DNA of 64,000 nt, from assembly GCA_963713975.1 (NCBI GenBank), contig OY970218.1, positions 3,552,001 to 3,616,000 of the forward strand, in the 5' to 3' direction. Made by a program: the position numbers and the translations under genes. Below are positions 1 to 64,000 of the stretch, one piece after another (positions within the stretch are counted from its first letter, which is position 1; each line of letters begins with the position of its first letter). Below the pieces are notes generated by a model. That model was not told the origin of the DNA. It made no database searches and saw only the letters and a program-made list of their open reading frames with translations. Origin of the DNA: an uncultured Chloroflexia bacterium (GTDB lineage: Bacteria > Chloroflexota > Limnocylindria > Limnocylindrales > CSP1-4).

Positions 1-192
1 GGCCTCGGTCGTGATCGTGAATCCCGGCGGGGTCGGCAGGCCGGCGAGGGTCATCTCGGCCAGGCCGGCGCCCTTGCCGCCGAGCAGATCCTTCATGGTG
101 CCGTTGCCTTCGGCCGTGCCCGCGCCCCAGGCGTAGATGTAGCGCTTGGCGGCGGCGTGCGGCCGATCGGACGTGGTTGGGCTCTGGGCCAT
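1..192 (-). CDS. ppdK: Pyruvate, phosphate dikinase, N-terminal part (runs off the window edge)
   Basis: Manual translation [64 protein letters not shown] contains the PPDK N-terminal signature LLGGKGAxLAEM..[14 protein letters not shown]; AGGAG lies upstream; not in the ORF track. Confidence 0.9.
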
Positions 193-427
193 CGTGGTGG
201 GGCTCCTTGGTGCAACTGGCGGGCACGGTGGGACGCAGCCCGCGGTACCTCTTGGTCGATCACCGCAATTGTACGCCGCGGTGTCCCATCGGCCGGGTTT
301 CGCAGGGGCTGCCAAGGCATGGGCCGGAGCGCCCGCCGAATGGGGCCATTCGGCGGGATGCCGGGGGCCGAGCGGGGCTGTCCGCCGATCTCGCGTGCGA
401 GACGCCCGGTGAAGGCGCGGTTCGGCA

Positions 428-459
428 CGGCCCGGCGCGGCCCGGCGCGGCCCGGCGCG
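428..459. repeat. 10-bp tandem repeat (cggcccggcg) x3 just upstream of a candidate -10 box
   Basis: Seen directly; TACACT follows at 470-475. Confidence 0.7.
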
Positions 460-544
460 AGGCGGGCGGTACACTCAGGAACGGGTCGCGCGTCCCCGAC
501 GCACCCACCCGCTCGCATGCTTTCCGGTTCAGGAGCCCCATCCC

Positions 545-1354
545 GTGACCAGCCAGGCAGAGGACACCCGCGTAATCGACCAGCAGGCCGAGGCCTACAA
601 CGCGACCCTCGTGAAGCGCATCGACTTGACGTCCGACCTCGCGTACTTCTGGGTGAAGATGGATGGCACGGCCACGCCGTTCGAGCCCGGCCAGTACATG
701 ACCACCGGCGTCATGGCCGACGGCAAGCTGCTGCAGCGGCCGTACTCCGTCGCATCGGCGCCGTCCGTGGCCGACACCGAGGGCTACGAGCTGTTCGTGC
801 GCCACGTGCCCATCATCCGGTTTACCACCGCGCTCTGGCGGCTCGAGCTGGGGCACCGGATGCGGCTGATCGGGCCGAAGGGCAAGTTCATGCTGGAGCC
901 CGACGACTCCCGGACGCACCTGTACGTGTCGACCGGGACCGGGATCGCGCCGTTCGTCTCCATGGTCCGGGAGGGCATGGCCCAGGGCAAGCCGCGCAAG
1001 ACCGTGCTTATCAACGGCTGCTCCTTCGCGCCCGAGCTCGGCTACCGCGATGAGCTCGAAGGCTGGGGGCGGGACCCGGCGTACCGCCTCACGTACGTCC
1101 CCACGGTCTCGCGGCCCGACGACCCGCGCAACGCCGGCTGGACCGGACGGGTGGGCCGGGCCGAGCAGGTCATCACGGACACGTGCAAGGAGCTGGGGCT
1201 CAAGCCGGACCGCACCGTCGTCTACATCTGCGGCAACCCCGAGATGATCCTCAACGTGGAGCGGACGCTGATGGATCGCGGCTTCCCGGAGTTCCATGTG
1301 AAGAAGGAGCTCTACTGGCCAAAGGGGAAGGCCCCAGCTCCGACTCCGGGCTGA
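545..1354 (+). CDS. fpr: Ferredoxin/flavodoxin-NADP+ reductase (Fpr family)
   Basis: RPYS FAD motif, STGTGIAPF, YICGNPEM, C-terminal ELYW; GTG start with AGGAG at 531-535. Confidence 0.85.
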   Translation: MTSQAEDTRVIDQQAEAYNATLVKRIDLTSDLAYFWVKMDGTATPFEPGQYMTTGVMADGKLLQRPYSVASAPSVADTEGYELFVRHVPIIRFTTALWRLELGHRMRLIGPKGKFMLEPDDSRTHLYVSTGTGIAPFVSMVREGMAQGKPRKTVLINGCSFAPELGYRDELEGWGRDPAYRLTYVPTVSRPDDPRNAGWTGRVGRAEQVITDTCKELGLKPDRTVVYICGNPEMILNVERTLMDRGFPEFHVKKELYWPKGKAPAPTPG

Positions 1355-1597
1355 CGGCCACAGGTACCCCACCCGCGCCCGTCGGACGGCGGGCCCTCAG
1401 CGGCGCGCGCCGGACGCCCGGAGCCAGCATCCACCATCCGGGTGCATGATTGGGGCACACACCCAGCCCCGCAAAGGCCCCGCAATGGCCCGGCCCCGTC
1501 GTGACCTTCGGACCGCAGCGCGGGGCCATGGGCAGGTAACGTGCGCGCGACCCCATGGGCCACCATCTCTGGGGTCACCATCAACCAGCGAGGTTCC

Positions 1598-2455
1598 ATG
1601 CATTCCGTCGTCGAGCGCGAGCAGCTCTCCCCGAACGTCGTCCGCCTCGTCGTCGAGGCCCCCCGGATCGCCAAGATCCGGCGTCCCGGCCAGTTCGTCA
1701 TCGTCCGCAAGGGTCCGGGCTCCGAGCGCATCCCGCTGACGATCGCCGACAACGACGCCGAGGCAGGGACCATCACGCTGATGATCCAGGCGATCGGCGT
1801 CAGCACCACCGAGCTCACCGACCTCCAGGCCGGCGACGAGATCCAGGACGTGGCGGGCCCGCTCGGCCGCGAGACGGACCTGATCTCGTCCGGCCACGCC
1901 GTCTGCGTCGGCGGTGGCGTGGGCACCGCGGTCATCCTGCCCATCGTCCGGGCCCTCTCGGAGAATGGCGTCCACGTGACGAGCGTGATCGGCGGCCGCT
2001 CCAAGGAGTGGGTCATCCTGGAGCCGGAGCTCCGGGCGTGCGGCGATGTCGTCGTGTGCACGGATGACGGCTCGTACGGCCGTCACGGCTTCGTCACCCA
2101 GGCGCTCAAGGACCTGCTCGACGCGGGCGGCGTCGATGCGGTCTACGCGATCGGGCCCGTGCCGATGATGAAGGCCGTCTCCGAGATGACCCAGCCGTAC
2201 GACGTCGAGACGACGGTCTCGCTCAACGCGATCATGGTCGACGGGACCGGGATGTGCGGCGGCTGCCGCGTGACCATCGCGGGTGAGACCAAGTACGCAT
2301 GCGTCGACGGCCCCGAGTTCAACGCCCACGACGTCAACTTCCAGGAGCTCGCCGACCGCCTGACCACCTACCGCTCCTTCGAGACCAAGGCGCTCGCGCA
2401 GCAGAAGGAGGAGGAGGCCAAGGGCGCCTGCGCAACCACCGAGGTGAAGGCATGA
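1598..2455 (+). CDS. nfnA: NfnA/SudB-type FAD/NAD-binding [2Fe-2S] subunit of electron-bifurcating transhydrogenase
   Basis: PGQFVI, ERIPLTI, GPLG, GGGVG, GPVPMMKAV, MVDGTGMCGGCRV..CVDGPEF; ATGA overlap with a GltD-like gene. Confidence 0.85.
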   Translation: MHSVVEREQLSPNVVRLVVEAPRIAKIRRPGQFVIVRKGPGSERIPLTIADNDAEAGTITLMIQAIGVSTTELTDLQAGDEIQDVAGPLGRETDLISSGHAVCVGGGVGTAVILPIVRALSENGVHVTSVIGGRSKEWVILEPELRACGDVVVCTDDGSYGRHGFVTQALKDLLDAGGVDAVYAIGPVPMMKAVSEMTQPYDVETTVSLNAIMVDGTGMCGGCRVTIAGETKYACVDGPEFNAHDVNFQELADRLTTYRSFETKALAQQKEEEAKGACATTEVKA

Positions 2456-3978
2456 CCGAGCCCGCGTCCCCGGTGCCGGCCGACGAGGACGGTGCCGCAG
2501 CTCCCCAGAAGGCCCCGCTCAGCAACAAGGAGCGGATGACGATCGGCCGGGTCTCGATGCCCGAGCAGGCCGGTGAGGTCCGGGCCCAGAACTTCGAAGA
2601 GGTCAACCTGGGCCTCTCCTACCAACTGGCGATGATGGAGGCGGAGCGCTGCATCCAGTGCCCCAAGCCGTTCTGCGTCGACGGCTGCCCGGTCCGGGTC
2701 GACATCCCGCGCTTCATCAAGTTCCTGCGCGACGGCGACCTGCCGTCGGCCGCGGAGAGCCTCCTCAGCGACAACGCCCTGCCGTGCGTCACCGGCCGCG
2801 TCTGCCCGCAGGAGAGCCAGTGTGAGGGCGTCTGCATCCGGACCAAGAAGGGTGACTCGGTGGCCATCGGCTACCTCGAGCAATTCGTCGCGGACTGGGC
2901 GCTCCAGCACCTCGACGAGCTGCCCAAGGCACAGCCCGTCGCGACCGGCAAGAAGGTCGGCATCGTGGGCTCCGGCCCGGCCGGTCTGACGGCGGCGGGC
3001 GAGCTTGCCCGCAAGGGCCACGACGTGACGGTGTTCGAGGCGTTCCACGCCCCCGGTGGCGTCCTGATCTACGGCATCCCGGAGTTCCGCCTGCCCAAGG
3101 ACATCGTCCAGGCGGAGGTTGACCGGCTGGTGGCTGATGGCGTCAAGATCGAGGTCGACGCGATCGTCGGCCGGACCTACACCGTCCCCGAGCTGCGGGA
3201 GGAGTACGACGCGCTGTTCCTGGCCGTGGGCGCGGGCCTGCCGGTGTTCATGAACGTCCCCGGCGAGAACTACAAGGGCGTGTACTCGGCCAATGAGTAC
3301 CTGACCCGCGTCAACCTGATGGGCGCCTGGAGCCCGGACTCCAAGACCCCGATCCTCCACGGCCAGCGGGTCGTGGTCGTCGGTGGTGGCAACGTGGCCA
3401 TGGATGCGGTCCGGACCGCCAAGCGGCTCGGCGCGACCGAGGCAACGATCGTCTACCGCCGGTCCTTCGACGAGCTGCCTGCCCGGAAGGAGGAGGTCCA
3501 CCACGCCAAGGACGAGGGCGTCCGGTTCGAGCTGCTGACCGCCCCGGAGGAGGTCCTCGCCGACGACGAGCGGTGGGTGACCGGCCTGCGCTGCAGCAAG
3601 ATGGAGCTTGGCGAGCCGGATGCGAGCGGCCGCCGCCGGCCCATCAAGATCAAGGGCTCGGAGCACGTCATCGACTGCGACCTCGTGGTCGTGGCCATCG
3701 GCACCCGGGCCAACCCGCTGCTCACCGGCAGTGCCCCCGAGCTCAAGGTCAACGAGTACGGCTACATGATCACGGACGAGTTCGGCATGACCAGCATGCC
3801 GGGCGTGTTCGCCGGTGGCGACATCGTGCGGGGCGCGGCGACCGTGATCCTGGCCATGGGCGACGGCAAGGACTCCGCGAAGGCCATCGACTCCTACCTC
3901 AACGGCGTCTGGCCACCCGTCGCTCCCGTGGAGGCGACGAAGGAGAACGTCAAGGCGACCGCAGCCGCGAAGGGCTGA
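2452..3978 (+). CDS. nfnB: NfnB/SudA (GltD-like) NADPH-dependent flavin/Fe-S large subunit
   Basis: CIQCxxxxCxxGCP, TGRVCPQESQCEGVC, GSGPAG, YGIPEFRLP, GGGNVAMD, YRR, FAGGD; no gltB nearby. Confidence 0.85.
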   Translation: MTEPASPVPADEDGAAAPQKAPLSNKERMTIGRVSMPEQAGEVRAQNFEEVNLGLSYQLAMMEAERCIQCPKPFCVDGCPVRVDIPRFIKFLRDGDLPSAAESLLSDNALPCVTGRVCPQESQCEGVCIRTKKGDSVAIGYLEQFVADWALQHLDELPKAQPVATGKKVGIVGSGPAGLTAAGELARKGHDVTVFEAFHAPGGVLIYGIPEFRLPKDIVQAEVDRLVADGVKIEVDAIVGRTYTVPELREEYDALFLAVGAGLPVFMNVPGENYKGVYSANEYLTRVNLMGAWSPDSKTPILHGQRVVVVGGGNVAMDAVRTAKRLGATEATIVYRRSFDELPARKEEVHHAKDEGVRFELLTAPEEVLADDERWVTGLRCSKMELGEPDASGRRRPIKIKGSEHVIDCDLVVVAIGTRANPLLTGSAPELKVNEYGYMITDEFGMTSMPGVFAGGDIVRGAATVILAMGDGKDSAKAIDSYLNGVWPPVAPVEATKENVKATAAAKG

Positions 3979-4013
3979 GCGCCCGCGGGGCGGAAACGCT
4001 ATCCGCATCTCCA

Positions 4014-4040
4014 GGCGGGCGACGCCCAGCGTTGCCCGCC
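4014..4040 (+). terminator. Stem-loop after nfnB, possible terminator
   Basis: ggcgggcgacgc-cca-gcgttgcccgcc, a 12-bp stem with one G-U pair; weak U tail; second hairpin at 4043-4086. Confidence 0.45.
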
Positions 4041-4408
4041 GTTCCATGTCCGTGCGCTCCGGGGATGGGCGCGATCGCGACATGGATGGGCGCAGCCGTC
4101 TGAGGAATGCCTTCACGACGACCGCGCCCGTGTCGCTGACTCTGGAACGCCCCGGCAGGACGCTCCATGACCCGGGAGTCCCCCGCGGTGCTGGCGGGCA
4201 CCGGACTGCCGTGCGGTGCGCGGGCGCGACGCCGCGCAGATCCGGGTTGGTGTCGACTGTTCAGGCGTCGATCGGCGGCTCGGACAGGCGCGGGCCCAGG
4301 ACCCGCGCGATCACCGCCGCCACCCGCGCGACGTCCACGGGTTCCGGCTGGTAGGGCCCGAGCCCTCCGTCATCGGGCAAGGTGTGCGTGGCGCGCACGG
4401 AATTCGGT

Positions 4409-4502
4409 CGCGAAGGTCGCCTCCGTGCCTGGGACGCACTGGGACGACGCAGTGGTCGTCGATGTCGGGCGCGCGAAGGTCGTCACCGTGCCTGGGGCGC
4501 AC
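4409..4502. repeat. Two 31-bp imperfect direct repeats (28/31 identical) separated by 32 bp
   Basis: cgcgaaggtcgcctccgtgcctgggacgcac at 4409-4439 and cgcgaaggtcgtcaccgtgcctggggcgcac at 4472-4502. Confidence 0.75.
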
Positions 4503-4593
4503 ACCCGCCGCGGCCCGCGCCCGACTTCGTGCCCGCGGCACACGGCGCGCGGCTCCCGGACTGCCGCACGCACAGGCCCCGGCCCGGCCAACC

Positions 4594-6003
4594 CTAGGGC
4601 CGGACGGCGTCCATCCGGTCCATGATCAGGCGCTTCACGCCCTCCACGGGGACCCGCTCCTGGGTCATGGAATCGCGGTCACGGATCGTGACCGCCCCGT
4701 CCTCCAGCGAGTCCACGTCCACGGTCACGCACCACGGCGTGCCGATCTCGTCCTGGCGCCGGTACAGCTTCCCGATCGCGGCGGTGTCGTCGTAGACGGC
4801 CATCATGTCGCGCTTGAGGTCGCCGAGAAGGCGATGGCACAGCTCCACGATCTCGGGTCGCTTCTTGAGCAGCGGGAGGACGGCCACCTTGTACGGCGCC
4901 AGGTCGGGGTGCAGGCCCAGCACGACCCGCGTATCCTCGCGGACCTGCTCCTCGCGGTAGGCGTCGATCAGGAACGTGAAGGCCGCACGGTCGGCTCCGG
5001 CGGCGGTCTCGACGATCCACGGGATGAAGTGCTCGCCCGAAGCCTGGTCGAAATACTCGAGGTTCTCGCCGGACGACTTGGCGTGGTTGCCAAGGTCGAA
5101 GTCGCCACGGTTGTGGATCCCCTCGAGCTCCTTCCAGCCGAACGGGAAGCGGTATTCCACGTCGATCGCCTTCTTGGCGTAGTGGGCAAGTTCGTCCGGC
5201 GCGTGCTCCCGGAACCGGAGGCGGGACGGCGTCACGCCATACGCCTCGTACCAGGCCTTGCGCCGGGGCAGCCAGAACTCGAAGGCCTCCGCGGCACCCT
5301 CCTCCGGGCGCACGAAGTACTGCATCTCCATCTGCTCGAACTCGCGCATCCGGAACACGAAGTTGCCCGGGCTGATCTCGTTGCGGAAGGACTTGCCGAC
5401 CTGCGCGATGCCGAACGGGATCTTCTTGCGCGAGCTCTGCTGGACGTTCTTGAAGTTGACGTAGCTGCCCTGCGCGGTCTCCGGGCGGAAGTAGACGATG
5501 GATCCCTCGTCCTCGACAGGGCCCATGTGCGAGGTGAACATGAGGTTGAACCGGCGGGGCGGCGACAGGGGGCCGCCGTCGTTGGGGCACACCAGGCCCA
5601 GTCGGGCGACGACGGTCTCGTCACGGAGATCGGTCGCCGACAGGTCCTCGGCACCGGGCAGCTCATCCAGACGGAACCGGCGGCGGCAGGTCGCGCACTC
5701 GACCAGCGGATCGCTGAAGGACCCCACGTGGCCGGAGGTGACCCAGACCTGCGGGTGCATCAGGATCCCGGCATCCAGGCCGACGATGTCGTTGCGGTCC
5801 TGGACCATCGCGCGCCACCAGGCCCGCTTCACGTTGTTCTTGAGCTCCACGCCCAAGGGCCCGTAGTCCCACACGGCGTTGATGCCACCGTAGATCTCGG
5901 ACGACGGGAAGATGAAGCCGCGGCGCTTGGACAGCGAGACGATGGTCTCGAGGCTGGCCACGGCGGGCGCGACGGCGTTGGGATCAACGATGGGGTCGGT
6001 CAC
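4594..6003 (-). CDS. glyQS: Glycine--tRNA ligase, homodimeric GlyQS type
   Basis: [71 protein letters not shown]. Confidence 0.95.
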
Positions 6004-6131
6004 GAGGGGACTCCGAGGGCCCGCGGCCTTGGCAGGGACACGGGCAGGCGATGGCTGGACGGGACGCGGCCGACTCTAGCAGACGGGCGCCCGGCCCCAT
6101 GGAGCGGGCCTCGCCGCGAACCCCCGGAACC

Positions 6132-6926
6132 TCAGGCTCCCGATTCGAAGCGGTAGCCCAGGCCGTACTCAGTGGCGATGAACGTCCGGTCCGGCGATGC
6201 GGCGGCAAGCTTCGCGCGCAGGTTGCGCATGGTCACCCGGAGCAGCTGGGTCTCCTCGCCGTAGGCGGGGCCCCAGACGCCGCGCAGGAGCTCCGCGTGG
6301 CTGCGGAGCGTCCCCGGATGACGGGCAAGCGTGACCAGGAGCCGGAACTCCGTGGGCGTCAGGTGGACCTCGGCCGCCTCCCCCATCACCCGGTGCGTGA
6401 CGAGCTCGATGCGCAGGCCAGGAACCTCGATGGGCTCCTGGTCGTGCGGGACTTCCACGAACTGCACCCGGCGCAACGCCGCCGCGATCCGCGCCACGAG
6501 CTCGGACATGCGGACAGGCTTCGTCAGGTAGTCGTCCGCACCGGCTACCAGGCCGCGGACGACGTCGGCTTCGGAGCCCATCGCCGTGACCATCAGGACG
6601 GGCACCGTGCTGACCCCGCGGATCCACTCGATCACCGCCCAACCGTCCATGCCGGGAAGGTTGAGATCAAGGAGCACGAGCTCCGGCTCCTCTGCTCCGA
6701 ACAGGCGCGTCGCCTCCAGCCCGTCGGCTGCGACCGCGGTACGCCATCCATGGCGGCTGACCCACAGCTCCACGAGGTCCCGGAACTCGGGCTCGTCCTC
6801 CACGATCAGCACCAGCTCGCCGTGCCCGGGCTGTGGGCGGGACGGCGACGGGGGCGGGACGTTCCGCAGGCCATTGGGCGGCCGTGAGCCGTCGACGGGC
6901 AGGGGGCCGCTTCCTTCCCGGCTCAT
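6132..6926 (-). CDS. OmpR/KdpE-family DNA-binding response regulator
   Basis: Receiver VEDE..LLDLNLPGMDG..VTA..DDYLTKP; winged helix LTPTEFRLL..LRAKL..TEYGLGYRF; ATGA overlap with the kinase gene. Confidence 0.9.
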   Translation of the reverse strand: MSREGSGPLPVDGSRPPNGLRNVPPPSPSRPQPGHGELVLIVEDEPEFRDLVELWVSRHGWRTAVAADGLEATRLFGAEEPELVLLDLNLPGMDGWAVIEWIRGVSTVPVLMVTAMGSEADVVRGLVAGADDYLTKPVRMSELVARIAAALRRVQFVEVPHDQEPIEVPGLRIELVTHRVMGEAAEVHLTPTEFRLLVTLARHPGTLRSHAELLRGVWGPAYGEETQLLRVTMRNLRAKLAAASPDRTFIATEYGLGYRFESGA

Positions 6927-8533
6927 GCCGGCGTCGCATCCGGCTGGTCCCCGCCCGGCGTCGTGGCGCGGCCCGCGATCGGCATGCTGAACGAGATGGC
7001 GCTGCGATCCGATCCCGGCTCCACCCAGATCCGGCCGCCGTGCGCCTCCACGAGGCGGCGGCACACGTGGAGCCCGATGCCGCGGGCCCCCGGCCAGGTC
7101 TCGCGCGCATTCCGCCCCCGGTACAAGCGATCGAACACGAGCACCCGCTCATCGGGCGGGATGCCGGGACCGTCGTCCTCCACCGTGACCACCACCACCC
7201 CCTGGTGCTGCCGCGCGCCGATCGCGATCGACCCCGGCCCACCGTACTTGCGAGCGTTGTCGACGAGGTTCACCAGGACGTGTCCGACCTGGACGGCATC
7301 CACGTCCACCGGCGGCAGATCGGCCGGCAGCCTCACGAGGATCGGCGGCATGCCGGGCCACTCGCCGAGTCCTCCGATCACGGTCTCCAGCATCGTCGCC
7401 ACGTCGGTGCGAGTCCTGTGGAGTGCGAGGCTGGCGTGCTCGAGCTGCGTCAGGTCCAACAGCTCATCAACGAGCTGTTGCAGGCGACCGGCGGCGGCCC
7501 CGATCCGCTCGACGGAGCGCCGCTGGGCCACCGGATCGAGGCCGAGGTCGAGCAGGCTGTCCACGTACCCGGAGATCAGGGCCAGCGGCGTCCGCAGCTC
7601 GTGGGAGACCGCGGCCAGGAAGCTCCCCCGGAGTTCCTCGGCTGCGTGATCCGGACGAAGGTCACGGAGCACCACCACGGCGCCGTGCTCGGGGCCCGGC
7701 ATGGCGGAGAACGAGGCCGCCACCGGGATCTCGGCCCCGGCCCAGGCCGGCAGCCGCAGCTCGGTATCCACGATCCTGTCCGGTCCGGCCATCACCTCCT
7801 CGAAGCGGCATCGCGGCCCACAGCGCAGCCCGTCCCCCTGCGCACACCCCAGGACGGTCTCGCAGGTCGCCGGGTCTGCCGGCAGCCGCCCCCCGAGCAG
7901 CGACACGGCCGCCCGGTTCATGCGGACCACGAACCGCTGCTCGTCCACGGCCACGATCCCCTCGGTGGCCCCGTCGAGGATCGCGGAGAGGAGCGCCTGC
8001 TCGCCGGCGAGCGCAGCGCGCAGCTGCGCCGCCCGGAACGCGATCGCCAGCTCGTGCCGCGCGAGCCCGAGCAACCTGATTCGATCCGGTGCCAGCTCCA
8101 CGCCCGCCGCTGGGCGCAGGGCGACGAACCCGACCACGCGCGCGCCGAGCCTCCCCTCACCCAGGGCCCGACGCTCTTCGAGCGAGACGCCCTGCCATCC
8201 ATGGTCGTGGGCCCAGGTGATTGCCGCCACGGCCGATGGGAAGCTGGCCGGAAGTGCCGGCGAGGGTGCCGCCACACGGTCCGGGTCGGCGGCGACGAGG
8301 CGAAGGTCGTCCTCGTCCGGCGTCGCGAGCCACATGGCGCCGTCCACGGCATCGGTGGCCCGGACGAGCTCCCCGATGACCGATCCCGCCATGAGGGCCA
8401 CGTCATCGCCCAGGGCGAGGAGCTGGCTCAGCTGGTACTGCGCGAAGACGGTGTCCGCCTGGCGCTGCGCCTCCTCGAGGCTCGTGCGGAGCTCCGCCTC
8501 GGTCAGGGCGGCCATCCCGGTTCGCTGTGTCAT
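6923..8533 (-). CDS. Soluble sensor histidine kinase (GAF-like + PAS + HisKA + HATPase)
   Basis: H box VSHELRTPL, N box NLVDNARKY, G1 EDDGPGIP, G2 GIGL..EAHGGRIW; PAS start ILDGATEGIVAVDEQ..MNRAA; no hydrophobic TM stretch seen. Confidence 0.88.
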   Translation of the reverse strand: MTQRTGMAALTEAELRTSLEEAQRQADTVFAQYQLSQLLALGDDVALMAGSVIGELVRATDAVDGAMWLATPDEDDLRLVAADPDRVAAPSPALPASFPSAVAAITWAHDHGWQGVSLEERRALGEGRLGARVVGFVALRPAAGVELAPDRIRLLGLARHELAIAFRAAQLRAALAGEQALLSAILDGATEGIVAVDEQRFVVRMNRAAVSLLGGRLPADPATCETVLGCAQGDGLRCGPRCRFEEVMAGPDRIVDTELRLPAWAGAEIPVAASFSAMPGPEHGAVVVLRDLRPDHAAEELRGSFLAAVSHELRTPLALISGYVDSLLDLGLDPVAQRRSVERIGAAAGRLQQLVDELLDLTQLEHASLALHRTRTDVATMLETVIGGLGEWPGMPPILVRLPADLPPVDVDAVQVGHVLVNLVDNARKYGGPGSIAIGARQHQGVVVVTVEDDGPGIPPDERVLVFDRLYRGRNARETWPGARGIGLHVCRRLVEAHGGRIWVEPGSDRSAISFSMPIAGRATTPGGDQPDATPA

Positions 8534-9273
8534 TGCCCGTGCCTGCCGGACGCAAGGAGGGCTCGGAACAGGAGGTAGCAGGACGTGGCCCCGGGGTCCT
8601 GGTGACCGCGGGATCGCTCGCCCAGGCGCAGCGCCAGTCCGCGCCGCGCCACCATCGGCGTCGTGGCGTGCATGCCGTCCCGTGCCGCGCGGATGGCGGA
8701 CCGGATCGCCGCCTCCCGACCCGCGCCCGCCGCGATCGCCGCCGCGAAGGCATCGGCGGCTGGTCGCAGCGAGTCGTAGATGGTCTTGTCCCCCATCCGG
8801 CACCTGCCTCGTCGCGCCAGTCCCTCCGCGGCGGCATCCAGCGCCCGGGCGGTGTCCTCCGGCGCGAGCGCCCGCAGGCCCGCGACCGCGATGCCGGCCT
8901 CGATGAAGGCCGTCCCGTACAGGGAACCCCCCGCCCCGCCGACACCAGAGACCAGCTGGTGCCCCAGCCGGCGCAGGACGTCCCCCACATCGTCTGAAGT
9001 GCCCGCCGGCTCGAGGGCCCGGACCGCGTCGCCAAAACCCGCGGCCATGTTCTCGCCGTGGTCGCCGTCACCGAGCTCTGCGTCCAGGCGGTCGAGGAGG
9101 ATCCGGTTCCGGGCGAGCAGGCGGAACGCCCGGACGACGACCGCTGTCAGGTCGGTCCCGTCGAACGACCCCGACGGATGGCCGTCGCTGCGCCCGATGC
9201 CGCCACCTGGCCGGCTCCCGGTGTCGCCCGCGGGGTGGAGCGTGGAGGGCTCATCGCCGCTGCGGGTGCTCAT
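8530..9273 (-). CDS. DhaL-like (DAK2) ADP-binding protein, divergent paralog
   Basis: [39 protein letters not shown]; start uncertain; stop overlaps the kinase ATG. Confidence 0.85.
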   Translation of the reverse strand: MSTRSGDEPSTLHPAGDTGSRPGGGIGRSDGHPSGSFDGTDLTAVVVRAFRLLARNRILLDRLDAELGDGDHGENMAAGFGDAVRALEPAGTSDDVGDVLRRLGHQLVSGVGGAGGSLYGTAFIEAGIAVAGLRALAPEDTARALDAAAEGLARRGRCRMGDKTIYDSLRPAADAFAAAIAAGAGREAAIRSAIRAARDGMHATTPMVARRGLALRLGERSRGHQDPGATSCYLLFRALLASGRHGQ

Positions 9274-9384
9274 GCTCCAGCGTAGTGTATGGCCCAGCGC
9301 CGGTCCCGCGGACGGCTCGCCGCGATCGCCTGGGCGAGATGCGGCGGCTCGATGCGCAACGGCGCCGAACGGAGGATCGTCGGC

Positions 9385-9792
9385 TTGGTCGGTCTGGTGC
9401 TGGTGGCGCACAGCCAGGACGTGGTGCGTGGCCTGATGGCCATGGTGGCCCAGGCCGCCCCGGCCGTGCCCGTCGCCGGGGCCGGCGGCCTGGGTGGGGA
9501 CCGGCTGGGTACAAATGGCCTCGAGGTCGCCGATGCGCTCCGCGATGCCCTCGCGCGGACGGCGGACGACGGTGTGCTGGTGCTGCTGGACCTGGGCAGC
9601 GCCTCGCTCGCCCTGGACGTGGCGCTCGACGAGCTCGACCCAGGGGTGCGAGGCCTCGTCCGCGTCACGGAGGCGCCCTTCGTCGAGGGCGCGGTGATGG
9701 CCGCGGTGGCGGCTGCGGGCGGCGCCAACCTGGACGCCGTGGCCATGGCCGCCGATGGCGCGTGCTCATTACCCAAGCGGCCCCGCGACTGA
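9385..9792 (+). CDS. dhaM: DhaM-like PTS EIIA(Man)-fold phosphotransfer protein
   Basis: TTG start with GGAGG at 9371-9375 gives (M)VGLVLVAHS; also DLGSA and APFVEGA. Confidence 0.8.
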   Translation: MVGLVLVAHSQDVVRGLMAMVAQAAPAVPVAGAGGLGGDRLGTNGLEVADALRDALARTADDGVLVLLDLGSASLALDVALDELDPGVRGLVRVTEAPFVEGAVMAAVAAAGGANLDAVAMAADGACSLPKRPRD

Positions 9793-9793
9793 G

Positions 9794-10525
9794 GTGGCAG
9801 CCACGTCCGCGGCGCCCGACCCGTTCCGGGGCCAAGTGGGCGTCATCGAGGCGTGGCTGCGCTGCGCCGCCGAACGCGTCCACGAGCACCGGATCTGGCT
9901 GACCGACCTCGACGCGGCGATCGGTGACGGCGACCACGGCATCAACATGGATCGGGGCTTCACCGCCCTGGTGGCCGACCTGGACGCAGGGGCCCTCCCG
10001 ACCGACGGCATCGGCCGCCTCCTGGCCGCGGCCGGCCGGCGCCTGCTGGGCAACGTGGGTGGCGCCAGCGGCGCGTTGTACGGCCGAGGCCTCATGGCAG
10101 CCGGCGACCGCATCGGAGGGGGGTCGATCGACGCCGATGCCGGCGGTCGGACCCTCCTGGAGCTCGCCCTCGCGGCGGCCGTCGACGGCGTTGCAGCGCT
10201 GGGGCGATCGGGCCCGGGGGACAAGACGATGCTCGATGCCCTCGTCCCGGCGCTGGCTGCGATCCGAGCGACCGCCCCGGCCATGCCGGTCGCGCAGGTG
10301 GTGGCCCTGGCCGCAGGGGCCGCCGAGGCGGGTGCCGCGGGCACGATCCCGATGGTCGCGCGGAGAGGGCGGGCCAGCTACCTGGGAGAGCGGGCCGCCG
10401 GGCACCTCGATCCCGGGGCGGCATCGAGCGCCATCCTGGTGCGCGCCCTCGCGGACGTCCTCGCCGCAGTCGAGTCCGGGGCCGAGCATGAGCCACGCCG
10501 CAGAGAAGGTCCCACGCGACCCTGA
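9794..10525 (+). CDS. dhaL: DhaL (DAK2) paralog
   Basis: [51 protein letters not shown]; GTG 1 nt after the dhaM stop. Confidence 0.85.
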   Translation: MAATSAAPDPFRGQVGVIEAWLRCAAERVHEHRIWLTDLDAAIGDGDHGINMDRGFTALVADLDAGALPTDGIGRLLAAAGRRLLGNVGGASGALYGRGLMAAGDRIGGGSIDADAGGRTLLELALAAAVDGVAALGRSGPGDKTMLDALVPALAAIRATAPAMPVAQVVALAAGAAEAGAAGTIPMVARRGRASYLGERAAGHLDPGAASSAILVRALADVLAAVESGAEHEPRRREGPTRP

Positions 10526-10541
10526 AACGCCGGTCGGACCG

Positions 10542-10621
10542 GGATGCGACCGGGTGGCGGCAAGGATGCAGAACGGATTCACGTTGTCTTGAGATTCCGC
10601 GACCCGGCACGCCCCTAGAGT
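10542..10621 (+). promoter_or_regulatory. Candidate glpF-operon promoter with 11-bp-spaced direct repeats
   Basis: GGATGC (10542), GGTGGC (10553), GGATGC (10564), GGATTC (10575); -10-like TAGAGT at 10616-10621; poor -35. Confidence 0.45.
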
Positions 10622-10836
10622 CCACTTAACCGCGCTTGCAGCGGCGGGTCTTGGCACGACCGGGTCGCCCGGCCCGCCCGTCGATGGTTGCGAAAGGAGG
10701 AGCCACCGGAGGAGGGATAGCCCGACACGGCCCACCTGCCCGCGCCGCGCCAACAGTTCGCCGCAGGGCCGCAGACCGGGCCACCGTCGATCGAGCCCCG
10801 GGGACCGGGGCCAATCCACTAGAGGGAGTTCGAGGC

Positions 10837-11580
10837 ATGGTTTGGGATACCAACATTTTCCTCGCCGAAGTGTTCGGGACGGGACTCCTCGTCCTGCTCG
10901 GTGACGGCGTGGTCGCAGGCGTCCTGCTCGCGAAGTCCAAGTCCAACAACGCTGGCTGGATCGTCATCACAGCGGCATGGGCGTTCGCCGTGTTCGTCGG
11001 CGTCGTCGTCGCCGGCCCGATCAGCGGCGCGCACCTGAACCCGGCGGTCACGATCGGCCTCGCCGTCCAGGGCGCCACCCCGTGGGACCAGGTCCCCGTG
11101 TACCTGCTGGGCGAGTTCGTCGGGGCCTTCATCGGCGCGACGCTCGTCACGATCCACTATTGGGATCACTACAAGCAGACCGAGGACCAGGGCCTCAAGC
11201 TCGCCACGTACTGCACCGCTCCGAACATCCGCAACTACCCGCTCAACTTCGTCTCAGAGGTCATCGGCACCTTCGTGCTGGTGTTCGTGATCTTCACGTT
11301 CGGCACCAACGGCAGCTCGGCCGGCCTCGCATCGCTGGGGGCCCTGCCCGTCGCGATCCTCGTGTTCTCGATCGGCATGTCGCTCGGCGGCACGACCGGG
11401 TACGCGATCAACCCGGCCCGTGACCTCGGGCCCCGCATCATCCACGCGATCCTGCCGGTCCCGGGCAAGGGTGGCTCGGACTGGGAGTACTCCTGGGTTC
11501 CGGTCGTCGGCCCGGTTGTCGGTGGAATCCTGGCGGCGTTGGTCTACAACGGCGTCTGGGTCAACGTGATGGGGATGTAG
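10837..11580 (+). CDS. glpF: Glycerol uptake facilitator (MIP/aquaglyceroporin)
   Basis: SGAHLNPAVT and GYAINPARDLGPR (NPARD marks the glyceroporin type); multiple TM helices. Confidence 0.93.
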   Translation: MVWDTNIFLAEVFGTGLLVLLGDGVVAGVLLAKSKSNNAGWIVITAAWAFAVFVGVVVAGPISGAHLNPAVTIGLAVQGATPWDQVPVYLLGEFVGAFIGATLVTIHYWDHYKQTEDQGLKLATYCTAPNIRNYPLNFVSEVIGTFVLVFVIFTFGTNGSSAGLASLGALPVAILVFSIGMSLGGTTGYAINPARDLGPRIIHAILPVPGKGGSDWEYSWVPVVGPVVGGILAALVYNGVWVNVMGM

Positions 11581-11667
11581 CGACACCATCCTGACGAACG
11601 GCGCGCTCGTCGCCGGGGCGCCCTCCGGTCCCCGGCGGCGATCCCTCCACCAGTACGGGGAGAGCTC

Positions 11668-12666
11668 ATGAAGAAGCTCATCAACGCACCCGAGAACGTC
11701 GTCGACGAGGCCCTCGCGGGGATGCTCGCCGCCCACCCGGGCTACATCCGGGTCGAGGAGCCGAACATCGTCGTCCGCAAGGACGCCCCGCGCGCCGGCA
11801 AGGTCGGCGTGATCTCGGGTGGTGGCTCGGGCCACGAGCCGATGCACGGCGGCTTCGTCGGCATGGGCATGCTCGACGCGGCCTGCCCGGGTGCCGTGTT
11901 CACGTCGCCCGTCCCGGACCAGATGCTCGCGGCCACCAAGGCCGTGGACGGTGGCGCGGGCGTGCTCCACATCGTCAAGAACTACACCGGCGACATCATG
12001 AACTTCGAGATGGCGGCCGAGATGGCACGCGCCGAAGGGCTCGAGGTCACGGCGGTCGTCATCGCGGACGACGTCGCGGTCAAGGATTCGCTGTACACGG
12101 CCGGCCGGCGCGGCGTCGGCGGCACGGTGCTCGCGGAGAAGATCGTCGGCGCGGCCGCCGAGGCGGGTGCCGACCTGGCCACCGTCACGGCGCTCTGCCA
12201 GAAGGTCCAGGACAACGTCCGCTCCATGGGCATGGCCCTCACGAGCTGCACGGTGCCCATGGCCGGCAAGCCGACATTCGAGATCGCGGACGACGAGATG
12301 GAGATCGGCGTCGGCATCCATGGTGAGCCGGGCCGGTCCCGCGAGAAGCTCGCCACGGCCGACGAGATCACCGAGATGCTCGCCACGCCGATCCTCGACG
12401 ACCTGCCCTTCGAGAGCGGGGACAACGTCCTCGCGTTCGTGAACGGCCTCGGCGGCACCCCGCTCGTCGAGCTCTATGTCGTCTACAACAAGCTTGCCCA
12501 GATGTGCGCCGCACGAGGCGTGACGATCACCCGCAACCTCATCGGCAGCTACATCACGTCGCTCGACATGGCCGGCTGCTCCATCACCCTGCTCAAGCTC
12601 GACGACGAGCTGACGAAGTACTGGGACGCCCCGGTCAACACGCCTGCGCTCCGGTGGGGCGTCTGA
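11668..12666 (+). CDS. dhaK: Dihydroxyacetone kinase substrate-binding subunit
   Basis: [42 protein letters not shown]. Confidence 0.95.
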
Positions 12667-12700
12667 CCCGGCGACCCGATCTGCGAGCGGGAGAACCACG

Positions 12701-13348
12701 ATGAGCACCGCGCCACACATCAGCTACGACGACGTCGTGGCATGGGTCAGTCTGCTGGCCGAGCGGTTCCACGCCGAGAAGGAGTACCTCACGGCGCTGG
12801 ACTCCGCGATCGGGGATGCCGACCACGGCATCAACATGGATCGCGGCCTCGGGGCCGTGATGGTCAAGCTGCCGGCGCTGCCAACCGGCGATGTCGGCGC
12901 CTTCCTCAAGGGCGTGGGGATGACGCTCGTCTCCACCGTCGGCGGCGCGAGCGGTCCGCTCTACGGCACCTTCTTCCTCCAGCTCGGTGGCGCGACCGCC
13001 GGCAGGACGGAGATCGAGCTCGGTGACTTCGCCACGGGGCTGGAGGCCGGCGTCGCCGGGATCCAGCGCCTGGGCAAGGCCGAGCCGGGCGACAAGACCA
13101 TGCTCGACGCACTCCTGCCGGCACGCGACGCGCTGCGCGCGGGCGTTGACCGGGGCGACAGCCCGGCCGACGCTCTTGGCGCGGCCGTCGCGGCGGCCGA
13201 GCAGGGCATGGTCGCCACCATCCCGCTCGTCGCCCGCAAGGGTCGGGCGAGCTACCTCGGGGAGCGCAGCGCGGGTCACCAGGACCCGGGTGCGACGTCC
13301 TCCCATCTCCTCCTCAAGGCTGCCGCCGATTCCTGGTTCCAAGCCTAG
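12701..13348 (+). CDS. dhaL: Dihydroxyacetone kinase ADP-binding subunit
   Basis: [54 protein letters not shown]; directly follows dhaK. Confidence 0.93.
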
Positions 13349-13379
13349 GCATCCTTCACACACAGGAGCTCGCATCTTC

Positions 13380-14876
13380 ATGACCAAGTATGTCGGGGCC
13401 CTCGACCAGGGCACCACGAGCACCCGCTTCATGATCTTCGACCACGCGGGCGGCGTGGTCGCCATCGACCAGAAGGAGCACGAGCAGATCTTCCCCAAGC
13501 CCGGCTGGGTAGAGCACGACGCGATCGAGATCTGGACCCGCTGCCGGGAAGTCATCAAGGGCGCCATGGCCAAGGCCGGCATCACCGCCGCCGACCTCGC
13601 CGCCGTGGGCATCACCAACCAGCGCGAGACCGCGCTGGTCTGGGACAGGAAGACCGGCATGCCGGTCTTCAACGCGATCGTCTGGCAGGACACTCGAACC
13701 GACGTCCTCGTGAACGAGTTCGCCAAGGAGGGCGGGCAGGACCGCTTCCGCGCGAAGGTCGGCCTGCCGCTGGCCACGTACTTCTCGGGGCCCAAGGTCC
13801 GCTGGATCCTGGACAACGTCCCCGGCGCGCGCGCAAAGGCGGAGGCCGGCGACCTGGTGTTCGGCAACATGGACACCTGGTGCATCTGGAACCTCACGGG
13901 CGGCGTCAACGGCGGCGTCCATGTGACGGACGTCACCAACGCCAGCCGCACCATGCTCATGGACCTCGAGACCCTGTCCTGGGACGATGAGATCCTCGGC
14001 ATCATGGGCATCCCGAAGTCCATGCTCCCGGAGATCAAGGCATCGTCCGAGGTCTACGGCACCTGTGTCGGCGACCTCGCCGGCGTGCCGGTTGCGGGCG
14101 ACCTCGGCGACCAGCAGGCGGCCCTGTTCGGCCAGACGTGCTTCTCGCCCGGCGAGGCGAAGAACACCTACGGCACCGGCTGCTTCATGCTCATGAACAC
14201 GGGCGAGAAGGCTGTCCCGTCCAAGAGCGGCCTGCTCACCACGATGAGCTACAAGATCGGCGACCAGCCGGCGGTGTACGCCCTCGAGGGGTCCATCGCG
14301 ATCACCGGCGCGCTCGTGCAGTGGCTGCGCGACAACCTCGGCATGATCGCCAAGTCCGAGGACGTGGAGGCGCTCGCGGCCACGGTCGATGACAACGGCG
14401 GCGTCTACTTCGTCCCCGCGTTCTCCGGCCTGTTCGCCCCGTACTGGAAGAGCGACGCTCGCGGTGTCATCGCGGGCCTCACCCGTTACGTGAACAAGGG
14501 TCACATCGCGCGTGCCGTCCTCGAGGCGACGGCGTGGCAGACCCGCGAAGTGCTCGACGCCATGAACACCGACTCCGGTGTTCCGCTGACGGCCCTCAAG
14601 GTCGACGGTGGCATGGTGTTCAACAACATGCTCATGCAGTTCCAGGCCGATGTCCTGGGCGTCCCGGTCATCCGGCCGGTCGTCGCCGAGACCACGGCCC
14701 TGGGCGCGGCCTATGCCGCCGGCCTCGCGGTCGGCTACTGGGCCGAGATCGAGGACCTGCGCGAGAACTGGGCGCGTGACGCCGAGTGGACCCCGGAGAT
14801 GGCTGCCGAGATCCGCGAGAAGGACTACGCCCAGTGGAAGAAGGCCGTCACGCGGACCTTCAACTGGGTCGACTAG
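13380..14876 (+). CDS. glpK: Glycerol kinase
   Basis: [52 protein letters not shown]. Confidence 0.97.
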
Positions 14877-14900
14877 CCTCCGTTCGCGTCTGAACGGACC

Positions 14901-14933
14901 CGGCCCCGACGCCCATCACGGGCGTCGGGGCCG
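14901..14933 (+). terminator. Perfect 14-bp stem-loop after glpK (terminator or mRNA-stability hairpin)
   Basis: cggccccgacgccc-atcac-gggcgtcggggccg; no long U tract. Confidence 0.55.
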
Positions 14934-14953
14934 TCACCTGACAGGGAGGGATC

Positions 14954-15358
14954 ATGCAACCAGGCGTCGCCTGCGTCGGGCTCGTCGTGGTCTCACACTC
15001 GAGCCGGATCGCCGAGGGAACGGCCGAGCTGGCCGGACAGATGGCCGGACCCGACGTCCGCATCCGGCCGGCCGGAGGGATGGAGGACGGCTCCATCGGC
15101 ACGGATGCCGCCCGCATCGCCATGGCCATCGGCGAGGCCGATGCCGGCGCGGGGGTCGTGGTCGTGGCGGACCTCGGCAGCGCCGTGCTCGCCACCCGCA
15201 CGGCACTGGAGCTGCTGGGTGACCCGGGGAACGTGCGCCTCAGCCGCGGCCCGATCGTCGAGGGCGCGGTCATGGCCGCCGTCCAGTCGAGCACGGGTTC
15301 TGACCTGGAGCAGGTCCTCGAGGCGGCCGAGGGTGCCGCGTCCCTGCCCAAGGGTTAG
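14954..15358 (+). CDS. dhaM: DhaM PTS EIIA-like phosphotransfer subunit
   Basis: VGLVVVSHS..IAEG, AGGMEDGSIGT, DLGSA, PIVEGA; GGAGG upstream. Confidence 0.88.
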   Translation: MQPGVACVGLVVVSHSSRIAEGTAELAGQMAGPDVRIRPAGGMEDGSIGTDAARIAMAIGEADAGAGVVVVADLGSAVLATRTALELLGDPGNVRLSRGPIVEGAVMAAVQSSTGSDLEQVLEAAEGAASLPKG

Positions 15359-15446
15359 AGTGGGGGCCGGGCGTCCGCCCGTGGCGGGCCCGCGAACGAG
15401 TCAGCTTGGGCGCGTCGGCCTGCGCCCACACAGCGAGGTGAACCAC

Positions 15447-17129
15447 ATGACGGTGCCGCACGCCGTCGACGTCCTCGTCATCGGAGGAGGCGCGACGGGT
15501 GCCGGGGTCCTCCGCGACCTGGCGCGGAGGGGCCTGCGGGCCCTGCTCGTGGAGCGCAGCGACTTCGGGACCGGGACGACGGGCCGCTACCACGGCCTGC
15601 TGCACTCCGGCGGCCGTTACGTGGGCAAGGACAAGGTCGCCGCCCGTGAGTGCATCGTCGAGAACCGCGTTCTGCGCCGGATCGCCCCCGCGAGCATCGA
15701 GGATACGGGCGGCTACTTCGTGGCCACGCCCGACGATCCCGACGACTACGTGGAGGCATTCGCGGAGAACTGCCGCCTCTCCGGTGTCGACTGCGAGGAG
15801 GTCAAGGTCGCGGACCTGCTTGCCCGCGAGCCGGCGCTCAACCCGAGGATCCGGCGGGCATTCCGCGTGCCGGACGGCTCCGTGGAACCGTGGCAGCTGA
15901 TCGAGGCGACCGTCACCGACGCCCGCCGCCACGGCAGCGAGGCCCTCGCCTACCAGCGCGTGATCGGGATGGATCTCAGCGGCGGCCGGATCGCGGCCGT
16001 GACCTTGCGCGACGAGCGGACGGGCACTGTGTCGCAGGTCTGGACCCACTTCGTGATCTCGGCGGCCGGCGCCTGGGCGGGACAGATCGCCGCCCTGGCG
16101 AGGGTCAACGTCGAGATGACCCCCGGCAAGGGCACGATGCTCATCTTCAATCACCGGATGACCGATGCCGTGGTCAATCGCTGCCATCGCTCAGCGGACG
16201 GCGACATCATGGTCCCCGTCCACACGGTGGCCATCCTGGGCACCACCGACATCAAGGTTCCCGATCCCGACGACTACGAGATCACCCGGGAGGAGGTTCG
16301 GCGTCTCGTCGGCGAGGGCTCCAAGATGTTCCCGGATCTCCCGCGGATGCGCATCCTTCGCGCGTATGCGGGCGTGCGTCCCCTCTACCAACCGCCGGCG
16401 GCAACGGTGGCCGAAGCGGGCAATCGGGCGATCACCCGGGCCCACTCCATCCTCGACCATGCCGACCAGGGCGTGGAGAACTTCGTCTCGATCGTTGGGG
16501 GCAAGCTGACCACGCACCGCCTGATGGCCGAGGAGACCGTGGACGCGGTCGCGGCCAGGATGGGCGTCTCGGCGCCGTGCACGACGGCGGACGAGGTCCT
16601 GCCGGACCAGGACGGCGGTCACACCTACTGGCTGGGCCACCGCCTCGCAGACCACGAGCAGGAGGGCGGCGGTGACGCCAACCTCGTATGCGAGTGCGAG
16701 ATCGTCACCCGGAAGATGGTAGAAGGCTACCTGGACACGCACTGGCCCTGCTCCATCGACGACGTCCGGCGTGGCACCCGCGTCGGCATGGGACCGTGCC
16801 AGGGGGCGTTCTGCACCTTCCGGGTCGCGGGCCTCATGGCGGAGCGACTCGATGCGCACACGGCGGCCACAGGGCAGCCGGCGCCGGGTGCCCACGTCGT
16901 CGACGGGCACCACCCTGGGAGCAGCGCGCTGCACGCGGCCATCGCGGACCGGGCGCTGACGGCATTCCTCCGGGAACGGTTCAAGGGCACCCGGCCCATC
17001 GCCGACGGCCGGCAGCTCCAGGAGCTGATGATGACCAACGGGATCTATCTCGGCGTCCTGGGCCTGGAATCGATGGTGTCCGCGCCGGTCCCGGCGCTCG
17101 ACGAGGAGAGCCTCGATGCCGCACGCTGA
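15447..17129 (+). CDS. glpA: Anaerobic glycerol-3-phosphate dehydrogenase subunit A
   Basis: GGGATG, GTTGRYHGLLHSGGRY, GGKLTTHRLMAE, C-terminal BFD-like CECE..TRVGMGPCQGAFC. Confidence 0.92.
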   Translation: MTVPHAVDVLVIGGGATGAGVLRDLARRGLRALLVERSDFGTGTTGRYHGLLHSGGRYVGKDKVAARECIVENRVLRRIAPASIEDTGGYFVATPDDPDDYVEAFAENCRLSGVDCEEVKVADLLAREPALNPRIRRAFRVPDGSVEPWQLIEATVTDARRHGSEALAYQRVIGMDLSGGRIAAVTLRDERTGTVSQVWTHFVISAAGAWAGQIAALARVNVEMTPGKGTMLIFNHRMTDAVVNRCHRSADGDIMVPVHTVAILGTTDIKVPDPDDYEITREEVRRLVGEGSKMFPDLPRMRILRAYAGVRPLYQPPAATVAEAGNRAITRAHSILDHADQGVENFVSIVGGKLTTHRLMAEETVDAVAARMGVSAPCTTADEVLPDQDGGHTYWLGHRLADHEQEGGGDANLVCECEIVTRKMVEGYLDTHWPCSIDDVRRGTRVGMGPCQGAFCTFRVAGLMAERLDAHTAATGQPAPGAHVVDGHHPGSSALHAAIADRALTAFLRERFKGTRPIADGRQLQELMMTNGIYLGVLGLESMVSAPVPALDEESLDAAR

Positions 17130-18450
17130 CGTCGTCGTCATCGGTGCCGGGCTCGCCGGGATGGTCGCCGCGACACGGCTCGCCGAGGCGGGCGCAGTGG
17201 TGACGCTGGTCGCCAAGGGCCACGCGAGCACCCACTGGGGCTCGGGCGGGCTGGACGTCGCGGCGCCGACCGGTGCAGCCACCACGGCCGACGGGGTCGC
17301 GCGCCTCGCGAGGCTCGAGCACCCGTACGCGTTCCTGGCTCCGGACGTCGCGCCGTCCGTCGGCTGGCTCCTCGATCGGCTGGAGGCAGGGGGGCTCCCC
17401 TACTCAGGAACGCTCGACACGCCCATCCGGCGCGTGCCCACGGCCATCGGCGGCACGCGGCGCGTCGCGATCGTGCCCGAGGCCCAGGCCGCGGCGCAGC
17501 GGGCATGGCAGGGGGACGAGGTCCTGGTGGTCGCCGGCCCAACCGGGTTCAAGGACTTCTGGCCGGCCGCGATCGCGGGCAGCCTGGGTCGTGAGGCCGT
17601 GTGGCACGGCGCGGACCGGCCGGACCGGCTGGTGGGCGTGGCCGTGGACCTGCCCGGTCTCTCGGAGCGGAACAACCTGAACGCGCTCCTGCTGGCGGGC
17701 CGATTCGATGACCCGTCCCGGTGGTCGGACGACATCGGCCGGATCGCCAAGGCAGTCGAGCGGGCCGCCGGGGGTCGGCCGGGGCGCGTCGCCCTGCCCG
17801 CGATCTTCGGCCTGAGCCGGCACACGGAGATCTGGGCCGAGCTCCGGGCGCGGCTGTCCCTCGAGCCGTTCGAGGTTCCGCTGGTGCCCCCCAGCATCCC
17901 GGGCATCCGCCTGTGGCGGCTGCTCCGCGAGCACCTCCGAGCGGCCGGCGGTCGCATCCAGGTGGGTGAGGCCGTGGCGAGGATCCACGTCGAGGCAGGT
18001 CGAGTGACCGCGGTGGAGATGGAGGCCGCCACCCGGACCCACCTGATCCGCACCGAGGCCATCGTCCTGGCAACGGGCGGCATCGCCGGGGGCGGGCTCG
18101 TTGCCCACGGCGACGGCCGCCTGGCCGAACCCCTGCTCGACCTGCGCGTCGACGCCCCCGAGCACGACCTGTGGCTGGTCAAGGACGCCCTGGACCCGGC
18201 GGGCCACCCGATCGAGGCGGCGGGCGTGCCGACGGATCCCGGCCTCCGGCCGCTCGGCCCCGCACACCAGGTCTCGCACGCCAACGTGCTCGTCGCCGGT
18301 GCGCTCCTCGCCCGACAGCGCGCCCTGCGGGAGCGCTGCGGGGACGGCGTGGCCGTCGCATCGGGCTGGCGCGCCGCCAACCAGTTGGCCGCCGGCGCCA
18401 CCCGCCATCCTGTCGGCCGCGAGCCGGTGACCCCGAGGTTCGAGCAGTGA
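17116..18450 (+). CDS. glpB: Anaerobic glycerol-3-phosphate dehydrogenase subunit B
   Basis: GAGLAG, PPSIPGIRL, VLATGGIAGGGL, CGDGVAVASG; lies between glpA and glpC. Confidence 0.88.
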   Translation: MPHADVVVIGAGLAGMVAATRLAEAGAVVTLVAKGHASTHWGSGGLDVAAPTGAATTADGVARLARLEHPYAFLAPDVAPSVGWLLDRLEAGGLPYSGTLDTPIRRVPTAIGGTRRVAIVPEAQAAAQRAWQGDEVLVVAGPTGFKDFWPAAIAGSLGREAVWHGADRPDRLVGVAVDLPGLSERNNLNALLLAGRFDDPSRWSDDIGRIAKAVERAAGGRPGRVALPAIFGLSRHTEIWAELRARLSLEPFEVPLVPPSIPGIRLWRLLREHLRAAGGRIQVGEAVARIHVEAGRVTAVEMEAATRTHLIRTEAIVLATGGIAGGGLVAHGDGRLAEPLLDLRVDAPEHDLWLVKDALDPAGHPIEAAGVPTDPGLRPLGPAHQVSHANVLVAGALLARQRALRERCGDGVAVASGWRAANQLAAGATRHPVGREPVTPRFEQ

Positions 18451-19784
18451 GCATCGCCGACGTCGTCCGGGAGGCGGCCGCAGACCGGCCCGTGTCGTCC
18501 ACCGCCGACGAGTGCCTCAAGTGCAACGTCTGCAACACGGTCTGCCCGGTGATGCGGGTCACGGACCTGTTCGCCGGCCCCAAGTACGAGGGCCCGCAGG
18601 CGCAGCGCCTACGCATGGCCGCCGGGCAGGTGATCCAGGGGCCGCACTCGAGCAATCCGCGCTCCCCCGACCACTCGGTGGACTACTGCTCCGGCTGCGG
18701 CTGGTGCACGACCGCGTGTCCGGCGGGCGTGAAGATCGCCGAGATGAACAACCAGGCCCGCGGGCGGCTCCGCGAGGGCAAGCGGCCCAGGCTTCGTGAC
18801 TGGACCCTCGGCCAGACCGACCTCACGGGGTCGATGGGCGTGCTCTTCTCGCCGCTCGCCAACTTCGCCTTCCACAACCGCGTCGTGCGGGCGGTGGTCG
18901 AGGTCGGCTTCGGCGTCCACCGCAAGGCGCCGTTCCCCCGGTTCGCGAAACGCACCTTCGCCTCGACCTGGAAGAAGCGCCAGGCCAGGAGCGGCGACGG
19001 GGGAAGGCCGAAGGGCCGGCCGGGTCCGGACGCGGCCATCGTCTATTTCCATGGCTGCTCGGCCAACTACTACGAGCCGCACGTGGCCGAGGCCGCGATC
19101 TGGGTGCTCAAGCGGAACGGCTTCGAGACGATCGTCCCCGAGCAGGTCTGCTGCGGACTGCCGCTGATCAGCAACGGGCTCTACGACGACGCTCGCGAGC
19201 GTGCGTGCACGAACACGAAGGTGCTCGCCGAGTACGCCCGGGCCGGCTACCGGATCATCGGCACCTCCACCTCCTGCACCCACACGCTCAAGGCCGAGTA
19301 CGAGGAGATGCTCGACATGCGCGACGACGATACCCGCGCCGTCGCCCATGCCACCTGGGACATCTGCGAGTTCCTGCTGCACCTGCACGAGGAAGGGCGC
19401 CTCGACACCGGCTTCGGCCGCCTGGACGAGGACCTCGCCTACCACGCCCCGTGCCAGCTCCGGAGCCACGGCATCGGGCTGCCGGCGCTCGATCTGTTCG
19501 CCCTCGTCCCGGGGCTGCGGGCCGTGGACATGGACCACGACTGCTGCGGCATGGCGGGCACGTATGGCCTCAAGCGCGAGAAGTACGACATCGCGGCCAG
19601 GGTCGGCGAGCCGCTCTTCCGTAAGGTCAGGGAATCGGGCGCCAGCGAGGCGGCCTGCGACTCCGAGACCTGCCGCTGGCAGATCGAGACGGCGACCGGG
19701 GTCCGGACCCGTCACCCGGTCGAGATCCTGCGGGACGCCTACCGGTCCGCGGACGAGGCGACGGCACCCGCCACAGCGGGTTGA
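18447..19784 (+). CDS. glpC: Anaerobic glycerol-3-phosphate dehydrogenase subunit C
   Basis: CLKCNVCNTVCP, CSGCGWCTTACP, CCG domains (CCGLP, CCGMAGTYGLK), SETCRWQI. Confidence 0.92.
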   Translation: MSIADVVREAAADRPVSSTADECLKCNVCNTVCPVMRVTDLFAGPKYEGPQAQRLRMAAGQVIQGPHSSNPRSPDHSVDYCSGCGWCTTACPAGVKIAEMNNQARGRLREGKRPRLRDWTLGQTDLTGSMGVLFSPLANFAFHNRVVRAVVEVGFGVHRKAPFPRFAKRTFASTWKKRQARSGDGGRPKGRPGPDAAIVYFHGCSANYYEPHVAEAAIWVLKRNGFETIVPEQVCCGLPLISNGLYDDARERACTNTKVLAEYARAGYRIIGTSTSCTHTLKAEYEEMLDMRDDDTRAVAHATWDICEFLLHLHEEGRLDTGFGRLDEDLAYHAPCQLRSHGIGLPALDLFALVPGLRAVDMDHDCCGMAGTYGLKREKYDIAARVGEPLFRKVRESGASEAACDSETCRWQIETATGVRTRHPVEILRDAYRSADEATAPATAG

Positions 19785-19885
19785 GGGTTCGGACGGCCCA
19801 TCAAGGTCACCTTCCGGGCCCCGAGGACGGTCGGATCGACACTCGACACGAGTGCGGTCGGGGCGCGAACCTTGTCTCGATTGCG

Positions 19886-21073
19886 ATGGAGTCAAGCAGC
19901 GCTCCTCAGGTGGTGATCGTCGGTGGCGGTGGCACAGGCGGTGCTCTCGCCCACGACCTCACGCTCCGTGGACTCAGGGTCGTGCTCGTAGAGCGCCACG
20001 GGCTGACGTCCGGGACCACGGGGCGCCACCATGGACTGTTCCATTCGGGCGCCAGGTACGCGGTCAACGACCCCGAATCCGCCGCCGAGTGCATCCGCGA
20101 GAACCGCATCCTCCGTCGGATCTGTCCCGGCTCGTTCGAGCTCAACGACGGCCTGTTCGTTGCGCTCGACGAAGAGGACTTGGACTTCCGCGAACGGTTC
20201 ATGCCCGCCTGCGAGGCCTCCGGCATCCCCGTCCGCTGGCTGACCGCCGCCGAGGCACTGCGCCTCGAGCCCAACCTCGACCCCGGACTCCTGGGCGCCG
20301 CCCAGGTTCCCGATGGGACCATGGATGCGATGCGCCTGCCGCTGCGCTTCTTTGCGACCGCCCTGGCCAACGGCGCCGCCATCAACCCGTACACCGAGGT
20401 CACGGGCCTGAATGGCTCCTCCGGTTGCGTGACGGGCGTCCGGGTCCTGGACCGGATGACGGGTCGGGCCTATGCCATCGGCGCCGATGTCGTCGTCAAT
20501 GCCGCTGGCCCGTGGGGCGGCCAGGTCGGACGGATGGCCGGTGTCGACGTGCCGGTGCGGCCGTCGCCGGGCGTACTCGTGGCGATGTGCGGCCGCCACA
20601 GCGAGATGGTCGTGAGCCGCCTGCACGCATCGTCAGACGGCGACATCGTGGTGCCCCAGCGGGCACTCTCGATCATCGGGACCAGCTCCTGGCTGGCGGA
20701 GGACCCGGACGAGCTCGACGTACCCGAGGATCACGTCCAGCGGATGCTCACGGAAGGTGCCCGGCTCCTCCCGTCGCTGCGGGGAGCGGAGATGCGGGCC
20801 GCGTGGTCGGCGGCGCGGCCGCTGGTCGGCGATCGCGGCGGGGAGACCGGGCGCGAGCTGAGCCGCACCTTCAAGTGCTTCGACCACGCGGCGGACGACG
20901 GCGTCGAGGGCTTCGTCACGATCTCCGGCGGCAAGGGGACGACCCTGCGCGGCATGGCGGAGCTCACGGCGGACGTCGTCTGCCGCAAGCTGGGGATCGA
21001 AACCCCGTGCCGCACGGCGGAGACGGTCCTGCTGCCCCACACCGCCTTCCATCGCGTCCCGGTGGCGGCCTGA
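19886..21073 (+). CDS. Short GlpA-like FAD-dependent oxidoreductase lacking the C-terminal [2Fe-2S] domain
   Basis: GGGGTG, GTTGRHHGLFHSGARYAVND..ECIRENRIL, SDGDIVVP, GGKGTTLRGMAE; ends soon after CRTAETVL; start codon uncertain (no SD). Confidence 0.85.
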   Translation: MESSSAPQVVIVGGGGTGGALAHDLTLRGLRVVLVERHGLTSGTTGRHHGLFHSGARYAVNDPESAAECIRENRILRRICPGSFELNDGLFVALDEEDLDFRERFMPACEASGIPVRWLTAAEALRLEPNLDPGLLGAAQVPDGTMDAMRLPLRFFATALANGAAINPYTEVTGLNGSSGCVTGVRVLDRMTGRAYAIGADVVVNAAGPWGGQVGRMAGVDVPVRPSPGVLVAMCGRHSEMVVSRLHASSDGDIVVPQRALSIIGTSSWLAEDPDELDVPEDHVQRMLTEGARLLPSLRGAEMRAAWSAARPLVGDRGGETGRELSRTFKCFDHAADDGVEGFVTISGGKGTTLRGMAELTADVVCRKLGIETPCRTAETVLLPHTAFHRVPVAA

Positions 21074-21074
21074 C

Positions 21075-21863
21075 ATGACGACCCTGCTCGATCGGTCGGC
21101 CGAGGCGCCCGAGGCGGCGCCCGTGCCGTCCCGCCCGTTCCGGATCCTGCGCCACCACCGGGGCCGGGAGCCTCGCTGGGACCACTACCGGGCGCCCGTG
21201 ACGTCCGCACGGACGACGGTCCTGGATGCCCTGACCTGGATCCGTGCCCACCTGGATCCGACCCTGGATGTCCGCCACTCGTGCTTCCACGCCTCGTGCG
21301 GGACATGCGGCATGCGCGTCAACGGCCGCGACGTGCTCGCCTGTGTCACGCGGCTGGCCGACCTCGGCCCGGGCGAGGTGACCGTCGAGCCGCTGCTCAA
21401 CCAGCCGATCGTGAGCGACCTGGTCGTGGACATCGAGGCACTCTACGAAGCGTTTGACGGAGTGGGCCTGCCGCTCGTCCGCCGGTCCGAGGCCATGGGC
21501 GGCTCGCGCCCGGCTGATGGCGTGGACCACCTGACCCGATTCGAGGACTGCATCGAGTGCGGGCTGTGCGTGTCGGCCTGCCCGATCGAGGCCAGCGACG
21601 CCGCCTACGTCGGCCCCGGCGTGCTCGCGGCCGCCTGGAGGGTCATCGACGAGCCCCGTGACGCAGATCCGGCGCGAGCCTTCGCGCTCGTCGACGGCGA
21701 CCAGGGCGCGTGGCGCTGCCACCTGGCCTTCGAGTGCAGCGAGGCGTGCCCGTCGGGTGCGCTGCCAGCCGAACAGATCATGCACCTTCGGCGCGGGCTC
21801 CTGCGCCACCGCCTCCGGGCGGTGTTCGGACGCGCGGCCGGAGGTGACGGGAGGGCGTCGTGA
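21075..21863 (+). CDS. SdhB/FrdB-like iron-sulfur subunit
   Basis: SCFHASCGTC..LAC ([2Fe-2S]), CIECGLCVSACP ([4Fe-4S]), WRCHLAFECSEACP ([3Fe-4S]-type), TVLDAL, DLVVD. Confidence 0.88.
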   Translation: MTTLLDRSAEAPEAAPVPSRPFRILRHHRGREPRWDHYRAPVTSARTTVLDALTWIRAHLDPTLDVRHSCFHASCGTCGMRVNGRDVLACVTRLADLGPGEVTVEPLLNQPIVSDLVVDIEALYEAFDGVGLPLVRRSEAMGGSRPADGVDHLTRFEDCIECGLCVSACPIEASDAAYVGPGVLAAAWRVIDEPRDADPARAFALVDGDQGAWRCHLAFECSEACPSGALPAEQIMHLRRGLLRHRLRAVFGRAAGGDGRAS

Positions 21864-22270
21864 TGGACCGCGTCGAAGGGCGACGGGCGGACGCGCCACG
21901 GAGGCGCGGCATCGCCGGCTGGTTCGATCCGCGCCACCGGCATCTCGGCGAATGGGCGTTCGCCCTCAACCGCCTGTCGGGACTGGGCGTGCTGCTCTAC
22001 CTGTACCTGCACCTCGTGATCCTGTCGCTGCTTGCGCGCGGCCCGGATGAGTGGGACGCCTTCGTCGGCATCGCGACGAGCCCGGCGATCCTCGTCTTCG
22101 ATGTGGTGCTGCTTGCCGGGCTGCTCATCCACGGCTTCAACGGCGTCCGCCTCACCCTGCTGGGCTCCGGGCTGGTGGTCGGCCGCCAGAAGGCGCTCTA
22201 TGTGGCGCTGATGGTGATCGCCGGGGTCGTGCTGCTGACCGGTGCCATCCGGATCTTCGAGGTGGCCTGA
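21860..22270 (+). CDS. SdhC-like cytochrome b membrane subunit
   Basis: WAFALNRLSG, YLYLH, IHGFNGVR; three TM helices. Confidence 0.8.
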   Translation: MMDRVEGRRADAPRRRGIAGWFDPRHRHLGEWAFALNRLSGLGVLLYLYLHLVILSLLARGPDEWDAFVGIATSPAILVFDVVLLAGLLIHGFNGVRLTLLGSGLVVGRQKALYVALMVIAGVVLLTGAIRIFEVA

Positions 22271-22271
22271 C

Positions 22272-22655
22272 ATGGCCGTGACGTGGACCCCGGAAGCCGC
22301 CGAGCGCATCCGAGCCGAACGGGACTGGGCATGGGTCATCCAGGCCGCGACGGGGGCCGCGGTGCTGGTCCTGGTCACGGTCCACATGATCGCGAACCAC
22401 TTCATCCTGCCCGATGGGCTGCGGGGCTTCGCGGAGGTCGTGGCCTACCTGTCCAACCCGGTGATCGTCGCTCTTGAGCTCACCTTCCTCGTGACGGTGA
22501 CTTGGCACGCGCTGCTGGGTGTCCGGGCCGTGCTGTTCGACTTCGGGTTCTCGTCGCGGGCCGAGATCCGGATCACGCGCCTGTTGGCCGTCGTCGGCGT
22601 GCTCACGGTCGGGTATGGTCTCTGGCTCACGGCGGTGATCACCGGCCAGGGCTGA
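22272..22655 (+). CDS. SdhD-like hydrophobic membrane anchor
   Basis: WVIQAATG, VHMIANH, WHALLGVRAVLFD; three TM helices. Confidence 0.78.
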   Translation: MAVTWTPEAAERIRAERDWAWVIQAATGAAVLVLVTVHMIANHFILPDGLRGFAEVVAYLSNPVIVALELTFLVTVTWHALLGVRAVLFDFGFSSRAEIRITRLLAVVGVLTVGYGLWLTAVITGQG

Positions 22656-22683
22656 TCGCCGCTCGACCCTCAGGAGGAGCGAC

Positions 22684-23754
22684 GTGCCCGAAGCGCCCGA
22701 AGCGCCAGCACCGCTGCGGGTGGTGGTGATCGGGTCCGGCGCCGTGGGCTCGTTCCTGGGGGGCTCGCTGGCTGCCGCTGGTCACGCCGTGACCCTGCTG
22801 GGCCGGCGGCCGGCCACGGGTGCCGATGCCGGGCTGCTGCTCCTCGAGGGCCCGGACGAGACGCGCCGGGTGCCCGTCCAGCAGACACATGACGCGGCGG
22901 AGGCGGACGTCCCGCAGCTCGCCATCGCTGCCGTCAAGATGTTCGATCTCGAGGAGGCGCTGGCAACGGCGGCCCGCTGGCCGGACGCCGTGATCATGAC
23001 CGTCCAGAACGGCGTGGGCGCCGAGGAGGTCGCGCGGGCGGCCCGGACGTCACCCCTGATCGCCGCTTCCCTCACCACGGCCGTGGAGCCCGTCCCGGGC
23101 GGCGTGCGACGGCTGCGCACCGGGGGCATTGGCGTGGCCGCGGTACCCGGCGACGGCACCGCCGCCGCGGGTGCGACGGCCCGGCGTCTCGCGGAGTCCC
23201 TGGCCGCGGCCGGCCTGCCGGCGCGCGTCTACCCCGATGCCGCCGCGATGAAGTGGTCCAAGCTCCTCGCGAACCTCGTCGGCAACGCGACGAGCGCCAT
23301 CCTGGACATGAGCCCGGGCGAGATCTACGCGGACCGCCGCCTCTACCCCATCGAGCGGCGCCAGCTCCAGGAGGCGGCAGCGGTGATGCGGGCCCTCGGC
23401 CTGGAGACGGTGGCACTGCCCGGGGCGCACGTGCAGCTGCTGCTGAGGGGCCTGGCTCTGCCAGCGGCGATCGGCCGCCCCGTGATCGCCCGGGCGATCG
23501 CCGGCGCCCGGGGCGGCAAGTCCCCATCCCTCCGCCTGCATGTCAGGGGTGGCGGCAGCGGCCCGACCGAGGCGCGCTGGCTCAACGGCGCAGTCGCAAC
23601 CGCGGGCATCCGGACCGGCGTGCCAGCACCCGTCAATGCCTGCCTGGCCGCGCTCGTGGACGAGGTGGCGGCGGACCCTGGACGCGCTGCGTGGTTCGCC
23701 GGCAGGCCGGACCGGCTCGCGGACGCCGTGGCCGCGTGGCCGACACGCCCGTAA
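22684..23754 (+). CDS. Ketopantoate reductase (PanE/ApbA) family protein
   Basis: GSGAVG, AVK, QNGVG, KWSKLLANLVGN, PSL, TEARWLNGAV. Confidence 0.8.
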   Translation: MPEAPEAPAPLRVVVIGSGAVGSFLGGSLAAAGHAVTLLGRRPATGADAGLLLLEGPDETRRVPVQQTHDAAEADVPQLAIAAVKMFDLEEALATAARWPDAVIMTVQNGVGAEEVARAARTSPLIAASLTTAVEPVPGGVRRLRTGGIGVAAVPGDGTAAAGATARRLAESLAAAGLPARVYPDAAAMKWSKLLANLVGNATSAILDMSPGEIYADRRLYPIERRQLQEAAAVMRALGLETVALPGAHVQLLLRGLALPAAIGRPVIARAIAGARGGKSPSLRLHVRGGGSGPTEARWLNGAVATAGIRTGVPAPVNACLAALVDEVAADPGRAAWFAGRPDRLADAVAAWPTRP

Positions 23755-23783
23755 CGAACGCCCCGGGCCTATACTCCGCCTCC

Positions 23784-24413
23784 GTGGAACCCTTCGACCT
23801 CCTGCGCGCCGTCCTCATCGTGGCCGCCGCCTACCTGATCGGTGGCATCCCCTGGGGCGTCATCGTCGCCAAGGTCACGGGGGGGCCGGATCCGCGCAGC
23901 ATGGGCAGCGGCCGGACAGGCGGCGCCAACACGATGCGGGCCCTCGGGCCGCGCCTGGCCCTCGTCTCGGGGCTGCTCGACATGCTCAAAGGCACGGTCG
24001 CGGTGCTCCTGGCGCAGGCGCTCGGTGGCGGCGTGGGCGTCGAGGTCGCGGCGGCTCTGGCGGCGATCGTCGGCCACAGCCGCTCCCCGTTCCTGGGCTT
24101 CGGGGGTGGACGCGGCGTCGCGCCAGCCTTCGGCGGGCTCCTGGCCTTCCAGCCGCTCATCGCCCTGGCCATCATCCCGCTCTTCGCCGGGGTGATCCTG
24201 GTCACCCGCTACTCGTCGCTGGGCTCGCTGGCCGGCTCAGCCGCGGCAGGGATCCTGCTGGTCATCGCGACCGTGACCGTCCCCCTGGACCCGTGGATGT
24301 ACGTCTACGCGGTGGGCGGCACCGGGCTCGTCTGGCTGTTCCACATGGACAACATCCACCGGCTCCTCAACGGCCAGGAGCGCAAGCTCGGGTCCCCGCG
24401 ACCCGAGGAGTGA
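23784..24413 (+). CDS. plsY: Glycerol-3-phosphate acyltransferase PlsY
   Basis: YLIGGIP, GSGRTGGAN, DMLKG, VGH..PFLGFGGGRGVA, YSSLGS, HMDNIHRL..GQE. Confidence 0.9.
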   Translation: MEPFDLLRAVLIVAAAYLIGGIPWGVIVAKVTGGPDPRSMGSGRTGGANTMRALGPRLALVSGLLDMLKGTVAVLLAQALGGGVGVEVAAALAAIVGHSRSPFLGFGGGRGVAPAFGGLLAFQPLIALAIIPLFAGVILVTRYSSLGSLAGSAAAGILLVIATVTVPLDPWMYVYAVGGTGLVWLFHMDNIHRLLNGQERKLGSPRPEE

Positions 24414-24448
24414 CCCGGGAAGTCGCCCGGACCTCGAGGCCGTCACCC

Positions 24449-24733
24449 TCAGTCGGGGATCGCCTCGCCCATCCCGCCGTCGACGAACCCCTCGAGGGTC
24501 TCGATGGCGGTGTCCTCGTCCTCGCCCTCCGCCACCAGCCGGATCCGGTGGCCCTTCGCCACCCCGCTGCCCATCACCATCAGGATCGACTTGGCATCCA
24601 CCGGTGCCGAACCCCGCTCGAGGTTCTCGAGGGTGATCCTGGAGGTGAACGACGCCGCGGTCCTGACGAACATGGCGGCCGGACGCGCATGCAGGCCGCT
24701 GGGGTTGAGAACGGTCCGTTCGGTGCTCCGCAT
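24449..24733 (-). CDS. ptsH: PTS phosphocarrier protein HPr
   Basis: GLHARPAA (His15) and DAKSIL (Ser46) motifs, AEGEDE. Confidence 0.92.
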   Translation of the reverse strand: MRSTERTVLNPSGLHARPAAMFVRTAASFTSRITLENLERGSAPVDAKSILMVMGSGVAKGHRIRLVAEGEDEDTAIETLEGFVDGGMGEAIPD

Positions 24734-24765
24734 GTCCGCAGGGTACCCGACGCGTGTCCTCCTGA

Positions 24766-25950
24766 TCAGGCGTCGGGCAGGGTGGCGGCCATCACCCGCA
24801 GCACGTTCTCGCCCATCACCGCGCGGATCGCGGCGTCCTCCAGGCCCGCGGCCAGCAGCGCGTCCGTGAGCCAGACCACGTTGGCCGCGTCGAAGGGGAC
24901 GGCCACCGCGCCGTCCCAGTCCGAGCCCAGGGCGACGTGCTCCACGCCCACGCGCTCCACGGCGTAGGCGATCGAGCGCGCGATGGCAGCCGCGTCCGGA
25001 CCGCCGCTCGCCGTCTCCCAGAAGCCGATCCCCACCAGGCCGCCGGTCGCGGCGATCCCCTCGAGGTGCTCGTCGGAGAGATTGCGGGCGTTGTCGCAGA
25101 TCCCTCGGACACCGGTGTGCGACGCGACAACCGGCCGGCTGGAGATCGCCAGGGCGTCGTCGATGGTCCGTGCCGAGCTGTGCGCGACGTCGAGGACCAC
25201 GCCCCGGGCCTCCATCCGGTGGATCATCTCGCGCCCGGCGCCCGTGAGGCCGTGCTGCTCCACGCCATGGGCAGAGCCACCGAACGCCGTGTCGAAGAAA
25301 TGGGCGGGCGAGATCATCCGGATCCCCGCATCGGCGACGACATCCACGTTGGCCGGGTCGCCGTCGAGCGCGTGGGCGCCCTCGATCGACAGCATGCCGG
25401 CGGTGATCGCCTCGTTGCCCGCGCGGTCGGCCAGGTAGGCCGCCAGCTCCGCCCGCGTCCCGATGATCCGGAAGGCGCCGTCGGACGCCGCCGCAAACCG
25501 TCGGGCGCTTGCCGCCAGGTGCAGGACACGTGGCATCAGGCGGCGCCACGTCGCCGGCGGCCAACGCTTGGCCAGGGCGAGCCTGATCACGTCGTCCGAG
25601 GTGTCCTCGTTGCGATCGATGTTGAGGCCGCGCGGCGTCTTGACTGCCATCGAGAATACCTGGAGCGCCACCCGGCCCTCGATCATCCGCGGCACGTCCA
25701 CGTGGCCGCGGTCGCTGCGACGCAGCAGGTCACGACCGAACAAGAGGGAATCCGCGTGGAGGTCCGCGACGCGCAGGGTCGCGTGGAGCTTGCGCGCACG
25801 ATCACCGACCGGCCCGGAGGGTTCGGGCCCCACGGGGTTCATCTGCGCCTCGGTACGGGCCACCAGGGCGTCCAGTGCCGGCCGTGCGGCGACCAGGGCA
25901 CCTGCGACCGCCACGCCGGTGGCCAGGGCCGCGACCCGCCGGCCGCTCAT
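24766..25950 (-). CDS. Membrane dipeptidase (peptidase M19) with N-terminal hydrophobic anchor
   Basis: DLHAD, SIEGAH, DVAH, ASHTG, RNLSD, LGSDWDG. Confidence 0.85.
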   Translation of the reverse strand: MSGRRVAALATGVAVAGALVAARPALDALVARTEAQMNPVGPEPSGPVGDRARKLHATLRVADLHADSLLFGRDLLRRSDRGHVDVPRMIEGRVALQVFSMAVKTPRGLNIDRNEDTSDDVIRLALAKRWPPATWRRLMPRVLHLAASARRFAAASDGAFRIIGTRAELAAYLADRAGNEAITAGMLSIEGAHALDGDPANVDVVADAGIRMISPAHFFDTAFGGSAHGVEQHGLTGAGREMIHRMEARGVVLDVAHSSARTIDDALAISSRPVVASHTGVRGICDNARNLSDEHLEGIAATGGLVGIGFWETASGGPDAAAIARSIAYAVERVGVEHVALGSDWDGAVAVPFDAANVVWLTDALLAAGLEDAAIRAVMGENVLRVMAATLPDA

Positions 25951-26372
25951 GCGCCGAAGGCCCGGCCGCGGGTGGGGCGGATCCGCAGCGGCACGTTGTA
26001 GATCGTCGCCATCTCCTCGGCCGACGTGAGGTAGTCGGTGATCCACGCTCCGTACTTGGCGAGGTACGCAGCGTGGTCGGGGACCTGCGGCGTCGCCTGG
26101 TCCACGCGCGCCTCGCCCTCGATGACGACGACGTCGCCACCCTTCCCGTCGTCGTTGAGGTGGAGGGTGACCCGCGGATTGTGGGTGATGTTCAGGTTCC
26201 GCTTGGCGCGCTTGTCCGAGAAGACCAGCGCCTCGCCGTCCTCCCACAGGAACCAGATCGGGAAGGTCTGGGGCTGGCCATCGGGCGTGACGGTCGTCAG
26301 CCAGCCGATCATGTCCGTCCGGAGGCGCGCGAGCGCGTGCGCGTCCGCTTCGGAGCCGGAGTCGAAGACCAT
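25947..26372 (-). CDS. PPOX-class (putatively F420-dependent) oxidoreductase
   Basis: IGWLTTV..DGQPQTFPIWF, KRNLNI..NPRVTLHL, YLAKY; GGAGG upstream. Confidence 0.75.
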   Translation of the reverse strand: MVFDSGSEADAHALARLRTDMIGWLTTVTPDGQPQTFPIWFLWEDGEALVFSDKRAKRNLNITHNPRVTLHLNDDGKGGDVVVIEGEARVDQATPQVPDHAAYLAKYGAWITDYLTSAEEMATIYNVPLRIRPTRGRAFGA

Positions 26373-26388
26373 CGGGTATCCCTCCACG

Positions 26389-27174
26389 TCAGGCCGGCGC
26401 GGGCTTGGCCGCAGGCCGGTGTCGAACCTCGTCCAGGAATGCGAGCGAGCGCGGGTCCCGCTCCAGCGCGATCCGCATGAACTCGCGCATCGCCCCCTCC
26501 ACCTCACGTTCCACCGCGGGCGACAGGCGGAGGGTCGCGATCGCCTCGATGTCCAGGCGCTGGTAGGCCTTGAGCAGCTTGAGCGCGTCGAGCGACAGGG
26601 CGACGCGGTCGGCCGGCGGCCCCGGGCAGCGGGCGCAGATCACGCCTCCCAGCGGCGGGACCCAGCGGAACGCCTCCGTGGCATCCAGCATCCGGTCGCA
26701 CTCCACGCAGCGGTCCACCTCGGGGCGCTGGCCCAGCTCGTCCGCGAGGTGCATCTCGTACCAGCGGGCGACGCGTCCGGGCGCCATGCCGGCATCCAGC
26801 AGTTCGTAGGCGCGGCGAAGGAGCGCGTACAGCGGCTGCGCCTCGTGGCGCTCCTCCAGGCTGCGATCCGCCAGCTCCGCCAGGTACCACGCGGTGGCGG
26901 CGCTCTCGAGGCTGTCGCGCAGGCGGAGCCAGGCGTGGCCGACGCGGACCTCGGTCACGACGTCGAATGTCCGCCCGCGGGCGAGCGCGACGGTCAGCTC
27001 GGCGAACGGCTCCAGGGAGCCGCCCAGGCGCGACGTCGGGCGGCGGATGCCCTTGGCGATCGCTTTGAGCTTGCCGTGCTCGGGGGTGACCAGGGTCAGC
27101 ACCCGGTCGGCCTCCCCCAGGTCGAACCGGGAGAGGACGATCGCATCGGTGACGTAGCGGCGCGGCGCGGGCAC
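26389..27174 (-). CDS. recO: DNA repair protein RecO
   Basis: AIVLSRFDLGEADRVL, GKLKAIAKG, LEPF; zinc finger CVEC..GGVICARC. Confidence 0.92.
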   Translation of the reverse strand: MPAPRRYVTDAIVLSRFDLGEADRVLTLVTPEHGKLKAIAKGIRRPTSRLGGSLEPFAELTVALARGRTFDVVTEVRVGHAWLRLRDSLESAATAWYLAELADRSLEERHEAQPLYALLRRAYELLDAGMAPGRVARWYEMHLADELGQRPEVDRCVECDRMLDATEAFRWVPPLGGVICARCPGPPADRVALSLDALKLLKAYQRLDIEAIATLRLSPAVEREVEGAMREFMRIALERDPRSLAFLDEVRHRPAAKPAPA

Positions 27175-27284
27175 GCTCGGACGGTAGCACTCCCGAGCAC
27201 GGAGGTCCGGCGGCCACCGGGCCGCACCAACAGGCTACTTTCAGCGAACACGTTTAGGGTCGGACCCGGTACACTCGCTCCACC

Positions 27285-28307
27285 ATGACCGTGACGAACG
27301 ACATCGATCTCGCCCAGCTCCTGGCAGACACGGAGGCGGAGATCCTGCGCGTCGTGGGCGAGCGCGACGGCGCCACGGCCGGCGTCTACGAGATGATCCG
27401 GTACCACCTGGGGCTGGACGGATCGGACGGGCCGCGCGGCAAGCGCATGCGCCCCCTGCTGGGCCTGCTCGCCTACTCCTCGATCGCCGGCGAGCACGCC
27501 CGTGCCCTGCCCGGCGCGGCGGCCGTGGAGCTTGGCCACAACTTCAGCCTGGTCCACGACGACATCGAGGACGGAGACGTCGAGCGGCGACATCGGGCGA
27601 CCCTGTGGGCGCTCCACGGCGTGCCGCAGGCGATCAACACGGGCGACCTCATCTTCAGCCTCAGCCGCGTCGCGCTGCACCGGCTGACGGACCTGGGGTT
27701 CAGCGACGCCAAGGTCCTGCGCCTCATGCGGTTGTACGACGAGACCTGCGTCCTGCTCTGCGAGGGCCAGTACATCGACATCGCCACGTCGGCTTCCGAC
27801 GAGCCCATGACCGTCGAGCTCTACTTCGACATGATCGGGCGCAAGACGGCTGCCCTCATCTCGGGGTCCATCGAAGCCGGCGCGCTGCTTGCGACCGACG
27901 ACGAGGCGGTGATCGGCGGCTACCGCCGGTTCGGCTGGGCGCTGGGCCTTGCCTTCCAGCTCAACGACGACCTCCTGGGCATCTGGGGCGTGGAGCAGCA
28001 GACGGGCAAGGTGCCCACCGACATCGCGCGCCGCAAGAAGACCCTGCCGGTGCTCTACGCGTTCCAGCACGGCACGCCCGCGGACAGGGGGCGCCTGGCG
28101 GACCTGTACGCGGTTGCCGAGCCGGATGCGGCCGGCATCGACGAGATCGTCGCCATCCTGGAGCGGTCCGGTGCGCGCGAGTTCACCCGGTCCGAGGCGC
28201 AGCGCTACCGCGACCAGTGCCTGGCGGAGCTGGACGCCCTCACGATCGTGGACTCCGCGGCGCGTGAGCGGCTCCAGGGGATCATCGTCTCCGTCATCAG
28301 CGCGTAG
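27285..28307 (+). CDS. Short-chain polyprenyl diphosphate synthase (type I GGPPS/IdsA-like)
   Basis: GKRMRP, FSLVHDDIED..RR (Phe at -5 of the first Asp-rich motif), GQYIDI, KTAAL, FQLNDDLLG. Confidence 0.88.
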   Translation: MTVTNDIDLAQLLADTEAEILRVVGERDGATAGVYEMIRYHLGLDGSDGPRGKRMRPLLGLLAYSSIAGEHARALPGAAAVELGHNFSLVHDDIEDGDVERRHRATLWALHGVPQAINTGDLIFSLSRVALHRLTDLGFSDAKVLRLMRLYDETCVLLCEGQYIDIATSASDEPMTVELYFDMIGRKTAALISGSIEAGALLATDDEAVIGGYRRFGWALGLAFQLNDDLLGIWGVEQQTGKVPTDIARRKKTLPVLYAFQHGTPADRGRLADLYAVAEPDAAGIDEIVAILERSGAREFTRSEAQRYRDQCLAELDALTIVDSAARERLQGIIVSVISA

Positions 28308-28328
28308 CGCGTCGCGGGTCCGGCCCGG

Positions 28329-29666
28329 CTATTCGTCCTCGCCAGCCATCGACCGGTCATCGATCGAGCGCTCGCGCACCACGAGCACCTTGCCGACCCG
28401 GCGGCCGTCCGTGGTCTCCACGGTCAGGCGCAGGCCGTCCACGCGGATCTCGTCACCGGGTGCCGGCACACCGCCGATCCGGTGGTACACGAGGCCGCCG
28501 ACCGTGTCGTACTCGTCGTCGTCCTCGAGCTGCGTCCTCATGTCCCAGATCTCGAGCATGTCCTCCACGGACGCGCGGCCGTCGACGCGGGCACGATCCG
28601 GGTCGAGCTGCTCGATGAGCGGCTCCTCCTCGTCGTACTCGTCCTGGATCTCGCCCACGATCTCCTCGAGCAGATCCTCGATAGTCACCAGGCCGGCCGT
28701 GCCGCCGTACTCGTCGAGCACGATCGCGATATGGACCTTGCGGCGCTGGAACTCGTGGAGCAGGTCGTCGATGGACATGGACTCCGGGACGAACACCGGT
28801 GTCCGGAGCATGGCCCGCACGTCGGGCCGGACGGCGGCGTCGGACTTGAGGTACGGGAGCAGGTCCTTGGCGTAGAGGATGCCGACGACCTCGTCCACCG
28901 TGGACTCGTAGACCGGTACCCTGGAGTGGCCCTCCTCGATGATCGTGTCAATCGCCTCGTCGAAGGAGGAGGACACGGGCAGTGCGGCGATGGCGATTCG
29001 CGGGACCATGACCTCGTGGATGCGACGGCCACCGAGCTCGATGACGGCGTTGATCATCTGCTCCTCCTCGGCCTCCAGGATGCCCTGCTCGCCACCCCGC
29101 TCCACGATCAGCCGCAGCTCGTCCGCGGTGATCCTCGCCTCCGTGCTGACGTCGGCCCCGAGCAGGCCTGTGACCCAGCGGGTGATCCCGGTCAACAGGG
29201 CCACGATCGGCGCCACGACGCGTCCGAGCACGTCGAGCGGGGCCGACAGGGTGAGAGCGAACCGCTCCGGGTGGGCAAGCGCGAGGGTCTTGGGCACGAG
29301 CTCGGCGAAGACGATCGTGAACAGTGCCAGGAGGACCGTCACGACCACGAGGGCCATCACGTCCGCGGTGCCGGCATCCATCCCCGCGTCGGCCAGCAGC
29401 GCGCCCAGGCCCTGGCTGAGGCTGACGGCGGCGAAGGCCGACGCCAGGAAGCCGATGAACGTCAGGCCGAGCTGGCTCACGGCGAGGAAGCGGCCCGGGT
29501 CCGCAAGCATGGCCTGCACCCGGCGCGCGCCCGGCCGCTTCTCGTCCACGAGCTGCTCGACGCGGCTCCGCCGGATCGACACCAGCGCGATCTCCGCCGC
29601 CACGAAGAAGGCCTCCAGCAGGGTCAGGAGGATCAGGAACAGGATCTCGGGGATGGGAAAGCTCAC
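28329..29666 (-). CDS. Hemolysin-family CNNM/CBS/CorC membrane protein (Mg/Co transport family)
   Basis: FVAAEIALVS, ELVPK, VMVPR, HSRVPVY, DEYGGTAGLVTIEDLLEEIVGEIQDE. Confidence 0.88.
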   Translation of the reverse strand: MSFPIPEILFLILLTLLEAFFVAAEIALVSIRRSRVEQLVDEKRPGARRVQAMLADPGRFLAVSQLGLTFIGFLASAFAAVSLSQGLGALLADAGMDAGTADVMALVVVTVLLALFTIVFAELVPKTLALAHPERFALTLSAPLDVLGRVVAPIVALLTGITRWVTGLLGADVSTEARITADELRLIVERGGEQGILEAEEEQMINAVIELGGRRIHEVMVPRIAIAALPVSSSFDEAIDTIIEEGHSRVPVYESTVDEVVGILYAKDLLPYLKSDAAVRPDVRAMLRTPVFVPESMSIDDLLHEFQRRKVHIAIVLDEYGGTAGLVTIEDLLEEIVGEIQDEYDEEEPLIEQLDPDRARVDGRASVEDMLEIWDMRTQLEDDDEYDTVGGLVYHRIGGVPAPGDEIRVDGLRLTVETTDGRRVGKVLVVRERSIDDRSMAGEDE

Positions 29667-31126
29667 CCGGCGGGATCCTCGGGCGAGGGTCCCGCGGCGG
29701 CTTCGGGATCGTTCACCGCCGGCGGCGCGGACGCGGCCTCCACGACCTGGGTGAAGCGCGGCTCGCGGATACGGGCCGGGACGCCCACGGCGAGCTTGCC
29801 CGGCGGGACGTCACGCGTGACGACGGCGCCGGCGCCGGTCTTGCTGTCGTCGCCCAGGGTCACCGGGGCGCGCAGCATCGTGTCGACACCCAGGAACACG
29901 CGCTCGCCGATCGTGGTTCGGTACTTGTGGACGCCGTCGTAGTTGGCGGTGATCGTGCCCGCACCGACGTTCGTGTCGGCGCCCACGTCGGCATCGCCGA
30001 GGTAGCTGTTGTGGTGCTGCCGGACGTGCTCGCCGAGGCGGCTGTTCTTGATCTCGGCGTAGTTCCCGATCTCCGACCGCGTCCCGATGTGCGCTCCGGG
30101 CCTGAGGTGGCTGAACGGCCCGATCGTGACCCGGTCCTCGACGGTGGAGCGCTCGATGACGCTCGCCCAGATGACGCAGTCCGCCCCGACCACCGAATCC
30201 ATGATCTGCGAGCCCGTGGCGATGCGCGTCCGCTCCCCCACCCTGGTGGCCCCGCGCAGGATCACGTTGGGCTCCAGGATCACGTCCGGGGCCAGCTCGA
30301 CGCCGTGGTCCAGGTAGACCGTGGACGGGTCGGTCATCGTGACCCCGGCCCGCATCCAGCGGTCATTGACCTCGACCCGCATGTCCCACTCGGCGCGGGC
30401 GAGCTGGGCGCGGTCGTTGATGCCGGTGAGGCGCCCGTCATCGTCGACGTCGACCACGGCCACGATCCGCCCGTCCTCGCGCGCGTAGCGCACGAGGTCC
30501 GTGAGGTACAGCTCGCCGGTGGCGGGCGATGGGCGCAGGTCGCCGATCCGGTGCCGCAGCCACGCGGAATCGAAGGCGTAGAGCCCGGCGTTGATCTCGG
30601 CGACCTGGCGCTCGTCGTCCGTGGCGTCCTTGTCCTCGACGATCCGCTCGACCGTGCCGCCCTCGTTCCGGATCACCCGGCCGAGGCCCGTGGGATCGAT
30701 GGCGTCCACCGCGACGAGCGAGATCGCCGCGTGGTCCATCGCCCGGGCCTCGAGCAGACCCAGGAGCAGGTCCGCGCGGACCAGCGGCACGTCGCCAGAG
30801 ACCACGAGGATGTCCGCGACGTCGTCGTCCAGCATGTCGAGCGCGGCCCGGAGCGCGTCGCCCGTTCCGCGCGGCTCATCCTGGATGGCCGTGTCGGCCC
30901 GATCGATGACCACGGCGCGGATGGCCTCGGTCGCCGGCGAGACCACCACCATCGGCCGGGATCGTGTCGCGGTGATGGCGGCGTCGAGGACGTAGTCGAC
31001 CATGGGGCGCCCGCAGATCGGGTGCAGCACCTTGGGCAGGTTCGACTTCATCCGGGTTCCCAGGCCCGCGGCCAGCACCACGGCGACCGTGCGGCGCGGG
31101 AACGTGGATGTATTCGGGGTGGTCAC
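29663..31126 (-). CDS. glmU: Bifunctional UDP-GlcNAc pyrophosphorylase / glucosamine-1-P acetyltransferase
   Basis: LAAGLGTRMKS..PKVLH, EINAG, ELYLTD, hexapeptide repeats, SYLGDA, ANYDG. Confidence 0.96.
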   Translation of the reverse strand: MTTPNTSTFPRRTVAVVLAAGLGTRMKSNLPKVLHPICGRPMVDYVLDAAITATRSRPMVVVSPATEAIRAVVIDRADTAIQDEPRGTGDALRAALDMLDDDVADILVVSGDVPLVRADLLLGLLEARAMDHAAISLVAVDAIDPTGLGRVIRNEGGTVERIVEDKDATDDERQVAEINAGLYAFDSAWLRHRIGDLRPSPATGELYLTDLVRYAREDGRIVAVVDVDDDGRLTGINDRAQLARAEWDMRVEVNDRWMRAGVTMTDPSTVYLDHGVELAPDVILEPNVILRGATRVGERTRIATGSQIMDSVVGADCVIWASVIERSTVEDRVTIGPFSHLRPGAHIGTRSEIGNYAEIKNSRLGEHVRQHHNSYLGDADVGADTNVGAGTITANYDGVHKYRTTIGERVFLGVDTMLRAPVTLGDDSKTGAGAVVTRDVPPGKLAVGVPARIREPRFTQVVEAASAPPAVNDPEAAAGPSPEDPAG

Positions 31127-31228
31127 GGGGTCCGGTGCCGCACGTCTGGCATTCGTGCCGCGGCAGCCGCCGAAACGGCGGCGCCGGCGCCCGGGAGGGT
31201 CAAGTGGATCGACATGTGAGGCAGGCCG

Positions 31229-31257
31229 ATTCTGGGGTGGCTCACTGGGGGTGTCAA
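31229..31257 (-). promoter_or_regulatory. sigma70-type promoter upstream of glmU
   Basis: TTGACA (31257-31252), 17-nt spacer, CAGAAT (31234-31229). Confidence 0.6.
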
Positions 31258-31291
31258 CCGACGCCTCCGGAGCCCGCGGCGCGTGGTGGCG

Positions 31292-31678
31292 TCATCCGTG
31301 GACACGACGGGCGATCGCCTCGATCTCCACGAGGCCTCCCTTGGGCAGCGCCGCGACCTGCACGGTGGACCGCGCGGGGGGCGGCACCGGCATGAACCGC
31401 CCGTAGATCGCATTCACGGCGGCGAAGTCCGCGATGTCCGCGAGGAAGATCGTGGTCTTCACCACGTCGGACCAGCCCAGCCCTGCGGCATCGAGCACCG
31501 CCGAGAGGTTGCGCATCGATCGCTCGGCCTGTGCCTCAACGCCCTCCACCATGTCTCCCGTCGCCGGGTCGAGGCCCAACTGTCCGCTGCAGAAGAGGAG
31601 CCCGTCGACGGCGATAGCCTGGCTGTAGGGGCCGATGGCAGCGGGCGCGCCACTGGTGGCGATGGCCTGGCGGGTCAT
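31292..31678 (-). CDS. ridA: RidA/YjgF family imine deaminase
   Basis: APAAIGPYSQA, SGQL, VVKTTIFL, PPARSTVQVAALP..VEIE. Confidence 0.92.
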   Translation of the reverse strand: MTRQAIATSGAPAAIGPYSQAIAVDGLLFCSGQLGLDPATGDMVEGVEAQAERSMRNLSAVLDAAGLGWSDVVKTTIFLADIADFAAVNAIYGRFMPVPPPARSTVQVAALPKGGLVEIEAIARRVHG

Positions 31679-32712
31679 GGGTTCCTCCGGTGATCCTGTT
31701 CGGCACGGCGATCGTGGCTCGGGGGGATGATGCGGGTAGCCGCGACGAACGGTTCGCGCGGGCCCGGTGCGGTCAGGTCGCCGGCGGTGATCGCCGCACG
31801 GACGGCGTCGGCGGCGACTGCAGCCTCGGCATGTGAAGGATAGAGCGCCCAGTGCGTGGGGCCGGAGCCGGAAACGCCGACCGGCCGGCCAAGGAGGCGC
31901 AGCAGGGCCCGCTTGAACGGGACGAGCCCGGGCTCGACGACCGCGGCGGCGGGCGCCAGATCGTTGGCGGAGGCGAGCACGGACGCCCGTGCCAGCAGGT
32001 CCGCCACGCGCAGCCCCCTGCGGAGCTCCTCGGCGAGATGGGCGGAGGCGAGGCGTGCTGCCCCGCCCGCGGTCCTGGTGCCGGCGTCCCACTCGGCGTA
32101 GGCGGCGGGCGTGGAGATGCCGCACGAGGGCGTCACGAGCAGGAGGCCGGGCCGATCGTCGCCGGCATCACGCAGCCAGGGCAGGGGGCTCAGGCGCTCG
32201 CCCCGCCCCTCGACCAGCGCTGGCCCGCCGGCCAGGAAGAACGGGATGTCCGACCCCAATTCCGCGGCGAGCCGGTGGCGCGTGTCGGGGTCCAGCGTCA
32301 CGCCCCAGGCCTCCAGGGCGGCGTCCAAGGCGGCGGCGGCGTCCGACGAGCCCCCGGCGAGACCGGACGCGATGGGGATGCGCTTCTCCAGACGGGCGGC
32401 GAGGGGGGGCGGCGGGACGCGACTCCCCCACTCCGGGCCGGAGGCACGGCGGGCTGCGGCGATCGCCCGCAGGACGAGGTTGTCGGCGACGGGGCCCGGG
32501 TCGTAGCCGTCCACGTGCAGGGTGTCCTCCCCGCCGGGCGGCAGGATCGCGAGCGACAGGCGATCCGCGAGGTCCAGCGGGACCATCACGCTGTGGAGGT
32601 CGTGGAAGCCATCCGGGCGGGTCCCCAGCACGGCCAGCGTCAGGTTGACCTTGGCCGGGGCGAGGCGGACCACGGGCTCAAGCCGCCGCGTGGGATCGGA
32701 CGGGGCGGTCAC
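31675..32712 (-). CDS. ispE: 4-diphosphocytidyl-2-C-methyl-D-erythritol kinase
   Basis: APAKVNLTL..DGFH, KRIPIASGLAGGSSDAAA, LGSDIPFF, SGSGPT; GTGA overlap with rsmA. Confidence 0.92.
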   Translation of the reverse strand: MTAPSDPTRRLEPVVRLAPAKVNLTLAVLGTRPDGFHDLHSVMVPLDLADRLSLAILPPGGEDTLHVDGYDPGPVADNLVLRAIAAARRASGPEWGSRVPPPPLAARLEKRIPIASGLAGGSSDAAAALDAALEAWGVTLDPDTRHRLAAELGSDIPFFLAGGPALVEGRGERLSPLPWLRDAGDDRPGLLLVTPSCGISTPAAYAEWDAGTRTAGGAARLASAHLAEELRRGLRVADLLARASVLASANDLAPAAAVVEPGLVPFKRALLRLLGRPVGVSGSGPTHWALYPSHAEAAVAADAVRAAITAGDLTAPGPREPFVAATRIIPPSHDRRAEQDHRRNP

Positions 32713-33590
32713 CCGGACCCCGGGATCGGACCGATCGCCTCGGCGAGGGCGAGCCACTCCCCCACGGCCAGCATCTGGGGGCGCCGGTCGCGGTCGATGC
32801 CGCAGGCGGCGAGGGCCGCGTCCACGCGGACCGGCTCGATCGGCAGCTGGCGGGCCAGCACGTTGTGGAGCATCTTGCGCCGCTCACGGAACCCGGCCTG
32901 GACGATCCGCCAGAGGTGGTCCTCCGCCTCGGGATCCAGGCGGTCGTCCCCATCGTAGGGCTCCAGCACCAGCACCGCGGACTCCACCTTGGGCTCGGGC
33001 TCGAAGGCACGCGCGGGCACCACGAACGCCACCCTCGCCCGGGCGTGGTACTGGCAGAAGACGGACAGGTACGACATGGCGCCGGGCGGGGCCGCGATCC
33101 GTTCCGCGACCTCGCGCTGGACCATCAGGACCAGGCACCGGGCACGGGGCGCCGTGCCGAGGAGGCGGTGCAGGACGGGGCTGGTGATGTGGTAGGGCAG
33201 GTTGGCGACGACGTCGTACGGAGGCGGGACCACGTTGACCAGGTCCTGGTCCAGCGCGTCGCCCTCGATGAGCCGGAAGAGACCGGCGTCCGCCTCCGCC
33301 GCGAACCGCTCCCGGAGCACGGCCGCAAGGCCCCGATCCAGCTCCACGGCCGTCACGCTTGCGCCGGCCGCGAGCAGTCCGCCCGTGAGGAACCCGAGCC
33401 CGGGCCCGATCTCCAGCACCGCGTCGCCGGGGCCCGGGTCCGCCTCGTGGAGGATCCCCTCGAGCACGTCGACATCGGCCAGGAAATTCTGCGACAGGTT
33501 GTGGCGGGCTCGCAGCCCGGCCTGCCGCAGCGTCCGTTGGACGAACAGCGGGTCGAGCCGCAGGTCACTGGCGCCCCGGCCCCCGCTCAT
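32709..33590 (-). CDS. rsmA: 16S rRNA m6,2A dimethyltransferase
   Basis: SQNFL, LEIGPGLG, VELD, ANLPYHITSP, MVQREVAER, RRKMLHN. Confidence 0.95.
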   Translation of the reverse strand: MSGGRGASDLRLDPLFVQRTLRQAGLRARHNLSQNFLADVDVLEGILHEADPGPGDAVLEIGPGLGFLTGGLLAAGASVTAVELDRGLAAVLRERFAAEADAGLFRLIEGDALDQDLVNVVPPPYDVVANLPYHITSPVLHRLLGTAPRARCLVLMVQREVAERIAAPPGAMSYLSVFCQYHARARVAFVVPARAFEPEPKVESAVLVLEPYDGDDRLDPEAEDHLWRIVQAGFRERRKMLHNVLARQLPIEPVRVDAALAACGIDRDRRPQMLAVGEWLALAEAIGPIPGSG

Positions 33591-34651
33591 CGGGCGAGCG
33601 GCAGCGACGGGCGGGCGTCCAGATCCAGTCCCGCCCGCACCCCGGCGGCGAACCGGCGGGCGCCCGCCGCACCGATCATCGCCCCATTGTCCGTGCACAG
33701 CGCCGGGCGTGGGATGACCACGCCCAACCCGCGGGCCGCGGCCCCGGCCGTGATCCTGGCGCGGAGCTCGGCGTTCGCCGCGACACCGCCACCCAGCACG
33801 ATCCCGCGCGCGCCGACCTCCTCAGCCGCCCGCAGCGTCTTGGTGGCCAGCACGTCCACCACGGAATCCTGGAAGCCCCAGGCCAGCTCCGCCGTCACCT
33901 CGTCGGGGAGCATGCCGCCATGCTCGTCCACCGGCAGACCGGCCTCGGCCCGGGCCTGCGCGATCACCCGCCGCGCCGCCGTCTTGAGCCCGGAGAAGCT
34001 GAGGTCGTACGAGTCGCCCATCCATGCCCGCGGGAACACGCGATCGTGCCGGGTCGCATCCTCGGCTGCCTTCGAGATGGCGGGTCCGCCCGGGTAGCCA
34101 AGGCCCAGCAGCCTGCCCACCTTGTCGAATGCCTCGCCTGCGGCATCGTCCACCGTGGTCCCCAGCAGCCGGTAGTCGAGGTGGTCGCGCATCTCCACCA
34201 GGAACGTGTGCCCTCCCGAGACCACCAGCCCGACCAGCGGGAACGGCGGCACCTCGCGTTCCGCCTCGGCGGGGTCCAGAAGCCAGCCGGCGTAGACGTG
34301 GCCCTCGAGGTGGTTCACCGGGACCAGCGGCTTGCCGTGGGCCCAGGCGAGCGCCTTGGCGAAGTTGATGCCCACCAGCAGCGAGCCGGCGAGACCGGGT
34401 CCGTAGGTGACCGCGACCGCGTCCATGTCGGACATGGTGGCTCCGGCTGTCGCGAGGGCATCATCGAGCACCGGCACGATCCAGCGCAGGTGGGCCCTGG
34501 CCGCCACCTCCGGGACGATCCCGCCGGTCGGTGCGTGGAGCGCCACCTGGCTCGCAACGACGTTGGCATGGATCCGGCGTCCGTCCTCGATCACCGCGAT
34601 GCCCGTCTCGTCGCAGCTGGACTCGACCGCGAGGACCAGGGGCCCGCTCAC
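33587..34651 (-). CDS. tsaD: tRNA t6A threonylcarbamoyltransferase
   Basis: ESSCDET, GGIVPEVAARAH, GPGL, HLEGH, DDAAGEAFDK, TDNGAMI. Confidence 0.96.
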   Translation of the reverse strand: MSGPLVLAVESSCDETGIAVIEDGRRIHANVVASQVALHAPTGGIVPEVAARAHLRWIVPVLDDALATAGATMSDMDAVAVTYGPGLAGSLLVGINFAKALAWAHGKPLVPVNHLEGHVYAGWLLDPAEAEREVPPFPLVGLVVSGGHTFLVEMRDHLDYRLLGTTVDDAAGEAFDKVGRLLGLGYPGGPAISKAAEDATRHDRVFPRAWMGDSYDLSFSGLKTAARRVIAQARAEAGLPVDEHGGMLPDEVTAELAWGFQDSVVDVLATKTLRAAEEVGARGIVLGGGVAANAELRARITAGAAARGLGVVIPRPALCTDNGAMIGAAGARRFAAGVRAGLDLDARPSLPLAR

Positions 34652-35253
34652 GAAGTGGCCGCCCGCTGGTCCGGCGCAGTCGGCGACGCCCCGTCGCGCG
34701 GCGCATCCTCGGCGTCCGGCTCCGGATCCGGGGGCGGCGACGCGTCCAGGTCCGCGCGCAGACCGGCAAGCCGCTCGCGCATGGCGGGCAGCGTCAGGGG
34801 CTCGGTGGTCATGATCAGCGCGTCTTCCTGGTTGTCGCTGTAGTACCGGGGGCGGATGCCCACCGGCCGGAAGCCGTACTTCTCGTACAGCCGGCGCGCG
34901 GCGAGATTGGAGAGGCGAACCTCCAGCGTCGCCTCACGCGCGTGGCGATCCCGGGCGAGATCGAGGAGCGACAGCAGCAGGTGCTCACCGATCCGGCGCC
35001 GCCGGTATCGGGGATGGACGGCGAACGTGGTGACGTGGGCCTCGTCGACCATCAGCCAGATGCCGCCATAGGCCACGATCTCCCCGGCGATCGCTCCCAC
35101 GAGGTAGTGCGCCAGGCGGTTCGCCTCCAGCTCCTGGCGGTACGCGTGCGCCGGCCACGGCGTGGTGAACGAGGCGCGTTCGATGAGCTGAACGGCCGGC
35201 AGGTCGTCGAAGGTCATCGGCCGCAGATGCAGGACACGGGTCTCGATGCTCAC
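34648..35253 (-). CDS. rimI: Ribosomal protein N-acetyltransferase RimI
   Basis: IERASF..PW, AVHP..RRRRIG, LEVRLSN..A..LYEKYGF, RYY..EDALIM. Confidence 0.9.
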   Translation of the reverse strand: MSIETRVLHLRPMTFDDLPAVQLIERASFTTPWPAHAYRQELEANRLAHYLVGAIAGEIVAYGGIWLMVDEAHVTTFAVHPRYRRRRIGEHLLLSLLDLARDRHAREATLEVRLSNLAARRLYEKYGFRPVGIRPRYYSDNQEDALIMTTEPLTLPAMRERLAGLRADLDASPPPDPEPDAEDAPRDGASPTAPDQRAATS

Positions 35254-35924
35254 GCCGTGCCACCGCTGAGCTCCACCGCATCGTTTGCGGAGCCGGCTCG
35301 CACACCGCGCGGCAGGGTCACGTACTCGGGGACCAGGCCGGCGAGATCATCCGCGTCGCCCGCGGCCAGGCGGGCGGCGCCTGCGGCGAGCAGTGACGCC
35401 GCAAGGCCCGCATGGGCGGCCTCGCCAAGCTCCGCGGCCGCATCGGGAGCCCGCCCGTGGAGGTCGACCGCAATGAGGCGCTCACCGGGGCGGAGCTGCG
35501 GATCCGTGCCCCCCGCAAGGATCACGGACGCCTCGCCGGCGCGCGTCATGACCCGGTCCGAGGCGCCGGCGGGCTGGAGCAGGGCCATGGCACCGCCCCC
35601 GGCCGCCGAGATGAGGGCGGCGCCGGTCACGACTCCGGCGATCGGCAGGCCAAGGGCATGGGCGAGCCCCTTGGCGGTCGCGATCCCGACCCGCAGCCCA
35701 GTAAACGCCCCCGGGCCCGTCCCCGCCACGAGCCCACCGAGCGCCGATGGCGCCAGGCCTCGATCCCGCAGCAGCTCGTCGATGCGGGCCAGGAGCTCCT
35801 CGCCGTGCCGGTAGCCGGCCGTCCACGTGCGCGCCTCCAGCAGCGTGCCATCGGGCATCCCGATCGCGATGACCGCCCGCGTCGTGGCGGTGTCGATGAC
35901 CAGGATCGGACCGCCGGGGATCAC
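35250..35924 (-). CDS. tsaB: t6A biosynthesis protein TsaB
   Basis: IDTAT, GPGAFTGLRVGIATAKGLA, PEY; GTGA overlaps. Confidence 0.9.
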   Translation of the reverse strand: MIPGGPILVIDTATTRAVIAIGMPDGTLLEARTWTAGYRHGEELLARIDELLRDRGLAPSALGGLVAGTGPGAFTGLRVGIATAKGLAHALGLPIAGVVTGAALISAAGGGAMALLQPAGASDRVMTRAGEASVILAGGTDPQLRPGERLIAVDLHGRAPDAAAELGEAAHAGLAASLLAAGAARLAAGDADDLAGLVPEYVTLPRGVRAGSANDAVELSGGTA

Positions 35925-36394
35925 GCCGCGACCTCGAGGTAGCGGGCGTAGGCCGGGTCCGCGGACCGCAACGCGATCCGCCGGACCTCGTCGCCGCAGC
36001 CGTCGATCACGACATCCAGGCGAGCTGCCGGGAGGGCCGCACCGAGTCGCTCCGCCCACTCGACGAGGACGACGCCCTCGAGCTGGCGCTCGTCCAGGAG
36101 CCCGCCCGCGATCGCGTCGGCCGCATCGTGAAGGCGGTAGAGATCGACGTGGAAGAGCGGCAGGCGCCCGACGTACTCGCCCATCAGCACAAAGGTCGGG
36201 GAGCTCACGACGTCCGTGACGCCGAGCCCGGCCGCGAACCCCTTCGCGAGCTGCGTCTTGCCGGCCCCGAGATCCCCCACCAGGCACAGCAGGTCTCCCG
36301 GGCGCGCGACCGCAGCGAGGCGGGCGCCCAGGGCCTGGGTCTGGGCGGCGTCACGCGTCGTCACGACGCGCTCGGCCATGGCGGGCGTGGTCAT
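35921..36394 (-). CDS. tsaE: t6A biosynthesis ATPase TsaE
   Basis: GDLGAGKT, SSPTF, HVDLYRL, VEW. Confidence 0.93.
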   Translation of the reverse strand: MTTPAMAERVVTTRDAAQTQALGARLAAVARPGDLLCLVGDLGAGKTQLAKGFAAGLGVTDVVSSPTFVLMGEYVGRLPLFHVDLYRLHDAADAIAGGLLDERQLEGVVLVEWAERLGAALPAARLDVVIDGCGDEVRRIALRSADPAYARYLEVAA

Positions 36395-36488
36395 GACCCG
36401 AGGGTAGCCGAACCCGCGAGTAAGCATCCCAGCGTCTGTGCTGGCTCGACGACGGCCGTTGACGGCACGGGCGCCGCCGGCACCGTCG

Positions 36489-37505
36489 TCAGCGGAGGCG
36501 CTCGAGGTCCCCGAGGGGCACGTCGACGGTCGGTCCGTCGTCGATCGCCACCCGGGCCGCCTCCAGCACGACGTTGGCGGCGAACCGGCGAGGACCCAGC
36601 GGCGCCACGAGCCGCCCTTCGAGCCCCGCGCTTGATCCGCTCCGGATCCGCACCCAATCGGGCGGGATGGGCGGAAGGTCCTGGGGATCCTCGTCGAACA
36701 CCAGTGCCGGCGGGTCGACCAGGAGTGCCACCCGCGTGCCGGCAAGACGCTCAAGGATCGCGGCGACGGGGCTGGGGATGGGGCGTCGGACGGCACCCTC
36801 CAGCACTAGCACGCCGAACGGCTGCGCCGGGTGCAGGGCGGCCCGCTGGCGACGCTCGGATGCCTGGAAGTCCCGCAGCTCCTTGCCCGGCAGCGTCGCG
36901 ACCACGATCCCCCGGACGCCCATGGCTCGCGCACGGGTGAGCGCCTCGGCATCGATGCGCGCACCGACGACGAGGATGCTGCCGGCCCGCCCCACGTCGA
37001 TGCCGCCGGGGCGCAGCTCGCCCCACGGGTCCGTGGCGAGCTCGAGGGGACCGCTTGCGGCGGACCCGGCGGCAAAGGCACCCCGGAGTGCGGGACCCGC
37101 GGCACGGACCCTGATCTCGGCCCCGGGACGCACCCCCGTGACCTCCCCGCCGATCGGCGAGGCCAGCGGATCCCGGTGATCGCCCGCCACCATGCGCCAG
37201 CGCTGCTTCTTGCCGGGCAGCGGCGCGAGCAGCTCACCGTCCCGCTCGCGCTCACGATGGCGGCGACCACCGACCGTGGACCAGCGCGTGCCCGCCTGGG
37301 GCCGATCCTCATCCGGGGCGACCCGGACCTCCACCTCCTCGACGCGGCGGTCGCGCAGGTGTTCCAGGAGCGGGTCGCCGGCGTTGATCAGCGAGCCGGA
37401 CTCGACCAGCGGGCGGTCGCCCGGCGGCAGCGCGAAGCGAGCCTCGAGTCCGCGCTCCAGGATCGTGCGGGTCGGGATCTCCGCGAGCCAGTCGACGTCG
37501 GTCAC
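36489..37505 (-). CDS. Uncharacterised protein (barrel-sandwich-like N-terminus, KOW-like C-terminus), partner of the GlmL-like gene
   Basis: GTGA overlap with the upstream gene; LVESGSLINAGDPL, SPIGGEVTGV, GVRGIVV, WVRIRSG..AGLEG; domain guesses by eye. Confidence 0.65.
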   Translation of the reverse strand: MTDVDWLAEIPTRTILERGLEARFALPPGDRPLVESGSLINAGDPLLEHLRDRRVEEVEVRVAPDEDRPQAGTRWSTVGGRRHRERERDGELLAPLPGKKQRWRMVAGDHRDPLASPIGGEVTGVRPGAEIRVRAAGPALRGAFAAGSAASGPLELATDPWGELRPGGIDVGRAGSILVVGARIDAEALTRARAMGVRGIVVATLPGKELRDFQASERRQRAALHPAQPFGVLVLEGAVRRPIPSPVAAILERLAGTRVALLVDPPALVFDEDPQDLPPIPPDWVRIRSGSSAGLEGRLVAPLGPRRFAANVVLEAARVAIDDGPTVDVPLGDLERLR

Positions 37506-39109
37506 GTGTCGATTCCTGCCCACATGGCGCCCTGCCAGGCGGCGAGCAGGTCCCGGCGCCGCTCGAGTCGGTCCGGGAGCCGCAGCGGCACGTCGCGCAG
37601 GTCGACGACCAGCCCCGCCAGGCCACCGGCGACCTCCACGGCCGCCTGCCTGACGCGGACACCGAGATCCAGGGGGTCCCGGAACTGTGCCTCGACCACG
37701 GCCCGTTCACCGGGGGCGAGGTCCACCAGCTCGAGCCCGCCGGGCACAAGGTCCAGCTCCGCTCGCCCGCTCGGTCCCTCCACCGTCAGTCGGCCTGCCG
37801 GCCGCCCGGGCCGAAGCCCACGGGGCATGAGCACGCTGCCCAGGGGCACCAGGAGGTCCTCGCGCAGGTCGGTCATGACCGAGCGCCGCTCGTCCGGATC
37901 CGCGATGGCCCCCAGGGGCGCGAGCAGCCTCGCATGGTCCCATCCCAGGGCCCGGACGCCGGGCCGCCGGAGCACGTCCACCATGGCCAGGGCGACGGCG
38001 GGGCCCGGCGCGACGCTCCAGGCACCGCCCGATGCCACCACCAGGTCCGGCGCGGGTCCGTCCGCAAAGGCGGGGGTCGCGGCGACCAGGCGGGCCAGCG
38101 CCGCTCGCACCGCCGCCATGCGCAGCAGCGCACCATCCCCGGCCGCATCGCCCCACGGCGCGATCGCGAGCTCGCGCAGCCGATCGCGGGTGCGCAACCG
38201 GTCCAGCGGCGTGGTCAGCCAGCCCGCGATGGCGTCCAGGTGCGCCTCCGTGAACGCGGCGGGTAGCAGCGCCGCGGACGGCACGTTCGCCCAGCGTGGC
38301 TCCGGAGCCTTGCCCATCGAGCGGCCGGCGATCGCCCTCGTCGCACCGGACTGGCCGACCTCGACAACCTCGACCCGGCGCCGGAGCACCTCGGCCAAGG
38401 TGACGGTGGCAGCCGCAAGCGCCCGCCGGCCGTCGGCCTCCCCGCCCCGCAACCCGTCGAGGAGCTCGCGCAGCGGCTCGCCGCCCCCGACGGCAGGCGT
38501 CGGACCCAGCACCGTCGGACCGGGGCGCCCGGGGGCGAACAGTGCCTCCAGCCTGCCGCCGGGCTCGGCGAGCCCCCCAGCGAGCACAGTGACGAGATCC
38601 GGGCGCCGGTCCGCTGCGGCGGCGACGAGCGCCCCGAGGTCCGGCAGCAGGGCTCGCTCGTCGGCTCCGGGCGGGTCCGATGCCCCGGCCAGCACGGCGC
38701 TGACGCGTGGGTCGGCGAGGGCCGTTGCCACGGGCAGGATCTCCGCCCCGTCGAGCACCAGCGGCCGGACGCGCCAGCCGGCCGCGCTGGCCACCGCCAC
38801 GAGTGGGGCCAGCACTCGATCCGTGGCCGCGAGCACGGCCATCTCCGGGGCCCTGGTCGTCGTGCAGGTGACCCGCGGGAGGTCGGTCGCGGCCCCCATG
38901 CCGGCGATGCCCAGTGTGGACGCAAGCTCCGGGTCCGCGGCCTCGAGGCGGCGGCGGAGGCGCTCGATGACGGCATCACCGTCGACCGTGCACGGCGCCG
39001 AACCGGCGCCAAGAAGCCTCCAGGCGCCTCCGACGCGGCCGATCAGCGCCGCGGCGACGGTCGCGGTTCCGCTGTCGAGGGCGACGAACACCCGGGGCTG
39101 CCTGCTCAC
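37502..39109 (-). CDS. Glutamate mutase L (GlmL/MutL)-like ASKHA-fold protein
   Basis: N-terminal VALDSGTAT (actin-like phosphate-1 loop variant), VLAGASD, EVGQSGAT, LVVASGG, C-terminal GLVVDLRDVPL. Confidence 0.6.
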   Translation of the reverse strand: MSRQPRVFVALDSGTATVAAALIGRVGGAWRLLGAGSAPCTVDGDAVIERLRRRLEAADPELASTLGIAGMGAATDLPRVTCTTTRAPEMAVLAATDRVLAPLVAVASAAGWRVRPLVLDGAEILPVATALADPRVSAVLAGASDPPGADERALLPDLGALVAAAADRRPDLVTVLAGGLAEPGGRLEALFAPGRPGPTVLGPTPAVGGGEPLRELLDGLRGGEADGRRALAAATVTLAEVLRRRVEVVEVGQSGATRAIAGRSMGKAPEPRWANVPSAALLPAAFTEAHLDAIAGWLTTPLDRLRTRDRLRELAIAPWGDAAGDGALLRMAAVRAALARLVAATPAFADGPAPDLVVASGGAWSVAPGPAVALAMVDVLRRPGVRALGWDHARLLAPLGAIADPDERRSVMTDLREDLLVPLGSVLMPRGLRPGRPAGRLTVEGPSGRAELDLVPGGLELVDLAPGERAVVEAQFRDPLDLGVRVRQAAVEVAGGLAGLVVDLRDVPLRLPDRLERRRDLLAAWQGAMWAGIDT

Positions 39110-39161
39110 CTCGCCGATGCTACCAGCGGCGGGCGTGTCATCCGGGCCGGCCGTCGCCGGG

Positions 39162-39452
39162 TCAGGCGTCCCAGCCGTCGACCTCGTCGAGCTCCTCGAG
39201 CCGGTCGATCAGGGCCTCGATCCCGGCGTCATCGCCCAGCAGCTCCGTCGCCGACGGCGATTCGCCTCCGAACAGCTCGCCCAGGACCGGGTTGAAGAAC
39301 AGCATCGCCGGGGCGCCGAGCGGCCGGTAGGGCCGGCTCGCCTCCAGGAAGTGGACGGCCGGGCCGGTCAGCCCGCGCAGCCGGATCTCCTGGGCGACTG
39401 CCTCCACGAGGGCATCGCGACGCTGGTCGAACGGCTCGCTGGGAAAGCTCAC
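39162..39452 (-). CDS. Small conserved-looking hypothetical protein
   Basis: 96 aa with GC3-rich codons; GTGA overlap with the macro gene; RGLTGPA..FLEASRP. Confidence 0.65.
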   Translation of the reverse strand: MSFPSEPFDQRRDALVEAVAQEIRLRGLTGPAVHFLEASRPYRPLGAPAMLFFNPVLGELFGGESPSATELLGDDAGIEALIDRLEELDEVDGWDA

Positions 39453-40015
39453 GCGGAGCCTTCGAAGGATGGCGCAGGCACCGGCTGGACCAGCGGCCGC
39501 GAGGGTGCCGGCTCATCGTCGGCGAGCGCACCGGCAAACGCCTGGTAGGCGGCGGCCCCACGCAGCGCGAACACCACATGCTCGACGGTCGGCGACTGGC
39601 GCAGCTCATCGCGGACGACGGTCACCGCGATGCGCGCCGCCTCGTCCAGGGGGAAGCCACCGAGCCCCGTGCCAAGCGCCGGAAACGCGACGCTCGACAG
39701 CCCGAGTTCGCGGACGCGGGCCATGGCGCTCCGGGCGGCGCGCTCGAGGGCTGGACCGCTCGTGTGGCGGTTGCGCTCGAGCGACACGGCATGGATCACG
39801 ACCTTGGCGGCGAGCCGGCCGGCAGGCGTCACCACGGCGTCGCCGAGGGAGACCGGTGCCTGGCGCAGCGCGGCGAACTCGATCTCGTCACCGCCGGTCC
39901 GCTTGATCTCACCCGCCGTGCCCGTCGACATCCAGAGCGACGTCGCAGCGGGACTCACGATGGCATCGACCTCGAGGTCGCAGATGTCGCCGTTCCAGAG
40001 CTCGATGCGCGCCAT
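39449..40015 (-). CDS. Macro domain (ADP-ribose-binding) protein
   Basis: GDICDLEVDAIV, AVVTPAGRL..VIHAV, SVAFPALGTGLGGFP; GGAGG SD. Confidence 0.85.
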   Translation of the reverse strand: MARIELWNGDICDLEVDAIVSPAATSLWMSTGTAGEIKRTGGDEIEFAALRQAPVSLGDAVVTPAGRLAAKVVIHAVSLERNRHTSGPALERAARSAMARVRELGLSSVAFPALGTGLGGFPLDEAARIAVTVVRDELRQSPTVEHVVFALRGAAAYQAFAGALADDEPAPSRPLVQPVPAPSFEGSA

Positions 40016-41271
40016 TCGGACCTCCCTCCGGTGAGCGTCCGCATCCCCACGACGGAACCCGCGGCATGGTACACCCGGGCCAGCCGCCGGGACATCCCGG
40101 TGAAGATCTCGTAGCTGATGGTCCCCGCGAGCGATGCGAGCTCGAAGGCCGTGATGCGCTCCGTCCCCTGCTCGCCGAGGAGCACGAACTCTTCGTCGAC
40201 CCCAACCGGAGGGCCGGCCACGTCGGTGACGTCGGCCATCACGGCGTCCATCGCCACTCGCCCCACCAGCGGTACGCGCACGCCACGCACCAGGGCACAA
40301 GTCCTGTCCGAGAGCACCCGGTGCCAGCCGTCCGCGTAGCCCACCGGCAGCGTGGCAATCCGGCGCGGACGGTCGGTCACGTACGTCGGACCGTAGCTGA
40401 CCCCATGCCCCGCCGCCAGGTCCTGGACGCGCACCGGGCGAGCCTTGAGCGCCATGACCGGCCGCAGGCCCGCCGCCGTCCGAGCCGTGGTCGCCGGTGG
40501 CACGAGCGCGTCGGGGACGATGCCGTAGACCGCGATCCCGGTGCGTACGTTGTCCCAGCGGGCGACATCCCCACCGAGCACGCCGCCACTGCCCGCGAGG
40601 TGCCGGCGCACACCGGGAGTTCCCCACGCCAGGACGCCATTGAGCGGGCCCAGGGCCTCCACGAAGAGCGAGTCCTGGTCCCGGGCGCTCGCCGGGATGT
40701 CGGCGGCGGCGAGGTGGCTCCAGATCCCACCGAGGCGCACTCCGGGGGCGGCCGTCAGCGCCGCGACGACGCTCGCCACATCCGCCGGCATGACGCCGCC
40801 GCGTCCCAGCCCCGTCTCGACCTCGAGGTGGACCTCCAGCGGCCGCGCTCCCGGTCGTTGGGCTGCCCTGGCCGCCGATCGAAGGACGCGCTCGAGCGGC
40901 TCGCCCGGCCCCAGGCTGACGGCGATCTCCGCGGCGGCGGCCTCGGGCGCGACCTCGGGCGGGATCGGGTAGATCACGAGCAGCGGCAGCGCGACCCCGG
41001 CGTCCCGGAGCTCGAAGGCCTCGTCCAGGGTGGCAACGGACAGGCCATCGGCGCCCGCAGCCTCGAGCGCCAGCGCAACGGGCACCGCGCCATGACCGTA
41101 GGCATCCGCCTTCACCACGGGCTCGACACGTACCGACGGCCCGACCTCCGCGCGGAGGGTCGCGAGGTTCGCGGCCAGGGCGTCGAGGTCGATCTCGAGC
41201 CACGCCATGCGGGCGAGCGGCGACATGCCGGCGCTCGCAAGACGCGCCTCGATCGGTGCGACGCCGGTCAT
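39955..41271 (-). CDS. alr: Alanine racemase
   Basis: WLEIDLDAL..N, VVKADAYGHG (PLP Lys), ETGLGRGG, VSYG, VGYADG, GRVAMD, TISYE. Confidence 0.93.
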   Translation of the reverse strand: MTGVAPIEARLASAGMSPLARMAWLEIDLDALAANLATLRAEVGPSVRVEPVVKADAYGHGAVPVALALEAAGADGLSVATLDEAFELRDAGVALPLLVIYPIPPEVAPEAAAAEIAVSLGPGEPLERVLRSAARAAQRPGARPLEVHLEVETGLGRGGVMPADVASVVAALTAAPGVRLGGIWSHLAAADIPASARDQDSLFVEALGPLNGVLAWGTPGVRRHLAGSGGVLGGDVARWDNVRTGIAVYGIVPDALVPPATTARTAAGLRPVMALKARPVRVQDLAAGHGVSYGPTYVTDRPRRIATLPVGYADGWHRVLSDRTCALVRGVRVPLVGRVAMDAVMADVTDVAGPPVGVDEEFVLLGEQGTERITAFELASLAGTISYEIFTGMSRRLARVYHAAGSVVGMRTLTGGRSEWRASSSGTATSATSRSMPS

Positions 41272-41299
41272 CGGGTAGCGGGCCGCCCGTCGGGCGCGA

Positions 41300-42421
41300 T
41301 CACGACTCGTCCCCAGTCGTCCCGGCGCCCGGCTCCGCCGCCGCGTCCGGCCCCGACTGGGGAACCTGCTCCGGCCCTTCGTCCCGGGCCCCGAACCCCA
41401 GCCTGCGTCCGGCCCGCTGGCGCTCGGCAATCCGCGCCAGGCGCTTGCGAACCAGCGGCACCGCATCCGGCAGGTCCGACGCAAGCAGGCCGGCATCGCC
41501 AAGCCGCTCTCGGACGAGCTCTCCGGCCTGGCCATGGAGGTACACGCCGAGCCGGGCCGCGTCGTAGGGAGCGAGACCCTGCGCGACCAGGGCCCCGATC
41601 GTCCCCGCCAGCACGTCGCCCGTCCCGCCGGATGCCATCGCGGGGTTCTCGAACCGGGCCATGGACACCGAGCCATCGGGCGCCGCGATCACGGTATTGG
41701 CACCCTTGAGCACGACCACCTGTCGCCACTCGGCAGCGGCGGCCGCGGCGGCGCGCACCCGGGCTCCATCGTCGGTGTCGATGGCCCCATCCTCGCCCGA
41801 CTCATGGCCGCTGCCGGTGCGCAGCCGCGCAAACTCGCCCGCGTGCGGCGTGAGCACGCATGGCCGGGTCACCCCGGTCCACCACTCGTCCGCGGAGGCG
41901 AGGGTGCGCAGCGCCTCGGCGTCGAGGACCACCGGGGCGGCCCGGCTCTCCTCCGGTGCCGTGAGAAGAAGCCGCAGCAGGTCGGCCGTCGCAAGCGATG
42001 GACGCAGGCCAGGGCCGATCACCATGGCATCGTGCTCGTGGTCCAGGATCTTCGCCAGCGCCGGCTCCGGGTCGACCTCCTCGACGTCGTCCTCGGGGAG
42101 GGCCATCGTGGTCGCCTCGACCACCTTGGCGGCGAACAGCGGCTGGAGTGTCTCCGGCACGGCCAGCGTCACCAGGCCGGCTCCAGCCCTCCCCGCGGCG
42201 CGGCAGACAAGCAGCGCGGCCCCCGCATAGTCGAGCGAGCCCGCGATGACCAGGAGCTTGCCGAACGTGCCCTTGTGGCCGCGCGCGTCGCGAACCGGGA
42301 CCAGGCGCGCCATCGCCTCATCGTCCAGGTGCTCGACGCCGGCCGGGACCTCGATGCCGTCACCGGCGGAGGAGGCGTCGTCCTCGCGCCGGCCGAACCC
42401 GACCGGCCGCCGGTCAACCAC
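41300..42421 (-). CDS. nnrD: ADP-dependent NAD(P)HX dehydratase, stand-alone
   Basis: HKGTFG, GS..YAGAALL, IGPGL, LDAEAL, LTPHAGEF, LKGANT, ASGGTGDVLAG; start uncertain. Confidence 0.88.
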   Translation of the reverse strand: MVDRRPVGFGRREDDASSAGDGIEVPAGVEHLDDEAMARLVPVRDARGHKGTFGKLLVIAGSLDYAGAALLVCRAAGRAGAGLVTLAVPETLQPLFAAKVVEATTMALPEDDVEEVDPEPALAKILDHEHDAMVIGPGLRPSLATADLLRLLLTAPEESRAAPVVLDAEALRTLASADEWWTGVTRPCVLTPHAGEFARLRTGSGHESGEDGAIDTDDGARVRAAAAAAAEWRQVVVLKGANTVIAAPDGSVSMARFENPAMASGGTGDVLAGTIGALVAQGLAPYDAARLGVYLHGQAGELVRERLGDAGLLASDLPDAVPLVRKRLARIAERQRAGRRLGFGARDEGPEQVPQSGPDAAAEPGAGTTGDES

Positions 42422-42983
42422 GACCGTCGTCCCCGGCCGGCTCCGCGAGCGCCTCGAGCCCGGTGGACGCCTCATGGAGCGCGCGCAGGCGCTCCATCCG
42501 GGCCAGGAGCTTGCGCTCCCGCTCGTCGAGCCTGGCGTCGATGTCGAGGGGGAAGACATAGCGGCCACCGGCCGTCCGCACGCCGAACGCGACGGCGACC
42601 GCGAACTCCGCCTCATGGGTGATCGATACCGCGATCCGACCCATGCCGAGCTGCTCCGCTCGCTGCGCGGCCCGGCCATGGAGCACGATCGACGGCTGGC
42701 CGGTGGGCAGGCGCTCGACCTCGATGTCCTTCCAGCCGACGCCACGGACGCCCAGGCCGAGGACCTTGGACACGGCCTCCTTGGCGGCCCAGCGGCCCGC
42801 GAAGGTCTCGGGACGGGCCCGGACGTAGCGCTGCTCGCGGGCGGTCAGGACGCGGTCCGAGAACCGCTGCCCAAACCTGTCGATCGCCCGTTGGATCCGG
42901 TCCACCTTGACGATGTCCACGCCCAGCTCGGTCGTGCCCGGCGGCACGACGCCCGGAGGGATCGCGGGGTCGGGACCGGACAT
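42414..42983 (-). CDS. acpS: Holo-[acyl-carrier-protein] synthase with C-terminal extension
   Basis: GVDIV, AGRWAAKEAVSK, VSITH. Confidence 0.9.
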   Translation of the reverse strand: MSGPDPAIPPGVVPPGTTELGVDIVKVDRIQRAIDRFGQRFSDRVLTAREQRYVRARPETFAGRWAAKEAVSKVLGLGVRGVGWKDIEVERLPTGQPSIVLHGRAAQRAEQLGMGRIAVSITHEAEFAVAVAFGVRTAGGRYVFPLDIDARLDERERKLLARMERLRALHEASTGLEALAEPAGDDGRG

Positions 42984-42985
42984 GC

Positions 42986-44815
42986 CTACTCCACCGTCAC
43001 CGACTTGGCGAGGTTGCGCGGCTGGTCCACGTCGGTGCCCCGGGTGACTGCCATGTGGTAGGCAAGCAGCTGGAGGGGGATGACCGCCAGCACCGGCGAC
43101 AGCGCCTCGTGCGTGTCGGGCACCCACAGGACGTCGTCGGCGAAGCGTTCGATCGCGGTGTCCCCATCGGTCGCGACCGCGATCACCCGAGCGTCCCGCG
43201 CCCGTCCCTCCATCACGTTGCTCATCAGCTTGTCGTAGCTGGAGGCCCGGGTGGCGATCGCGACCAGCGGGCACTCGGCGTCGAGCAGGGAGATGGGGCC
43301 GTGCTTGAGCTCGCCGGCCGCATAACCCTCAGCGTGGATGTAGCTGACCTCCTTGAGCTTCAGCGCACCCTCGAGCGCGCCCGGCAGCCCATAGCCCCGA
43401 CCGATGAACATGAAGCCACGCGAGTTGACGTAGCGCCGGGCGATCTCGGGGATGCCGTCGCCTCGCTCCAAAACCCTGGCGGCCGCGTCGGGGAGGGCGC
43501 GCAGGGCGAGCCCGATCTCCAGCTCCTGCTTGCCGCCCATGGCTCCCCGGGCCTTCGCGATGGCCGCGGCCAGGACGACCAGGGTCGTCACCTGGGTCAC
43601 GAACGTCTTCGAAGCGGCCACGGCGATCTCGGGCCCCGCCTGCAGGAACATGACCGCCTCGGCCTCACGGGTGATCGCGGAACCCACGGTGTTGGTGACA
43701 GCGACGACCGGGCATCCCCGCTCGCGCGCCCAGCGGGTGGGCGCGATCGTGTCCGCGGTCTCGCCGGACTGCGTGACGGCGATCACCAGGGTGGCGGTGT
43801 CGAGCGGCGGCGGCGCGTAGCGGAACTCCGAGCCCACGGTCACCCTCGCCGGCAGGCCGGTCCACTCCTGGATCGCGGCCGCACCCACGAGGGCGGCATA
43901 GGACGCGGTGCCGCAGGCGACCAGCTCCACGCGGTTGACGCGCCGGAACACCTCGTGAAGCCCATCGACCTCGGGCGCGGCGATGTGCCCCGTGGCGGTC
44001 ACGCGCCCGGCCAGGGACTGGCGCAGGGCGGCGGGCTGCTCGTGGATCTCCTTGAGCATGAAGTGATCGAAGCCGCCCTTCTCCGCGTCCTGCGGAGTCC
44101 AGTCGATGACCGTCACCGCCCGGACGAGCGCGCGACCCTCGAGGTCCGTCACCTGCACGCCCGTCGGCCGGACGTCCGCGACGTCCCCGTCCTCCAGGAA
44201 CACGATCCGGTTCGTATGCGCCAGGATGGCGGCGACGTCGCTGGCGATAAATGTCTCCTCGCCGTTGAGGCCAACGACCAGCGGCACGTTCTGGCGGGCG
44301 CCGACCAGGCGGCTGATCTCGCCCTTGTGCATCACGACCAGCGCGTAGGCACCTTCGACCCGGTGCAGCGCCGCGCGGACAGCATCGGCAAGGTCGCCCT
44401 GGTACGCATCCTCGATGAGATGGGCGAGCGCCTCGGTGTCCGTCTCCGACGCGAGCGTGTGGCCGCCGGCCTCCAGCTCGTCCCGGAGCTCCCGGAAGTT
44501 CTCGATGATCCCGTTGTGGATCACCGTGATGTTGCCGGAGCAATCCTGGTGCGGGTGGGCGTTGAGGTCATTGGGTCTGCCATGGGTGGCCCAGCGGGTG
44601 TGGGCGAGACCGATGGCGGCGTGCGGCGTCCGGTCCGCGAGGGCGGTCTGGAGGTTGACGAGCTTGCCTGCCCTCTTCTCGAGAAACAGGTCTCCTTCCT
44701 CGTCAACAAGCGCGATGCCGGCCGAGTCGTAGCCGCGGTACTCGAGGCGTCGCAGACCCTCGATCAGGATGGGGCCCGCCTCGCGCGGACCCGTGTAGCC
44801 GACAATTCCACACAT
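42986..44815 (-). CDS. glmS: Glutamine--fructose-6-phosphate aminotransferase
   Basis: MCGIVG, HTRWATHG, HNGIIEN, QSGETADT, ELKHGP, PRNLAKSVTVE. Confidence 0.98.
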   Translation of the reverse strand: MCGIVGYTGPREAGPILIEGLRRLEYRGYDSAGIALVDEEGDLFLEKRAGKLVNLQTALADRTPHAAIGLAHTRWATHGRPNDLNAHPHQDCSGNITVIHNGIIENFRELRDELEAGGHTLASETDTEALAHLIEDAYQGDLADAVRAALHRVEGAYALVVMHKGEISRLVGARQNVPLVVGLNGEETFIASDVAAILAHTNRIVFLEDGDVADVRPTGVQVTDLEGRALVRAVTVIDWTPQDAEKGGFDHFMLKEIHEQPAALRQSLAGRVTATGHIAAPEVDGLHEVFRRVNRVELVACGTASYAALVGAAAIQEWTGLPARVTVGSEFRYAPPPLDTATLVIAVTQSGETADTIAPTRWARERGCPVVAVTNTVGSAITREAEAVMFLQAGPEIAVAASKTFVTQVTTLVVLAAAIAKARGAMGGKQELEIGLALRALPDAAARVLERGDGIPEIARRYVNSRGFMFIGRGYGLPGALEGALKLKEVSYIHAEGYAAGELKHGPISLLDAECPLVAIATRASSYDKLMSNVMEGRARDARVIAVATDGDTAIERFADDVLWVPDTHEALSPVLAVIPLQLLAYHMAVTRGTDVDQPRNLAKSVTVE

Positions 44816-44860
44816 GTGGCGGGTTCTCCCCTGCGGACGCGCCGCTGCCCGGCCCGGCGG

Positions 44861-46195
44861 CTAGTGTAGACGCTCCCCTACCAGAGCCGCGATCGCGTCG
44901 GCCAGCTCCATCACGAGGATCGCGTCATGGCCCTCGACCATCACCCGCAGGACGGGTTCGGTTCCCGAGGGACGCACGAGGATCCTCCCGTGCGGCGCGA
45001 GGCGGGCCTCCGCGGCGGCGATGGCGCCCTGCAGGACGTCGTCGTTCTCCCACTGGTCACGGTGGCGGACCCGGATCGCCCGCTGCTGCTGCGGTAGCAG
45101 CGGGATGGCCCGCGCCAGCTCGTCCAGACCGGCGCGCGCGGCCTGCATCACGCGCAGCAGCTCGATCGCGGTAACGATGCCGTCCCCGGACGTCGAGTGC
45201 TCGCGGATGATCACATGGCCGCTCTTCTCTCCACCCAGGCCGGCACCCGACACGAGCATCGCGGCAAGGATGTGCTTGTCCCCCACCGGCGTTCTCACGA
45301 GGCGGCCGCCGGCCGCCTCGACCGCCCGCTGGAGCCCGCCGTTGGAGAGCACCGAGACCACCAGGCTGTTGTCGTCGAGCGCGCCGCGGGCGAGCCGCTC
45401 CAGGGCCAGGATCCCCAGGACCTGGTCGCCGTCCACGATGTTGCCGCCGGCATCCACCGCGATGCACCGGTCCGCGTCGCCGTCGAGCGCGAAACCCACG
45501 TCCGCGTGCTGCTCACGGACCGCCGTCATGAGCGATTCCGGATGGGTGGCGCCACAGTGAAGGTTGATGTTGTCGCCGTCGGGCGAGTCGTGGATCACGG
45601 TGACACGGGCGCCGGTCGCGCGCAGGATCTCGGGCGCCAGCCGGAACGCGGCACCGTTGGCCGTGTCGAGCACCACGTGCAGGCCGGCGCCCGCGACCCC
45701 CGAGGCGAGTCCCGTGCGGTGGCGCACGTACCCGGCCACGAGGTCGGTGGCGCGGATGTACCGTCCTACGTCCTGCGGGGGGGCGCCCGGCAGCTCGTCG
45801 GCACGCAGGATCAGCGACTCGAGCTCGTCCTCCAGGTCATCGTCGAGCTTCTGCCCGCTCGGCCCCAGGACCTTGAGCCCGTTGTCCTCGGCCGGGTTGT
45901 GCGACGCGCTGACCATGATCCCGGCCGCGAACGCCTCCGCGCCCGCCAGGTAGGCAAGTGCAGGCGTGGGCACGACGCCGACGTCGTGGACCACCGCGCC
46001 CATGCTGGTGGCACCCGCCGTGATCGCCGCCACGAACATGTCGCCCGATCGGCGAGTGTCCTGGCCGACCACCAGCGAGCCGCTGGCCCCCCCGATCTGG
46101 TGGGCCGTCGCACGCCCGAGGGCGAACGCGAGCGATGGGCGCAGGTCCACGTTGGCGGCTCCGCGAATTCCGTCGGTGCCGAAGAGGCGGGTCAT
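44861..46195 (-). CDS. glmM: Phosphoglucosamine mutase
   Basis: FGTDGIRG, SASHNP..DNG, DGDADR, GGEKSGH, RPSGTEP. Confidence 0.96.
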   Translation of the reverse strand: MTRLFGTDGIRGAANVDLRPSLAFALGRATAHQIGGASGSLVVGQDTRRSGDMFVAAITAGATSMGAVVHDVGVVPTPALAYLAGAEAFAAGIMVSASHNPAEDNGLKVLGPSGQKLDDDLEDELESLILRADELPGAPPQDVGRYIRATDLVAGYVRHRTGLASGVAGAGLHVVLDTANGAAFRLAPEILRATGARVTVIHDSPDGDNINLHCGATHPESLMTAVREQHADVGFALDGDADRCIAVDAGGNIVDGDQVLGILALERLARGALDDNSLVVSVLSNGGLQRAVEAAGGRLVRTPVGDKHILAAMLVSGAGLGGEKSGHVIIREHSTSGDGIVTAIELLRVMQAARAGLDELARAIPLLPQQQRAIRVRHRDQWENDDVLQGAIAAAEARLAPHGRILVRPSGTEPVLRVMVEGHDAILVMELADAIAALVGERLH

Positions 46196-46233
46196 TCAGG
46201 TTCCTCGTGCGCGGGAGTCCGGGGGCGGCCGGG

Positions 46234-47517
46234 TCAGGGCGCCACTGATGGCGACGGTCCCAGGAATCCTGTCGGCGATGCCGGCGGGGCCGGCGTCGGA
46301 CGCTCGGTGACTGTCACGGTGATGGTATCGGGCGAGGTGGCGGCGACGGTCACGGTCGACGGCAGCGTGGGGATCACGGGCACTTCGTGCGTGCCCGGAT
46401 CCAGGCCGCTGACGTTGAGGGAGATCACGATCGGCGACGAGGCGAGACGGTCGAGGTCGGCGGTCGAGCCGAACAGCGTGAGGAGCACGCTCAGCTCAGA
46501 GGCCTCGTACTGCAGGCTGGGGCTCCGCCCGTCCAGGCTCAGCCCGGCCAGGAAGGTGCGCGTCTCGGTAACGGCCTCGACGCGGACCGTGACGGTCGCC
46601 GTCTGGGGGCCGATCACCGTCACCCCGGCCGGCAGCGAGAATGCCACCTGGCGAGTCACGTCGCGCGTCGCCCCGGACACGATGACGGGATCCGTGTCGG
46701 CTGCGGTCAGCTCCGAGATCTGGTCCTGGTCACCCTCGACCGACACCACGAGCGGTTCGACATCCACCGAGGACACCCGGAACCCGCTTCCCGGCGTGCC
46801 CGTGACGATCGGGTTGACGGGGACCGTGCGGCTCTGCTTGTCCGTGTAGACGGGGATGGTGACGTGGACCAGCGCGGGCTCGATGTCGACACCGGTCACG
46901 GTCTCGCCCGCTATGTCCACCGCCTCGGGCGCGATGTCCCGGTCCACGTCGAGCGCGCTGGCATCGATCGACGCGCTGACACGCGCGGCAACGACCCGGC
47001 CGACGGCGGCGGACGGCCCGCTGACGCGGACGGTGGCCGGCGTCACGGTGACCTCGCCCACCTCCACCCCTGCGGGCGGTGTCGCCTGGACCACGGCGAC
47101 CTCGACCGCCTTGGTCACGAGCTCGTCGAGCACCACGTTGATGGACCTGGGCTGCACTTCGAGGATGGTCACGCGCGGGTCGACGGCAGTCAGCTGGACC
47201 GGCACCGCCACCGGCTCGACGGCCGGCTGGACGTTGGCCAGGTCGATGGTGGCCCGGAAGTCCTCGGCCTGGAGGCGCCCCAGGTCCGCCGGAGCGATGT
47301 AGCGGACCTCGCTGACATCCCGCAGCTGGTTCGTGATGACGGTTCCGGCCGGCTGATTGACGGGCGTGACGGTGATGGGACCGACGTAGGTGTCGCTGTC
47401 CTGGGACGCGACGAGCCCGGCGTAGAGGATCGTGGCCAGCACGATGGCTGCGAGCTTGAGCGGCCAGTTATGGACGATCGTCCGTCCAAGCCGCCGGGCC
47501 GTGCGTCGCGCGCTCAC
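46234..47517 (-). CDS. cdaR: CdaR/YbbR-family diadenylate cyclase regulator
   Basis: NWPLKLAAIVLA TM anchor followed by beta-rich YbbR-like repeats; lies between cdaA and glmM. Confidence 0.85.
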   Translation of the reverse strand: MSARRTARRLGRTIVHNWPLKLAAIVLATILYAGLVASQDSDTYVGPITVTPVNQPAGTVITNQLRDVSEVRYIAPADLGRLQAEDFRATIDLANVQPAVEPVAVPVQLTAVDPRVTILEVQPRSINVVLDELVTKAVEVAVVQATPPAGVEVGEVTVTPATVRVSGPSAAVGRVVAARVSASIDASALDVDRDIAPEAVDIAGETVTGVDIEPALVHVTIPVYTDKQSRTVPVNPIVTGTPGSGFRVSSVDVEPLVVSVEGDQDQISELTAADTDPVIVSGATRDVTRQVAFSLPAGVTVIGPQTATVTVRVEAVTETRTFLAGLSLDGRSPSLQYEASELSVLLTLFGSTADLDRLASSPIVISLNVSGLDPGTHEVPVIPTLPSTVTVAATSPDTITVTVTERPTPAPPASPTGFLGPSPSVAP

Positions 47518-48512
47518 GGGTTGGGTGCCGCGGCAGCGGCGCTCTCATCGGCGGGCTGGTCCTGGCCCGCCGCGGGGGGTGCCGGCGACGGCGCCTCGGG
47601 GGCCGGCGACGGCGTCTCGGACGTCCCGGACGGCGCCTCGGGAGCCGGCGCGACGTGGCCGCGTCGCCGCGCGATCCGAAGGCGTCCCTCCGCCCGCCGC
47701 GAGGCCGATCCACCAAGGCTCAGGCCCCCGGGGACGGAGGGGGCCTCGAGGAGCGAAGTCAGCGCCCGGGCAAGCTGGGCCTCGCTTGGGACGCGGACGA
47801 TCCGTGCCCGTTCCACGAGGCTCATCTGGCCGTTCTCCTCGGAGACGACCACGGCGATCGCATCCGTCTGCTCGGTGATCCCGAGGGCGGCCCGATGACG
47901 GGTTCCGTAGCGCTCCGAGAGCGTCATCTCGGTGAGCGGGAGCAGGGCCGCAGCTGCCAGGATCGCATCGTCGCGGATGATCACCGCGCCGTCGTGAAGC
48001 TCGGTGCGCGGCATGAAGATCGTGCACAGGAGCTCGTGCGACAGGTCGGAATGGAGCATCACCCCGGTCTCTGCGATCTCCCCCAGGCCGGTTTCGCGCT
48101 CCAGCACGATCAGTGCACCGTGACCATCGTGCGATAGCTGTCCGGCGGCCCGGGAGACCTCGGCCGCGACATGCTCGACGCGCCGCTGTGCGGCGGGCGC
48201 GAACAGCCGGCCGACCTCACCGACACGTCCGATCCGCTCCAGCGCGCGCCGCAGCTCGGGCTGGAAGACGACCACCAGCGCGAACAACCCCACTACGGCG
48301 CCCGCCTGGAGCAGCTGCGTGAACAGGCGCAGCCCGATGAACTGGGCGAGGGCATATACGCCCAGGAGGACCGTCACGCCGATCACGAGTGTCACGGCGC
48401 GGGTACCGCGGATCAGGCTGAACAGCCAGTAGATGAAGAGCGCCGTGATGGCAATGTCGAGCAGGGTCGTCAGCGTGTTCTGCCGGACGAGCGAGTCGAC
48501 AAACGGGAGCAT
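47514..48512 (-). CDS. cdaA: Diadenylate cyclase CdaA/DacA
   Basis: Three TM helices, FQPELRRAL, LHDGAVII (DGA), GTRHRAALG (RHR), VVSEE. Confidence 0.93.
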   Translation of the reverse strand: MLPFVDSLVRQNTLTTLLDIAITALFIYWLFSLIRGTRAVTLVIGVTVLLGVYALAQFIGLRLFTQLLQAGAVVGLFALVVVFQPELRRALERIGRVGEVGRLFAPAAQRRVEHVAAEVSRAAGQLSHDGHGALIVLERETGLGEIAETGVMLHSDLSHELLCTIFMPRTELHDGAVIIRDDAILAAAALLPLTEMTLSERYGTRHRAALGITEQTDAIAVVVSEENGQMSLVERARIVRVPSEAQLARALTSLLEAPSVPGGLSLGGSASRRAEGRLRIARRRGHVAPAPEAPSGTSETPSPAPEAPSPAPPAAGQDQPADESAAAAAPNP

Positions 48513-48589
48513 CCTCGGGCGAGTGTACAACGGGCATCCTGCCGCCCGGCTGCCGGGTCCGCCGGGCGGGATCCCGCAGCCGGCCGGGC

Positions 48590-49567
48590 TCAGGCGCGCC
48601 CGGCCCTCGCGGCGGCGACGCGACCGACAGCTTCGTCGTCGTCGCCCAGCCCGACAAGCCGGTCCAGCAGGTCCAGCTTCTCGGTGGCCAGGGCCGACCA
48701 GCCGTGGTCGTCGTAGAGCTCGACCAGGGCGAGGTGCAGCCCGACGTGGTCCTGGCCGAGGGAGAGAGCGGCATAGCACGCGTCCATCGCGGCCGCCGGA
48801 CGACCCGCCGACCGGTTGACGGAGGCGAGGTCGAGCAGGCGCTCGAACGCGATGTCGGGGTCACCGGCGTCGATCGCGGCCTCGGCGGCAGCCTCGAGGT
48901 CGGCGGCGTCCACGCCGGCCGGGATGTCCCGATCCAGCGCGGACCGGTGGACGATGGCTGCCTGCGGCGGCTCCGCCACGGCCTGCGGCTCCATACCGGT
49001 TCCGGCATCGACCGTCGTCTGGCCGCCCGTCCCGCCCGGACCATCGGGTGCGGGCACGGCGACCGCCCGACCCTCCAGCACCACGAGGGCACGCTCGAGC
49101 GCGAGCTGACCCGGCTTGTCGGGCTCCGAGGCACGCAGGCGGGCGATCAGCCGCTCGAGGGTCCGACGCCGCTCCCGGCCCTCCGCGAGCTCGAGTCCCC
49201 GCCGGGCCGCGTCCACCGCGTCGGCCAGCCTCGCCTCGGTGACCGTCGCCCCTGCGAGCCGGTCGAACGCCTCGGCGGCCTCGAGGCGGCGGCCGAGGTC
49301 GGCGAGCGCGTGCGCCCTGCCGGCAAGGGCCGGCTCGTAGCGCGGTGCGAGCCGCAGCGCCGCCTCGTGGCAGCGGAGTGCCTCGGCCGGGCGCCGGGCG
49401 CGCGCGAGGGCCGCACCGGCAGCCGTGTGAGGGGTCGGTCGCTCGGGCGCGATGGCGGACGCCTCGGCGTACGCGTCCAGCGCGTCCTGGAGCCGCCCGC
49501 GGAGGGATGCGACGTGGCCGCGCTTGAGCGCATCCTTGTATCGCTCGTACAGCGCCTCGTCGCTCAT
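48590..49567 (-). CDS. Tetratricopeptide-repeat protein
   Basis: Repeated helical motifs ALDAYAEASAIAP, ALRCHEAALRLAP, ACYAALSLG; GGAGG SD. Confidence 0.7.
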   Translation of the reverse strand: MSDEALYERYKDALKRGHVASLRGRLQDALDAYAEASAIAPERPTPHTAAGAALARARRPAEALRCHEAALRLAPRYEPALAGRAHALADLGRRLEAAEAFDRLAGATVTEARLADAVDAARRGLELAEGRERRRTLERLIARLRASEPDKPGQLALERALVVLEGRAVAVPAPDGPGGTGGQTTVDAGTGMEPQAVAEPPQAAIVHRSALDRDIPAGVDAADLEAAAEAAIDAGDPDIAFERLLDLASVNRSAGRPAAAMDACYAALSLGQDHVGLHLALVELYDDHGWSALATEKLDLLDRLVGLGDDDEAVGRVAAARAGRA

Positions 49568-49598
49568 CGCCTGTCCTCCCGGCCCATCAACCCGCCGC

Positions 49599-50537
49599 TC
49601 AGCCGGCCAGCAGCTCGACAAGCAGCGCCTTCTGCGCGTGCAGCCGGTTCTCGGACTGCTCGAAGATGATGCTCCTCGGGCCGTCCATGACATCGGAGGT
49701 GATCTCCTCGCCCCGGTGCGCCGGCAGGCAGTGCATCACGACCGCGTCGGGCGCGGCCGCGAGTAGCCCGCCATTCACCTGGTAGGGCGCGAAGGAATCG
49801 CGACGTTCCTCCGCCTCGGCCTCCTGGCCCATCGACGTCCAGGCGTCCGTGTAGACCGCCGCGGCTCCGTCCACGGCTTCGCGCGGGTCGGCCGAGAAGG
49901 CGAGCCGGGCGCCAGTCCGCGTGGCGATCTCCCGGGCACGCGCCACGATCCGCTCGTTGGGCCCATAACCCACCGGGTGCGCGAGACGCACCTCCATCCC
50001 CAGGGTCGCACCCATCAGGGCCAGCGAGTGGTACACGTTATTGCCATCCCCGACGAACGCCAGCACGACCCCCCTCAAGTCGCCGAACCGCTCGTGGAGC
50101 GTGAACAGGTCGGCCAGCGCCTGGCACGGGTGCTCGCGGATGGTGAGGCCGTTGATCACCGGGATCGATGCCCGTGCGGCGAGCTCCACGACCACCTCGT
50201 GGGGACCGGTGCGGGCCATGATCCCGTCCACGAAGCGCTCCAGGTTACGCGCGACGTCCCCCACCGTCTCACGCCCTCCGAGGACGACGCCCTCGGTCAG
50301 ATAGATCGCATGACCCCCGAGCTGGGTCATCCCGGCCTCGAACGTCACCCTCGTCCGGAGGCTCGGCTTCTGGAACAGCATCGCCAGGGTGCGCCGCTCC
50401 AGGGGCGGGTTCGCGTGTCGCCGCTCCGTGGCGTACTCGGCCTTGAGCTCCACCGCACGCGTGAACAGGCGCCGGATCTCGTCCGCCGTCAGGTCGGCCG
50501 CGCTCACCAGGTTCCGTCCGCGAAGGCTGCTGGTCAT
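49599..50537 (-). CDS. argF: Ornithine carbamoyltransferase
   Basis: KPSLRTRVTFE, HPCQALAD, GDGNNV, DAWTSMGQE, HCLPAHRG, ENRLH. Confidence 0.92.
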   Translation of the reverse strand: MTSSLRGRNLVSAADLTADEIRRLFTRAVELKAEYATERRHANPPLERRTLAMLFQKPSLRTRVTFEAGMTQLGGHAIYLTEGVVLGGRETVGDVARNLERFVDGIMARTGPHEVVVELAARASIPVINGLTIREHPCQALADLFTLHERFGDLRGVVLAFVGDGNNVYHSLALMGATLGMEVRLAHPVGYGPNERIVARAREIATRTGARLAFSADPREAVDGAAAVYTDAWTSMGQEAEAEERRDSFAPYQVNGGLLAAAPDAVVMHCLPAHRGEEITSDVMDGPRSIIFEQSENRLHAQKALLVELLAG

Positions 50538-50558
50538 GGGTCTCAGTGCTCCTGGGCC

Positions 50559-50605
50559 GGGAAAGGCAATCGCCCGCGCCGCCGGACGGACCGGGGCGCG
50601 GGCGA
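50559..50605 (-). terminator. Intrinsic terminator after rpsI
   Basis: Minus-strand stem tcgcccgcgcc...ggcgcgggcga followed by ttgcctttcc. Confidence 0.55.
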
Positions 50606-50642
50606 CATCATCGCTTGTCTGGCGGCCGTGCCGCGGCGATGT

Positions 50643-51041
50643 CTAGCGCTTGGTGTACTGGGGGGCCTTGCGGGCGCGCTTGAGGCCGTACTTCTTGCGC
50701 TCCTTCATCCGCGGGTCGCGGGTCAGGAGGCCGGCCTGGCGGAGCGGCACGCGGTTGGTCTCCGGGTCGATCTGCAGCAGGGCGCGTGCGATCCCGTGGC
50801 GGATGGCGCCGGCCTGACCCGTGGTCCCGCCGCCCTCGACCTTGATCAGCACGTTGTAGCGGCCCTCGGTCCCGGTAACCCGGAACGGGAGGAACAGCTC
50901 CGCCTCACCGAGGATCCCGCCGAAGTGCTCCTCCGGAGTCCGTCCGTTGACGACCATCTGGCCCTCACCGGGGATGAGGCGAACGCGGGCCACCGCCGTC
51001 TTGCGGCGGCCGGTGCCCCAATAGAACGCGGGCGTCGACAT
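50643..51041 (-). CDS. rpsI: 30S ribosomal protein S9
   Basis: [44 protein letters not shown]. Confidence 0.98.
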
Positions 51042-51493
51042 CAGCGCTCCTTGATCACGCGAGCGGCGAGCGGCTCGGGCTTCTGGGCCTGGTGCGGGTG
51101 GTCATTCCCCGCGTAGACCTTGAGCTTCCGGAGCATCTGGGTTCCCAGGCGGTTGTGCGGCAGCATCCCCTTCACAGTCCGGCGGATGACCTCCTCCGGA
51201 CGGCGGTTGAGAAGATGACCCAAGGTCTCCTCCTTGAACCCGCCGGGATAGCCGCTGTGACGGGCGTAGACCTTGGACGTCAGCTTGTCCTTGGTCACGG
51301 TGATCCGCGACGCGTTGAGGACGATGACGTGGTCTCCGCTGTCCATATGCGGGACATAGGTGGGCTTGTGCTTGCCCTCGAGAACATGCGCGATCCGCGT
51401 CGCAAGGCGGCCGAGCGTCTCGTCCGTCGCGTCGACGACGTACCAGCGTCGCTCGATCTCGCTCTCTCGAGGCGTATAGGTCTTCGCGCTCAT
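51041..51493 (-). CDS. rplM: 50S ribosomal protein L13
   Basis: WYVVDA, LGRLA, GKHKP, HSGYPGG, KGMLP. Confidence 0.97.
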
Positions 51494-52248
51494 TCCTCGT
51501 CTTCCTTGTCGTCCGTGCTCCGCCGTCCCAGGACGACGCGCCGGAGGCACAGCCCCTTTGCCGGGGCGGCTGCCCCGTTGAAGGCCGGCTCCCGCCCGGC
51601 GAGCGCCGCGCGGACTGCCGCTTCATCGATCTTGCCCGTGCCGACCTCCAGGAGTCCGGCAACCATGCGTCGCACCTGCCCCCGGAGGAACGAGTCCCCC
51701 CTGACGTCGATCGTCACGAGGTGACCCTTCTTCCGAACCCGGACCATGTGAACGGTCCGGACCGGTGACCGGTCCCCGCCCCCGAAGGCCGAGAAGTCGT
51801 GCCGGCCCTCGAAGACCGACCCGGCGCTCGCCATGGCGGCGATGTCGAGCGGGGCCCGTAACCCGAGCGCAGAGCGCTCGCGCAGCGGACTTCGCGGCCC
51901 GTTCCAGACGGTGTAGCGATACTCCCGGTACCGCGCCGCATAGCGGGGTTGGAACCCGTCGGGCGCCCGCCGCAGGTCGCGGATCGCGACATCCGGCGGA
52001 AGCAGGGCGTTGACCGCCCGCTGGAGCCTCGACCCGGGAACCGCGCCGTCGTAGGTGAATGCGATCACCTGCCCGGTGGCGTGGACCCCTGTGTCGGTGC
52101 GTCCGGCCCCGTCGACCACCACCCGCTCGCCCCGGTTGAGGCGGGCGAGAGCGATCTCGAGCTCTCCCTGGACCGACCGGGCGTTCAGCTGGAGCTGAAA
52201 CCCGGCAAAGTCCGTTCCGTCGTATTCACACCGGGCGCGGTAACGCAC
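51490..52248 (-). CDS. truA: tRNA pseudouridine(38-40) synthase
   Basis: [40 protein letters not shown]. Confidence 0.96.
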
Positions 52249-52291
52249 GGCGCGCCCTCTCGAGCGCTCTTCGTCCGGATCGGGCCGTCGG

Positions 52292-52648
52292 TCAGACGAG
52301 CTCGATCTGGAAGATCTCGGCGGCGTCGCCCTTGCGCTGGCCGATGTGCACGAGACGGGTGAACCCCGACTGCCGATCGGCGTACTTGGGGGCGATCACG
52401 TCGAACAGCTTCGCAATGACGAGCGGCTCGTTCGGAAGCTCCGAGACGACCGTCCGCCTGGCGGCGAGATCCCCGCGCTTGGCGAGCGTGATCATGCGCT
52501 CCACCCTGCCGCGGATTTCCTTGGCCTTGGCCTCGGTGGTCTGCACCCGCTCGTAGCGGAGGACCGAGACCGTCAGGTTCTTGTAGAGGGCGAGGCGCGG
52601 ACCGCGCTTGCGGGAGAGCTTGCGGCCGTCGATCCGATGGGAAGACAT
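52292..52648 (-). CDS. rplQ: 50S ribosomal protein L17
   Basis: TTEAKAKE, ITLAK, GFTRL..RKGDAA. Confidence 0.96.
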   Translation of the reverse strand: MSSHRIDGRKLSRKRGPRLALYKNLTVSVLRYERVQTTEAKAKEIRGRVERMITLAKRGDLAARRTVVSELPNEPLVIAKLFDVIAPKYADRQSGFTRLVHIGQRKGDAAEIFQIELV

Positions 52649-52651
52649 GGC

Positions 52652-53650
52652 TCAGGCCTCCTCGTCGCCGTCGAACGGTGCTTCCGCGTCGTCGTCCTCG
52701 CCCAGCTCGACGTCAATCTCGGACTCGGGGAGGATGAAGCCACGCATGCGAAGGCGCTCCTTCATCTCGTCCAGCGACTTCTTGCCGAAGTTGCGCATTC
52801 GGAGGAGGTCGTCGTCCTTCAGCTGGAGCAGCTGCCCGACCTTGACGATGTTGTTGCGCTTGAGGGAGTTGTAGGCCCGCATCGGCAGGTCAAGCTCCTC
52901 GATCGGCATGTCCAGCATGTTCGGGGGGAGCTGCGGGACGCCGGCCGCCGCCCGATCAGGAGCCACGGTCGGCACGCCGATGGTCACGAACGGCTGGAAC
53001 TGGCGCACGAGCGTGTCCGCGGATCGCGACAGTGCCTCCTCGGGCGTGATCGTGCCGTCGGTCTCGATCTCGATCGTGAGCTTGTCGTAGTTGGTCATCT
53101 GGCCAACCCGCATGCCCTCGACCCAGTAGTTGACCTTGCGGACCGGCGTGAAGATCGCGTCGACCGCGATGACCCCGATGGGCAGGGCCTCGGAGCGCTC
53201 CGCGGCCAGGTAGCCGACACCGCGCTCGATCGTCAGGTCCATCTCGATCGTCACGTCGTCCGAGTCGATCGTCATGAGGACGAGCTCGGGGTTGACGATC
53301 TCGATGTCGGCAGACTCGGCGATGTCGGCAACCATCACCGGACCGGCCCCGCTCTTGATGAGCCGGAGCTGGACGGGGTGAGACGCGAAGCTCTTGAGGC
53401 GGATCTTCTTGACATTCAGGACGATCTGGGTGACGTCTTCCTTGACGCCGGGGATCGTCGAGAACTCCTGGTACACGTCGCGGATCTGGATGGACGTCAC
53501 GGCCGCGCCCTCGAGCGAGGACAGGAGCACGCGCCGGAGCGCATTGCCGAGCGTGACGCCGTAGCCCGCCTGGAGCGGACCGGCCTCGTACTTGGCGTAT
53601 GTGCCGGCCTCCGCCACGGGCTCGATCTGCGGGGTCTCGAGTTCGATCAT
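52652..53650 (-). CDS. rpoA: RNA polymerase alpha subunit (alternative start at 53659)
   Basis: GVTLGNALRRVLLSSL, GVKEDV, FTPV, RAYNSLKR, NFGKKSL. Confidence 0.97.
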   Translation of the reverse strand: MIELETPQIEPVAEAGTYAKYEAGPLQAGYGVTLGNALRRVLLSSLEGAAVTSIQIRDVYQEFSTIPGVKEDVTQIVLNVKKIRLKSFASHPVQLRLIKSGAGPVMVADIAESADIEIVNPELVLMTIDSDDVTIEMDLTIERGVGYLAAERSEALPIGVIAVDAIFTPVRKVNYWVEGMRVGQMTNYDKLTIEIETDGTITPEEALSRSADTLVRQFQPFVTIGVPTVAPDRAAAGVPQLPPNMLDMPIEELDLPMRAYNSLKRNNIVKVGQLLQLKDDDLLRMRNFGKKSLDEMKERLRMRGFILPESEIDVELGEDDDAEAPFDGDEEA

Positions 53651-53659
53651 GAAGGGCAT

Positions 53660-54286
53660 CTACCTCGAGTAGTACTCGACCACGAGCTGCTCATTGAAGT
53701 CGAGCGGCATCTGGTCGCGGCGCGGCATGGCAATCACGGAACCGGCGAGCTTGCCGGCATCCAGGCTCAGCCAGTCAGGCGCCTGGTGCGAGCGAAGGGT
53801 CTCCTTCACCGTCTTGAACAGCTCTCGCTCGTGATGCGAGGTGCGAACCTCGATCCGGTCCCCGATCTTGGTCGAGTAGGACGGGATGTTGGTCGGCACG
53901 CCGTTCACGGCGAAGTGGCCGTGGGCCACCATCTGCCGGGCCGCCGCGCGTGATGGCGCGAAGCCCAGGCGGAAGACGACGTTGTCAAGGCGCAGCTCGA
54001 GCGAGCGAAGGAGCGATTCGCCGGTGACACCGGAGTGGCGGGTGGCCTCGATGAAGTAGTTGCGGAACTGCTTCTCGAGGACGCCGTAGACACGGCGGAC
54101 CTTCTGCTTCTCGCGAAGCTGGAGGCCGTAGTCGCCAACCTTGCGGCGGCGGACACCGTGTTGGCCCGGCGGCGTCGGGCGCCGCTCGAACGAGCACTTC
54201 TTGGAATAGCAGCGGCTTCCCTTCAGGAAGAGCTTGAGCCCTTCCCGGCGGCAGAGCCGGCAGACAGCATCGGTATATCGGGCCAT
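53660..54286 (-). CDS. rpsD: 30S ribosomal protein S4 (Cys/Zn type)
   Basis: [35 protein letters not shown]. Confidence 0.98.
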
Positions 54287-54299
54287 GGTCTCTCGGTGC

Positions 54300-54695
54300 T
54301 CAGACGCGGCGCCGCTTGGGCGGGCGGCATCCATTGTGAGGAATGGGCGTGACGTCGGTGATCGCGCTCACCTCGAGACCGGCGGCCTGCAGCGAGCGGA
54401 TGGCCTGCTCCCGGCCGGCGCCCGGTCCCTTGACGTAGACCTCGACCTGGCGCATGCCGTGCTCCATCGCGCGGCGCGCAGCCCCGTCGGCGGCCAGCGC
54501 CGCGGCGTAGGGTGTGCTCTTCCGGGAGCCCTTGAACCCGGCGATGCCAGCGGAACCCCACGAGATGACGTTCCCGGTGAGATCCGTGATCGTCACGATC
54601 GTGTTGTTGAAGCTCGCCAGAATGTGGACGTGTCCCTGGGGGACGTTCTTCCGCTCCCGGCGCCGCTGCTTTACGGCGCGCTTTCGATCGGCCAT
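54300..54695 (-). CDS. rpsK: 30S ribosomal protein S11
   Basis: [35 protein letters not shown]. Confidence 0.98.
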
Positions 54696-54712
54696 GCCTT
54701 AGCGGTTCCTCG

Positions 54713-55087
54713 TCACTTTGTCTTCTTCCGGGCGCCAACCGTCTTCTTCGGGCCCCGGCGCTGGCGGGCGTTGGTCTTGGTTCGCTGCCCCCGGACGGGG
54801 AGGTTGCGGCGGTGCCGCAGGCCGCGGTACGACCCGATCTCGATGAGGCGCTTGATGTTCAGCGCCACCTCGCGTCGGAGGTCGCCCTCGACCTTGAACG
54901 TGCGGTCGATGACCTCCCGGAGCCGGTTGACCTGCTCTTCCGTGAGGTCCCGGACACGCGTGTCCGGGTTGACGCTGGTCTGCTTGAGGATCTTCTGGCT
55001 GGATGACAGCCCGACTCCGTAGATATAGGTGAGCGCGATCTCGACGCGCTTCTCGCGCGGGATGTCGATACCGGCGATACGTGCCAT
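54713..55087 (-). CDS. rpsM: 30S ribosomal protein S13
   Basis: [30 protein letters not shown]. Confidence 0.98.
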
Positions 55088-55091
55088 AACG

Positions 55092-55205
55092 TCAGCCCTG
55101 CCGCTGCTTGTGCTTGGGGTTCTCGCAGATAACCATCACGGTGCCGTGGCGCCGGATGATCTTGCAGTTGTCGCACCGCGTCTTGACGGACGCTCTGACC
55201 TTCAC
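55092..55205 (-). CDS. rpmJ: 50S ribosomal protein L36 (Zn type)
   Basis: Manual translation (M)[36 protein letters not shown]; below the ORF-track size cutoff. Confidence 0.96.
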
Positions 55206-55217
55206 CGGGTTCCTCGA

Positions 55218-55436
55218 CTACTTCAGGCGGTAGGTGATTCGACCCCTGGTGAGGTCGTAAGGAGACAGTTCAACGCGGACCCGGTCCCCGGGCAGGATCC
55301 GGATGAAGTTCATCCGGAGCTTGCCGCTGATGTGCGCGAGGACGCGATGACCGTTCTCGAGCTCCACCGCGAACATCGTGTTCGGCAGCGGCTCGATGAC
55401 GGTTCCCTCGACTTCGATCGCGTCCTTCTTCGCCAA
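55218..55436 (-). CDS. infA: Translation initiation factor IF-1 (TTG start)
   Basis: [37 protein letters not shown]. Confidence 0.97.
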
Positions 55437-55498
55437 CCTTGCTCCCTGGTCCTTCTCAGCACGAGTGTCGGCCCGTCCGGGCCGACACACGAACGGTG

Positions 55499-55527
55499 AG
55501 GATATCAAAGCTGAGCCGATCCGACAA
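55499..55527 (-). promoter_or_regulatory. Internal promoter for the infA-rpmJ-alpha operon
   Basis: TTGTCG, 17-nt spacer, extended -10 TGa-TATCCT; perfect 10-bp hairpin at 55465-55488 in the leader. Confidence 0.6.
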
Positions 55528-55539
55528 CACTGGACCCTC

Positions 55540-56328
55540 CTAGACCGCCGTCAGGATCTCGGGCCCGTCGGCCGTGATCGCGATCGTGTGCTCGTAGTGG
55601 GCGGACAGGGACCGGTCGACGGTGACGACCGTCCAGGCGTCCTCGAGCGTCTCGGTGGCCTCGGCGCCGAGCGTGAACATCGGCTCGATCGCGAGGCAGT
55701 GGCCGACGGCCAGCTCGATGCCGGGCGACCGCGAGCGGAAGTTGGGGACCTGCGGATCCTCGTGCATGGAGGTGCCGATCCCGTGGCCCACGTACTGGCG
55801 GACGATGCCGAAGCCACCGGCCAGCGCCACGTCCTCCACCGCGGCCGAGATGTGACCGATCCGGTTGCCCGGCACGGCGGCAGCGATTCCCGCCATGAGC
55901 GACAGGCGCGTCGCCTGCAGCAGGCGCACCGCGCCGGGGCTTCCGGCCGCCTCGCCCCCGCAGATGAAGCTGCGGGCACCATCACCGTGCCAGCCATCGT
56001 AGATCACGCCGACGTCCACCGAGACGATCTGGCCGGCAAGGACCTCGCGGTCGCCCGGGATCCCGTGGACGATCTCGTGATCGATCGAGATGCAGGTGGA
56101 TGCCGGATACGCATGGGGATCACGGGCGTCGTACCGCCGGCCCCCCAGGTAGCCCAGGAAGGACGGGATGCCGTCCGACGCCCGGATGTGGCGCTCGGCG
56201 TCACGGTCCAGCTCGGCGGTGGAGATGCCGGGCCTGAGGCTCTCCTCCACCAGGGCGAGCACCTCGGCGACGATTCGGCCGGCCGATCGCATCCGGGCGA
56301 TCTCGGCCTTGGACTTGCGGGTGATCAT
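55540..56328 (-). CDS. map: Methionine aminopeptidase type I
   Basis: [42 protein letters not shown]. Confidence 0.96.
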
Positions 56329-56329
56329 C

Positions 56330-57013
56330 TCAACCCGCCGCATGCTCCGCGGCGGGAGCGATCCCGGCGGCCGTGAGCGCCACGTCGATGGCCGCGCCGA
56401 CCTCCGCGATGCCGAGGAGTCCGTCGACGGTGACCAGGACGCCGGACGACCGGTAGTGCTCGATCACCTCGGACAGGGCACCGAGCTGCTGGTCCAGCCG
56501 GGCGCGGATCGTCTCGGGCTGGTCGTCCACGCGCTGGTAGAGCTCGGAGCCATCGAGGTCGCAGACCCCGGCGACCCGTGGCGGACTGAACACCTCGTGG
56601 TAGGGGTGCCCGGACGCGCGGCAGATCCAGCGTCCGGACATGCGGCCCACGAGGACGTCGCCCGGGACGTCCACGAGGACGGCCGCCGAAACGGCCGCGC
56701 CGCGCGCCGTGAGCGCCTCGTCGAGGACCGCGGCCTGTGCCGCCGTCCGCGGGAACCCGTCCAGGATGACCCCTTCGGCCGCATCCTGGCGGGCCAGGCG
56801 GTCCTGCAGGAGTCGGACGGTGATCTCATCCGGGACGAGCTGCCCGGCGTCCATGTAGCGACGGGCCTCGATCCCCATCGGCGTCCCGTCCCGGACGGCC
56901 TCCCGGAACAGGGCACCGGTGGCGACGACCGGGAGCCCGAGCCGTGCTTCGAGCAGCGGGGCCTGGGTCCCCTTGCCGGCGCCGGGGGCGCCGAGAAGCA
57001 CGACCACGTTCAC
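56330..57013 (-). CDS. adk: Adenylate kinase
   Basis: GAPGAGKGTQA, TGALFR, LVPD, ILDGFPRT, QRVDD; GTGA overlap with secY. Confidence 0.96.
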   Translation of the reverse strand: MNVVVLLGAPGAGKGTQAPLLEARLGLPVVATGALFREAVRDGTPMGIEARRYMDAGQLVPDEITVRLLQDRLARQDAAEGVILDGFPRTAAQAAVLDEALTARGAAVSAAVLVDVPGDVLVGRMSGRWICRASGHPYHEVFSPPRVAGVCDLDGSELYQRVDDQPETIRARLDQQLGALSEVIEHYRSSGVLVTVDGLLGIAEVGAAIDVALTAAGIAPAAEHAAG

Positions 57014-58287
57014 CGGATGAAGCCTTCGTACTGCCTGATGAGCAGCTGTGCCTCGAGCTGCTTCATCGTCTCGACGACCACGGACACCACGATCAGGATG
57101 CCCGTGCCGCCCAGCGCGAGCCCGCTCAGCTGCGGCTGGATCATCCCGATGAAGGGCGGCAGCGCCGCCACTATGCCCAGGAACAGGGCACCGGCGACGG
57201 TGATCCGGGTGACCACCCGCGCCAGGTAGTCCTGGGTGGGCCGGCCGGGCCGGATCCCCGGGATGAACCCGCCGTTCTTGCGCAGCTGCTCGGCCGTCTC
57301 GTCCGGCTTGAACGTGAACGCCGTGTAGAAGTAGGTGAAGCCGAACGTGAGCAGGAAGTACAGGATCACGTACAGCCACGATCCCTGCGACAGCCAGGTG
57401 GTGATGCCCGTCGCGATCTCCCCGACCAATCCCGGCGAGCTCGTGAAGTAGCTTGCGATCTGGGCCGGGAAGAGCAGGATGCTGACCGCGAAGATGATCG
57501 GGATGACACCTGCCTGGTTGACCCGGAGCGGCAGGAACGTCTGGCCGCCCTGGTACATGCGGCGTCCGCGCACGCGGGACGCGTACTGGATCGGAATTCG
57601 ACGCTGGCCTTCCTGGATGTAGATGATCACCGCGACGGCGGCGATCGCCAGGATGCCGAACAGCACGAGCCGCGCGAGATCCGGGCTGTTGATGAAGGAG
57701 AGCACGGCGCCCGGCGCCCGGCTGACGATGCCCGCGAAGATGATGAAGCTGACGCCGTTGCCGATCCCCTTCTCCGTGATCAGCTCGCCGATCCACATCA
57801 GGGTGATCGAGCCGGCCGTGAGGGTGACGATCTGGGTCAGCGTCTCCCAGCTGCCGAGGTCGAACGGCGTCGAGAGGACGCCGTTGGCATTCAGGAGCGC
57901 CATGAACCCGTAGGCCTGCAGGAGGGCCAGCGGCACCGACAGGTAGCGCGTGTACTGGTTGATCTTGGTCCGGCCGTACTCACCCTCGCGCTGGAGCGCC
58001 TGCAGCGAGGGGACGACGCCCGTCATCAGCTGCATGATGATCGACGCGTTGATGTACGGGTTCACGCCCAGGGCAACGACCGAGAAGTTGGTCAGGCCAC
58101 CGCCGGAGAACAGGTCGAGCAACCCGAAGATCGGGCTCTGCTCGAGGAAGTTCGCGAGCTGCGTGCGGTCGACGCCCGGAACCGGCACGTGGGCCAGCAG
58201 TCGGAAGACCAGCAGCATCCCCGCGACGAACATGATCCGGCGCCGGAGATCCGGCGCCCGGAACGCGTTGAGGAGGGCCTCGAACAC
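57010..58287 (-). CDS. secY: Preprotein translocase SecY
   Basis: LGVNPYINASII, GIGNGVS, AGVIPIIFA, FIPGIRPG, GGTGILIVV. Confidence 0.98.
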   Translation of the reverse strand: MFEALLNAFRAPDLRRRIMFVAGMLLVFRLLAHVPVPGVDRTQLANFLEQSPIFGLLDLFSGGGLTNFSVVALGVNPYINASIIMQLMTGVVPSLQALQREGEYGRTKINQYTRYLSVPLALLQAYGFMALLNANGVLSTPFDLGSWETLTQIVTLTAGSITLMWIGELITEKGIGNGVSFIIFAGIVSRAPGAVLSFINSPDLARLVLFGILAIAAVAVIIYIQEGQRRIPIQYASRVRGRRMYQGGQTFLPLRVNQAGVIPIIFAVSILLFPAQIASYFTSSPGLVGEIATGITTWLSQGSWLYVILYFLLTFGFTYFYTAFTFKPDETAEQLRKNGGFIPGIRPGRPTQDYLARVVTRITVAGALFLGIVAALPPFIGMIQPQLSGLALGGTGILIVVSVVVETMKQLEAQLLIRQYEGFIR

Positions 58288-58293
58288 GGGCTG

Positions 58294-58872
58294 TTAGCCG
58301 TTGTCGGTCGTGTCGTCGGCCGCATCGGCCACGGGGGCCGCGACCGCCGGCTCGCCGGCAGGCTCGACGCCGAGCGCCGGGAGCGGCTCACTGGGGATCT
58401 CGATCACCTGGGCCGTGCCGCCGGCCGCCTCGATCTTCTCGCGAGCGGTCCGGGTGAAGGCGTCGGCGAGTACGAACAGCTTGGCCGAGACCTCGCCGTC
58501 GCCCAGGATCTTGAGCGGCAGCCGGTCGCGTCGGACGAGGCCCGCCGCCTTGAGGGTGTCGGCGTTGACCGTGACCGGCGCGCCCTTCTCCTGCTGCAGC
58601 CTGCCCGCCTCGATGGCGGCACTGATGGCGCCGACGTTGACAACCTCGTAGGTGATGTCGTTGACGTTGCGGAAGCCGCGCAGCTTCGGGATCCGGATGT
58701 GAAGAGGCGTCTGGCCGCCCTCGAACCACGCGGGGATCGAGGCACCGGCGCGCGACTTCTGGCCCTTCGTGCCGCGGCCTGCGGTCTTGCCCTTGCCGGC
58801 GGCGATGCCGCGGCCGACGCGGGTCTTCTTGGTGACCGACCCCACGGCGGGGCGCAGGTCGTGGATCTTCAT
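58294..58872 (-). CDS. rplO: 50S ribosomal protein L15
   Basis: RVGRG..GKGKTAGRGTKGQKSR, FEGGQTPL, KILGDG. Confidence 0.97.
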   Translation of the reverse strand: MKIHDLRPAVGSVTKKTRVGRGIAAGKGKTAGRGTKGQKSRAGASIPAWFEGGQTPLHIRIPKLRGFRNVNDITYEVVNVGAISAAIEAGRLQQEKGAPVTVNADTLKAAGLVRRDRLPLKILGDGEVSAKLFVLADAFTRTAREKIEAAGGTAQVIEIPSEPLPALGVEPAGEPAVAAPVADAADDTTDNG

Positions 58873-59090
58873 CAGTTCGTCTCCGGGGTCGTCGCGTCCG
58901 CGCCCTCGGGGAGCTCCTCGACGGTCACGAGGAAGCGGACCTGGCGGACCATCCCGCGGACGGCAGGGTTGTCCGGCAGGGTCGACGTGCTGCCGATGCC
59001 ATGCAGGCCCAGGGCGCGGATGGTCGCCCGGTTGCGGGCGATGTGGCTGATGGTGCTCTTGGTCTGCGTGACGCGGAGCCTAGCGGCCAT
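58872..59090 (-). CDS. rpmD: 50S ribosomal protein L30
   Basis: [23 protein letters not shown]; position in the spc operon. Confidence 0.95.
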
Positions 59091-59619
59091 CGGCCACCTC
59101 CGTCACCGCGGCCGGCTGGCCGGGCACGACCAGGCGGATCTTCACGCCACGCTGGCGAGCCACGTCCTCGACGGAGCGCAGGCTCGTGAGCGCGTTGAGC
59201 GTCGCCCGGGTCACGTTCACGGGGTTCGTGGACCCGTGGATCTTGGACAGGATGTCGCGGATGCCCGCGGCCTCGACGACGGCGCGCACGGCGCCACCTG
59301 CGATGACGCCGGTCCCCTTGGAGGCCGGCTTGAGCAGCACGCGCGCGGCGGCGTACTCCTCGCGGACCTCGTGAGGGATCGTGCTCCCGACCATGGGAAT
59401 GCGCACGATGTTCTTCTTGGCGTCTTCGACGCCCTTGCGGATGGACTCCGGCACGTCACCGGCCTTGCCCAGGCCGACGCCGACATGGCCGTTGCCATCA
59501 CCCACGACGATGACCGCCGAGAACGAGAAGCGCCGGCCGCCCTTGTGCACCTTGGCGACACGATTGATCTGGACGACGCGCTCCTCGAGCGCGAGCTTGT
59601 TGGGGTCGATGCGGGCCAC
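59080..59619 (-). CDS. rpsE: 30S ribosomal protein S5
   Basis: [33 protein letters not shown]. Confidence 0.98.
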
Positions 59620-59630
59620 AGGCGTTTCCT

Positions 59631-59996
59631 CTAGAAGTCGAGACCGGCCTCGCGGGCCGCCTCGGCGAGCGAGCGAACCCGCCCGTGGTACTGGAAGCCC
59701 GCCCGATCGAACACCACCTTCTCCACCCCGGCCGCCCTGGCGCGCTCGGCGACGAGCTGGCCGACGCGCTTGGCGTCGTCCATCTTCGTGCCGGAGGCGC
59801 CCTTGGAGCCGGACTCGAGCGAGGATGCGGCGGCGAGCGTGCTGCCGCTGGTGTCGTCGATGACCTGGGCGTAGATGTGACTGAGGCTCCGGAAGACCGC
59901 GAGGCGCGGGCGCGACCCGGTCCCGGAGAGGCGGAGGCGGAGCCGCTCGTGGCGCTTGATGCGCGAGGACGTGCGGCTGGCGGCGACCTTCTTCAT
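59631..59996 (-). CDS. rplR: 50S ribosomal protein L18
   Basis: [36 protein letters not shown]. Confidence 0.97.
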
Positions 59997-59999
59997 GGG

Positions 60000-60551
60000 C
60001 TACTTCTTCCCGCCGATCTTGCCGGCCTTGCCCGCCTTGCGACGGACCTTCTCGCCGGCATACCGGACGCCCTTGCCCTTGTAGGGTTCGGGCTTGCGGG
60101 TCGCGCGGACCTTGGCCGCCATCTGGCCGACGAGCTCCTTGTCGATGCCCACCACCGCGAGGCGGAGCGGGGTCTCGAGCTCGAAGCTGATGCCGGCAGG
60201 CGGATCGATCTCGACCGGGTGGCTGTAGCCGAGCGCGAGGATGAGCTTCTCGCCCACCTTCTGCGCGCGGTACCCCACGCCGACGATCTCGAGGCCCTTG
60301 CGGTACCCGGCGGTCACGCCGACCACCATGTTGTTGACGAGCGTCCGCGTCAGGCCGTGGAGCGACTTGTCGAGCTTGGTCTCCGTGGGCCGGATGACCG
60401 TGAGCGTGTCGCCCTCGCGCTGGAACTCCATGCGCGGCGGCAGCTGCCGGGTCAGGGTCCCCTTGGGCCCGGCCACGGTGATGATGCGTCCGTCGAACGT
60501 GATGTCCACGCCTGCCGGGACGGTGATGGGTAGACGACCGATACGGGACAT
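60000..60551 (-). CDS. rplF: 50S ribosomal protein L6
   Basis: [26 protein letters not shown]. Confidence 0.98.
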
Positions 60552-60555
60552 CGGA

Positions 60556-60954
60556 CTACCAGACGTAGGCGAGGATCTCGCCACCCAGCTGGGCCTGCTT
60601 GGCCTCGCTGCCGGTCATGATCCCCTTCGACGTGCTGACGATCACGATGCCCAGACCGCCGAGGACTCGCGGGATGTCCGTCTTCTGCGCGTAGACGCGC
60701 AGGCCCGGCTTGCTGATCCGCTTGAGGCCCGAGACGACCGGCACCTTGCCGTCGACGTACTTGAGTTGCAGGCGCAGGAGCTGCGTCGGTCCCTCGCGTT
60801 CCTCGCTGACGTCGGCGATGAAGCCTTCAGCCATGAGGATCCGCGCGATCTCGCGCTTGGTGCGCGAGGCGGGAACGATCACCTCCGTGTGGCGCGCCCG
60901 GGACGCGTTGCGAACACGCGTGAGCATGTCCGCGATCGGGTCGGAGACGTTCAT
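60556..60954 (-). CDS. rpsH: 30S ribosomal protein S8
   Basis: [29 protein letters not shown]. Confidence 0.98.
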
Positions 60955-60958
60955 CTTC

Positions 60959-61144
60959 TTACCAGCTCGACTTCGTGACGCCGGGCAGCTCGCCGACGAG
61001 CGCGCGCTCGCGGAAGCAGATGCGGCACAGCGCGAAGCGGCGCATGTATGCGCGCGGCCTCCCGCACACGGAACAGCGGTGATACCCCTGAACCGGGTGC
61101 TTCGGCTCGCGGTTCGCTTTCGCGATCATGGACTTCTTGGCCAT
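60959..61144 (-). CDS. rpsZ: 30S ribosomal protein S14, zinc-binding type Z
   Basis: 61 aa; [24 protein letters not shown]. Confidence 0.97.
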
Positions 61145-61163
61145 CTGGACTCCTCCCCGCGCC

Positions 61164-61706
61164 CTAGCCGGCGAAGGGCATGCCGAGGAGTTCGAGCAGG
61201 CGCTTCGATTCCTCGTCGGTCTTCGCCGTCGTCACGATGCTGATCTCCAGCCCGCGGAGACGATCCACCTTGTCATAGTCGATCTCGGGAAAGGCAAGCT
61301 GCTCCCGGAGGCCGAGCGAGTAGTTGCCGCGCCCGTCGAAGGACTTGCTCGGGACGCCCCGGAAGTCACGGATGCGCGGCAGCGCGATCCGGGTGAGGCG
61401 CTCGAGGAAGTCCCACATCCGCTCGCCGCGAAGGGTCACCTTCACGCCGATCGGGTTGCCCGTGCGGACACGGAACTGGGCGATCGAACGCTTGGCCCGG
61501 GTGACGATCGGCTTCTGGCCCGTGATGAGCTGGATGTCTCCGACCGCCGCATCCACGGCTTTCGCGTTGCTGAGGGCCTCGCCCAGGCCGATGTTGACGA
61601 CGATCTTGTCGACGCGCGGCACCTGCATCGGGTTCGTGTACTCGAACTGCTTGCGCAGCGCGGGCACGACCTCCGCCGTGTAGCGCTCCTTGAGCTGGCC
61701 GCTCAC
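61164..61706 (-). CDS. rplE: 50S ribosomal protein L5
   Basis: [35 protein letters not shown]. Confidence 0.98.
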
Positions 61707-62146
61707 GACTTCACCTCCAGGGGATCGGCGCAATGGAGGCAGACGCGGACCCGGGAGCCGTTGTCCAGGGTCCGGTGGCCGACCCGCGTGGGGCGATCAC
61801 AGTGGCCGCACACGACCATGACCCGGCTGATCGGCATCGGCATGGCGTGGTCCAGGATGCCGCCCGGATCGACGGTCGGCATGGAGCCCGGGCCACCCTG
61901 CGACCGCTGGCGCGGCTTGGTGTGCTTGCGAGCGATGTTGAGACCCTCGACGACCACGTAGGCGCCGCCCTTGAGTGACACCCGGCGGTAGCCGGAGCGG
62001 ACGGCCGACGGCGACGGGTCGCGGCGGATCACCCGATCCACCTTGCCGCGCTTGCCGGCGTCCTTGCCCGCGATCACGATCACGGTGTCGCCCTTGCGGA
62101 TCTCGGGCACCTTCGTCTGGTGCTCGATCGACCGTGTGGTCATCAC
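61703..62146 (-). CDS. rplX: 50S ribosomal protein L24
   Basis: [29 protein letters not shown]. Confidence 0.94.
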
Positions 62147-62511
62147 AGCACCTCCGGGGCGAGCGAGACGATCTTCATGTAGTTGCGGTCCCGGAGCTCG
62201 CGCGCCACGGGCCCGAAGATCCGGGTGCCGCGCGGGTTGCCCTGGTTGTTGATCAGCACGGCGGCGTTCTCGTCGAAGCGGATGTAGCTGCCATCCGGCC
62301 GGCCGACCTCCTTCGACGTGCGGACGATCACCGCCCGGACGACGTCGCCCTTCTTGACCGGTGCGTTCGGGGTCGCGGTCTTGACGCTCGCCACGATCAC
62401 GTCACCGATCCCGGCGACGGTCTTGCGCGAGCGCCCCATCACCCGGATGCACTCGATCGTCCGGGCGCCGGTGTTGTCGGCGACGCGGAGGCGGGTGGAA
62501 GCCTGGATCAC
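62143..62511 (-). CDS. rplN: 50S ribosomal protein L14
   Basis: [33 protein letters not shown]. Confidence 0.98.
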
Positions 62512-62891
62512 GCCTCGCCCTCCTCACCCTCGGCCTGCTTGCCGGGGTGGGCGCCGTGGATCGCCTCGGTGGTCGCGGCCTCCTCGGCCGGGATCACCTC
62601 GCCGGCCCGCTCCTCGCCCGAACGGGAGAGGACGGACACCAGGCGCCAGCGCTTGGTGGCCGAGAGGGGGCGCGATTCCTCGATCAGGACGGTGTCGCCG
62701 ATCTTGGCCTCGTTGAGCTCGTCGTGGGCCGCGAACTTGGTCGAGGCCTTCATGACGCGCTTGTAGAGCGGGTGACGCGTCAGGCGCTCGACGGACACGA
62801 CGATCGTCTTGTCCATCTTGTCGCTGACAACGCGACCGGTCTTGGTCTTGCGTTGTCCCTTCACGGGTGTTGTGGCTCCTGCGGTGGGCAT
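62508..62891 (-). CDS. rpsQ: 30S ribosomal protein S17
   Basis: [29 protein letters not shown]. Confidence 0.97.
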
Positions 62892-62901
62892 CCCGACGCT
62901 C

Positions 62902-63108
62902 CTACTCGGCCGAGCGCGGCGCGGTGGCGCGCTCGCGCTGGACGGTGAGGATCCGGGCGATCGTCCGTCGTGTCGCCGGGATCTGGCTGTAGTCCTTGAG
63001 CTGGCGGGTCGACAGGGCGAACCTGGCCTGCCAGAGATCCTGCTTGGCCTCCCGGAGCTGGTCGTCGAGCTCGCGATCCGTCAGCTTCCGGACCTCACCG
63101 ATCTCCAT
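62902..63108 (-). CDS. rpmC: 50S ribosomal protein L29
   Basis: [18 protein letters not shown]; position after rplP. Confidence 0.93.
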
Positions 63109-63532
63109 CGGTGACCTCCTTCGCGGTCTCGCGGACGACGACACGGGTCGCGACCGGGAGCTTGTGGGACGCGAGGCGCATGGCCTCGACGGCCGCCTCG
63201 CGATCGACGCCGGCCATCTCGAACAGGATCCGGCCTGGGCGCACGACGGCGACCCAGTGATCCGGAGCGCCCTTGCCCGAGCCCATCCGGGTCTCGGCCG
63301 GCTTCTTGGTCGCAGGCTTGTCGGGGAACACGCGGATCCAGATCTTTCCGCCTCGCTTGACCGAGCGGGTCATGGCGCGCCGGGCGGCCTCGATCTGGCG
63401 GGCGGTGATCCACGCCGGCTCGAGGGTGGCCAGCCCGTACTCGCCGAAGGCGACCGTGTGGCCGCCCTTGGCCTGTCCGGACATGCGGCCACGCATCACC
63501 TTGCGGTGCTTGACGCGTCGCGGCATCAGCAT
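63095..63532 (-). CDS. rplP: 50S ribosomal protein L16
   Basis: [32 protein letters not shown]. Confidence 0.98.
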
Positions 63533-63536
63533 GGCG

Positions 63537-64000
63537 TCAGACCCCCTGCGCGGCGCCGGCCGCGGCACTGACGGTCGCGGCAGCAGCCTCGCGGCGCTTG
63601 CGCTCGACCGGGATCTCGCCCTTGTAGATCCAGACCTTGACGCCGATCCGACCGTAGGTCGTGTGGGCGTGGACCTGGCCGTAGCTGATGTCGGCGCGCA
63701 GCGTGCCGAGGGGAATGCGCCCCTCGCGGTCCCACTCGCGCCGGCCCATCTCGGAGCCGCCGAGTCGACCGGCGAGGGCGATCTTGACGCCCTTGGCGCC
63801 CGCCTTCATCGACCGCTGGATCGACTGCTTCATCGCCTTCTTGTAGGCGACGCGGCGGGTCAGCTGCTGGGCGATGTTGAGGGCGACGAGGTACGCATCA
63901 AGCTCGGGCTGGCGGATCTCCTTGATCTCCAGCTTGACCTTGCGCTTCGAGAGCTCGCCGATCTCCTTGCGCAGGATCTCGACGTTCTGGCCGCCGCGCC
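63537..64000 (-). CDS. rpsC: 30S ribosomal protein S3, C-terminal part (5' end beyond the window)
   Basis: [36 protein letters not shown]. Confidence 0.97.

Follow-up and report, generated by a model that had tools for sequence, protein, structure and literature searches.

Known regulators and the architecture of the locus

Control of genes through the subunits of dihydroxyacetone (DHA) kinase itself is known in two forms, DhaR with DhaL and DhaK, and DhaS with DhaQ. In E. coli the ATP or ADP load of DhaL sets the activity of DhaR, with DhaL as the activating and DhaK as the repressing partner (PMC10084136). In Lactococcus, DhaS works with DhaQ, a paralog of DhaK (PMC7590123). An earlier sequence-only reading of the present locus had invoked both precedents, and its statement of them agrees with passages in the two papers. 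NCBIfam TIGR02362 names DhaQ a coactivator. Operons led by glpF are also controlled by GlpP, but this acts by RNA antitermination and not by the phosphorelay considered here; GlpP lies upstream of glpF in three relatives that lack the module described below (L099, L101 and L102), and it was looked for in the present genome and not found. Histidine kinases can be steered by soluble accessory proteins, as NtrB is by PII, and KdpD or PhoR by EIIA-Ntr. The state of such proteins mirrors metabolism or phosphorylation of the phosphotransferase system (PTS), and their binding sets the balance between kinase and phosphatase activities. A literature search on DhaL-linked histidine kinases or two-component systems and on glycerol in Limnocylindria found no description in the text that was available.

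We have analyzed a window of 64,000 nucleotides, in which three co-directional open reading frames lie on the minus strand. The first, dhaL' (8530-9273; 247 aa), encodes a diverged DhaL/Dak2 paralog that we propose to be a protein co-sensor. It is followed by a soluble sensor histidine kinase (6923-8533; 536 aa, with an N-terminal helix, GAF fold, long linker helix, PAS, HisKA and HATPase) and an OmpR/PhoB-type response regulator (6132-6926; 264 aa, including a 36-residue N-terminal extension if the start is at 6926). At both junctions a stop codon overlaps the next start in the sequence ATGA. The kinase ATG (8533-8531) overlaps the stop of dhaL', and the regulator ATG (6926-6924) that of the kinase, so that the ORF map and junction reads confirm the two overlaps described earlier. 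Of 37 related loci, with starts that were chosen heuristically, 25 have some overlap between dhaL' and the kinase gene, and in 16 of these it is one of 4 nt.

The glycerol and DHA genes are on the plus strand, and the module therefore faces away from them, as had been stated. Nearest is dhaM' (9385-9792; 135 aa, with a TTG start at 9385 taken from orthologues), a phosphoryl donor subunit comprising the EIIA-man domain only (PF03610, E = 1.4e-16; TIGR02364, 98.5 bits against a cut-off of 98.25). A branch with support of 100 sets apart the dhaM copies that diverge from dhaL', a type that travels with the module. DhaL2 (9794-10525) starts 1 nt after the dhaM' stop and keeps the GRASY motif (Dak2, E = 5.2e-43; TIGR02365, 189.8 bits), and belongs to a post-dhaM clade with support of 97. 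The proposed target operon is headed by glpF (10838-11580; MIP, E = 1.5e-47), followed by dhaK (11668-12666; TIGR02363, 505.9 bits) and a catalytic-type dhaL (DhaL3, 12701-13348; E = 5.6e-57 against E. coli DhaL), and would continue through glpK (about 13380-14876; FGGY domain) and glpD (15105-17129; DAO domain). The sequence-only reading was right to place a DhaL paralog in the module, but the two DhaL paralogs it counted in the locus are three. The genome encodes one HPr and one EI, and a PTS input to the module is possible.

We propose, with a probability of about 0.6, that dhaL', kinase and regulator together with the divergent dhaM' constitute a dedicated regulatory module of the glycerol/DHA operon. 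DhaL' would act as co-sensor of the soluble histidine kinase, passing the state of the DHA kinase or the PTS into a His-Asp relay.

As with E. coli DhaR, a DhaL protein is here proposed as signal carrier for control of dha genes, and in both systems sensing falls to a GAF domain with a PAS domain after it (PMC10084136). The regulatory genes are likewise divergent from the dha operon. Unlike DhaR, an AAA+ enhancer-binding-type activator with its own DNA-binding domain, the present system has a HisKA/HATPase kinase and a separate OmpR-type regulator. Its carrier would be a dedicated, diverged paralog and not the catalytic DhaL itself, no role for DhaK is indicated, and in searches by sequence and fold the sensor showed no specific relation to DhaR(N). 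The setting aside of a DHA kinase subunit paralog for regulation is shared with DhaS-DhaQ of L. lactis (PMC7590123). There the paralog comes from DhaK, binds DHA and is partnered by a TetR-family activator, whereas here it comes from the nucleotide subunit, DhaL, and is partnered by a two-component system; Pfam and NCBIfam profiles revealed no TetR regulator and no DhaK paralog in the module. Unlike the accessory proteins of NtrB, KdpD and PhoR, that of the present kinase would be an enzyme-subunit paralog with a tightly bound nucleotide, encoded in the same operon and translationally coupled. If the proposal is right the module would be a third control through the DHA kinase's own subunits, and the first in which a subunit paralog feeds a two-component phosphorelay, joining PTS-type phosphotransfer to His-Asp signalling. 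As a compact soluble cytoplasmic system of four small proteins it would offer a model for the way in which a protein co-sensor sets kinase output.

The DhaL' clade and its genomic company

By sequence DhaL' is a DhaL. It matches Pfam Dak2 with E = 3.1e-46, scores 172.9 bits against the cut-off of 138.3 for NCBIfam TIGR02365 (DhaL), and matches E. coli DhaL (3pnl_B/4lrz) with E = 4.6e-33. About 36 low-complexity residues precede the Dak2 domain. The residues D64, D69 and D71, the Asp triad of the motif DxxxGDxDHG, are conserved in at least 97% of 37 copies, and the nucleotide-loop motifs GGASG, GDKT and GERSxGHxDPGA are kept as well. With the offset of the alignment the three aspartates correspond to 30, 35 and 37 of E. 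coli DhaL, which we take to be Mg ligands. From these intact motifs DhaL' would be expected to retain binding of Mg-nucleotide.

The differences lie elsewhere. GLALRL replaces GRASYL, and GDKTI replaces GDKTM. Among the 37 copies R213L is present in 95%, and Y216R, K211R and M165I in 100% each. By contrast, the R and Y of GRASY are found in 100% of the other 58 DhaL copies of the loci compared, and three solved homologues also keep GRASY, namely DhaL of E. coli and of L. lactis and the ATP-dependent kinase of C. freundii. The best 150 of 7877 Dak2 profile matches to library representatives include 78 with GRASY and seven with the DhaL' form. The 37 copies that precede a kinase, with one frameshifted copy, form a single clade (SH-aLRT 99, stem 0.58). 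The neighbor of DhaL' is the kinase and not dhaK, which in 36 of 37 loci is followed by another DhaL. The latter is of catalytic type and far closer to E. coli DhaL than is DhaL' (196 vs 118 bits). Both the tree and the fixed substitutions therefore uphold the view of DhaL' as a specialized clade. Genes at present annotated simply as DhaL contain this proposed regulatory clade, for which GLALRL and GDKTI serve as markers.

The association with the kinase is strict. DhaL' lies upstream and the regulator downstream of the kinase in all 11 orthologous loci of the genus. A set of 40 loci were retrieved by means of sensor matches, and 37 of them have the same order, with DhaL' immediately ahead of the kinase. 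They represent 39 genomes and three families of a single class, probably Limnocylindria-type Chloroflexota; the same DhaL'-kinase-regulator order is found in genome G042. The arrangement is thus not due to chance. Kinase-regulator pairs of this type are usually accompanied by DhaL', whereas pairs usually lacking it would have told against the proposal. In the dha loci of 20 genomes, taken from 30 with dhaK but no sensor match, there was neither DhaL' nor such a kinase or regulator beside dhaK in any. The anticipated co-occurrence of DAK2, kinase and regulator genes beside dha/glp loci is therefore observed. Five of these sensor-negative genomes were searched whole, and in all five every Dak2 match adjoins a dhaK-type gene. 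The five Dak2 beside bona fide dhaK are of the GRASY type or give no match to the regular expression, and the two beside DhaK-like paralogs give no match.

Fusions of Dak2 with a kinase were sought among the best 150 of the 7877 profile matches, and no true fusion was found. The sole protein of these with both Dak2 and HisKA, P0141, was rejected as a frameshifted read-through. In the other long Dak2 proteins of the same set the fusion partner is P450, MIP or EIIA-man, the last either alone or with HPr and EI.

Sensor kinase, regulator and candidate sites

The two-component proteins have the classical hallmarks, with HisKA (E = 5.4e-17) and HATPase_c (E = 2.6e-23) in the kinase and Response_reg (E = 9e-28) and Trans_reg_C (E = 1.4e-19) in the regulator all above their Pfam cut-offs. 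The H-box and ATPase domain, a receiver with its acceptor Asp and a winged-helix output are thus all represented, and the translated sequences contain SHELRTPL, LLDLNLPGMDG and TKP. PAS and GAF matches in the kinase are weak and below cut-off. The kinase has no membrane-like stretch (maximum Kyte-Doolittle 19-residue mean 1.43), and its structure model (pLDDT 87.5) has a GAF fold (Z 12-12.8) followed by a PAS fold (Z about 11). Hydropathy and model thus agree with the earlier description of a soluble GAF-like and PAS kinase.

The same reading had noted that DhaR is controlled through an N-terminal GAF-PAS region. The order of domains is shared with DhaR; a specific relation did not emerge from the searches made. 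A sequence search of the kinase sensor against solved structures gave nothing below E = 0.2. Fold searches returned generic LOV-PAS, DosP, phytochrome and GAF matches, and DhaR(N) (4lrz_H) ranked 25 in Foldseek (E = 1.6e-5, TM 0.24) and lay outside the 50 best by Z. Judged from the model, the likeness to the GAF-PAS of DhaR appears to be generic only. Prediction of a complex of kinase residues 1-295 with DhaL' residues 37-247, using alignments and without controls, scored 0.26 in each of two runs, short of the mark of 0.32, and counts neither way.

Two parts of the sensor stand out. Residues 12-42 (8408-8500, minus strand) are its most conserved section, with a mean top-residue frequency of 0.81 compared with 0.56 for the GAF sheet, and F30, Y33, L35, S36, Q37, L38 and A40 are invariant. 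This is a candidate docking or signalling helix, which could be conserved for signalling in the dimer instead of docking. The PAS domain carries a cluster of cysteines, C224, C230, C238 and C242 (7808-7864, minus strand). Among 89 homologues C224, C230 and C242 never vary, and conservation of C238 is 90% or more; paralogous kinases lacking DhaL' also keep three or four of them. The pattern is that of a candidate metal or Fe-S site, and the cluster is therefore a possible second input to the kinase.

The 111 bp separating dhaL' from dhaM (9274-9384) contain the sequence TAGTGTA at 9283-9289, which is conserved across the genus (L008-L016) and is represented in other genera by the variants TAGACT and TACACT. 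Its complement on the dhaL' strand, TACACTA, resembles a −10 box and stands 9 nt ahead of the dhaL' ATG. A scan for sigma-70 promoters and terminators over 6000-11000 found none, and Rfam gave no match at E ≤ 0.1 over 4000-18000. Upstream of glpF there is a conserved promoter- or operator-like element (10575-10621, plus strand) that is a candidate regulator site. It comprises GGATTCACGTTGTCTTGAGATTCC (10575-10598), a spacer of 17 nt and TAGAGT (10616-10621). The element is present in all 14 loci of the window type and in all three loci having the kinase-regulator pair without DhaL', and was sought before glpF in 20 sensor-less loci without being found. Repeats spaced by 11 bp (TCTTG three times or TCCTCA twice) occur only in the dhaL'-dhaM spacer, among 911,918 bases in 61 loci. 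TCTTG-N6-TCTTG, which is seen in other genera, is absent from the dha locus of the window, and its three matches elsewhere compare with 4.55 expected. The regulator has the recognition helix LLRVTMRNLRAKL, and classes of recognition helix track the classes of promoter element. The direct-repeat elements in the target promoters are thus tied to the kinase-regulator pair, and candidate regulator sites lie at the glpF or dhaM promoters.

Loci without DhaL' and the reading of the signal

In the mechanism we propose, DhaL' is a subunit that has given up GRASY, the motif common to all catalytic DhaL. Its load of ADP or ATP would be set by the PTS chain EI to HPr to DhaM, and would also follow turnover of DHA at DhaK-DhaL, directly or through competition for DhaM~P. 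The nucleotide load would decide whether DhaL' docks on the N-terminal helix/GAF region of the kinase, and docking would shift the balance between kinase and phosphatase. The phosphorylated OmpR-type regulator would then bind the repeat elements overlapping the −35 of the glpF promoter, or in other genera the corresponding site at the dhaM promoter, and probably activate glpF-dhaK-dhaL-glpK. We infer the binding of DhaL' to the kinase, its dependence on nucleotide and the sign of regulation. The routing of DhaL sensing into a His-Asp phosphorelay suggested by the sequence-only reading thus gains from the co-occurrence, the DhaL' clade and the candidate sites. A more specific version would make the ligand of the kinase a protein-bound nucleotide. 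A retired DhaL, charged by the PTS via its own DhaM and drained as DHA is phosphorylated, would dock on the N-terminal helix/GAF in one state only, so that the relay measures enzyme flux and not metabolite concentration, with the Cys-rich PAS adding a redox or metal input. We advance this tentatively, at somewhat less than even odds.

One genus provides a natural experiment. Its kinase-regulator pair lies beside glpF-glpK-glpD without dhaK-dhaL (L088, L095 and L126); in L096 only glpF is visible at the contig end. DhaL' and dhaM' are both absent from the loci of this genus, and one contains a 22-aa relic of dhaL (E = 2.9e-6). In an alignment of the kinases of L088, L095 and L096 these lack the otherwise invariant N-terminal helix, and in the search the sensor of L126 matches only from residue 94. 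DhaL' has therefore been lost exactly where dhaK-dhaL was deleted and glpF-glpK-glpD kept, which ties it to the DHA kinase and not to general carbon status. Since such kinases exist without DhaL', the kinase may also sense something by itself, for which the PAS cysteine cluster is the candidate.

The strongest alternative takes DhaL' for no more than an additional subunit of the enzyme, or for an isoform that works with a different DhaK-like protein, and its co-transcription with the regulators for accidental. The kinase would sense its own ligand or redox state through the GAF or Cys-rich PAS and never touch DhaL'. DhaL' does pass the DhaL equivalog cut-off with all nucleotide and Mg motifs kept, the genome has two further DhaK-like genes elsewhere, and kinase-regulator pairs lacking DhaL' have the same glpF element and the same conserved cysteines. 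Yet next to each DhaK-like gene that was examined there is already a DhaL to serve it, and DhaL' has lost the GRASY that all catalytic forms keep. No DhaL' separate from the kinase occurs among the loci and genomes that were covered, and it disappears with dhaK-dhaL. Its translational coupling to the kinase is widespread, and the kinase has its N-terminal helix only where DhaL' is present. We consider this explanation unlikely.

Still less probable is that DhaL' reports the state of the PTS alone, as the level of DhaM~P, and is not discharged by DhaK, so that the module would be an input for carbon status or catabolite control and not a DHA sensor. The loss of R and Y from GRASY would point to the K-domain or phosphotransfer side and not to docking of DhaM. 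GRASY persists, too, in ATP-dependent kinases, which operate without a DhaM. A dedicated dhaM' clade accompanies the module, and HPr and EI are available. Against this, DhaL' has gone where dhaK-dhaL was deleted, though glpF-glpK-glpD stay under the same kinase-regulator pair.

That the adjacency of dhaL' and kinase is inherited synteny without functional meaning is very improbable. All examples do come from one class, in which the order of genes around the module is broadly conserved. But from family to family the neighboring genes are reshuffled around an intact dhaL'-kinase-regulator unit, the block is gained or lost as a whole (L100), and the DhaL' clade has a long stem and fixed substitutions. 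Much of the synteny within the class may nevertheless be inherited, and there are few independent events. In a single genus DhaL' was lost along with dhaK-dhaL, and in the genus of the window some species have the whole block and others lack it. Between families dhaM, extra copies of DhaL, the type of glpF and glpK move or change. A DUF4118-PAS kinase upstream of dhaK in one locus (L103) was set aside as unrelated.

Organization and occurrence of the module

The sequence-only reading had described a dhaL paralog, a histidine kinase and a response regulator joined by ATGA overlaps and transcribed away from a set of glycerol and dihydroxyacetone (DHA) genes. This arrangement is correct in its ORF boundaries, its junctions, its Pfam and NCBIfam identities and the opposite-strand placement of the dha genes. 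The layout therefore stands, with one addition: the DhaL paralogs of the locus number three rather than two. The module lies on the minus strand as dhaL' (9273->8530, 247 aa), the kinase gene (8533->6923, 536 aa) and the regulator gene (6926->6132, 264 aa), with ATGA at both the dhaL'-kinase and the kinase-regulator junctions. The G+C content of the surrounding region is 69-74%. The genes receive the same identities from Pfam and NCBIfam. DhaL' matches Pfam Dak2 with E = 3.1e-46 and the NCBIfam DhaL equivalog with 172.9 bits, above the cut-off of 138.3. The kinase matches HisKA (E = 5.4e-17) and HATPase_c (E = 2.6e-23), with sub-threshold matches to PAS and GAF, and the regulator matches Response_reg (E = 9e-28) and Trans_reg_C (E = 1.4e-19).

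Leading away from the module, the plus strand carries dhaM, DhaL2, a 312-nt gap, glpF, dhaK, the third DhaL, glpK and glpD. The dhaM divergent from dhaL' (dhaM', 9385-9792) encodes an EIIA-man domain only, and probably starts at TTG 9385. It is followed after 1 nt by the second DhaL (DhaL2, 9794-10525, GTG start at 9794), which has the GRASY motif of catalytic DhaL. The ATG of glpF is at 10838. Six Dak2 matches were found in the genome, three of which belong to the dha locus. There is a single HPr gene, at about 24449-24730 (minus) of the window, and a single EI gene elsewhere. The HPr gene lies downstream of one for an M19 dipeptidase and is separated from the dha locus by about 15 kb.

Our evidence is comparative throughout and drawn from a single class, whose bacteria are mostly uncultured. 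In a collection of 5.8 billion proteins, the sensor part of the kinase (residues 1-295) has only 124 matches at E <= 0.001, and the source names of homologous kinases indicate Chloroflexota of the 'Candidatus Limnocylindrales' type. A full-length orthologue is present in 11 of 24 other genomes sampled from the genus. All 11 loci have DhaL' upstream and the regulator downstream of the kinase, and nine have the divergent dhaM, the remaining two being cut by locus ends. Across the class the sensor is matched in 46 of 301 genomes (including the unpublished genome G277), corresponding to 13 of 57 genera in three families. We fetched 40 loci around the sensor from 39 sensor-positive genomes, none of them unpublished (G277 is not included). 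The same-strand order DhaL', sensor kinase, regulator is found in 37 of the 40, and also in an additional locus from genome G042. A divergent dhaM accompanies 35 of these 37, and dhaK followed by its own DhaL is present in 36. With start codons in the related loci chosen heuristically, dhaL' and the kinase gene overlap in 25/37 loci, and by 4 nt in 16/37.

In a quick-search tree, the module-facing dhaM genes form their own clade (36 rows, support 100), separate from the dhaM that follows glpK. Loci of one family contain both types; the window has the module-linked type only. Another family has an extra DhaL convergent to the regulator instead of one following dhaM'. One dhaL' copy is split by a frameshift (L092:6140-6716) that could be a sequencing error or mark a pseudogene. 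In another locus, from within the genus (L014:~3880-4090), a unit of roughly 33 nt (GGCGCTCACGGTGAGCCGCGCCGGATCC...) occurs about four times in tandem in the 5' region of dhaL'; this repeat is absent from other species of the genus.

DhaL' and the sensor of the kinase

From 98 Dak2 sequences of the loci we constructed a tree by a quick search, placing the root at two other Dak2 genes from the genome and leaving out two rows that had too few filled columns. All the DhaL copies encoded before the kinase, including the frameshifted one, fall in one clade (SH-aLRT 99, stem length 0.58), and the post-dhaM copies form another (support 97). Alignment columns were then compared between 37 pre-kinase, 35 post-dhaK, 12 post-dhaM and 11 convergent copies. 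DhaL' retains the Asp triad D64/D69/D71, aligned with positions 30/35/37 of Escherichia coli DhaL, together with GGASG, GDKT and GERSxGHxDPGA. The changes I67L, M165I, K211R, R213L and Y216R are fixed in DhaL'. Two Cys residues are specific to the clade: C158 and C232, adjacent to the GDKT and DPGA loops. Their counterparts in other DhaL copies are Ala/Ser and Thr/Ser.

The GRASY motif, replaced by GLALRL in DhaL', is kept in all the other DhaL copies of these loci, in E. coli and L. lactis DhaL and in the L domain of the C. freundii kinase. Since the last of these is ATP-dependent and works without DhaM, this suggests that the lost residues may serve phosphotransfer or the K-domain side rather than DhaM docking. 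DhaL' scores 118 bits to E. coli DhaL, compared with 196 for the catalytic-type DhaL after dhaK. A profile of DhaL' matched 7877 proteins in a library of 1.84 billion representatives, and the best 150 of these comprise 78 with GRASY, 7 with the DhaL' form, 8 with another form and 57 unmatched by the regular expression. Their source annotation is plain DhaL.

The kinase has no membrane-like segment, its highest 19-residue hydropathy being 1.43. In an AlphaFold model (pLDDT 87.5) for which 89 homologues were used, a long N-terminal helix (residues 12-40) is followed by a GAF fold (Z 12-12.8 against GAF domains), a 40-residue linker helix and a PAS fold (Z about 11). Conservation within the sensor of DhaL'-linked kinases is highest in the N-terminal helix. 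Its residues F30, Y33, L35, S36, Q37, L38 and A40 are invariant in the 89 sequences, and its mean top-residue frequency is 0.81, compared with 0.56 for the GAF sheet.

The PAS domain contains a cluster of four Cys residues, C224, C230, C238 and C242 (window 7808-7864, minus). Three are invariant in the 89 homologues and the fourth is conserved in 90% or more of them; kinases that lack DhaL' also retain three or four. The cluster may bind a metal or an Fe-S center, and thus provide a second sensory input.

Candidate targets of the regulator

The dhaL'-dhaM spacer contains three TCTTG repeats with 11-bp spacing in one group of genera, and two TCCTCA repeats, also with 11-bp spacing, in another family. 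A regular-expression search of both strands of 61 loci (911,918 bases) found both patterns confined to this spacer and directed towards dhaM, with none in 20 loci of dhaK-positive genomes lacking a match to the sensor (sensor-less loci). The repeats are absent from loci of the window type. These have a conserved element upstream of glpF, consisting of GGATTCACGTTGTCTTGAGATTCC (10575-10598 in the window), a stretch of 17 nt and TAGAGT. It was found in 14/14 window-type loci and in three loci where the kinase-regulator pair lacks DhaL', and thus goes with the pair irrespective of DhaL'. No copy was found ahead of glpF in any of the 20 sensor-less loci; the two matches that the expression gave there are unrelated and lie about 6-7 kb away. 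The recognition helices of the regulators form three classes, parallel to three classes of element. This agreement also tracks phylogeny, and is consistent, rather than independent, evidence. By the element in front of it, the glpF-led operon is likely the target of the regulator in this genome.

A long leader (10622-10837, plus) runs from the TAGAGT box to glpF, with a conserved GAAAGGAGG box near 10684-10692. Words of GAAAGGAGG are the Shine-Dalgarno sequence of dhaM in other genera. The leader gave no Rfam match.

A possible role of DhaL' in control of the kinase

Small soluble proteins that steer histidine kinases are known, as PII does with NtrB and EIIA-Ntr with KdpD, so the principle is not new. 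What would be new is a DhaL paralog as the kinase partner; in the portions of the literature available on such systems or on these organisms, we came across no account of a histidine kinase linked to DhaL. DhaL carries ADP as a tightly bound cofactor, which PTS-charged DhaM converts to ATP, the phosphate acceptor being DHA bound by DhaK (PMC6429413, PMC6643234). E. coli DhaR is described as activated by DhaL and repressed by DhaK according to the ATP/ADP load of DhaL (PMC10084136), and the coactivator of L. lactis DhaS as DhaQ, a paralog of DhaK (PMC7590123). Like these systems, the module would use a DHA kinase subunit or paralog as the signal carrier. It belongs to neither; unlike them, it has a classical HisKA kinase and an OmpR-type regulator as its output, and its sensor shows only a generic GAF-PAS likeness to the N-terminal part of DhaR.

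In the reading that we favor, with a probability of about 60%, DhaL' would be a retired nucleotide subunit, and its nucleotide load would report the activity of the DHA kinase or the PTS. It would dock on the helix and GAF region of the kinase and alter phosphorylation of the regulator. This would change transcription from the glpF promoter, in a direction that, like the binding and its nucleotide dependence, we infer.

Kinase-regulator pairs without DhaL' provide a natural experiment. The three of the 40 loci that lack the DhaL'-kinase-regulator order (L088, L095 and L096) and one additional locus (L126) all belong to one genus, and have a paralogous kinase-regulator pair beside glpF. One genome (G056) has both forms. 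In L088, L095 and L126 the operon is glpF-glpK-glpD, without dhaK, dhaL, dhaM or DhaL'; L096 stops at a contig edge inside glpF, which alone is visible. Relics of a dhaL 3' end remain between glpF and glpK, of 22 residues in L126 (5517-5582, E = 2.9e-6) and, weakly, of 11 residues in L088 (5488-5520, E = 0.11), so dhaK-dhaL was deleted from an ancestral dha-type operon. The kinases of L088, L095 and L096 keep the GAF core, the PAS domain and the Cys cluster and lack the N-terminal helix motif. In the L126 kinase, which is outside that alignment, the sensor match begins only at residue 94. This genus, effectively one evolutionary event, links three features: the DHA kinase genes, DhaL' and the N-terminal helix. 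The main alternative is that DhaL' is merely an enzyme isoform and that the kinase senses alone, for example via the Cys-rich PAS domain, which these kinases keep; with the helix motif absent where DhaL' is absent, we consider it unlikely. Still less probable is a variant in which DhaL' reads the state of the PTS only, and that the adjacency is pure inherited synteny seems very improbable.

dhaK is present above the curated cut-off in 74 of 301 genomes (including the unpublished G277, G156, G122 and G320), of which 44 are sensor-positive and 30 sensor-negative. The loci of 20 of these 30, none of them unpublished, were examined. In 20/20, no DhaL', module kinase or module regulator was found near glpF-dhaK-dhaL-glpK(-dhaM), and each has one DhaL, after dhaK. 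In a species of the window's own genus (L100) the glycyl-tRNA synthetase gene directly adjoins glpF, and the entire regulator-kinase-dhaL'-dhaM-dhaL2 block is missing as one unit. We searched five whole sensor-less genomes with the DhaL' profile. Every Dak2 gene found adjoins a dhaK-type gene, five being beside a bona fide dhaK (four of GRASY type, one without a match to the expression) and two beside DhaK-like paralogs (no match). Thus no DhaL' without the kinase was seen. In three sensor-less loci from the window's family (L099, L101 and L102) a gene for the GlpP antiterminator lies upstream of glpF; the window's genome has no match to GlpP. This looks like replacement of one regulator by another within a single family.

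What the first reader, a model, noticed from the sequence alone, without database searches (positions are those of the whole stretch)
19886..22655. Candidate hybrid respiratory complex: GlpA-type flavoprotein in place of SdhA on an SdhB/C/D module
Seen: right after a complete glpABC, a second GlpA-like gene keeps the FAD and HGLxHSGARY motifs but stops where GlpA1 continues into its BFD-like [2Fe-2S] domain (CECE..CQGAFC). One nt later (TGAcATG) an SdhB-like gene starts with all three Fe-S motifs, then SdhC- and SdhD-like genes follow with tight junctions (GTGA, TGAcATG). There is no SdhA/FrdA in the window. Established: sdhB is normally encoded next to its SdhA/FrdA flavoprotein, and GlpA is a different (DAO/GlpD-like) family that normally works with GlpB/GlpC. 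Inference: the SdhB [2Fe-2S] cluster replaces the missing BFD domain, giving a polyol(-phosphate):quinone oxidoreductase built on a complex II scaffold. I do not recognise this as a described complex, but I could not search the literature.
Basis: partly seen in the sequence, partly recalled or inferred. Interest (0 to 1): 0.85.

Follow-up and report, generated by a model that had tools for sequence, protein, structure and literature searches.

The report
Glycerol-phosphate dehydrogenase on complex-II subunits
A soil-type Chloroflexota bacterium carries, beside its ordinary glpABC genes, a second glycerol-3-phosphate dehydrogenase whose tail-less GlpA flavoprotein is wired to succinate-dehydrogenase-type iron-sulfur and two-haem membrane subunits; the design is real and common in bacteria, was predicted from gene order in an archaeon in 2025, and has never been purified.

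Summary
Window 19886-22655 (+) encodes four tightly joined genes. They are a 395-aa GlpA-type flavoprotein without the BFD [2Fe-2S] tail, an SdhB-like protein with all 11 cluster cysteines, and two SdhC/D-like anchors with four haem-ligand histidines. They follow a complete glpF-dhaKL-glpK-glpA1BC cluster.

The genome has one SdhA, inside its own sdhCDAB operon 220 kb away.

- **Conservation:** in 80 related loci, SdhB' follows the short GlpA in 74 of 74 testable cases, and glpK lies directly upstream in 46 of 67.
- **Fusion:** six Actinomycetales genomes fuse GlpA and SdhB' into one ORF.
- **Model:** a complex model scores 0.92 against 0.00 for the best control, with the [2Fe-2S] loop against the FAD region.

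The best reading is a membrane G3P:(mena)quinone oxidoreductase (confidence 0.85).

It is not undescribed. Schmerling et al. 2025 (PMC11962113) drew "GlpA-SdhBCD" for Thermofilum pendens from gene order. This scan has also met the design in at least seven other genomes. My searches found nothing in print on the bacterial spread, the fusions or the tandem with glpABC. Nothing has been tested at the bench.

The parts
10636..11580 (+). glpF-like glycerol facilitator (MIP family); context gene. The true start may lie later in the ORF.
   Evidence: Pfam PF00230 MIP, E 1.5e-47
11668..13348 (+). dhaK (11668-12666) and dhaL (12701-13348), dihydroxyacetone kinase subunits; context genes
   Evidence: Pfam Dak1 E 1.6e-136 and Dak2 E 5.7e-54
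13380..14876 (+). glpK, glycerol kinase
   Evidence: TIGR01311 scores 741 bits against a cut-off of 590. ATG at 13380 with AGGAG upstream.
15447..17129 (+). glpA1, canonical GlpA with a C-terminal BFD [2Fe-2S] domain (560 aa from ATG 15447)
   Evidence: TIGR03377 scores 581 bits against a cut-off of 552.8. Pfam finds DAO plus Fer2_BFD. CECE..CQGAFC motif. Start codon.
17116..18450 (+). glpB
   Evidence: TIGR03378 scores 179.9 bits against a cut-off of 174.15
18447..19784 (+). glpC (GTG 18447, overlapping the glpB stop)
   Evidence: NF008369 scores 470 bits against a cut-off of 278. Pfam finds CCG plus Fer4 domains. Junction read.
19886..21073 (+). glpA2: short GlpA-type FAD flavoprotein (395 aa) with no BFD domain. 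Its conserved C-terminal LLPHTA tail touches SdhB' in the model.
   Evidence: Length is 384-403 aa in 66 of 77 relatives; the 11 longer ORFs are six GlpA-SdhB' fusions and five ORFs of 411-512 aa whose ends were not examined. Interface residues are listed.
21075..21863 (+). sdhB': SdhB-type iron-sulfur subunit (262 aa). Cys70/75/78/90 bind [2Fe-2S], Cys159/162/165/169 bind [4Fe-4S], and Cys215/221/225 bind [3Fe-4S]. His216 follows the first [3Fe-4S] Cys.
   Evidence: Pfam Fer2_3 plus Fer4_8; TIGR00384 scores 173.6 bits against a cut-off of 88. All 11 Cys are 99-100% conserved in 75 sequences. 31% identical to the genome's canonical SdhB.
21860..22270 (+). sdhC': three-helix membrane anchor with invariant His51 and His91
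   Evidence: Pfam Sdh_cyt. Best PDB match is 6lum_C; His51 and His91 align with His C47 and His C87 of that chain, which are the haem bD and bP ligands (PMC7447783). Both invariant in 70 sequences.
22272..22655 (+). sdhD': second three-helix anchor (127 aa from ATG 22272; the longest ORF starts at GTG 22242). Invariant His48, His53 and His89, numbered from 22242.
   Evidence: Pfam Sdh_cyt. His48 and His89 fall in the same columns as the haem ligands of 6lum_C. All three invariant in 61 sequences. Start codon.
22684..23754 (+). PanE/ApbA-family NAD(P) oxidoreductase. It is a downstream neighbour in a subset of loci, and its membership of the unit is uncertain.
   Evidence: TIGR00745 scores 159.8 bits against a cut-off of 141. 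Present just downstream of sdhD' in 11 of 80 loci, by my reading.

Best explanation
glpA2-sdhB'-sdhC'-sdhD' encodes one membrane-bound respiratory enzyme, a glycerol-3-phosphate:(mena)quinone oxidoreductase.

**Proposed electron path.** The DAO-fold flavoprotein GlpA2 oxidises G3P (made by GlpK) to DHAP on its FAD. GlpA2 has no BFD [2Fe-2S] domain of its own, so it docks on a dedicated SdhB paralogue whose [2Fe-2S] loop faces the flavin. Electrons then run [2Fe-2S] to [4Fe-4S] to [3Fe-4S], and into a type-A-like, two-subunit, two-haem SdhC'/SdhD' anchor where quinone is reduced.

**Shown here:** gene content, motifs, conservation, fusions, and the absence of a spare SdhA.

**Modelled:** the GlpA2-SdhB' interface.

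**Evolutionary setting.** In the window's lineage a canonical glpABC was inserted between glpK and this older glpK-glpA-sdhB'C'D' unit. The cluster therefore now encodes two different G3P dehydrogenases, and a GlpD-like gene lies elsewhere in the genome.
For: 1. **Domains and motifs**.
2. **Linkage.** Among the 80 best of 268 related loci, SdhB' lies directly downstream of the short GlpA in 74 of 74 loci with enough sequence, SdhC' in 69 of 71, and SdhD' in 64 of 68. No locus has an SdhA match.
3. **Substrate context.** glpK is directly upstream in 46 of 67 loci, and upstream behind glpABC in 6 more. The window lies in a glpF-dhaK-dhaL-glpK island.
4. **Natural fusions.** GlpA and SdhB' form a single ORF of 678-709 aa, without stops, in 6 of 80 loci: two Cellulomonas, Actinotalea lenta, Pengzhenrongella phosphoraccumulans and two MAGs. 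Pfam finds DAO, Fer2_3 and Fer4_8 in one protein in the 3 of 3 checked. SdhB' and SdhC' are fused in 2 loci.
5. **Complex model.** GlpA2 (37-row alignment) with SdhB' (36 rows) gave ipSAE 0.92, 0.92 and 0.90 against 0.00 for the best of 3 controls. The runs share at least 78% of their contacts, and the partner's pLDDT is at least 78. The tool's mark was reached by 58 of 80 solved complexes and 2 of 110 mismatched pairs; those counts hold only roughly here, because my own alignments were used. The interface holds SdhB' 65-75, 77 and 90-91 (the [2Fe-2S] Cys loop) against GlpA2 38-47, 145-150, 231-241, 257-263 and 303-307, and the conserved GlpA2 tail 384-390 against SdhB' 120-135. Sequence search found no solved DAO-family/SdhB complex, so a pass from memory of a like complex is unlikely.
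6. **No spare SdhA.** The own genome has one PF02910 match, adjacent to its own SdhB. In 5 other genomes every strong SdhA match (E <= 1e-40) has an adjacent SdhB, and SdhB' is the extra copy at the glpA locus.
7. **Haem ligands.** The four invariant His of SdhC'/D' align with the bis-His ligands of both haems of the di-haem M. smegmatis Sdh2.
Against: - There are no biochemical data for any member, in this work or in print.
- GlpA2 scores below the GlpA equivalog cut-off (440.7 against 552.8). That is expected for a truncated form, but it means the substrate is not assigned by a curated model.
- The genome already has GlpA1BC and a GlpD-like gene. A third G3P dehydrogenase looks redundant and leaves room for another substrate.
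- 15 of 67 loci have no glpK within reach upstream, including all six fusion loci.
- SdhC'/D' were not detected with my query in 2 and 4 loci respectively. Two of those loci instead have an SdhB'-CCG protein, so the membrane module is not universal.
- The complex model is a confidence score, not a measurement. I could not obtain coordinates to measure the FAD-to-cluster distance.
- The ~100-nt gap before glpA2 yielded no promoter or terminator call, so the transcription unit is unknown.
Confidence: 0.85

Rival explanations
1. The complex has the same architecture, but GlpA2 oxidises something other than sn-glycerol-3-phosphate, such as another polyol phosphate or a 2-hydroxy acid. The two flavoproteins of the cluster would then have different jobs.
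For: The genome already has GlpA1BC and a GlpD-like enzyme. GlpA2 is only 39% identical to GlpA1 and scores below the GlpA equivalog cut-off. Some positions differ between the two proteins, for example the invariant P257-Q258-R259 of the short family where GlpA1 has PVH. A PanE-type oxidoreductase follows in 11 of 80 loci.
Against: The best family matches are all G3P dehydrogenases or oxidases, and the best solved relative is a G3P dehydrogenase (3da1). In 46 of 67 loci glpK is the immediate upstream gene and tblastn found no GlpA1, GlpB or GlpC in the fetched flanks. There the short GlpA therefore looks like the locus's own G3P dehydrogenase.
Confidence: 0.08
2. SdhB'C'D' is a second succinate:quinone or fumarate-reductase module that borrows the genome's only SdhA. 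GlpA2 would be a free-standing or monotopic G3P dehydrogenase that merely sits next to it.
For: SdhB' keeps every cluster ligand and the anchors keep their haem ligands. Some organisms run two complex II isoenzymes; this point is recalled, not tested here.
Against: GlpA-SdhB' fusion proteins exist in six genomes. Adjacency holds in 74 of 74 loci, and no SdhA is found in any of the 80 loci. Each strong SdhA in six genomes already has its own adjacent SdhB. The complex model is confident, with controls at zero.
Confidence: 0.04
3. glpA2 is a decaying, truncated duplicate of glpA1 and the arrangement has no function.
For: It lies right behind a complete glpABC and lacks the C-terminal third of GlpA.
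Against: The short length is conserved across phyla: 384-403 aa in 66 of 77 relatives, the rest being six fusions and five unexamined longer ORFs. More than 100 residues are invariant. The 120 best protein clusters are 363-424 aa long and carry DAO only. In the tree the glpABC-containing loci form one derived clade within the short-GlpA family, so glpABC looks like the newcomer.
Confidence: 0.01

Closest known systems
'GlpA-SdhBCD' type G3P dehydrogenase predicted for Thermofilum pendens and relatives (Schmerling et al. 2025, Commun Biol 8:539, PMC11962113, Fig. 9b; passages read)
   Same: A GlpA-cluster flavoprotein is followed by putative succinate dehydrogenase b, c and d subunits, proposed to give membrane anchoring and electron transfer. 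The gene context is glycerol use. The evidence is gene order, with no biochemistry.
   Different: That description covers Thermofilum-related archaea only, and the paper states that in Bacteria glpA consistently goes with glpB and glpC. Here the design is bacterial (Chloroflexota, Actinomycetota and others), sits in tandem with a canonical glpABC, and has fused forms. I could not fetch the T. pendens proteins, so sequence-level kinship was not tested.
Canonical anaerobic G3P dehydrogenase GlpABC (the E. coli type), encoded immediately upstream in this window
   Same: GlpA2 shares the DAO-fold catalytic part with GlpA (39% identity to GlpA1). The presumed substrate is the same, and both presumably hand electrons to an Fe-S partner and then to quinone.
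   Different: GlpA2 has no BFD [2Fe-2S] domain and no GlpB or GlpC partners of its own. Its partners are SdhB/C/D paralogues with integral-membrane haem anchors, in place of the CCG-domain protein GlpC.
Di-haem (type A) succinate:menaquinone oxidoreductase, e.g. M. smegmatis Sdh2 (PDB 6LUM; PMC7447783, abstract and passages read)
   Same: The SdhB has three clusters. There are two small three-helix anchors whose four His align with the bP and bD haem ligands.
   Different: The flavoprotein is not an SdhA/FrdA (FAD_binding_2 plus Succ_DH_flav_C) but a DAO-family enzyme. The substrate is not succinate or fumarate. SdhB' is only 31% identical to the genome's own SdhB.
GlpA-CoxG G3P dehydrogenase of Sulfolobus acidocaldarius (same 2025 paper, characterised experimentally there)
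   Same: It has a truncated GlpA-like flavoprotein lacking the Fe-S Cys tail, and depends on a separately encoded partner for membrane association.
   Different: Its partner is a small CoxG-like protein with no Fe-S chain or haem anchor. Here the partner is a full complex-II-type wire.

Membership tests
GlpA-SdhBCD type G3P dehydrogenase (Schmerling et al. 2025) | GlpA-cluster flavoprotein without the C-terminal Fe-S (BFD) domain | tested here: met
   Pfam finds DAO only. The protein ends 13 aa after the part shared with GlpA1, while GlpA1 carries Fer2_BFD.
GlpA-SdhBCD type G3P dehydrogenase (Schmerling et al. 2025) | Directly followed by homologues of succinate dehydrogenase subunits b, c and d | tested here: met
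   Domains; junctions; conserved in 74/74, 69/71 and 64/68 loci.
GlpA-SdhBCD type G3P dehydrogenase (Schmerling et al. 2025) | Sequence kinship with the T. pendens proteins (same clade) | not tested
   No tool gave me the Thermofilum sequences. The link rests on shared architecture only.
GlpA-SdhBCD type G3P dehydrogenase (Schmerling et al. 2025) | G3P:quinone oxidoreductase activity of the assembled complex | not testable with these tools
   No bench data exist for any member, as far as searches show.
Canonical GlpA (TIGR03377 equivalog, GlpABC) | Score above the curated equivalog cut-off | tested here: not met
   440.7 bits against a cut-off of 552.8, matching profile positions 1-380 of 530.
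Canonical GlpA (TIGR03377 equivalog, GlpABC) | C-terminal BFD-like [2Fe-2S] domain | tested here: not met
   Absent from GlpA2.
Complex II (succinate:quinone oxidoreductase / fumarate reductase) | SdhA/FrdA flavoprotein (FAD_binding_2 plus Succ_DH_flav_C) as the catalytic subunit | tested here: not met
   None in the locus or in any of the 80 related loci. The genome's single SdhA sits in its own sdhCDAB operon.
Complex II (succinate:quinone oxidoreductase / fumarate reductase) | SdhB with [2Fe-2S], [4Fe-4S] and [3Fe-4S] ligands | tested here: met
   All 11 Cys are 99-100% conserved. TIGR00384 scores 173.6 bits against a cut-off of 88. Best PDB match is 1kf6_B, E 1.7e-54.
Complex II (succinate:quinone oxidoreductase / fumarate reductase) | Membrane anchor with bis-His haem ligands (type A: two subunits, two haems) | tested here: met
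   Sequence level only. SdhC' H51/H91 and SdhD' H48/H89 are invariant and align with the 6LUM haem-ligand columns. Haem content was not measured.

The most novel reading that the evidence does not exclude
The GlpA2-SdhB'C'D' enzyme may be the first respiratory dehydrogenase outside the succinate/fumarate pair to use a di-haem complex-II anchor for transmembrane electron transfer to a distal menaquinone site. G3P oxidation would then be coupled to the membrane potential, in one direction or the other, unlike GlpD or GlpABC. Carrying it in one operon with glpABC would let the cell choose between a coupled and an uncoupled route for the same substrate. The naturally fused GlpA-SdhB' proteins of cultured Cellulomonadaceae would make this directly testable.
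Probability: 0.2. Interest if true: 0.7.

Novelty: new member of a known kind. Interest (0 to 1): 0.45.

Why it matters
Complex II is textbook-defined by its SdhA/FrdA head. This family shows the SdhB/C/D wire being reused as a general module for a flavoprotein of an unrelated fold.

If confirmed, it adds a fourth architecture of bacterial G3P dehydrogenase beside GlpD, GlpO and GlpABC. That would correct routine annotation, which currently names these genes 'FAD-dependent oxidoreductase' plus 'succinate dehydrogenase iron-sulfur subunit', and so would improve respiratory-chain reconstructions for Chloroflexota and Actinomycetota MAGs.

The fused genes in cultured Cellulomonas, Actinotalea and Pengzhenrongella give a practical route to purification and structure. 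The value is tempered because the idea is already in print for archaea, and this scan has met the same design repeatedly.

Tried and rejected
- **Orphan SdhA.** Searched for and not found. The own genome has 1 PF02910 match. In five other genomes the weaker second matches (49-63 bits) have no adjacent SdhB and were not examined further; from recall they may be L-aspartate oxidase.
- **Pseudogene reading of glpA2.** Rejected on conservation.
- **Promoter and terminator scan, 14800-24000.** No + strand site was found, so nothing can be said about transcription units.
- **Apparent long ORFs.** The long 'SdhB' ORFs in L031 and L053 were artefacts of my ORF extension across a stop. L014 looks frameshifted.
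- **Thermofilum sequences.** I could not obtain them with the tools at hand, so no joint tree with the archaeal form was made.
- **G3P-binding residues.** I could not map them. The residue list is in closed supplements, and one search did not bring up the GlpD structure paper.
- **Tree search.** The careful search did not finish in time, so only the quick IQ-TREE result is used.
- **Atlas look-up.** It gave only leads: short DAO clusters in Thermodesulfobacteriota, Thermoplasmatota and Pseudomonadota.
- **Search of this scan's earlier notes by place.** It returned nothing.
Full report
**What is there**

The window is bases 3552001-3616000 of a single-contig 3.62-Mb genome of about 71% G+C. Its closest relatives in public genomes are Chloroflexota MAGs labelled Chloroflexia or Candidatus Limnocylindrales.

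On the + strand lies a glycerol island:

| Gene | Coordinates | Evidence |
|---|---|---|
| Dak2-domain gene | 9755-10525 | |
| MIP/GlpF | 10636-11580 | |
| dhaK | 11668-12666 | |
| dhaL | 12701-13348 | |
| glpK | 13380-14876 | |
| glpA1 (DAO plus BFD) | 15447-17129 | |
| glpB | 17116-18450 | |
| glpC | 18447-19784 | |
| glpA2 (after a ~100-nt gap) | 19886-21073 | |
| sdhB' | 21075-21863 | |
| sdhC' | 21860-22270 | |
| sdhD' | 22272-22655 | |
| PanE/ApbA-type oxidoreductase | 22684-23754 | |

The three junctions inside glpA2-sdhB'-sdhC'-sdhD' are 1-nt gaps or overlaps, which suits co-translation.

GlpA2 keeps the FAD dinucleotide motif and the HHGLFHSGARY stretch. It is 39% identical to GlpA1 over 386 residues and stops 13 residues later, whereas GlpA1 runs on into a Fer2_BFD domain with CECE...CQGAFC.

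SdhB' has the three canonical Cys motifs and is 31% identical to the genome's ordinary SdhB. SdhC' and SdhD' are both Sdh_cyt proteins.

The genome has exactly one Succ_DH_flav_C match, two real Fer2_3 SdhB-type genes and four Sdh_cyt genes. That amounts to one complete sdhC-D-A-B operon about 220 kb upstream plus the SdhA-less set in the window.

**Conservation**

- The 120 best protein clusters for GlpA2 are 68-100% identical and 363-424 aa long, and carry DAO but no BFD.
- A scan of one genome per species found 268 loci encoding relatives. I examined the best 80 by tblastn with the window's proteins and the genome's SdhA and SdhB.
- Where enough downstream sequence exists, SdhB' follows in 74 of 74 loci, SdhC' in 69 of 71 (missed in L033 and L049), and SdhD' in 64 of 68 (missed in L033, L048, L049 and L057).
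- No locus has an SdhA match.
- glpK is the immediate upstream gene in 46 of 67 loci. It sits upstream behind an inserted glpABC in 6, and is not within reach in 15.
- In an even sample of the phylum, the short GlpA (E <= 1e-100) occurs in 21 of 401 genomes and 14 of 217 genera, G000 included, and in 8 of 23 other genomes of the window's own family. The distribution is patchy but wide.
- Titles of the 80 loci name Chloroflexota, Actinomycetota, one Binatia, one Planctomycetaceae and one Proteobacteria MAG.

**Fusions**

In six loci GlpA and SdhB' are a single ORF of 678-709 aa without stops, joined by a 40-80-aa Pro/Ala/Thr-rich linker. The loci are L050, L054 (Cellulomonas sp. SG140), L067, L069 (Cellulomonas sp. 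T2.31MG-18), L074 (Actinotalea lenta) and L083 (Pengzhenrongella phosphoraccumulans). Pfam finds DAO, Fer2_3 and Fer4_8 in each of the three I checked.

In a quick maximum-likelihood tree of 76 rows the six fusions form one clade (SH-aLRT 99), so this is one event.

There are two further variants:
- Two Anaerolineales MAGs fuse SdhB' to SdhC' (L076 and L086).
- Two loci (L033 Solirubrobacteraceae, L049 Binatia) have an SdhB' that continues into a CCG domain, giving a 525-530-aa TfrB-like protein, with no detectable SdhC/D.

A gene fusion between two proteins is classical evidence that they work as one unit.

**Complex model**

With alignments of 37 and 36 natural sequences, the GlpA2-SdhB' pair scored ipSAE 0.92, 0.92 and 0.90. 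The best of three controls scored 0.00. The runs share at least 78% of their contacts, and the partner's pLDDT is at least 78. The tool's mark was reached by 58 of 80 solved complexes and 2 of 110 mismatched pairs, counts that hold only roughly with my own alignments.

The confident interface puts the [2Fe-2S] loop of SdhB' (65-75, 77, 90-91; Cys70/75/78/90) against GlpA2 38-47, which is the conserved TSGTTGRHH stretch following the FAD fold. It also contacts GlpA2 145-150, 231-241, 257-263 and 303-307. The short conserved C-terminal tail of GlpA2 (384-390, LLPHTA) lies on SdhB' 120-135.

Sequence searches of the PDB show no solved pairing of a DAO-family enzyme with an SdhB, so the pass is unlikely to be recall of a known complex. 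The model supports binding but does not show it, and I could not measure a flavin-to-cluster distance.

**The anchor**

The best solved relative of both SdhC' and SdhD' is chain C of 6LUM, the di-haem M. smegmatis Sdh2. That paper gives the axial ligands as His D107-His C87 for haem bP and His D65-His C47 for haem bD (PMC7447783).

SdhC' His51 and His91 align with C47 and C87, and SdhD' His48 and His89 fall in the same columns. All four are invariant in 70 and 61 family members respectively. The anchor therefore looks like a type A, two-haem anchor.

A further His53 in SdhD', and His216 after the first [3Fe-4S] Cys in SdhB', are also conserved at 96-100%. From recall, the latter position belongs to the proximal quinone site in E. 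coli SQR.

**Rivals**

A shared-SdhA reading is made unlikely by the fusions, the strict linkage, and the fact that in six of six genomes every strong SdhA already has its own adjacent SdhB.

A different substrate cannot be excluded. The genome also has GlpA1BC and a GlpD-like gene (289 bits to NF008899, below its cut-off). Even so, glpK adjacency and the family matches point to G3P.

Decay is excluded by conservation.

**History of this locus**

The seven loci that carry glpABC between glpK and the short glpA, the window among them, form one clade (SH-aLRT 99) nested among loci with plain glpK-glpA-sdhB'C'D'. The rooting is uncertain because the outgroup branch is very long. The simplest reading is that the SdhB-wired enzyme is the older resident and that the canonical glpABC was inserted later in this lineage.

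**What is known**

Five full-text searches found only one work that names this design, Schmerling et al., as a bioRxiv 2024 preprint and as Commun Biol 2025 (PMC11962113). I read passages of it.

[quoted passage not shown] It also states that in Bacteria glpA consistently co-occurs with glpB and glpC. It presents no biochemistry for this type.

The earlier notes of this scan list the same design in at least seven other genomes, with the same closest-known reference. I re-derived the points I use.

**Verdict**

This is a real, conserved, probably functional G3P:quinone oxidoreductase on a complex-II chassis, with confidence 0.85. The kind is already predicted in print, so this is a new, bacterial, glpABC-tandem member rather than a new kind.

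The bacterial spread, the GlpA-SdhB' fusions in cultured strains and the di-haem anchor are useful additions and make the enzyme ready for bench testing.

Noticed in passing
window 9755-13348 (+): A dihydroxyacetone branch sits in the same island: an extra Dak2-domain gene, glpF, dhaK and dhaL, directly upstream of glpK. No glycerol dehydrogenase was seen. The PanE/ApbA-type reductase at 22684-23754 is an untested candidate for a missing oxidoreductase step.
   Followed up: partly
L033:7202-8794 and L049:7170-8747: In a Solirubrobacteraceae MAG and a Binatia MAG, the SdhB' behind the short GlpA continues into a CCG (HdrB/GlpC-like) domain, giving a 525-530-aa TfrB-like protein. No SdhC/D genes were detected. 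This is a possible anchor-less or peripherally bound variant.
   Followed up: partly
L076:4629-5762 and L086:7113-8306: SdhB' and SdhC' are fused into one ORF (377 and 397 aa; Fer2_3, Fer4 and Sdh_cyt) in two Anaerolineales MAGs.
   Followed up: yes
L014:7184-8533: SdhB' in this Chloroflexi MAG matches in two tblastn pieces in different frames. The ORF runs on into Arg/Ala-rich nonsense, which suggests a frameshift or an assembly error.
   Followed up: no
G000:C1:2626118-2627275 (L094:1438-3072): A third FAD-type G3P dehydrogenase candidate: a 544-aa GlpD-like protein (NF008899 289 bits, cut-off 360).
   Followed up: partly
G210 (same family as the window), C19:4864-6051 and C11:20613-21770: One related genome has two copies of the short GlpA, one of them with a TGA inside the match.
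   Followed up: no
L050, L054, L067, L069, L074, L083: None of the six GlpA-SdhB' fusion loci has glpK within the 6 kb fetched upstream, unlike most unfused loci. Their gene context was not examined.
   Followed up: no
window 24766-26247 (-): A membrane dipeptidase (Peptidase_M19) gene lies on the opposite strand, downstream of the cluster. The large + strand ORFs overlapping it had no Pfam match.
   Followed up: no
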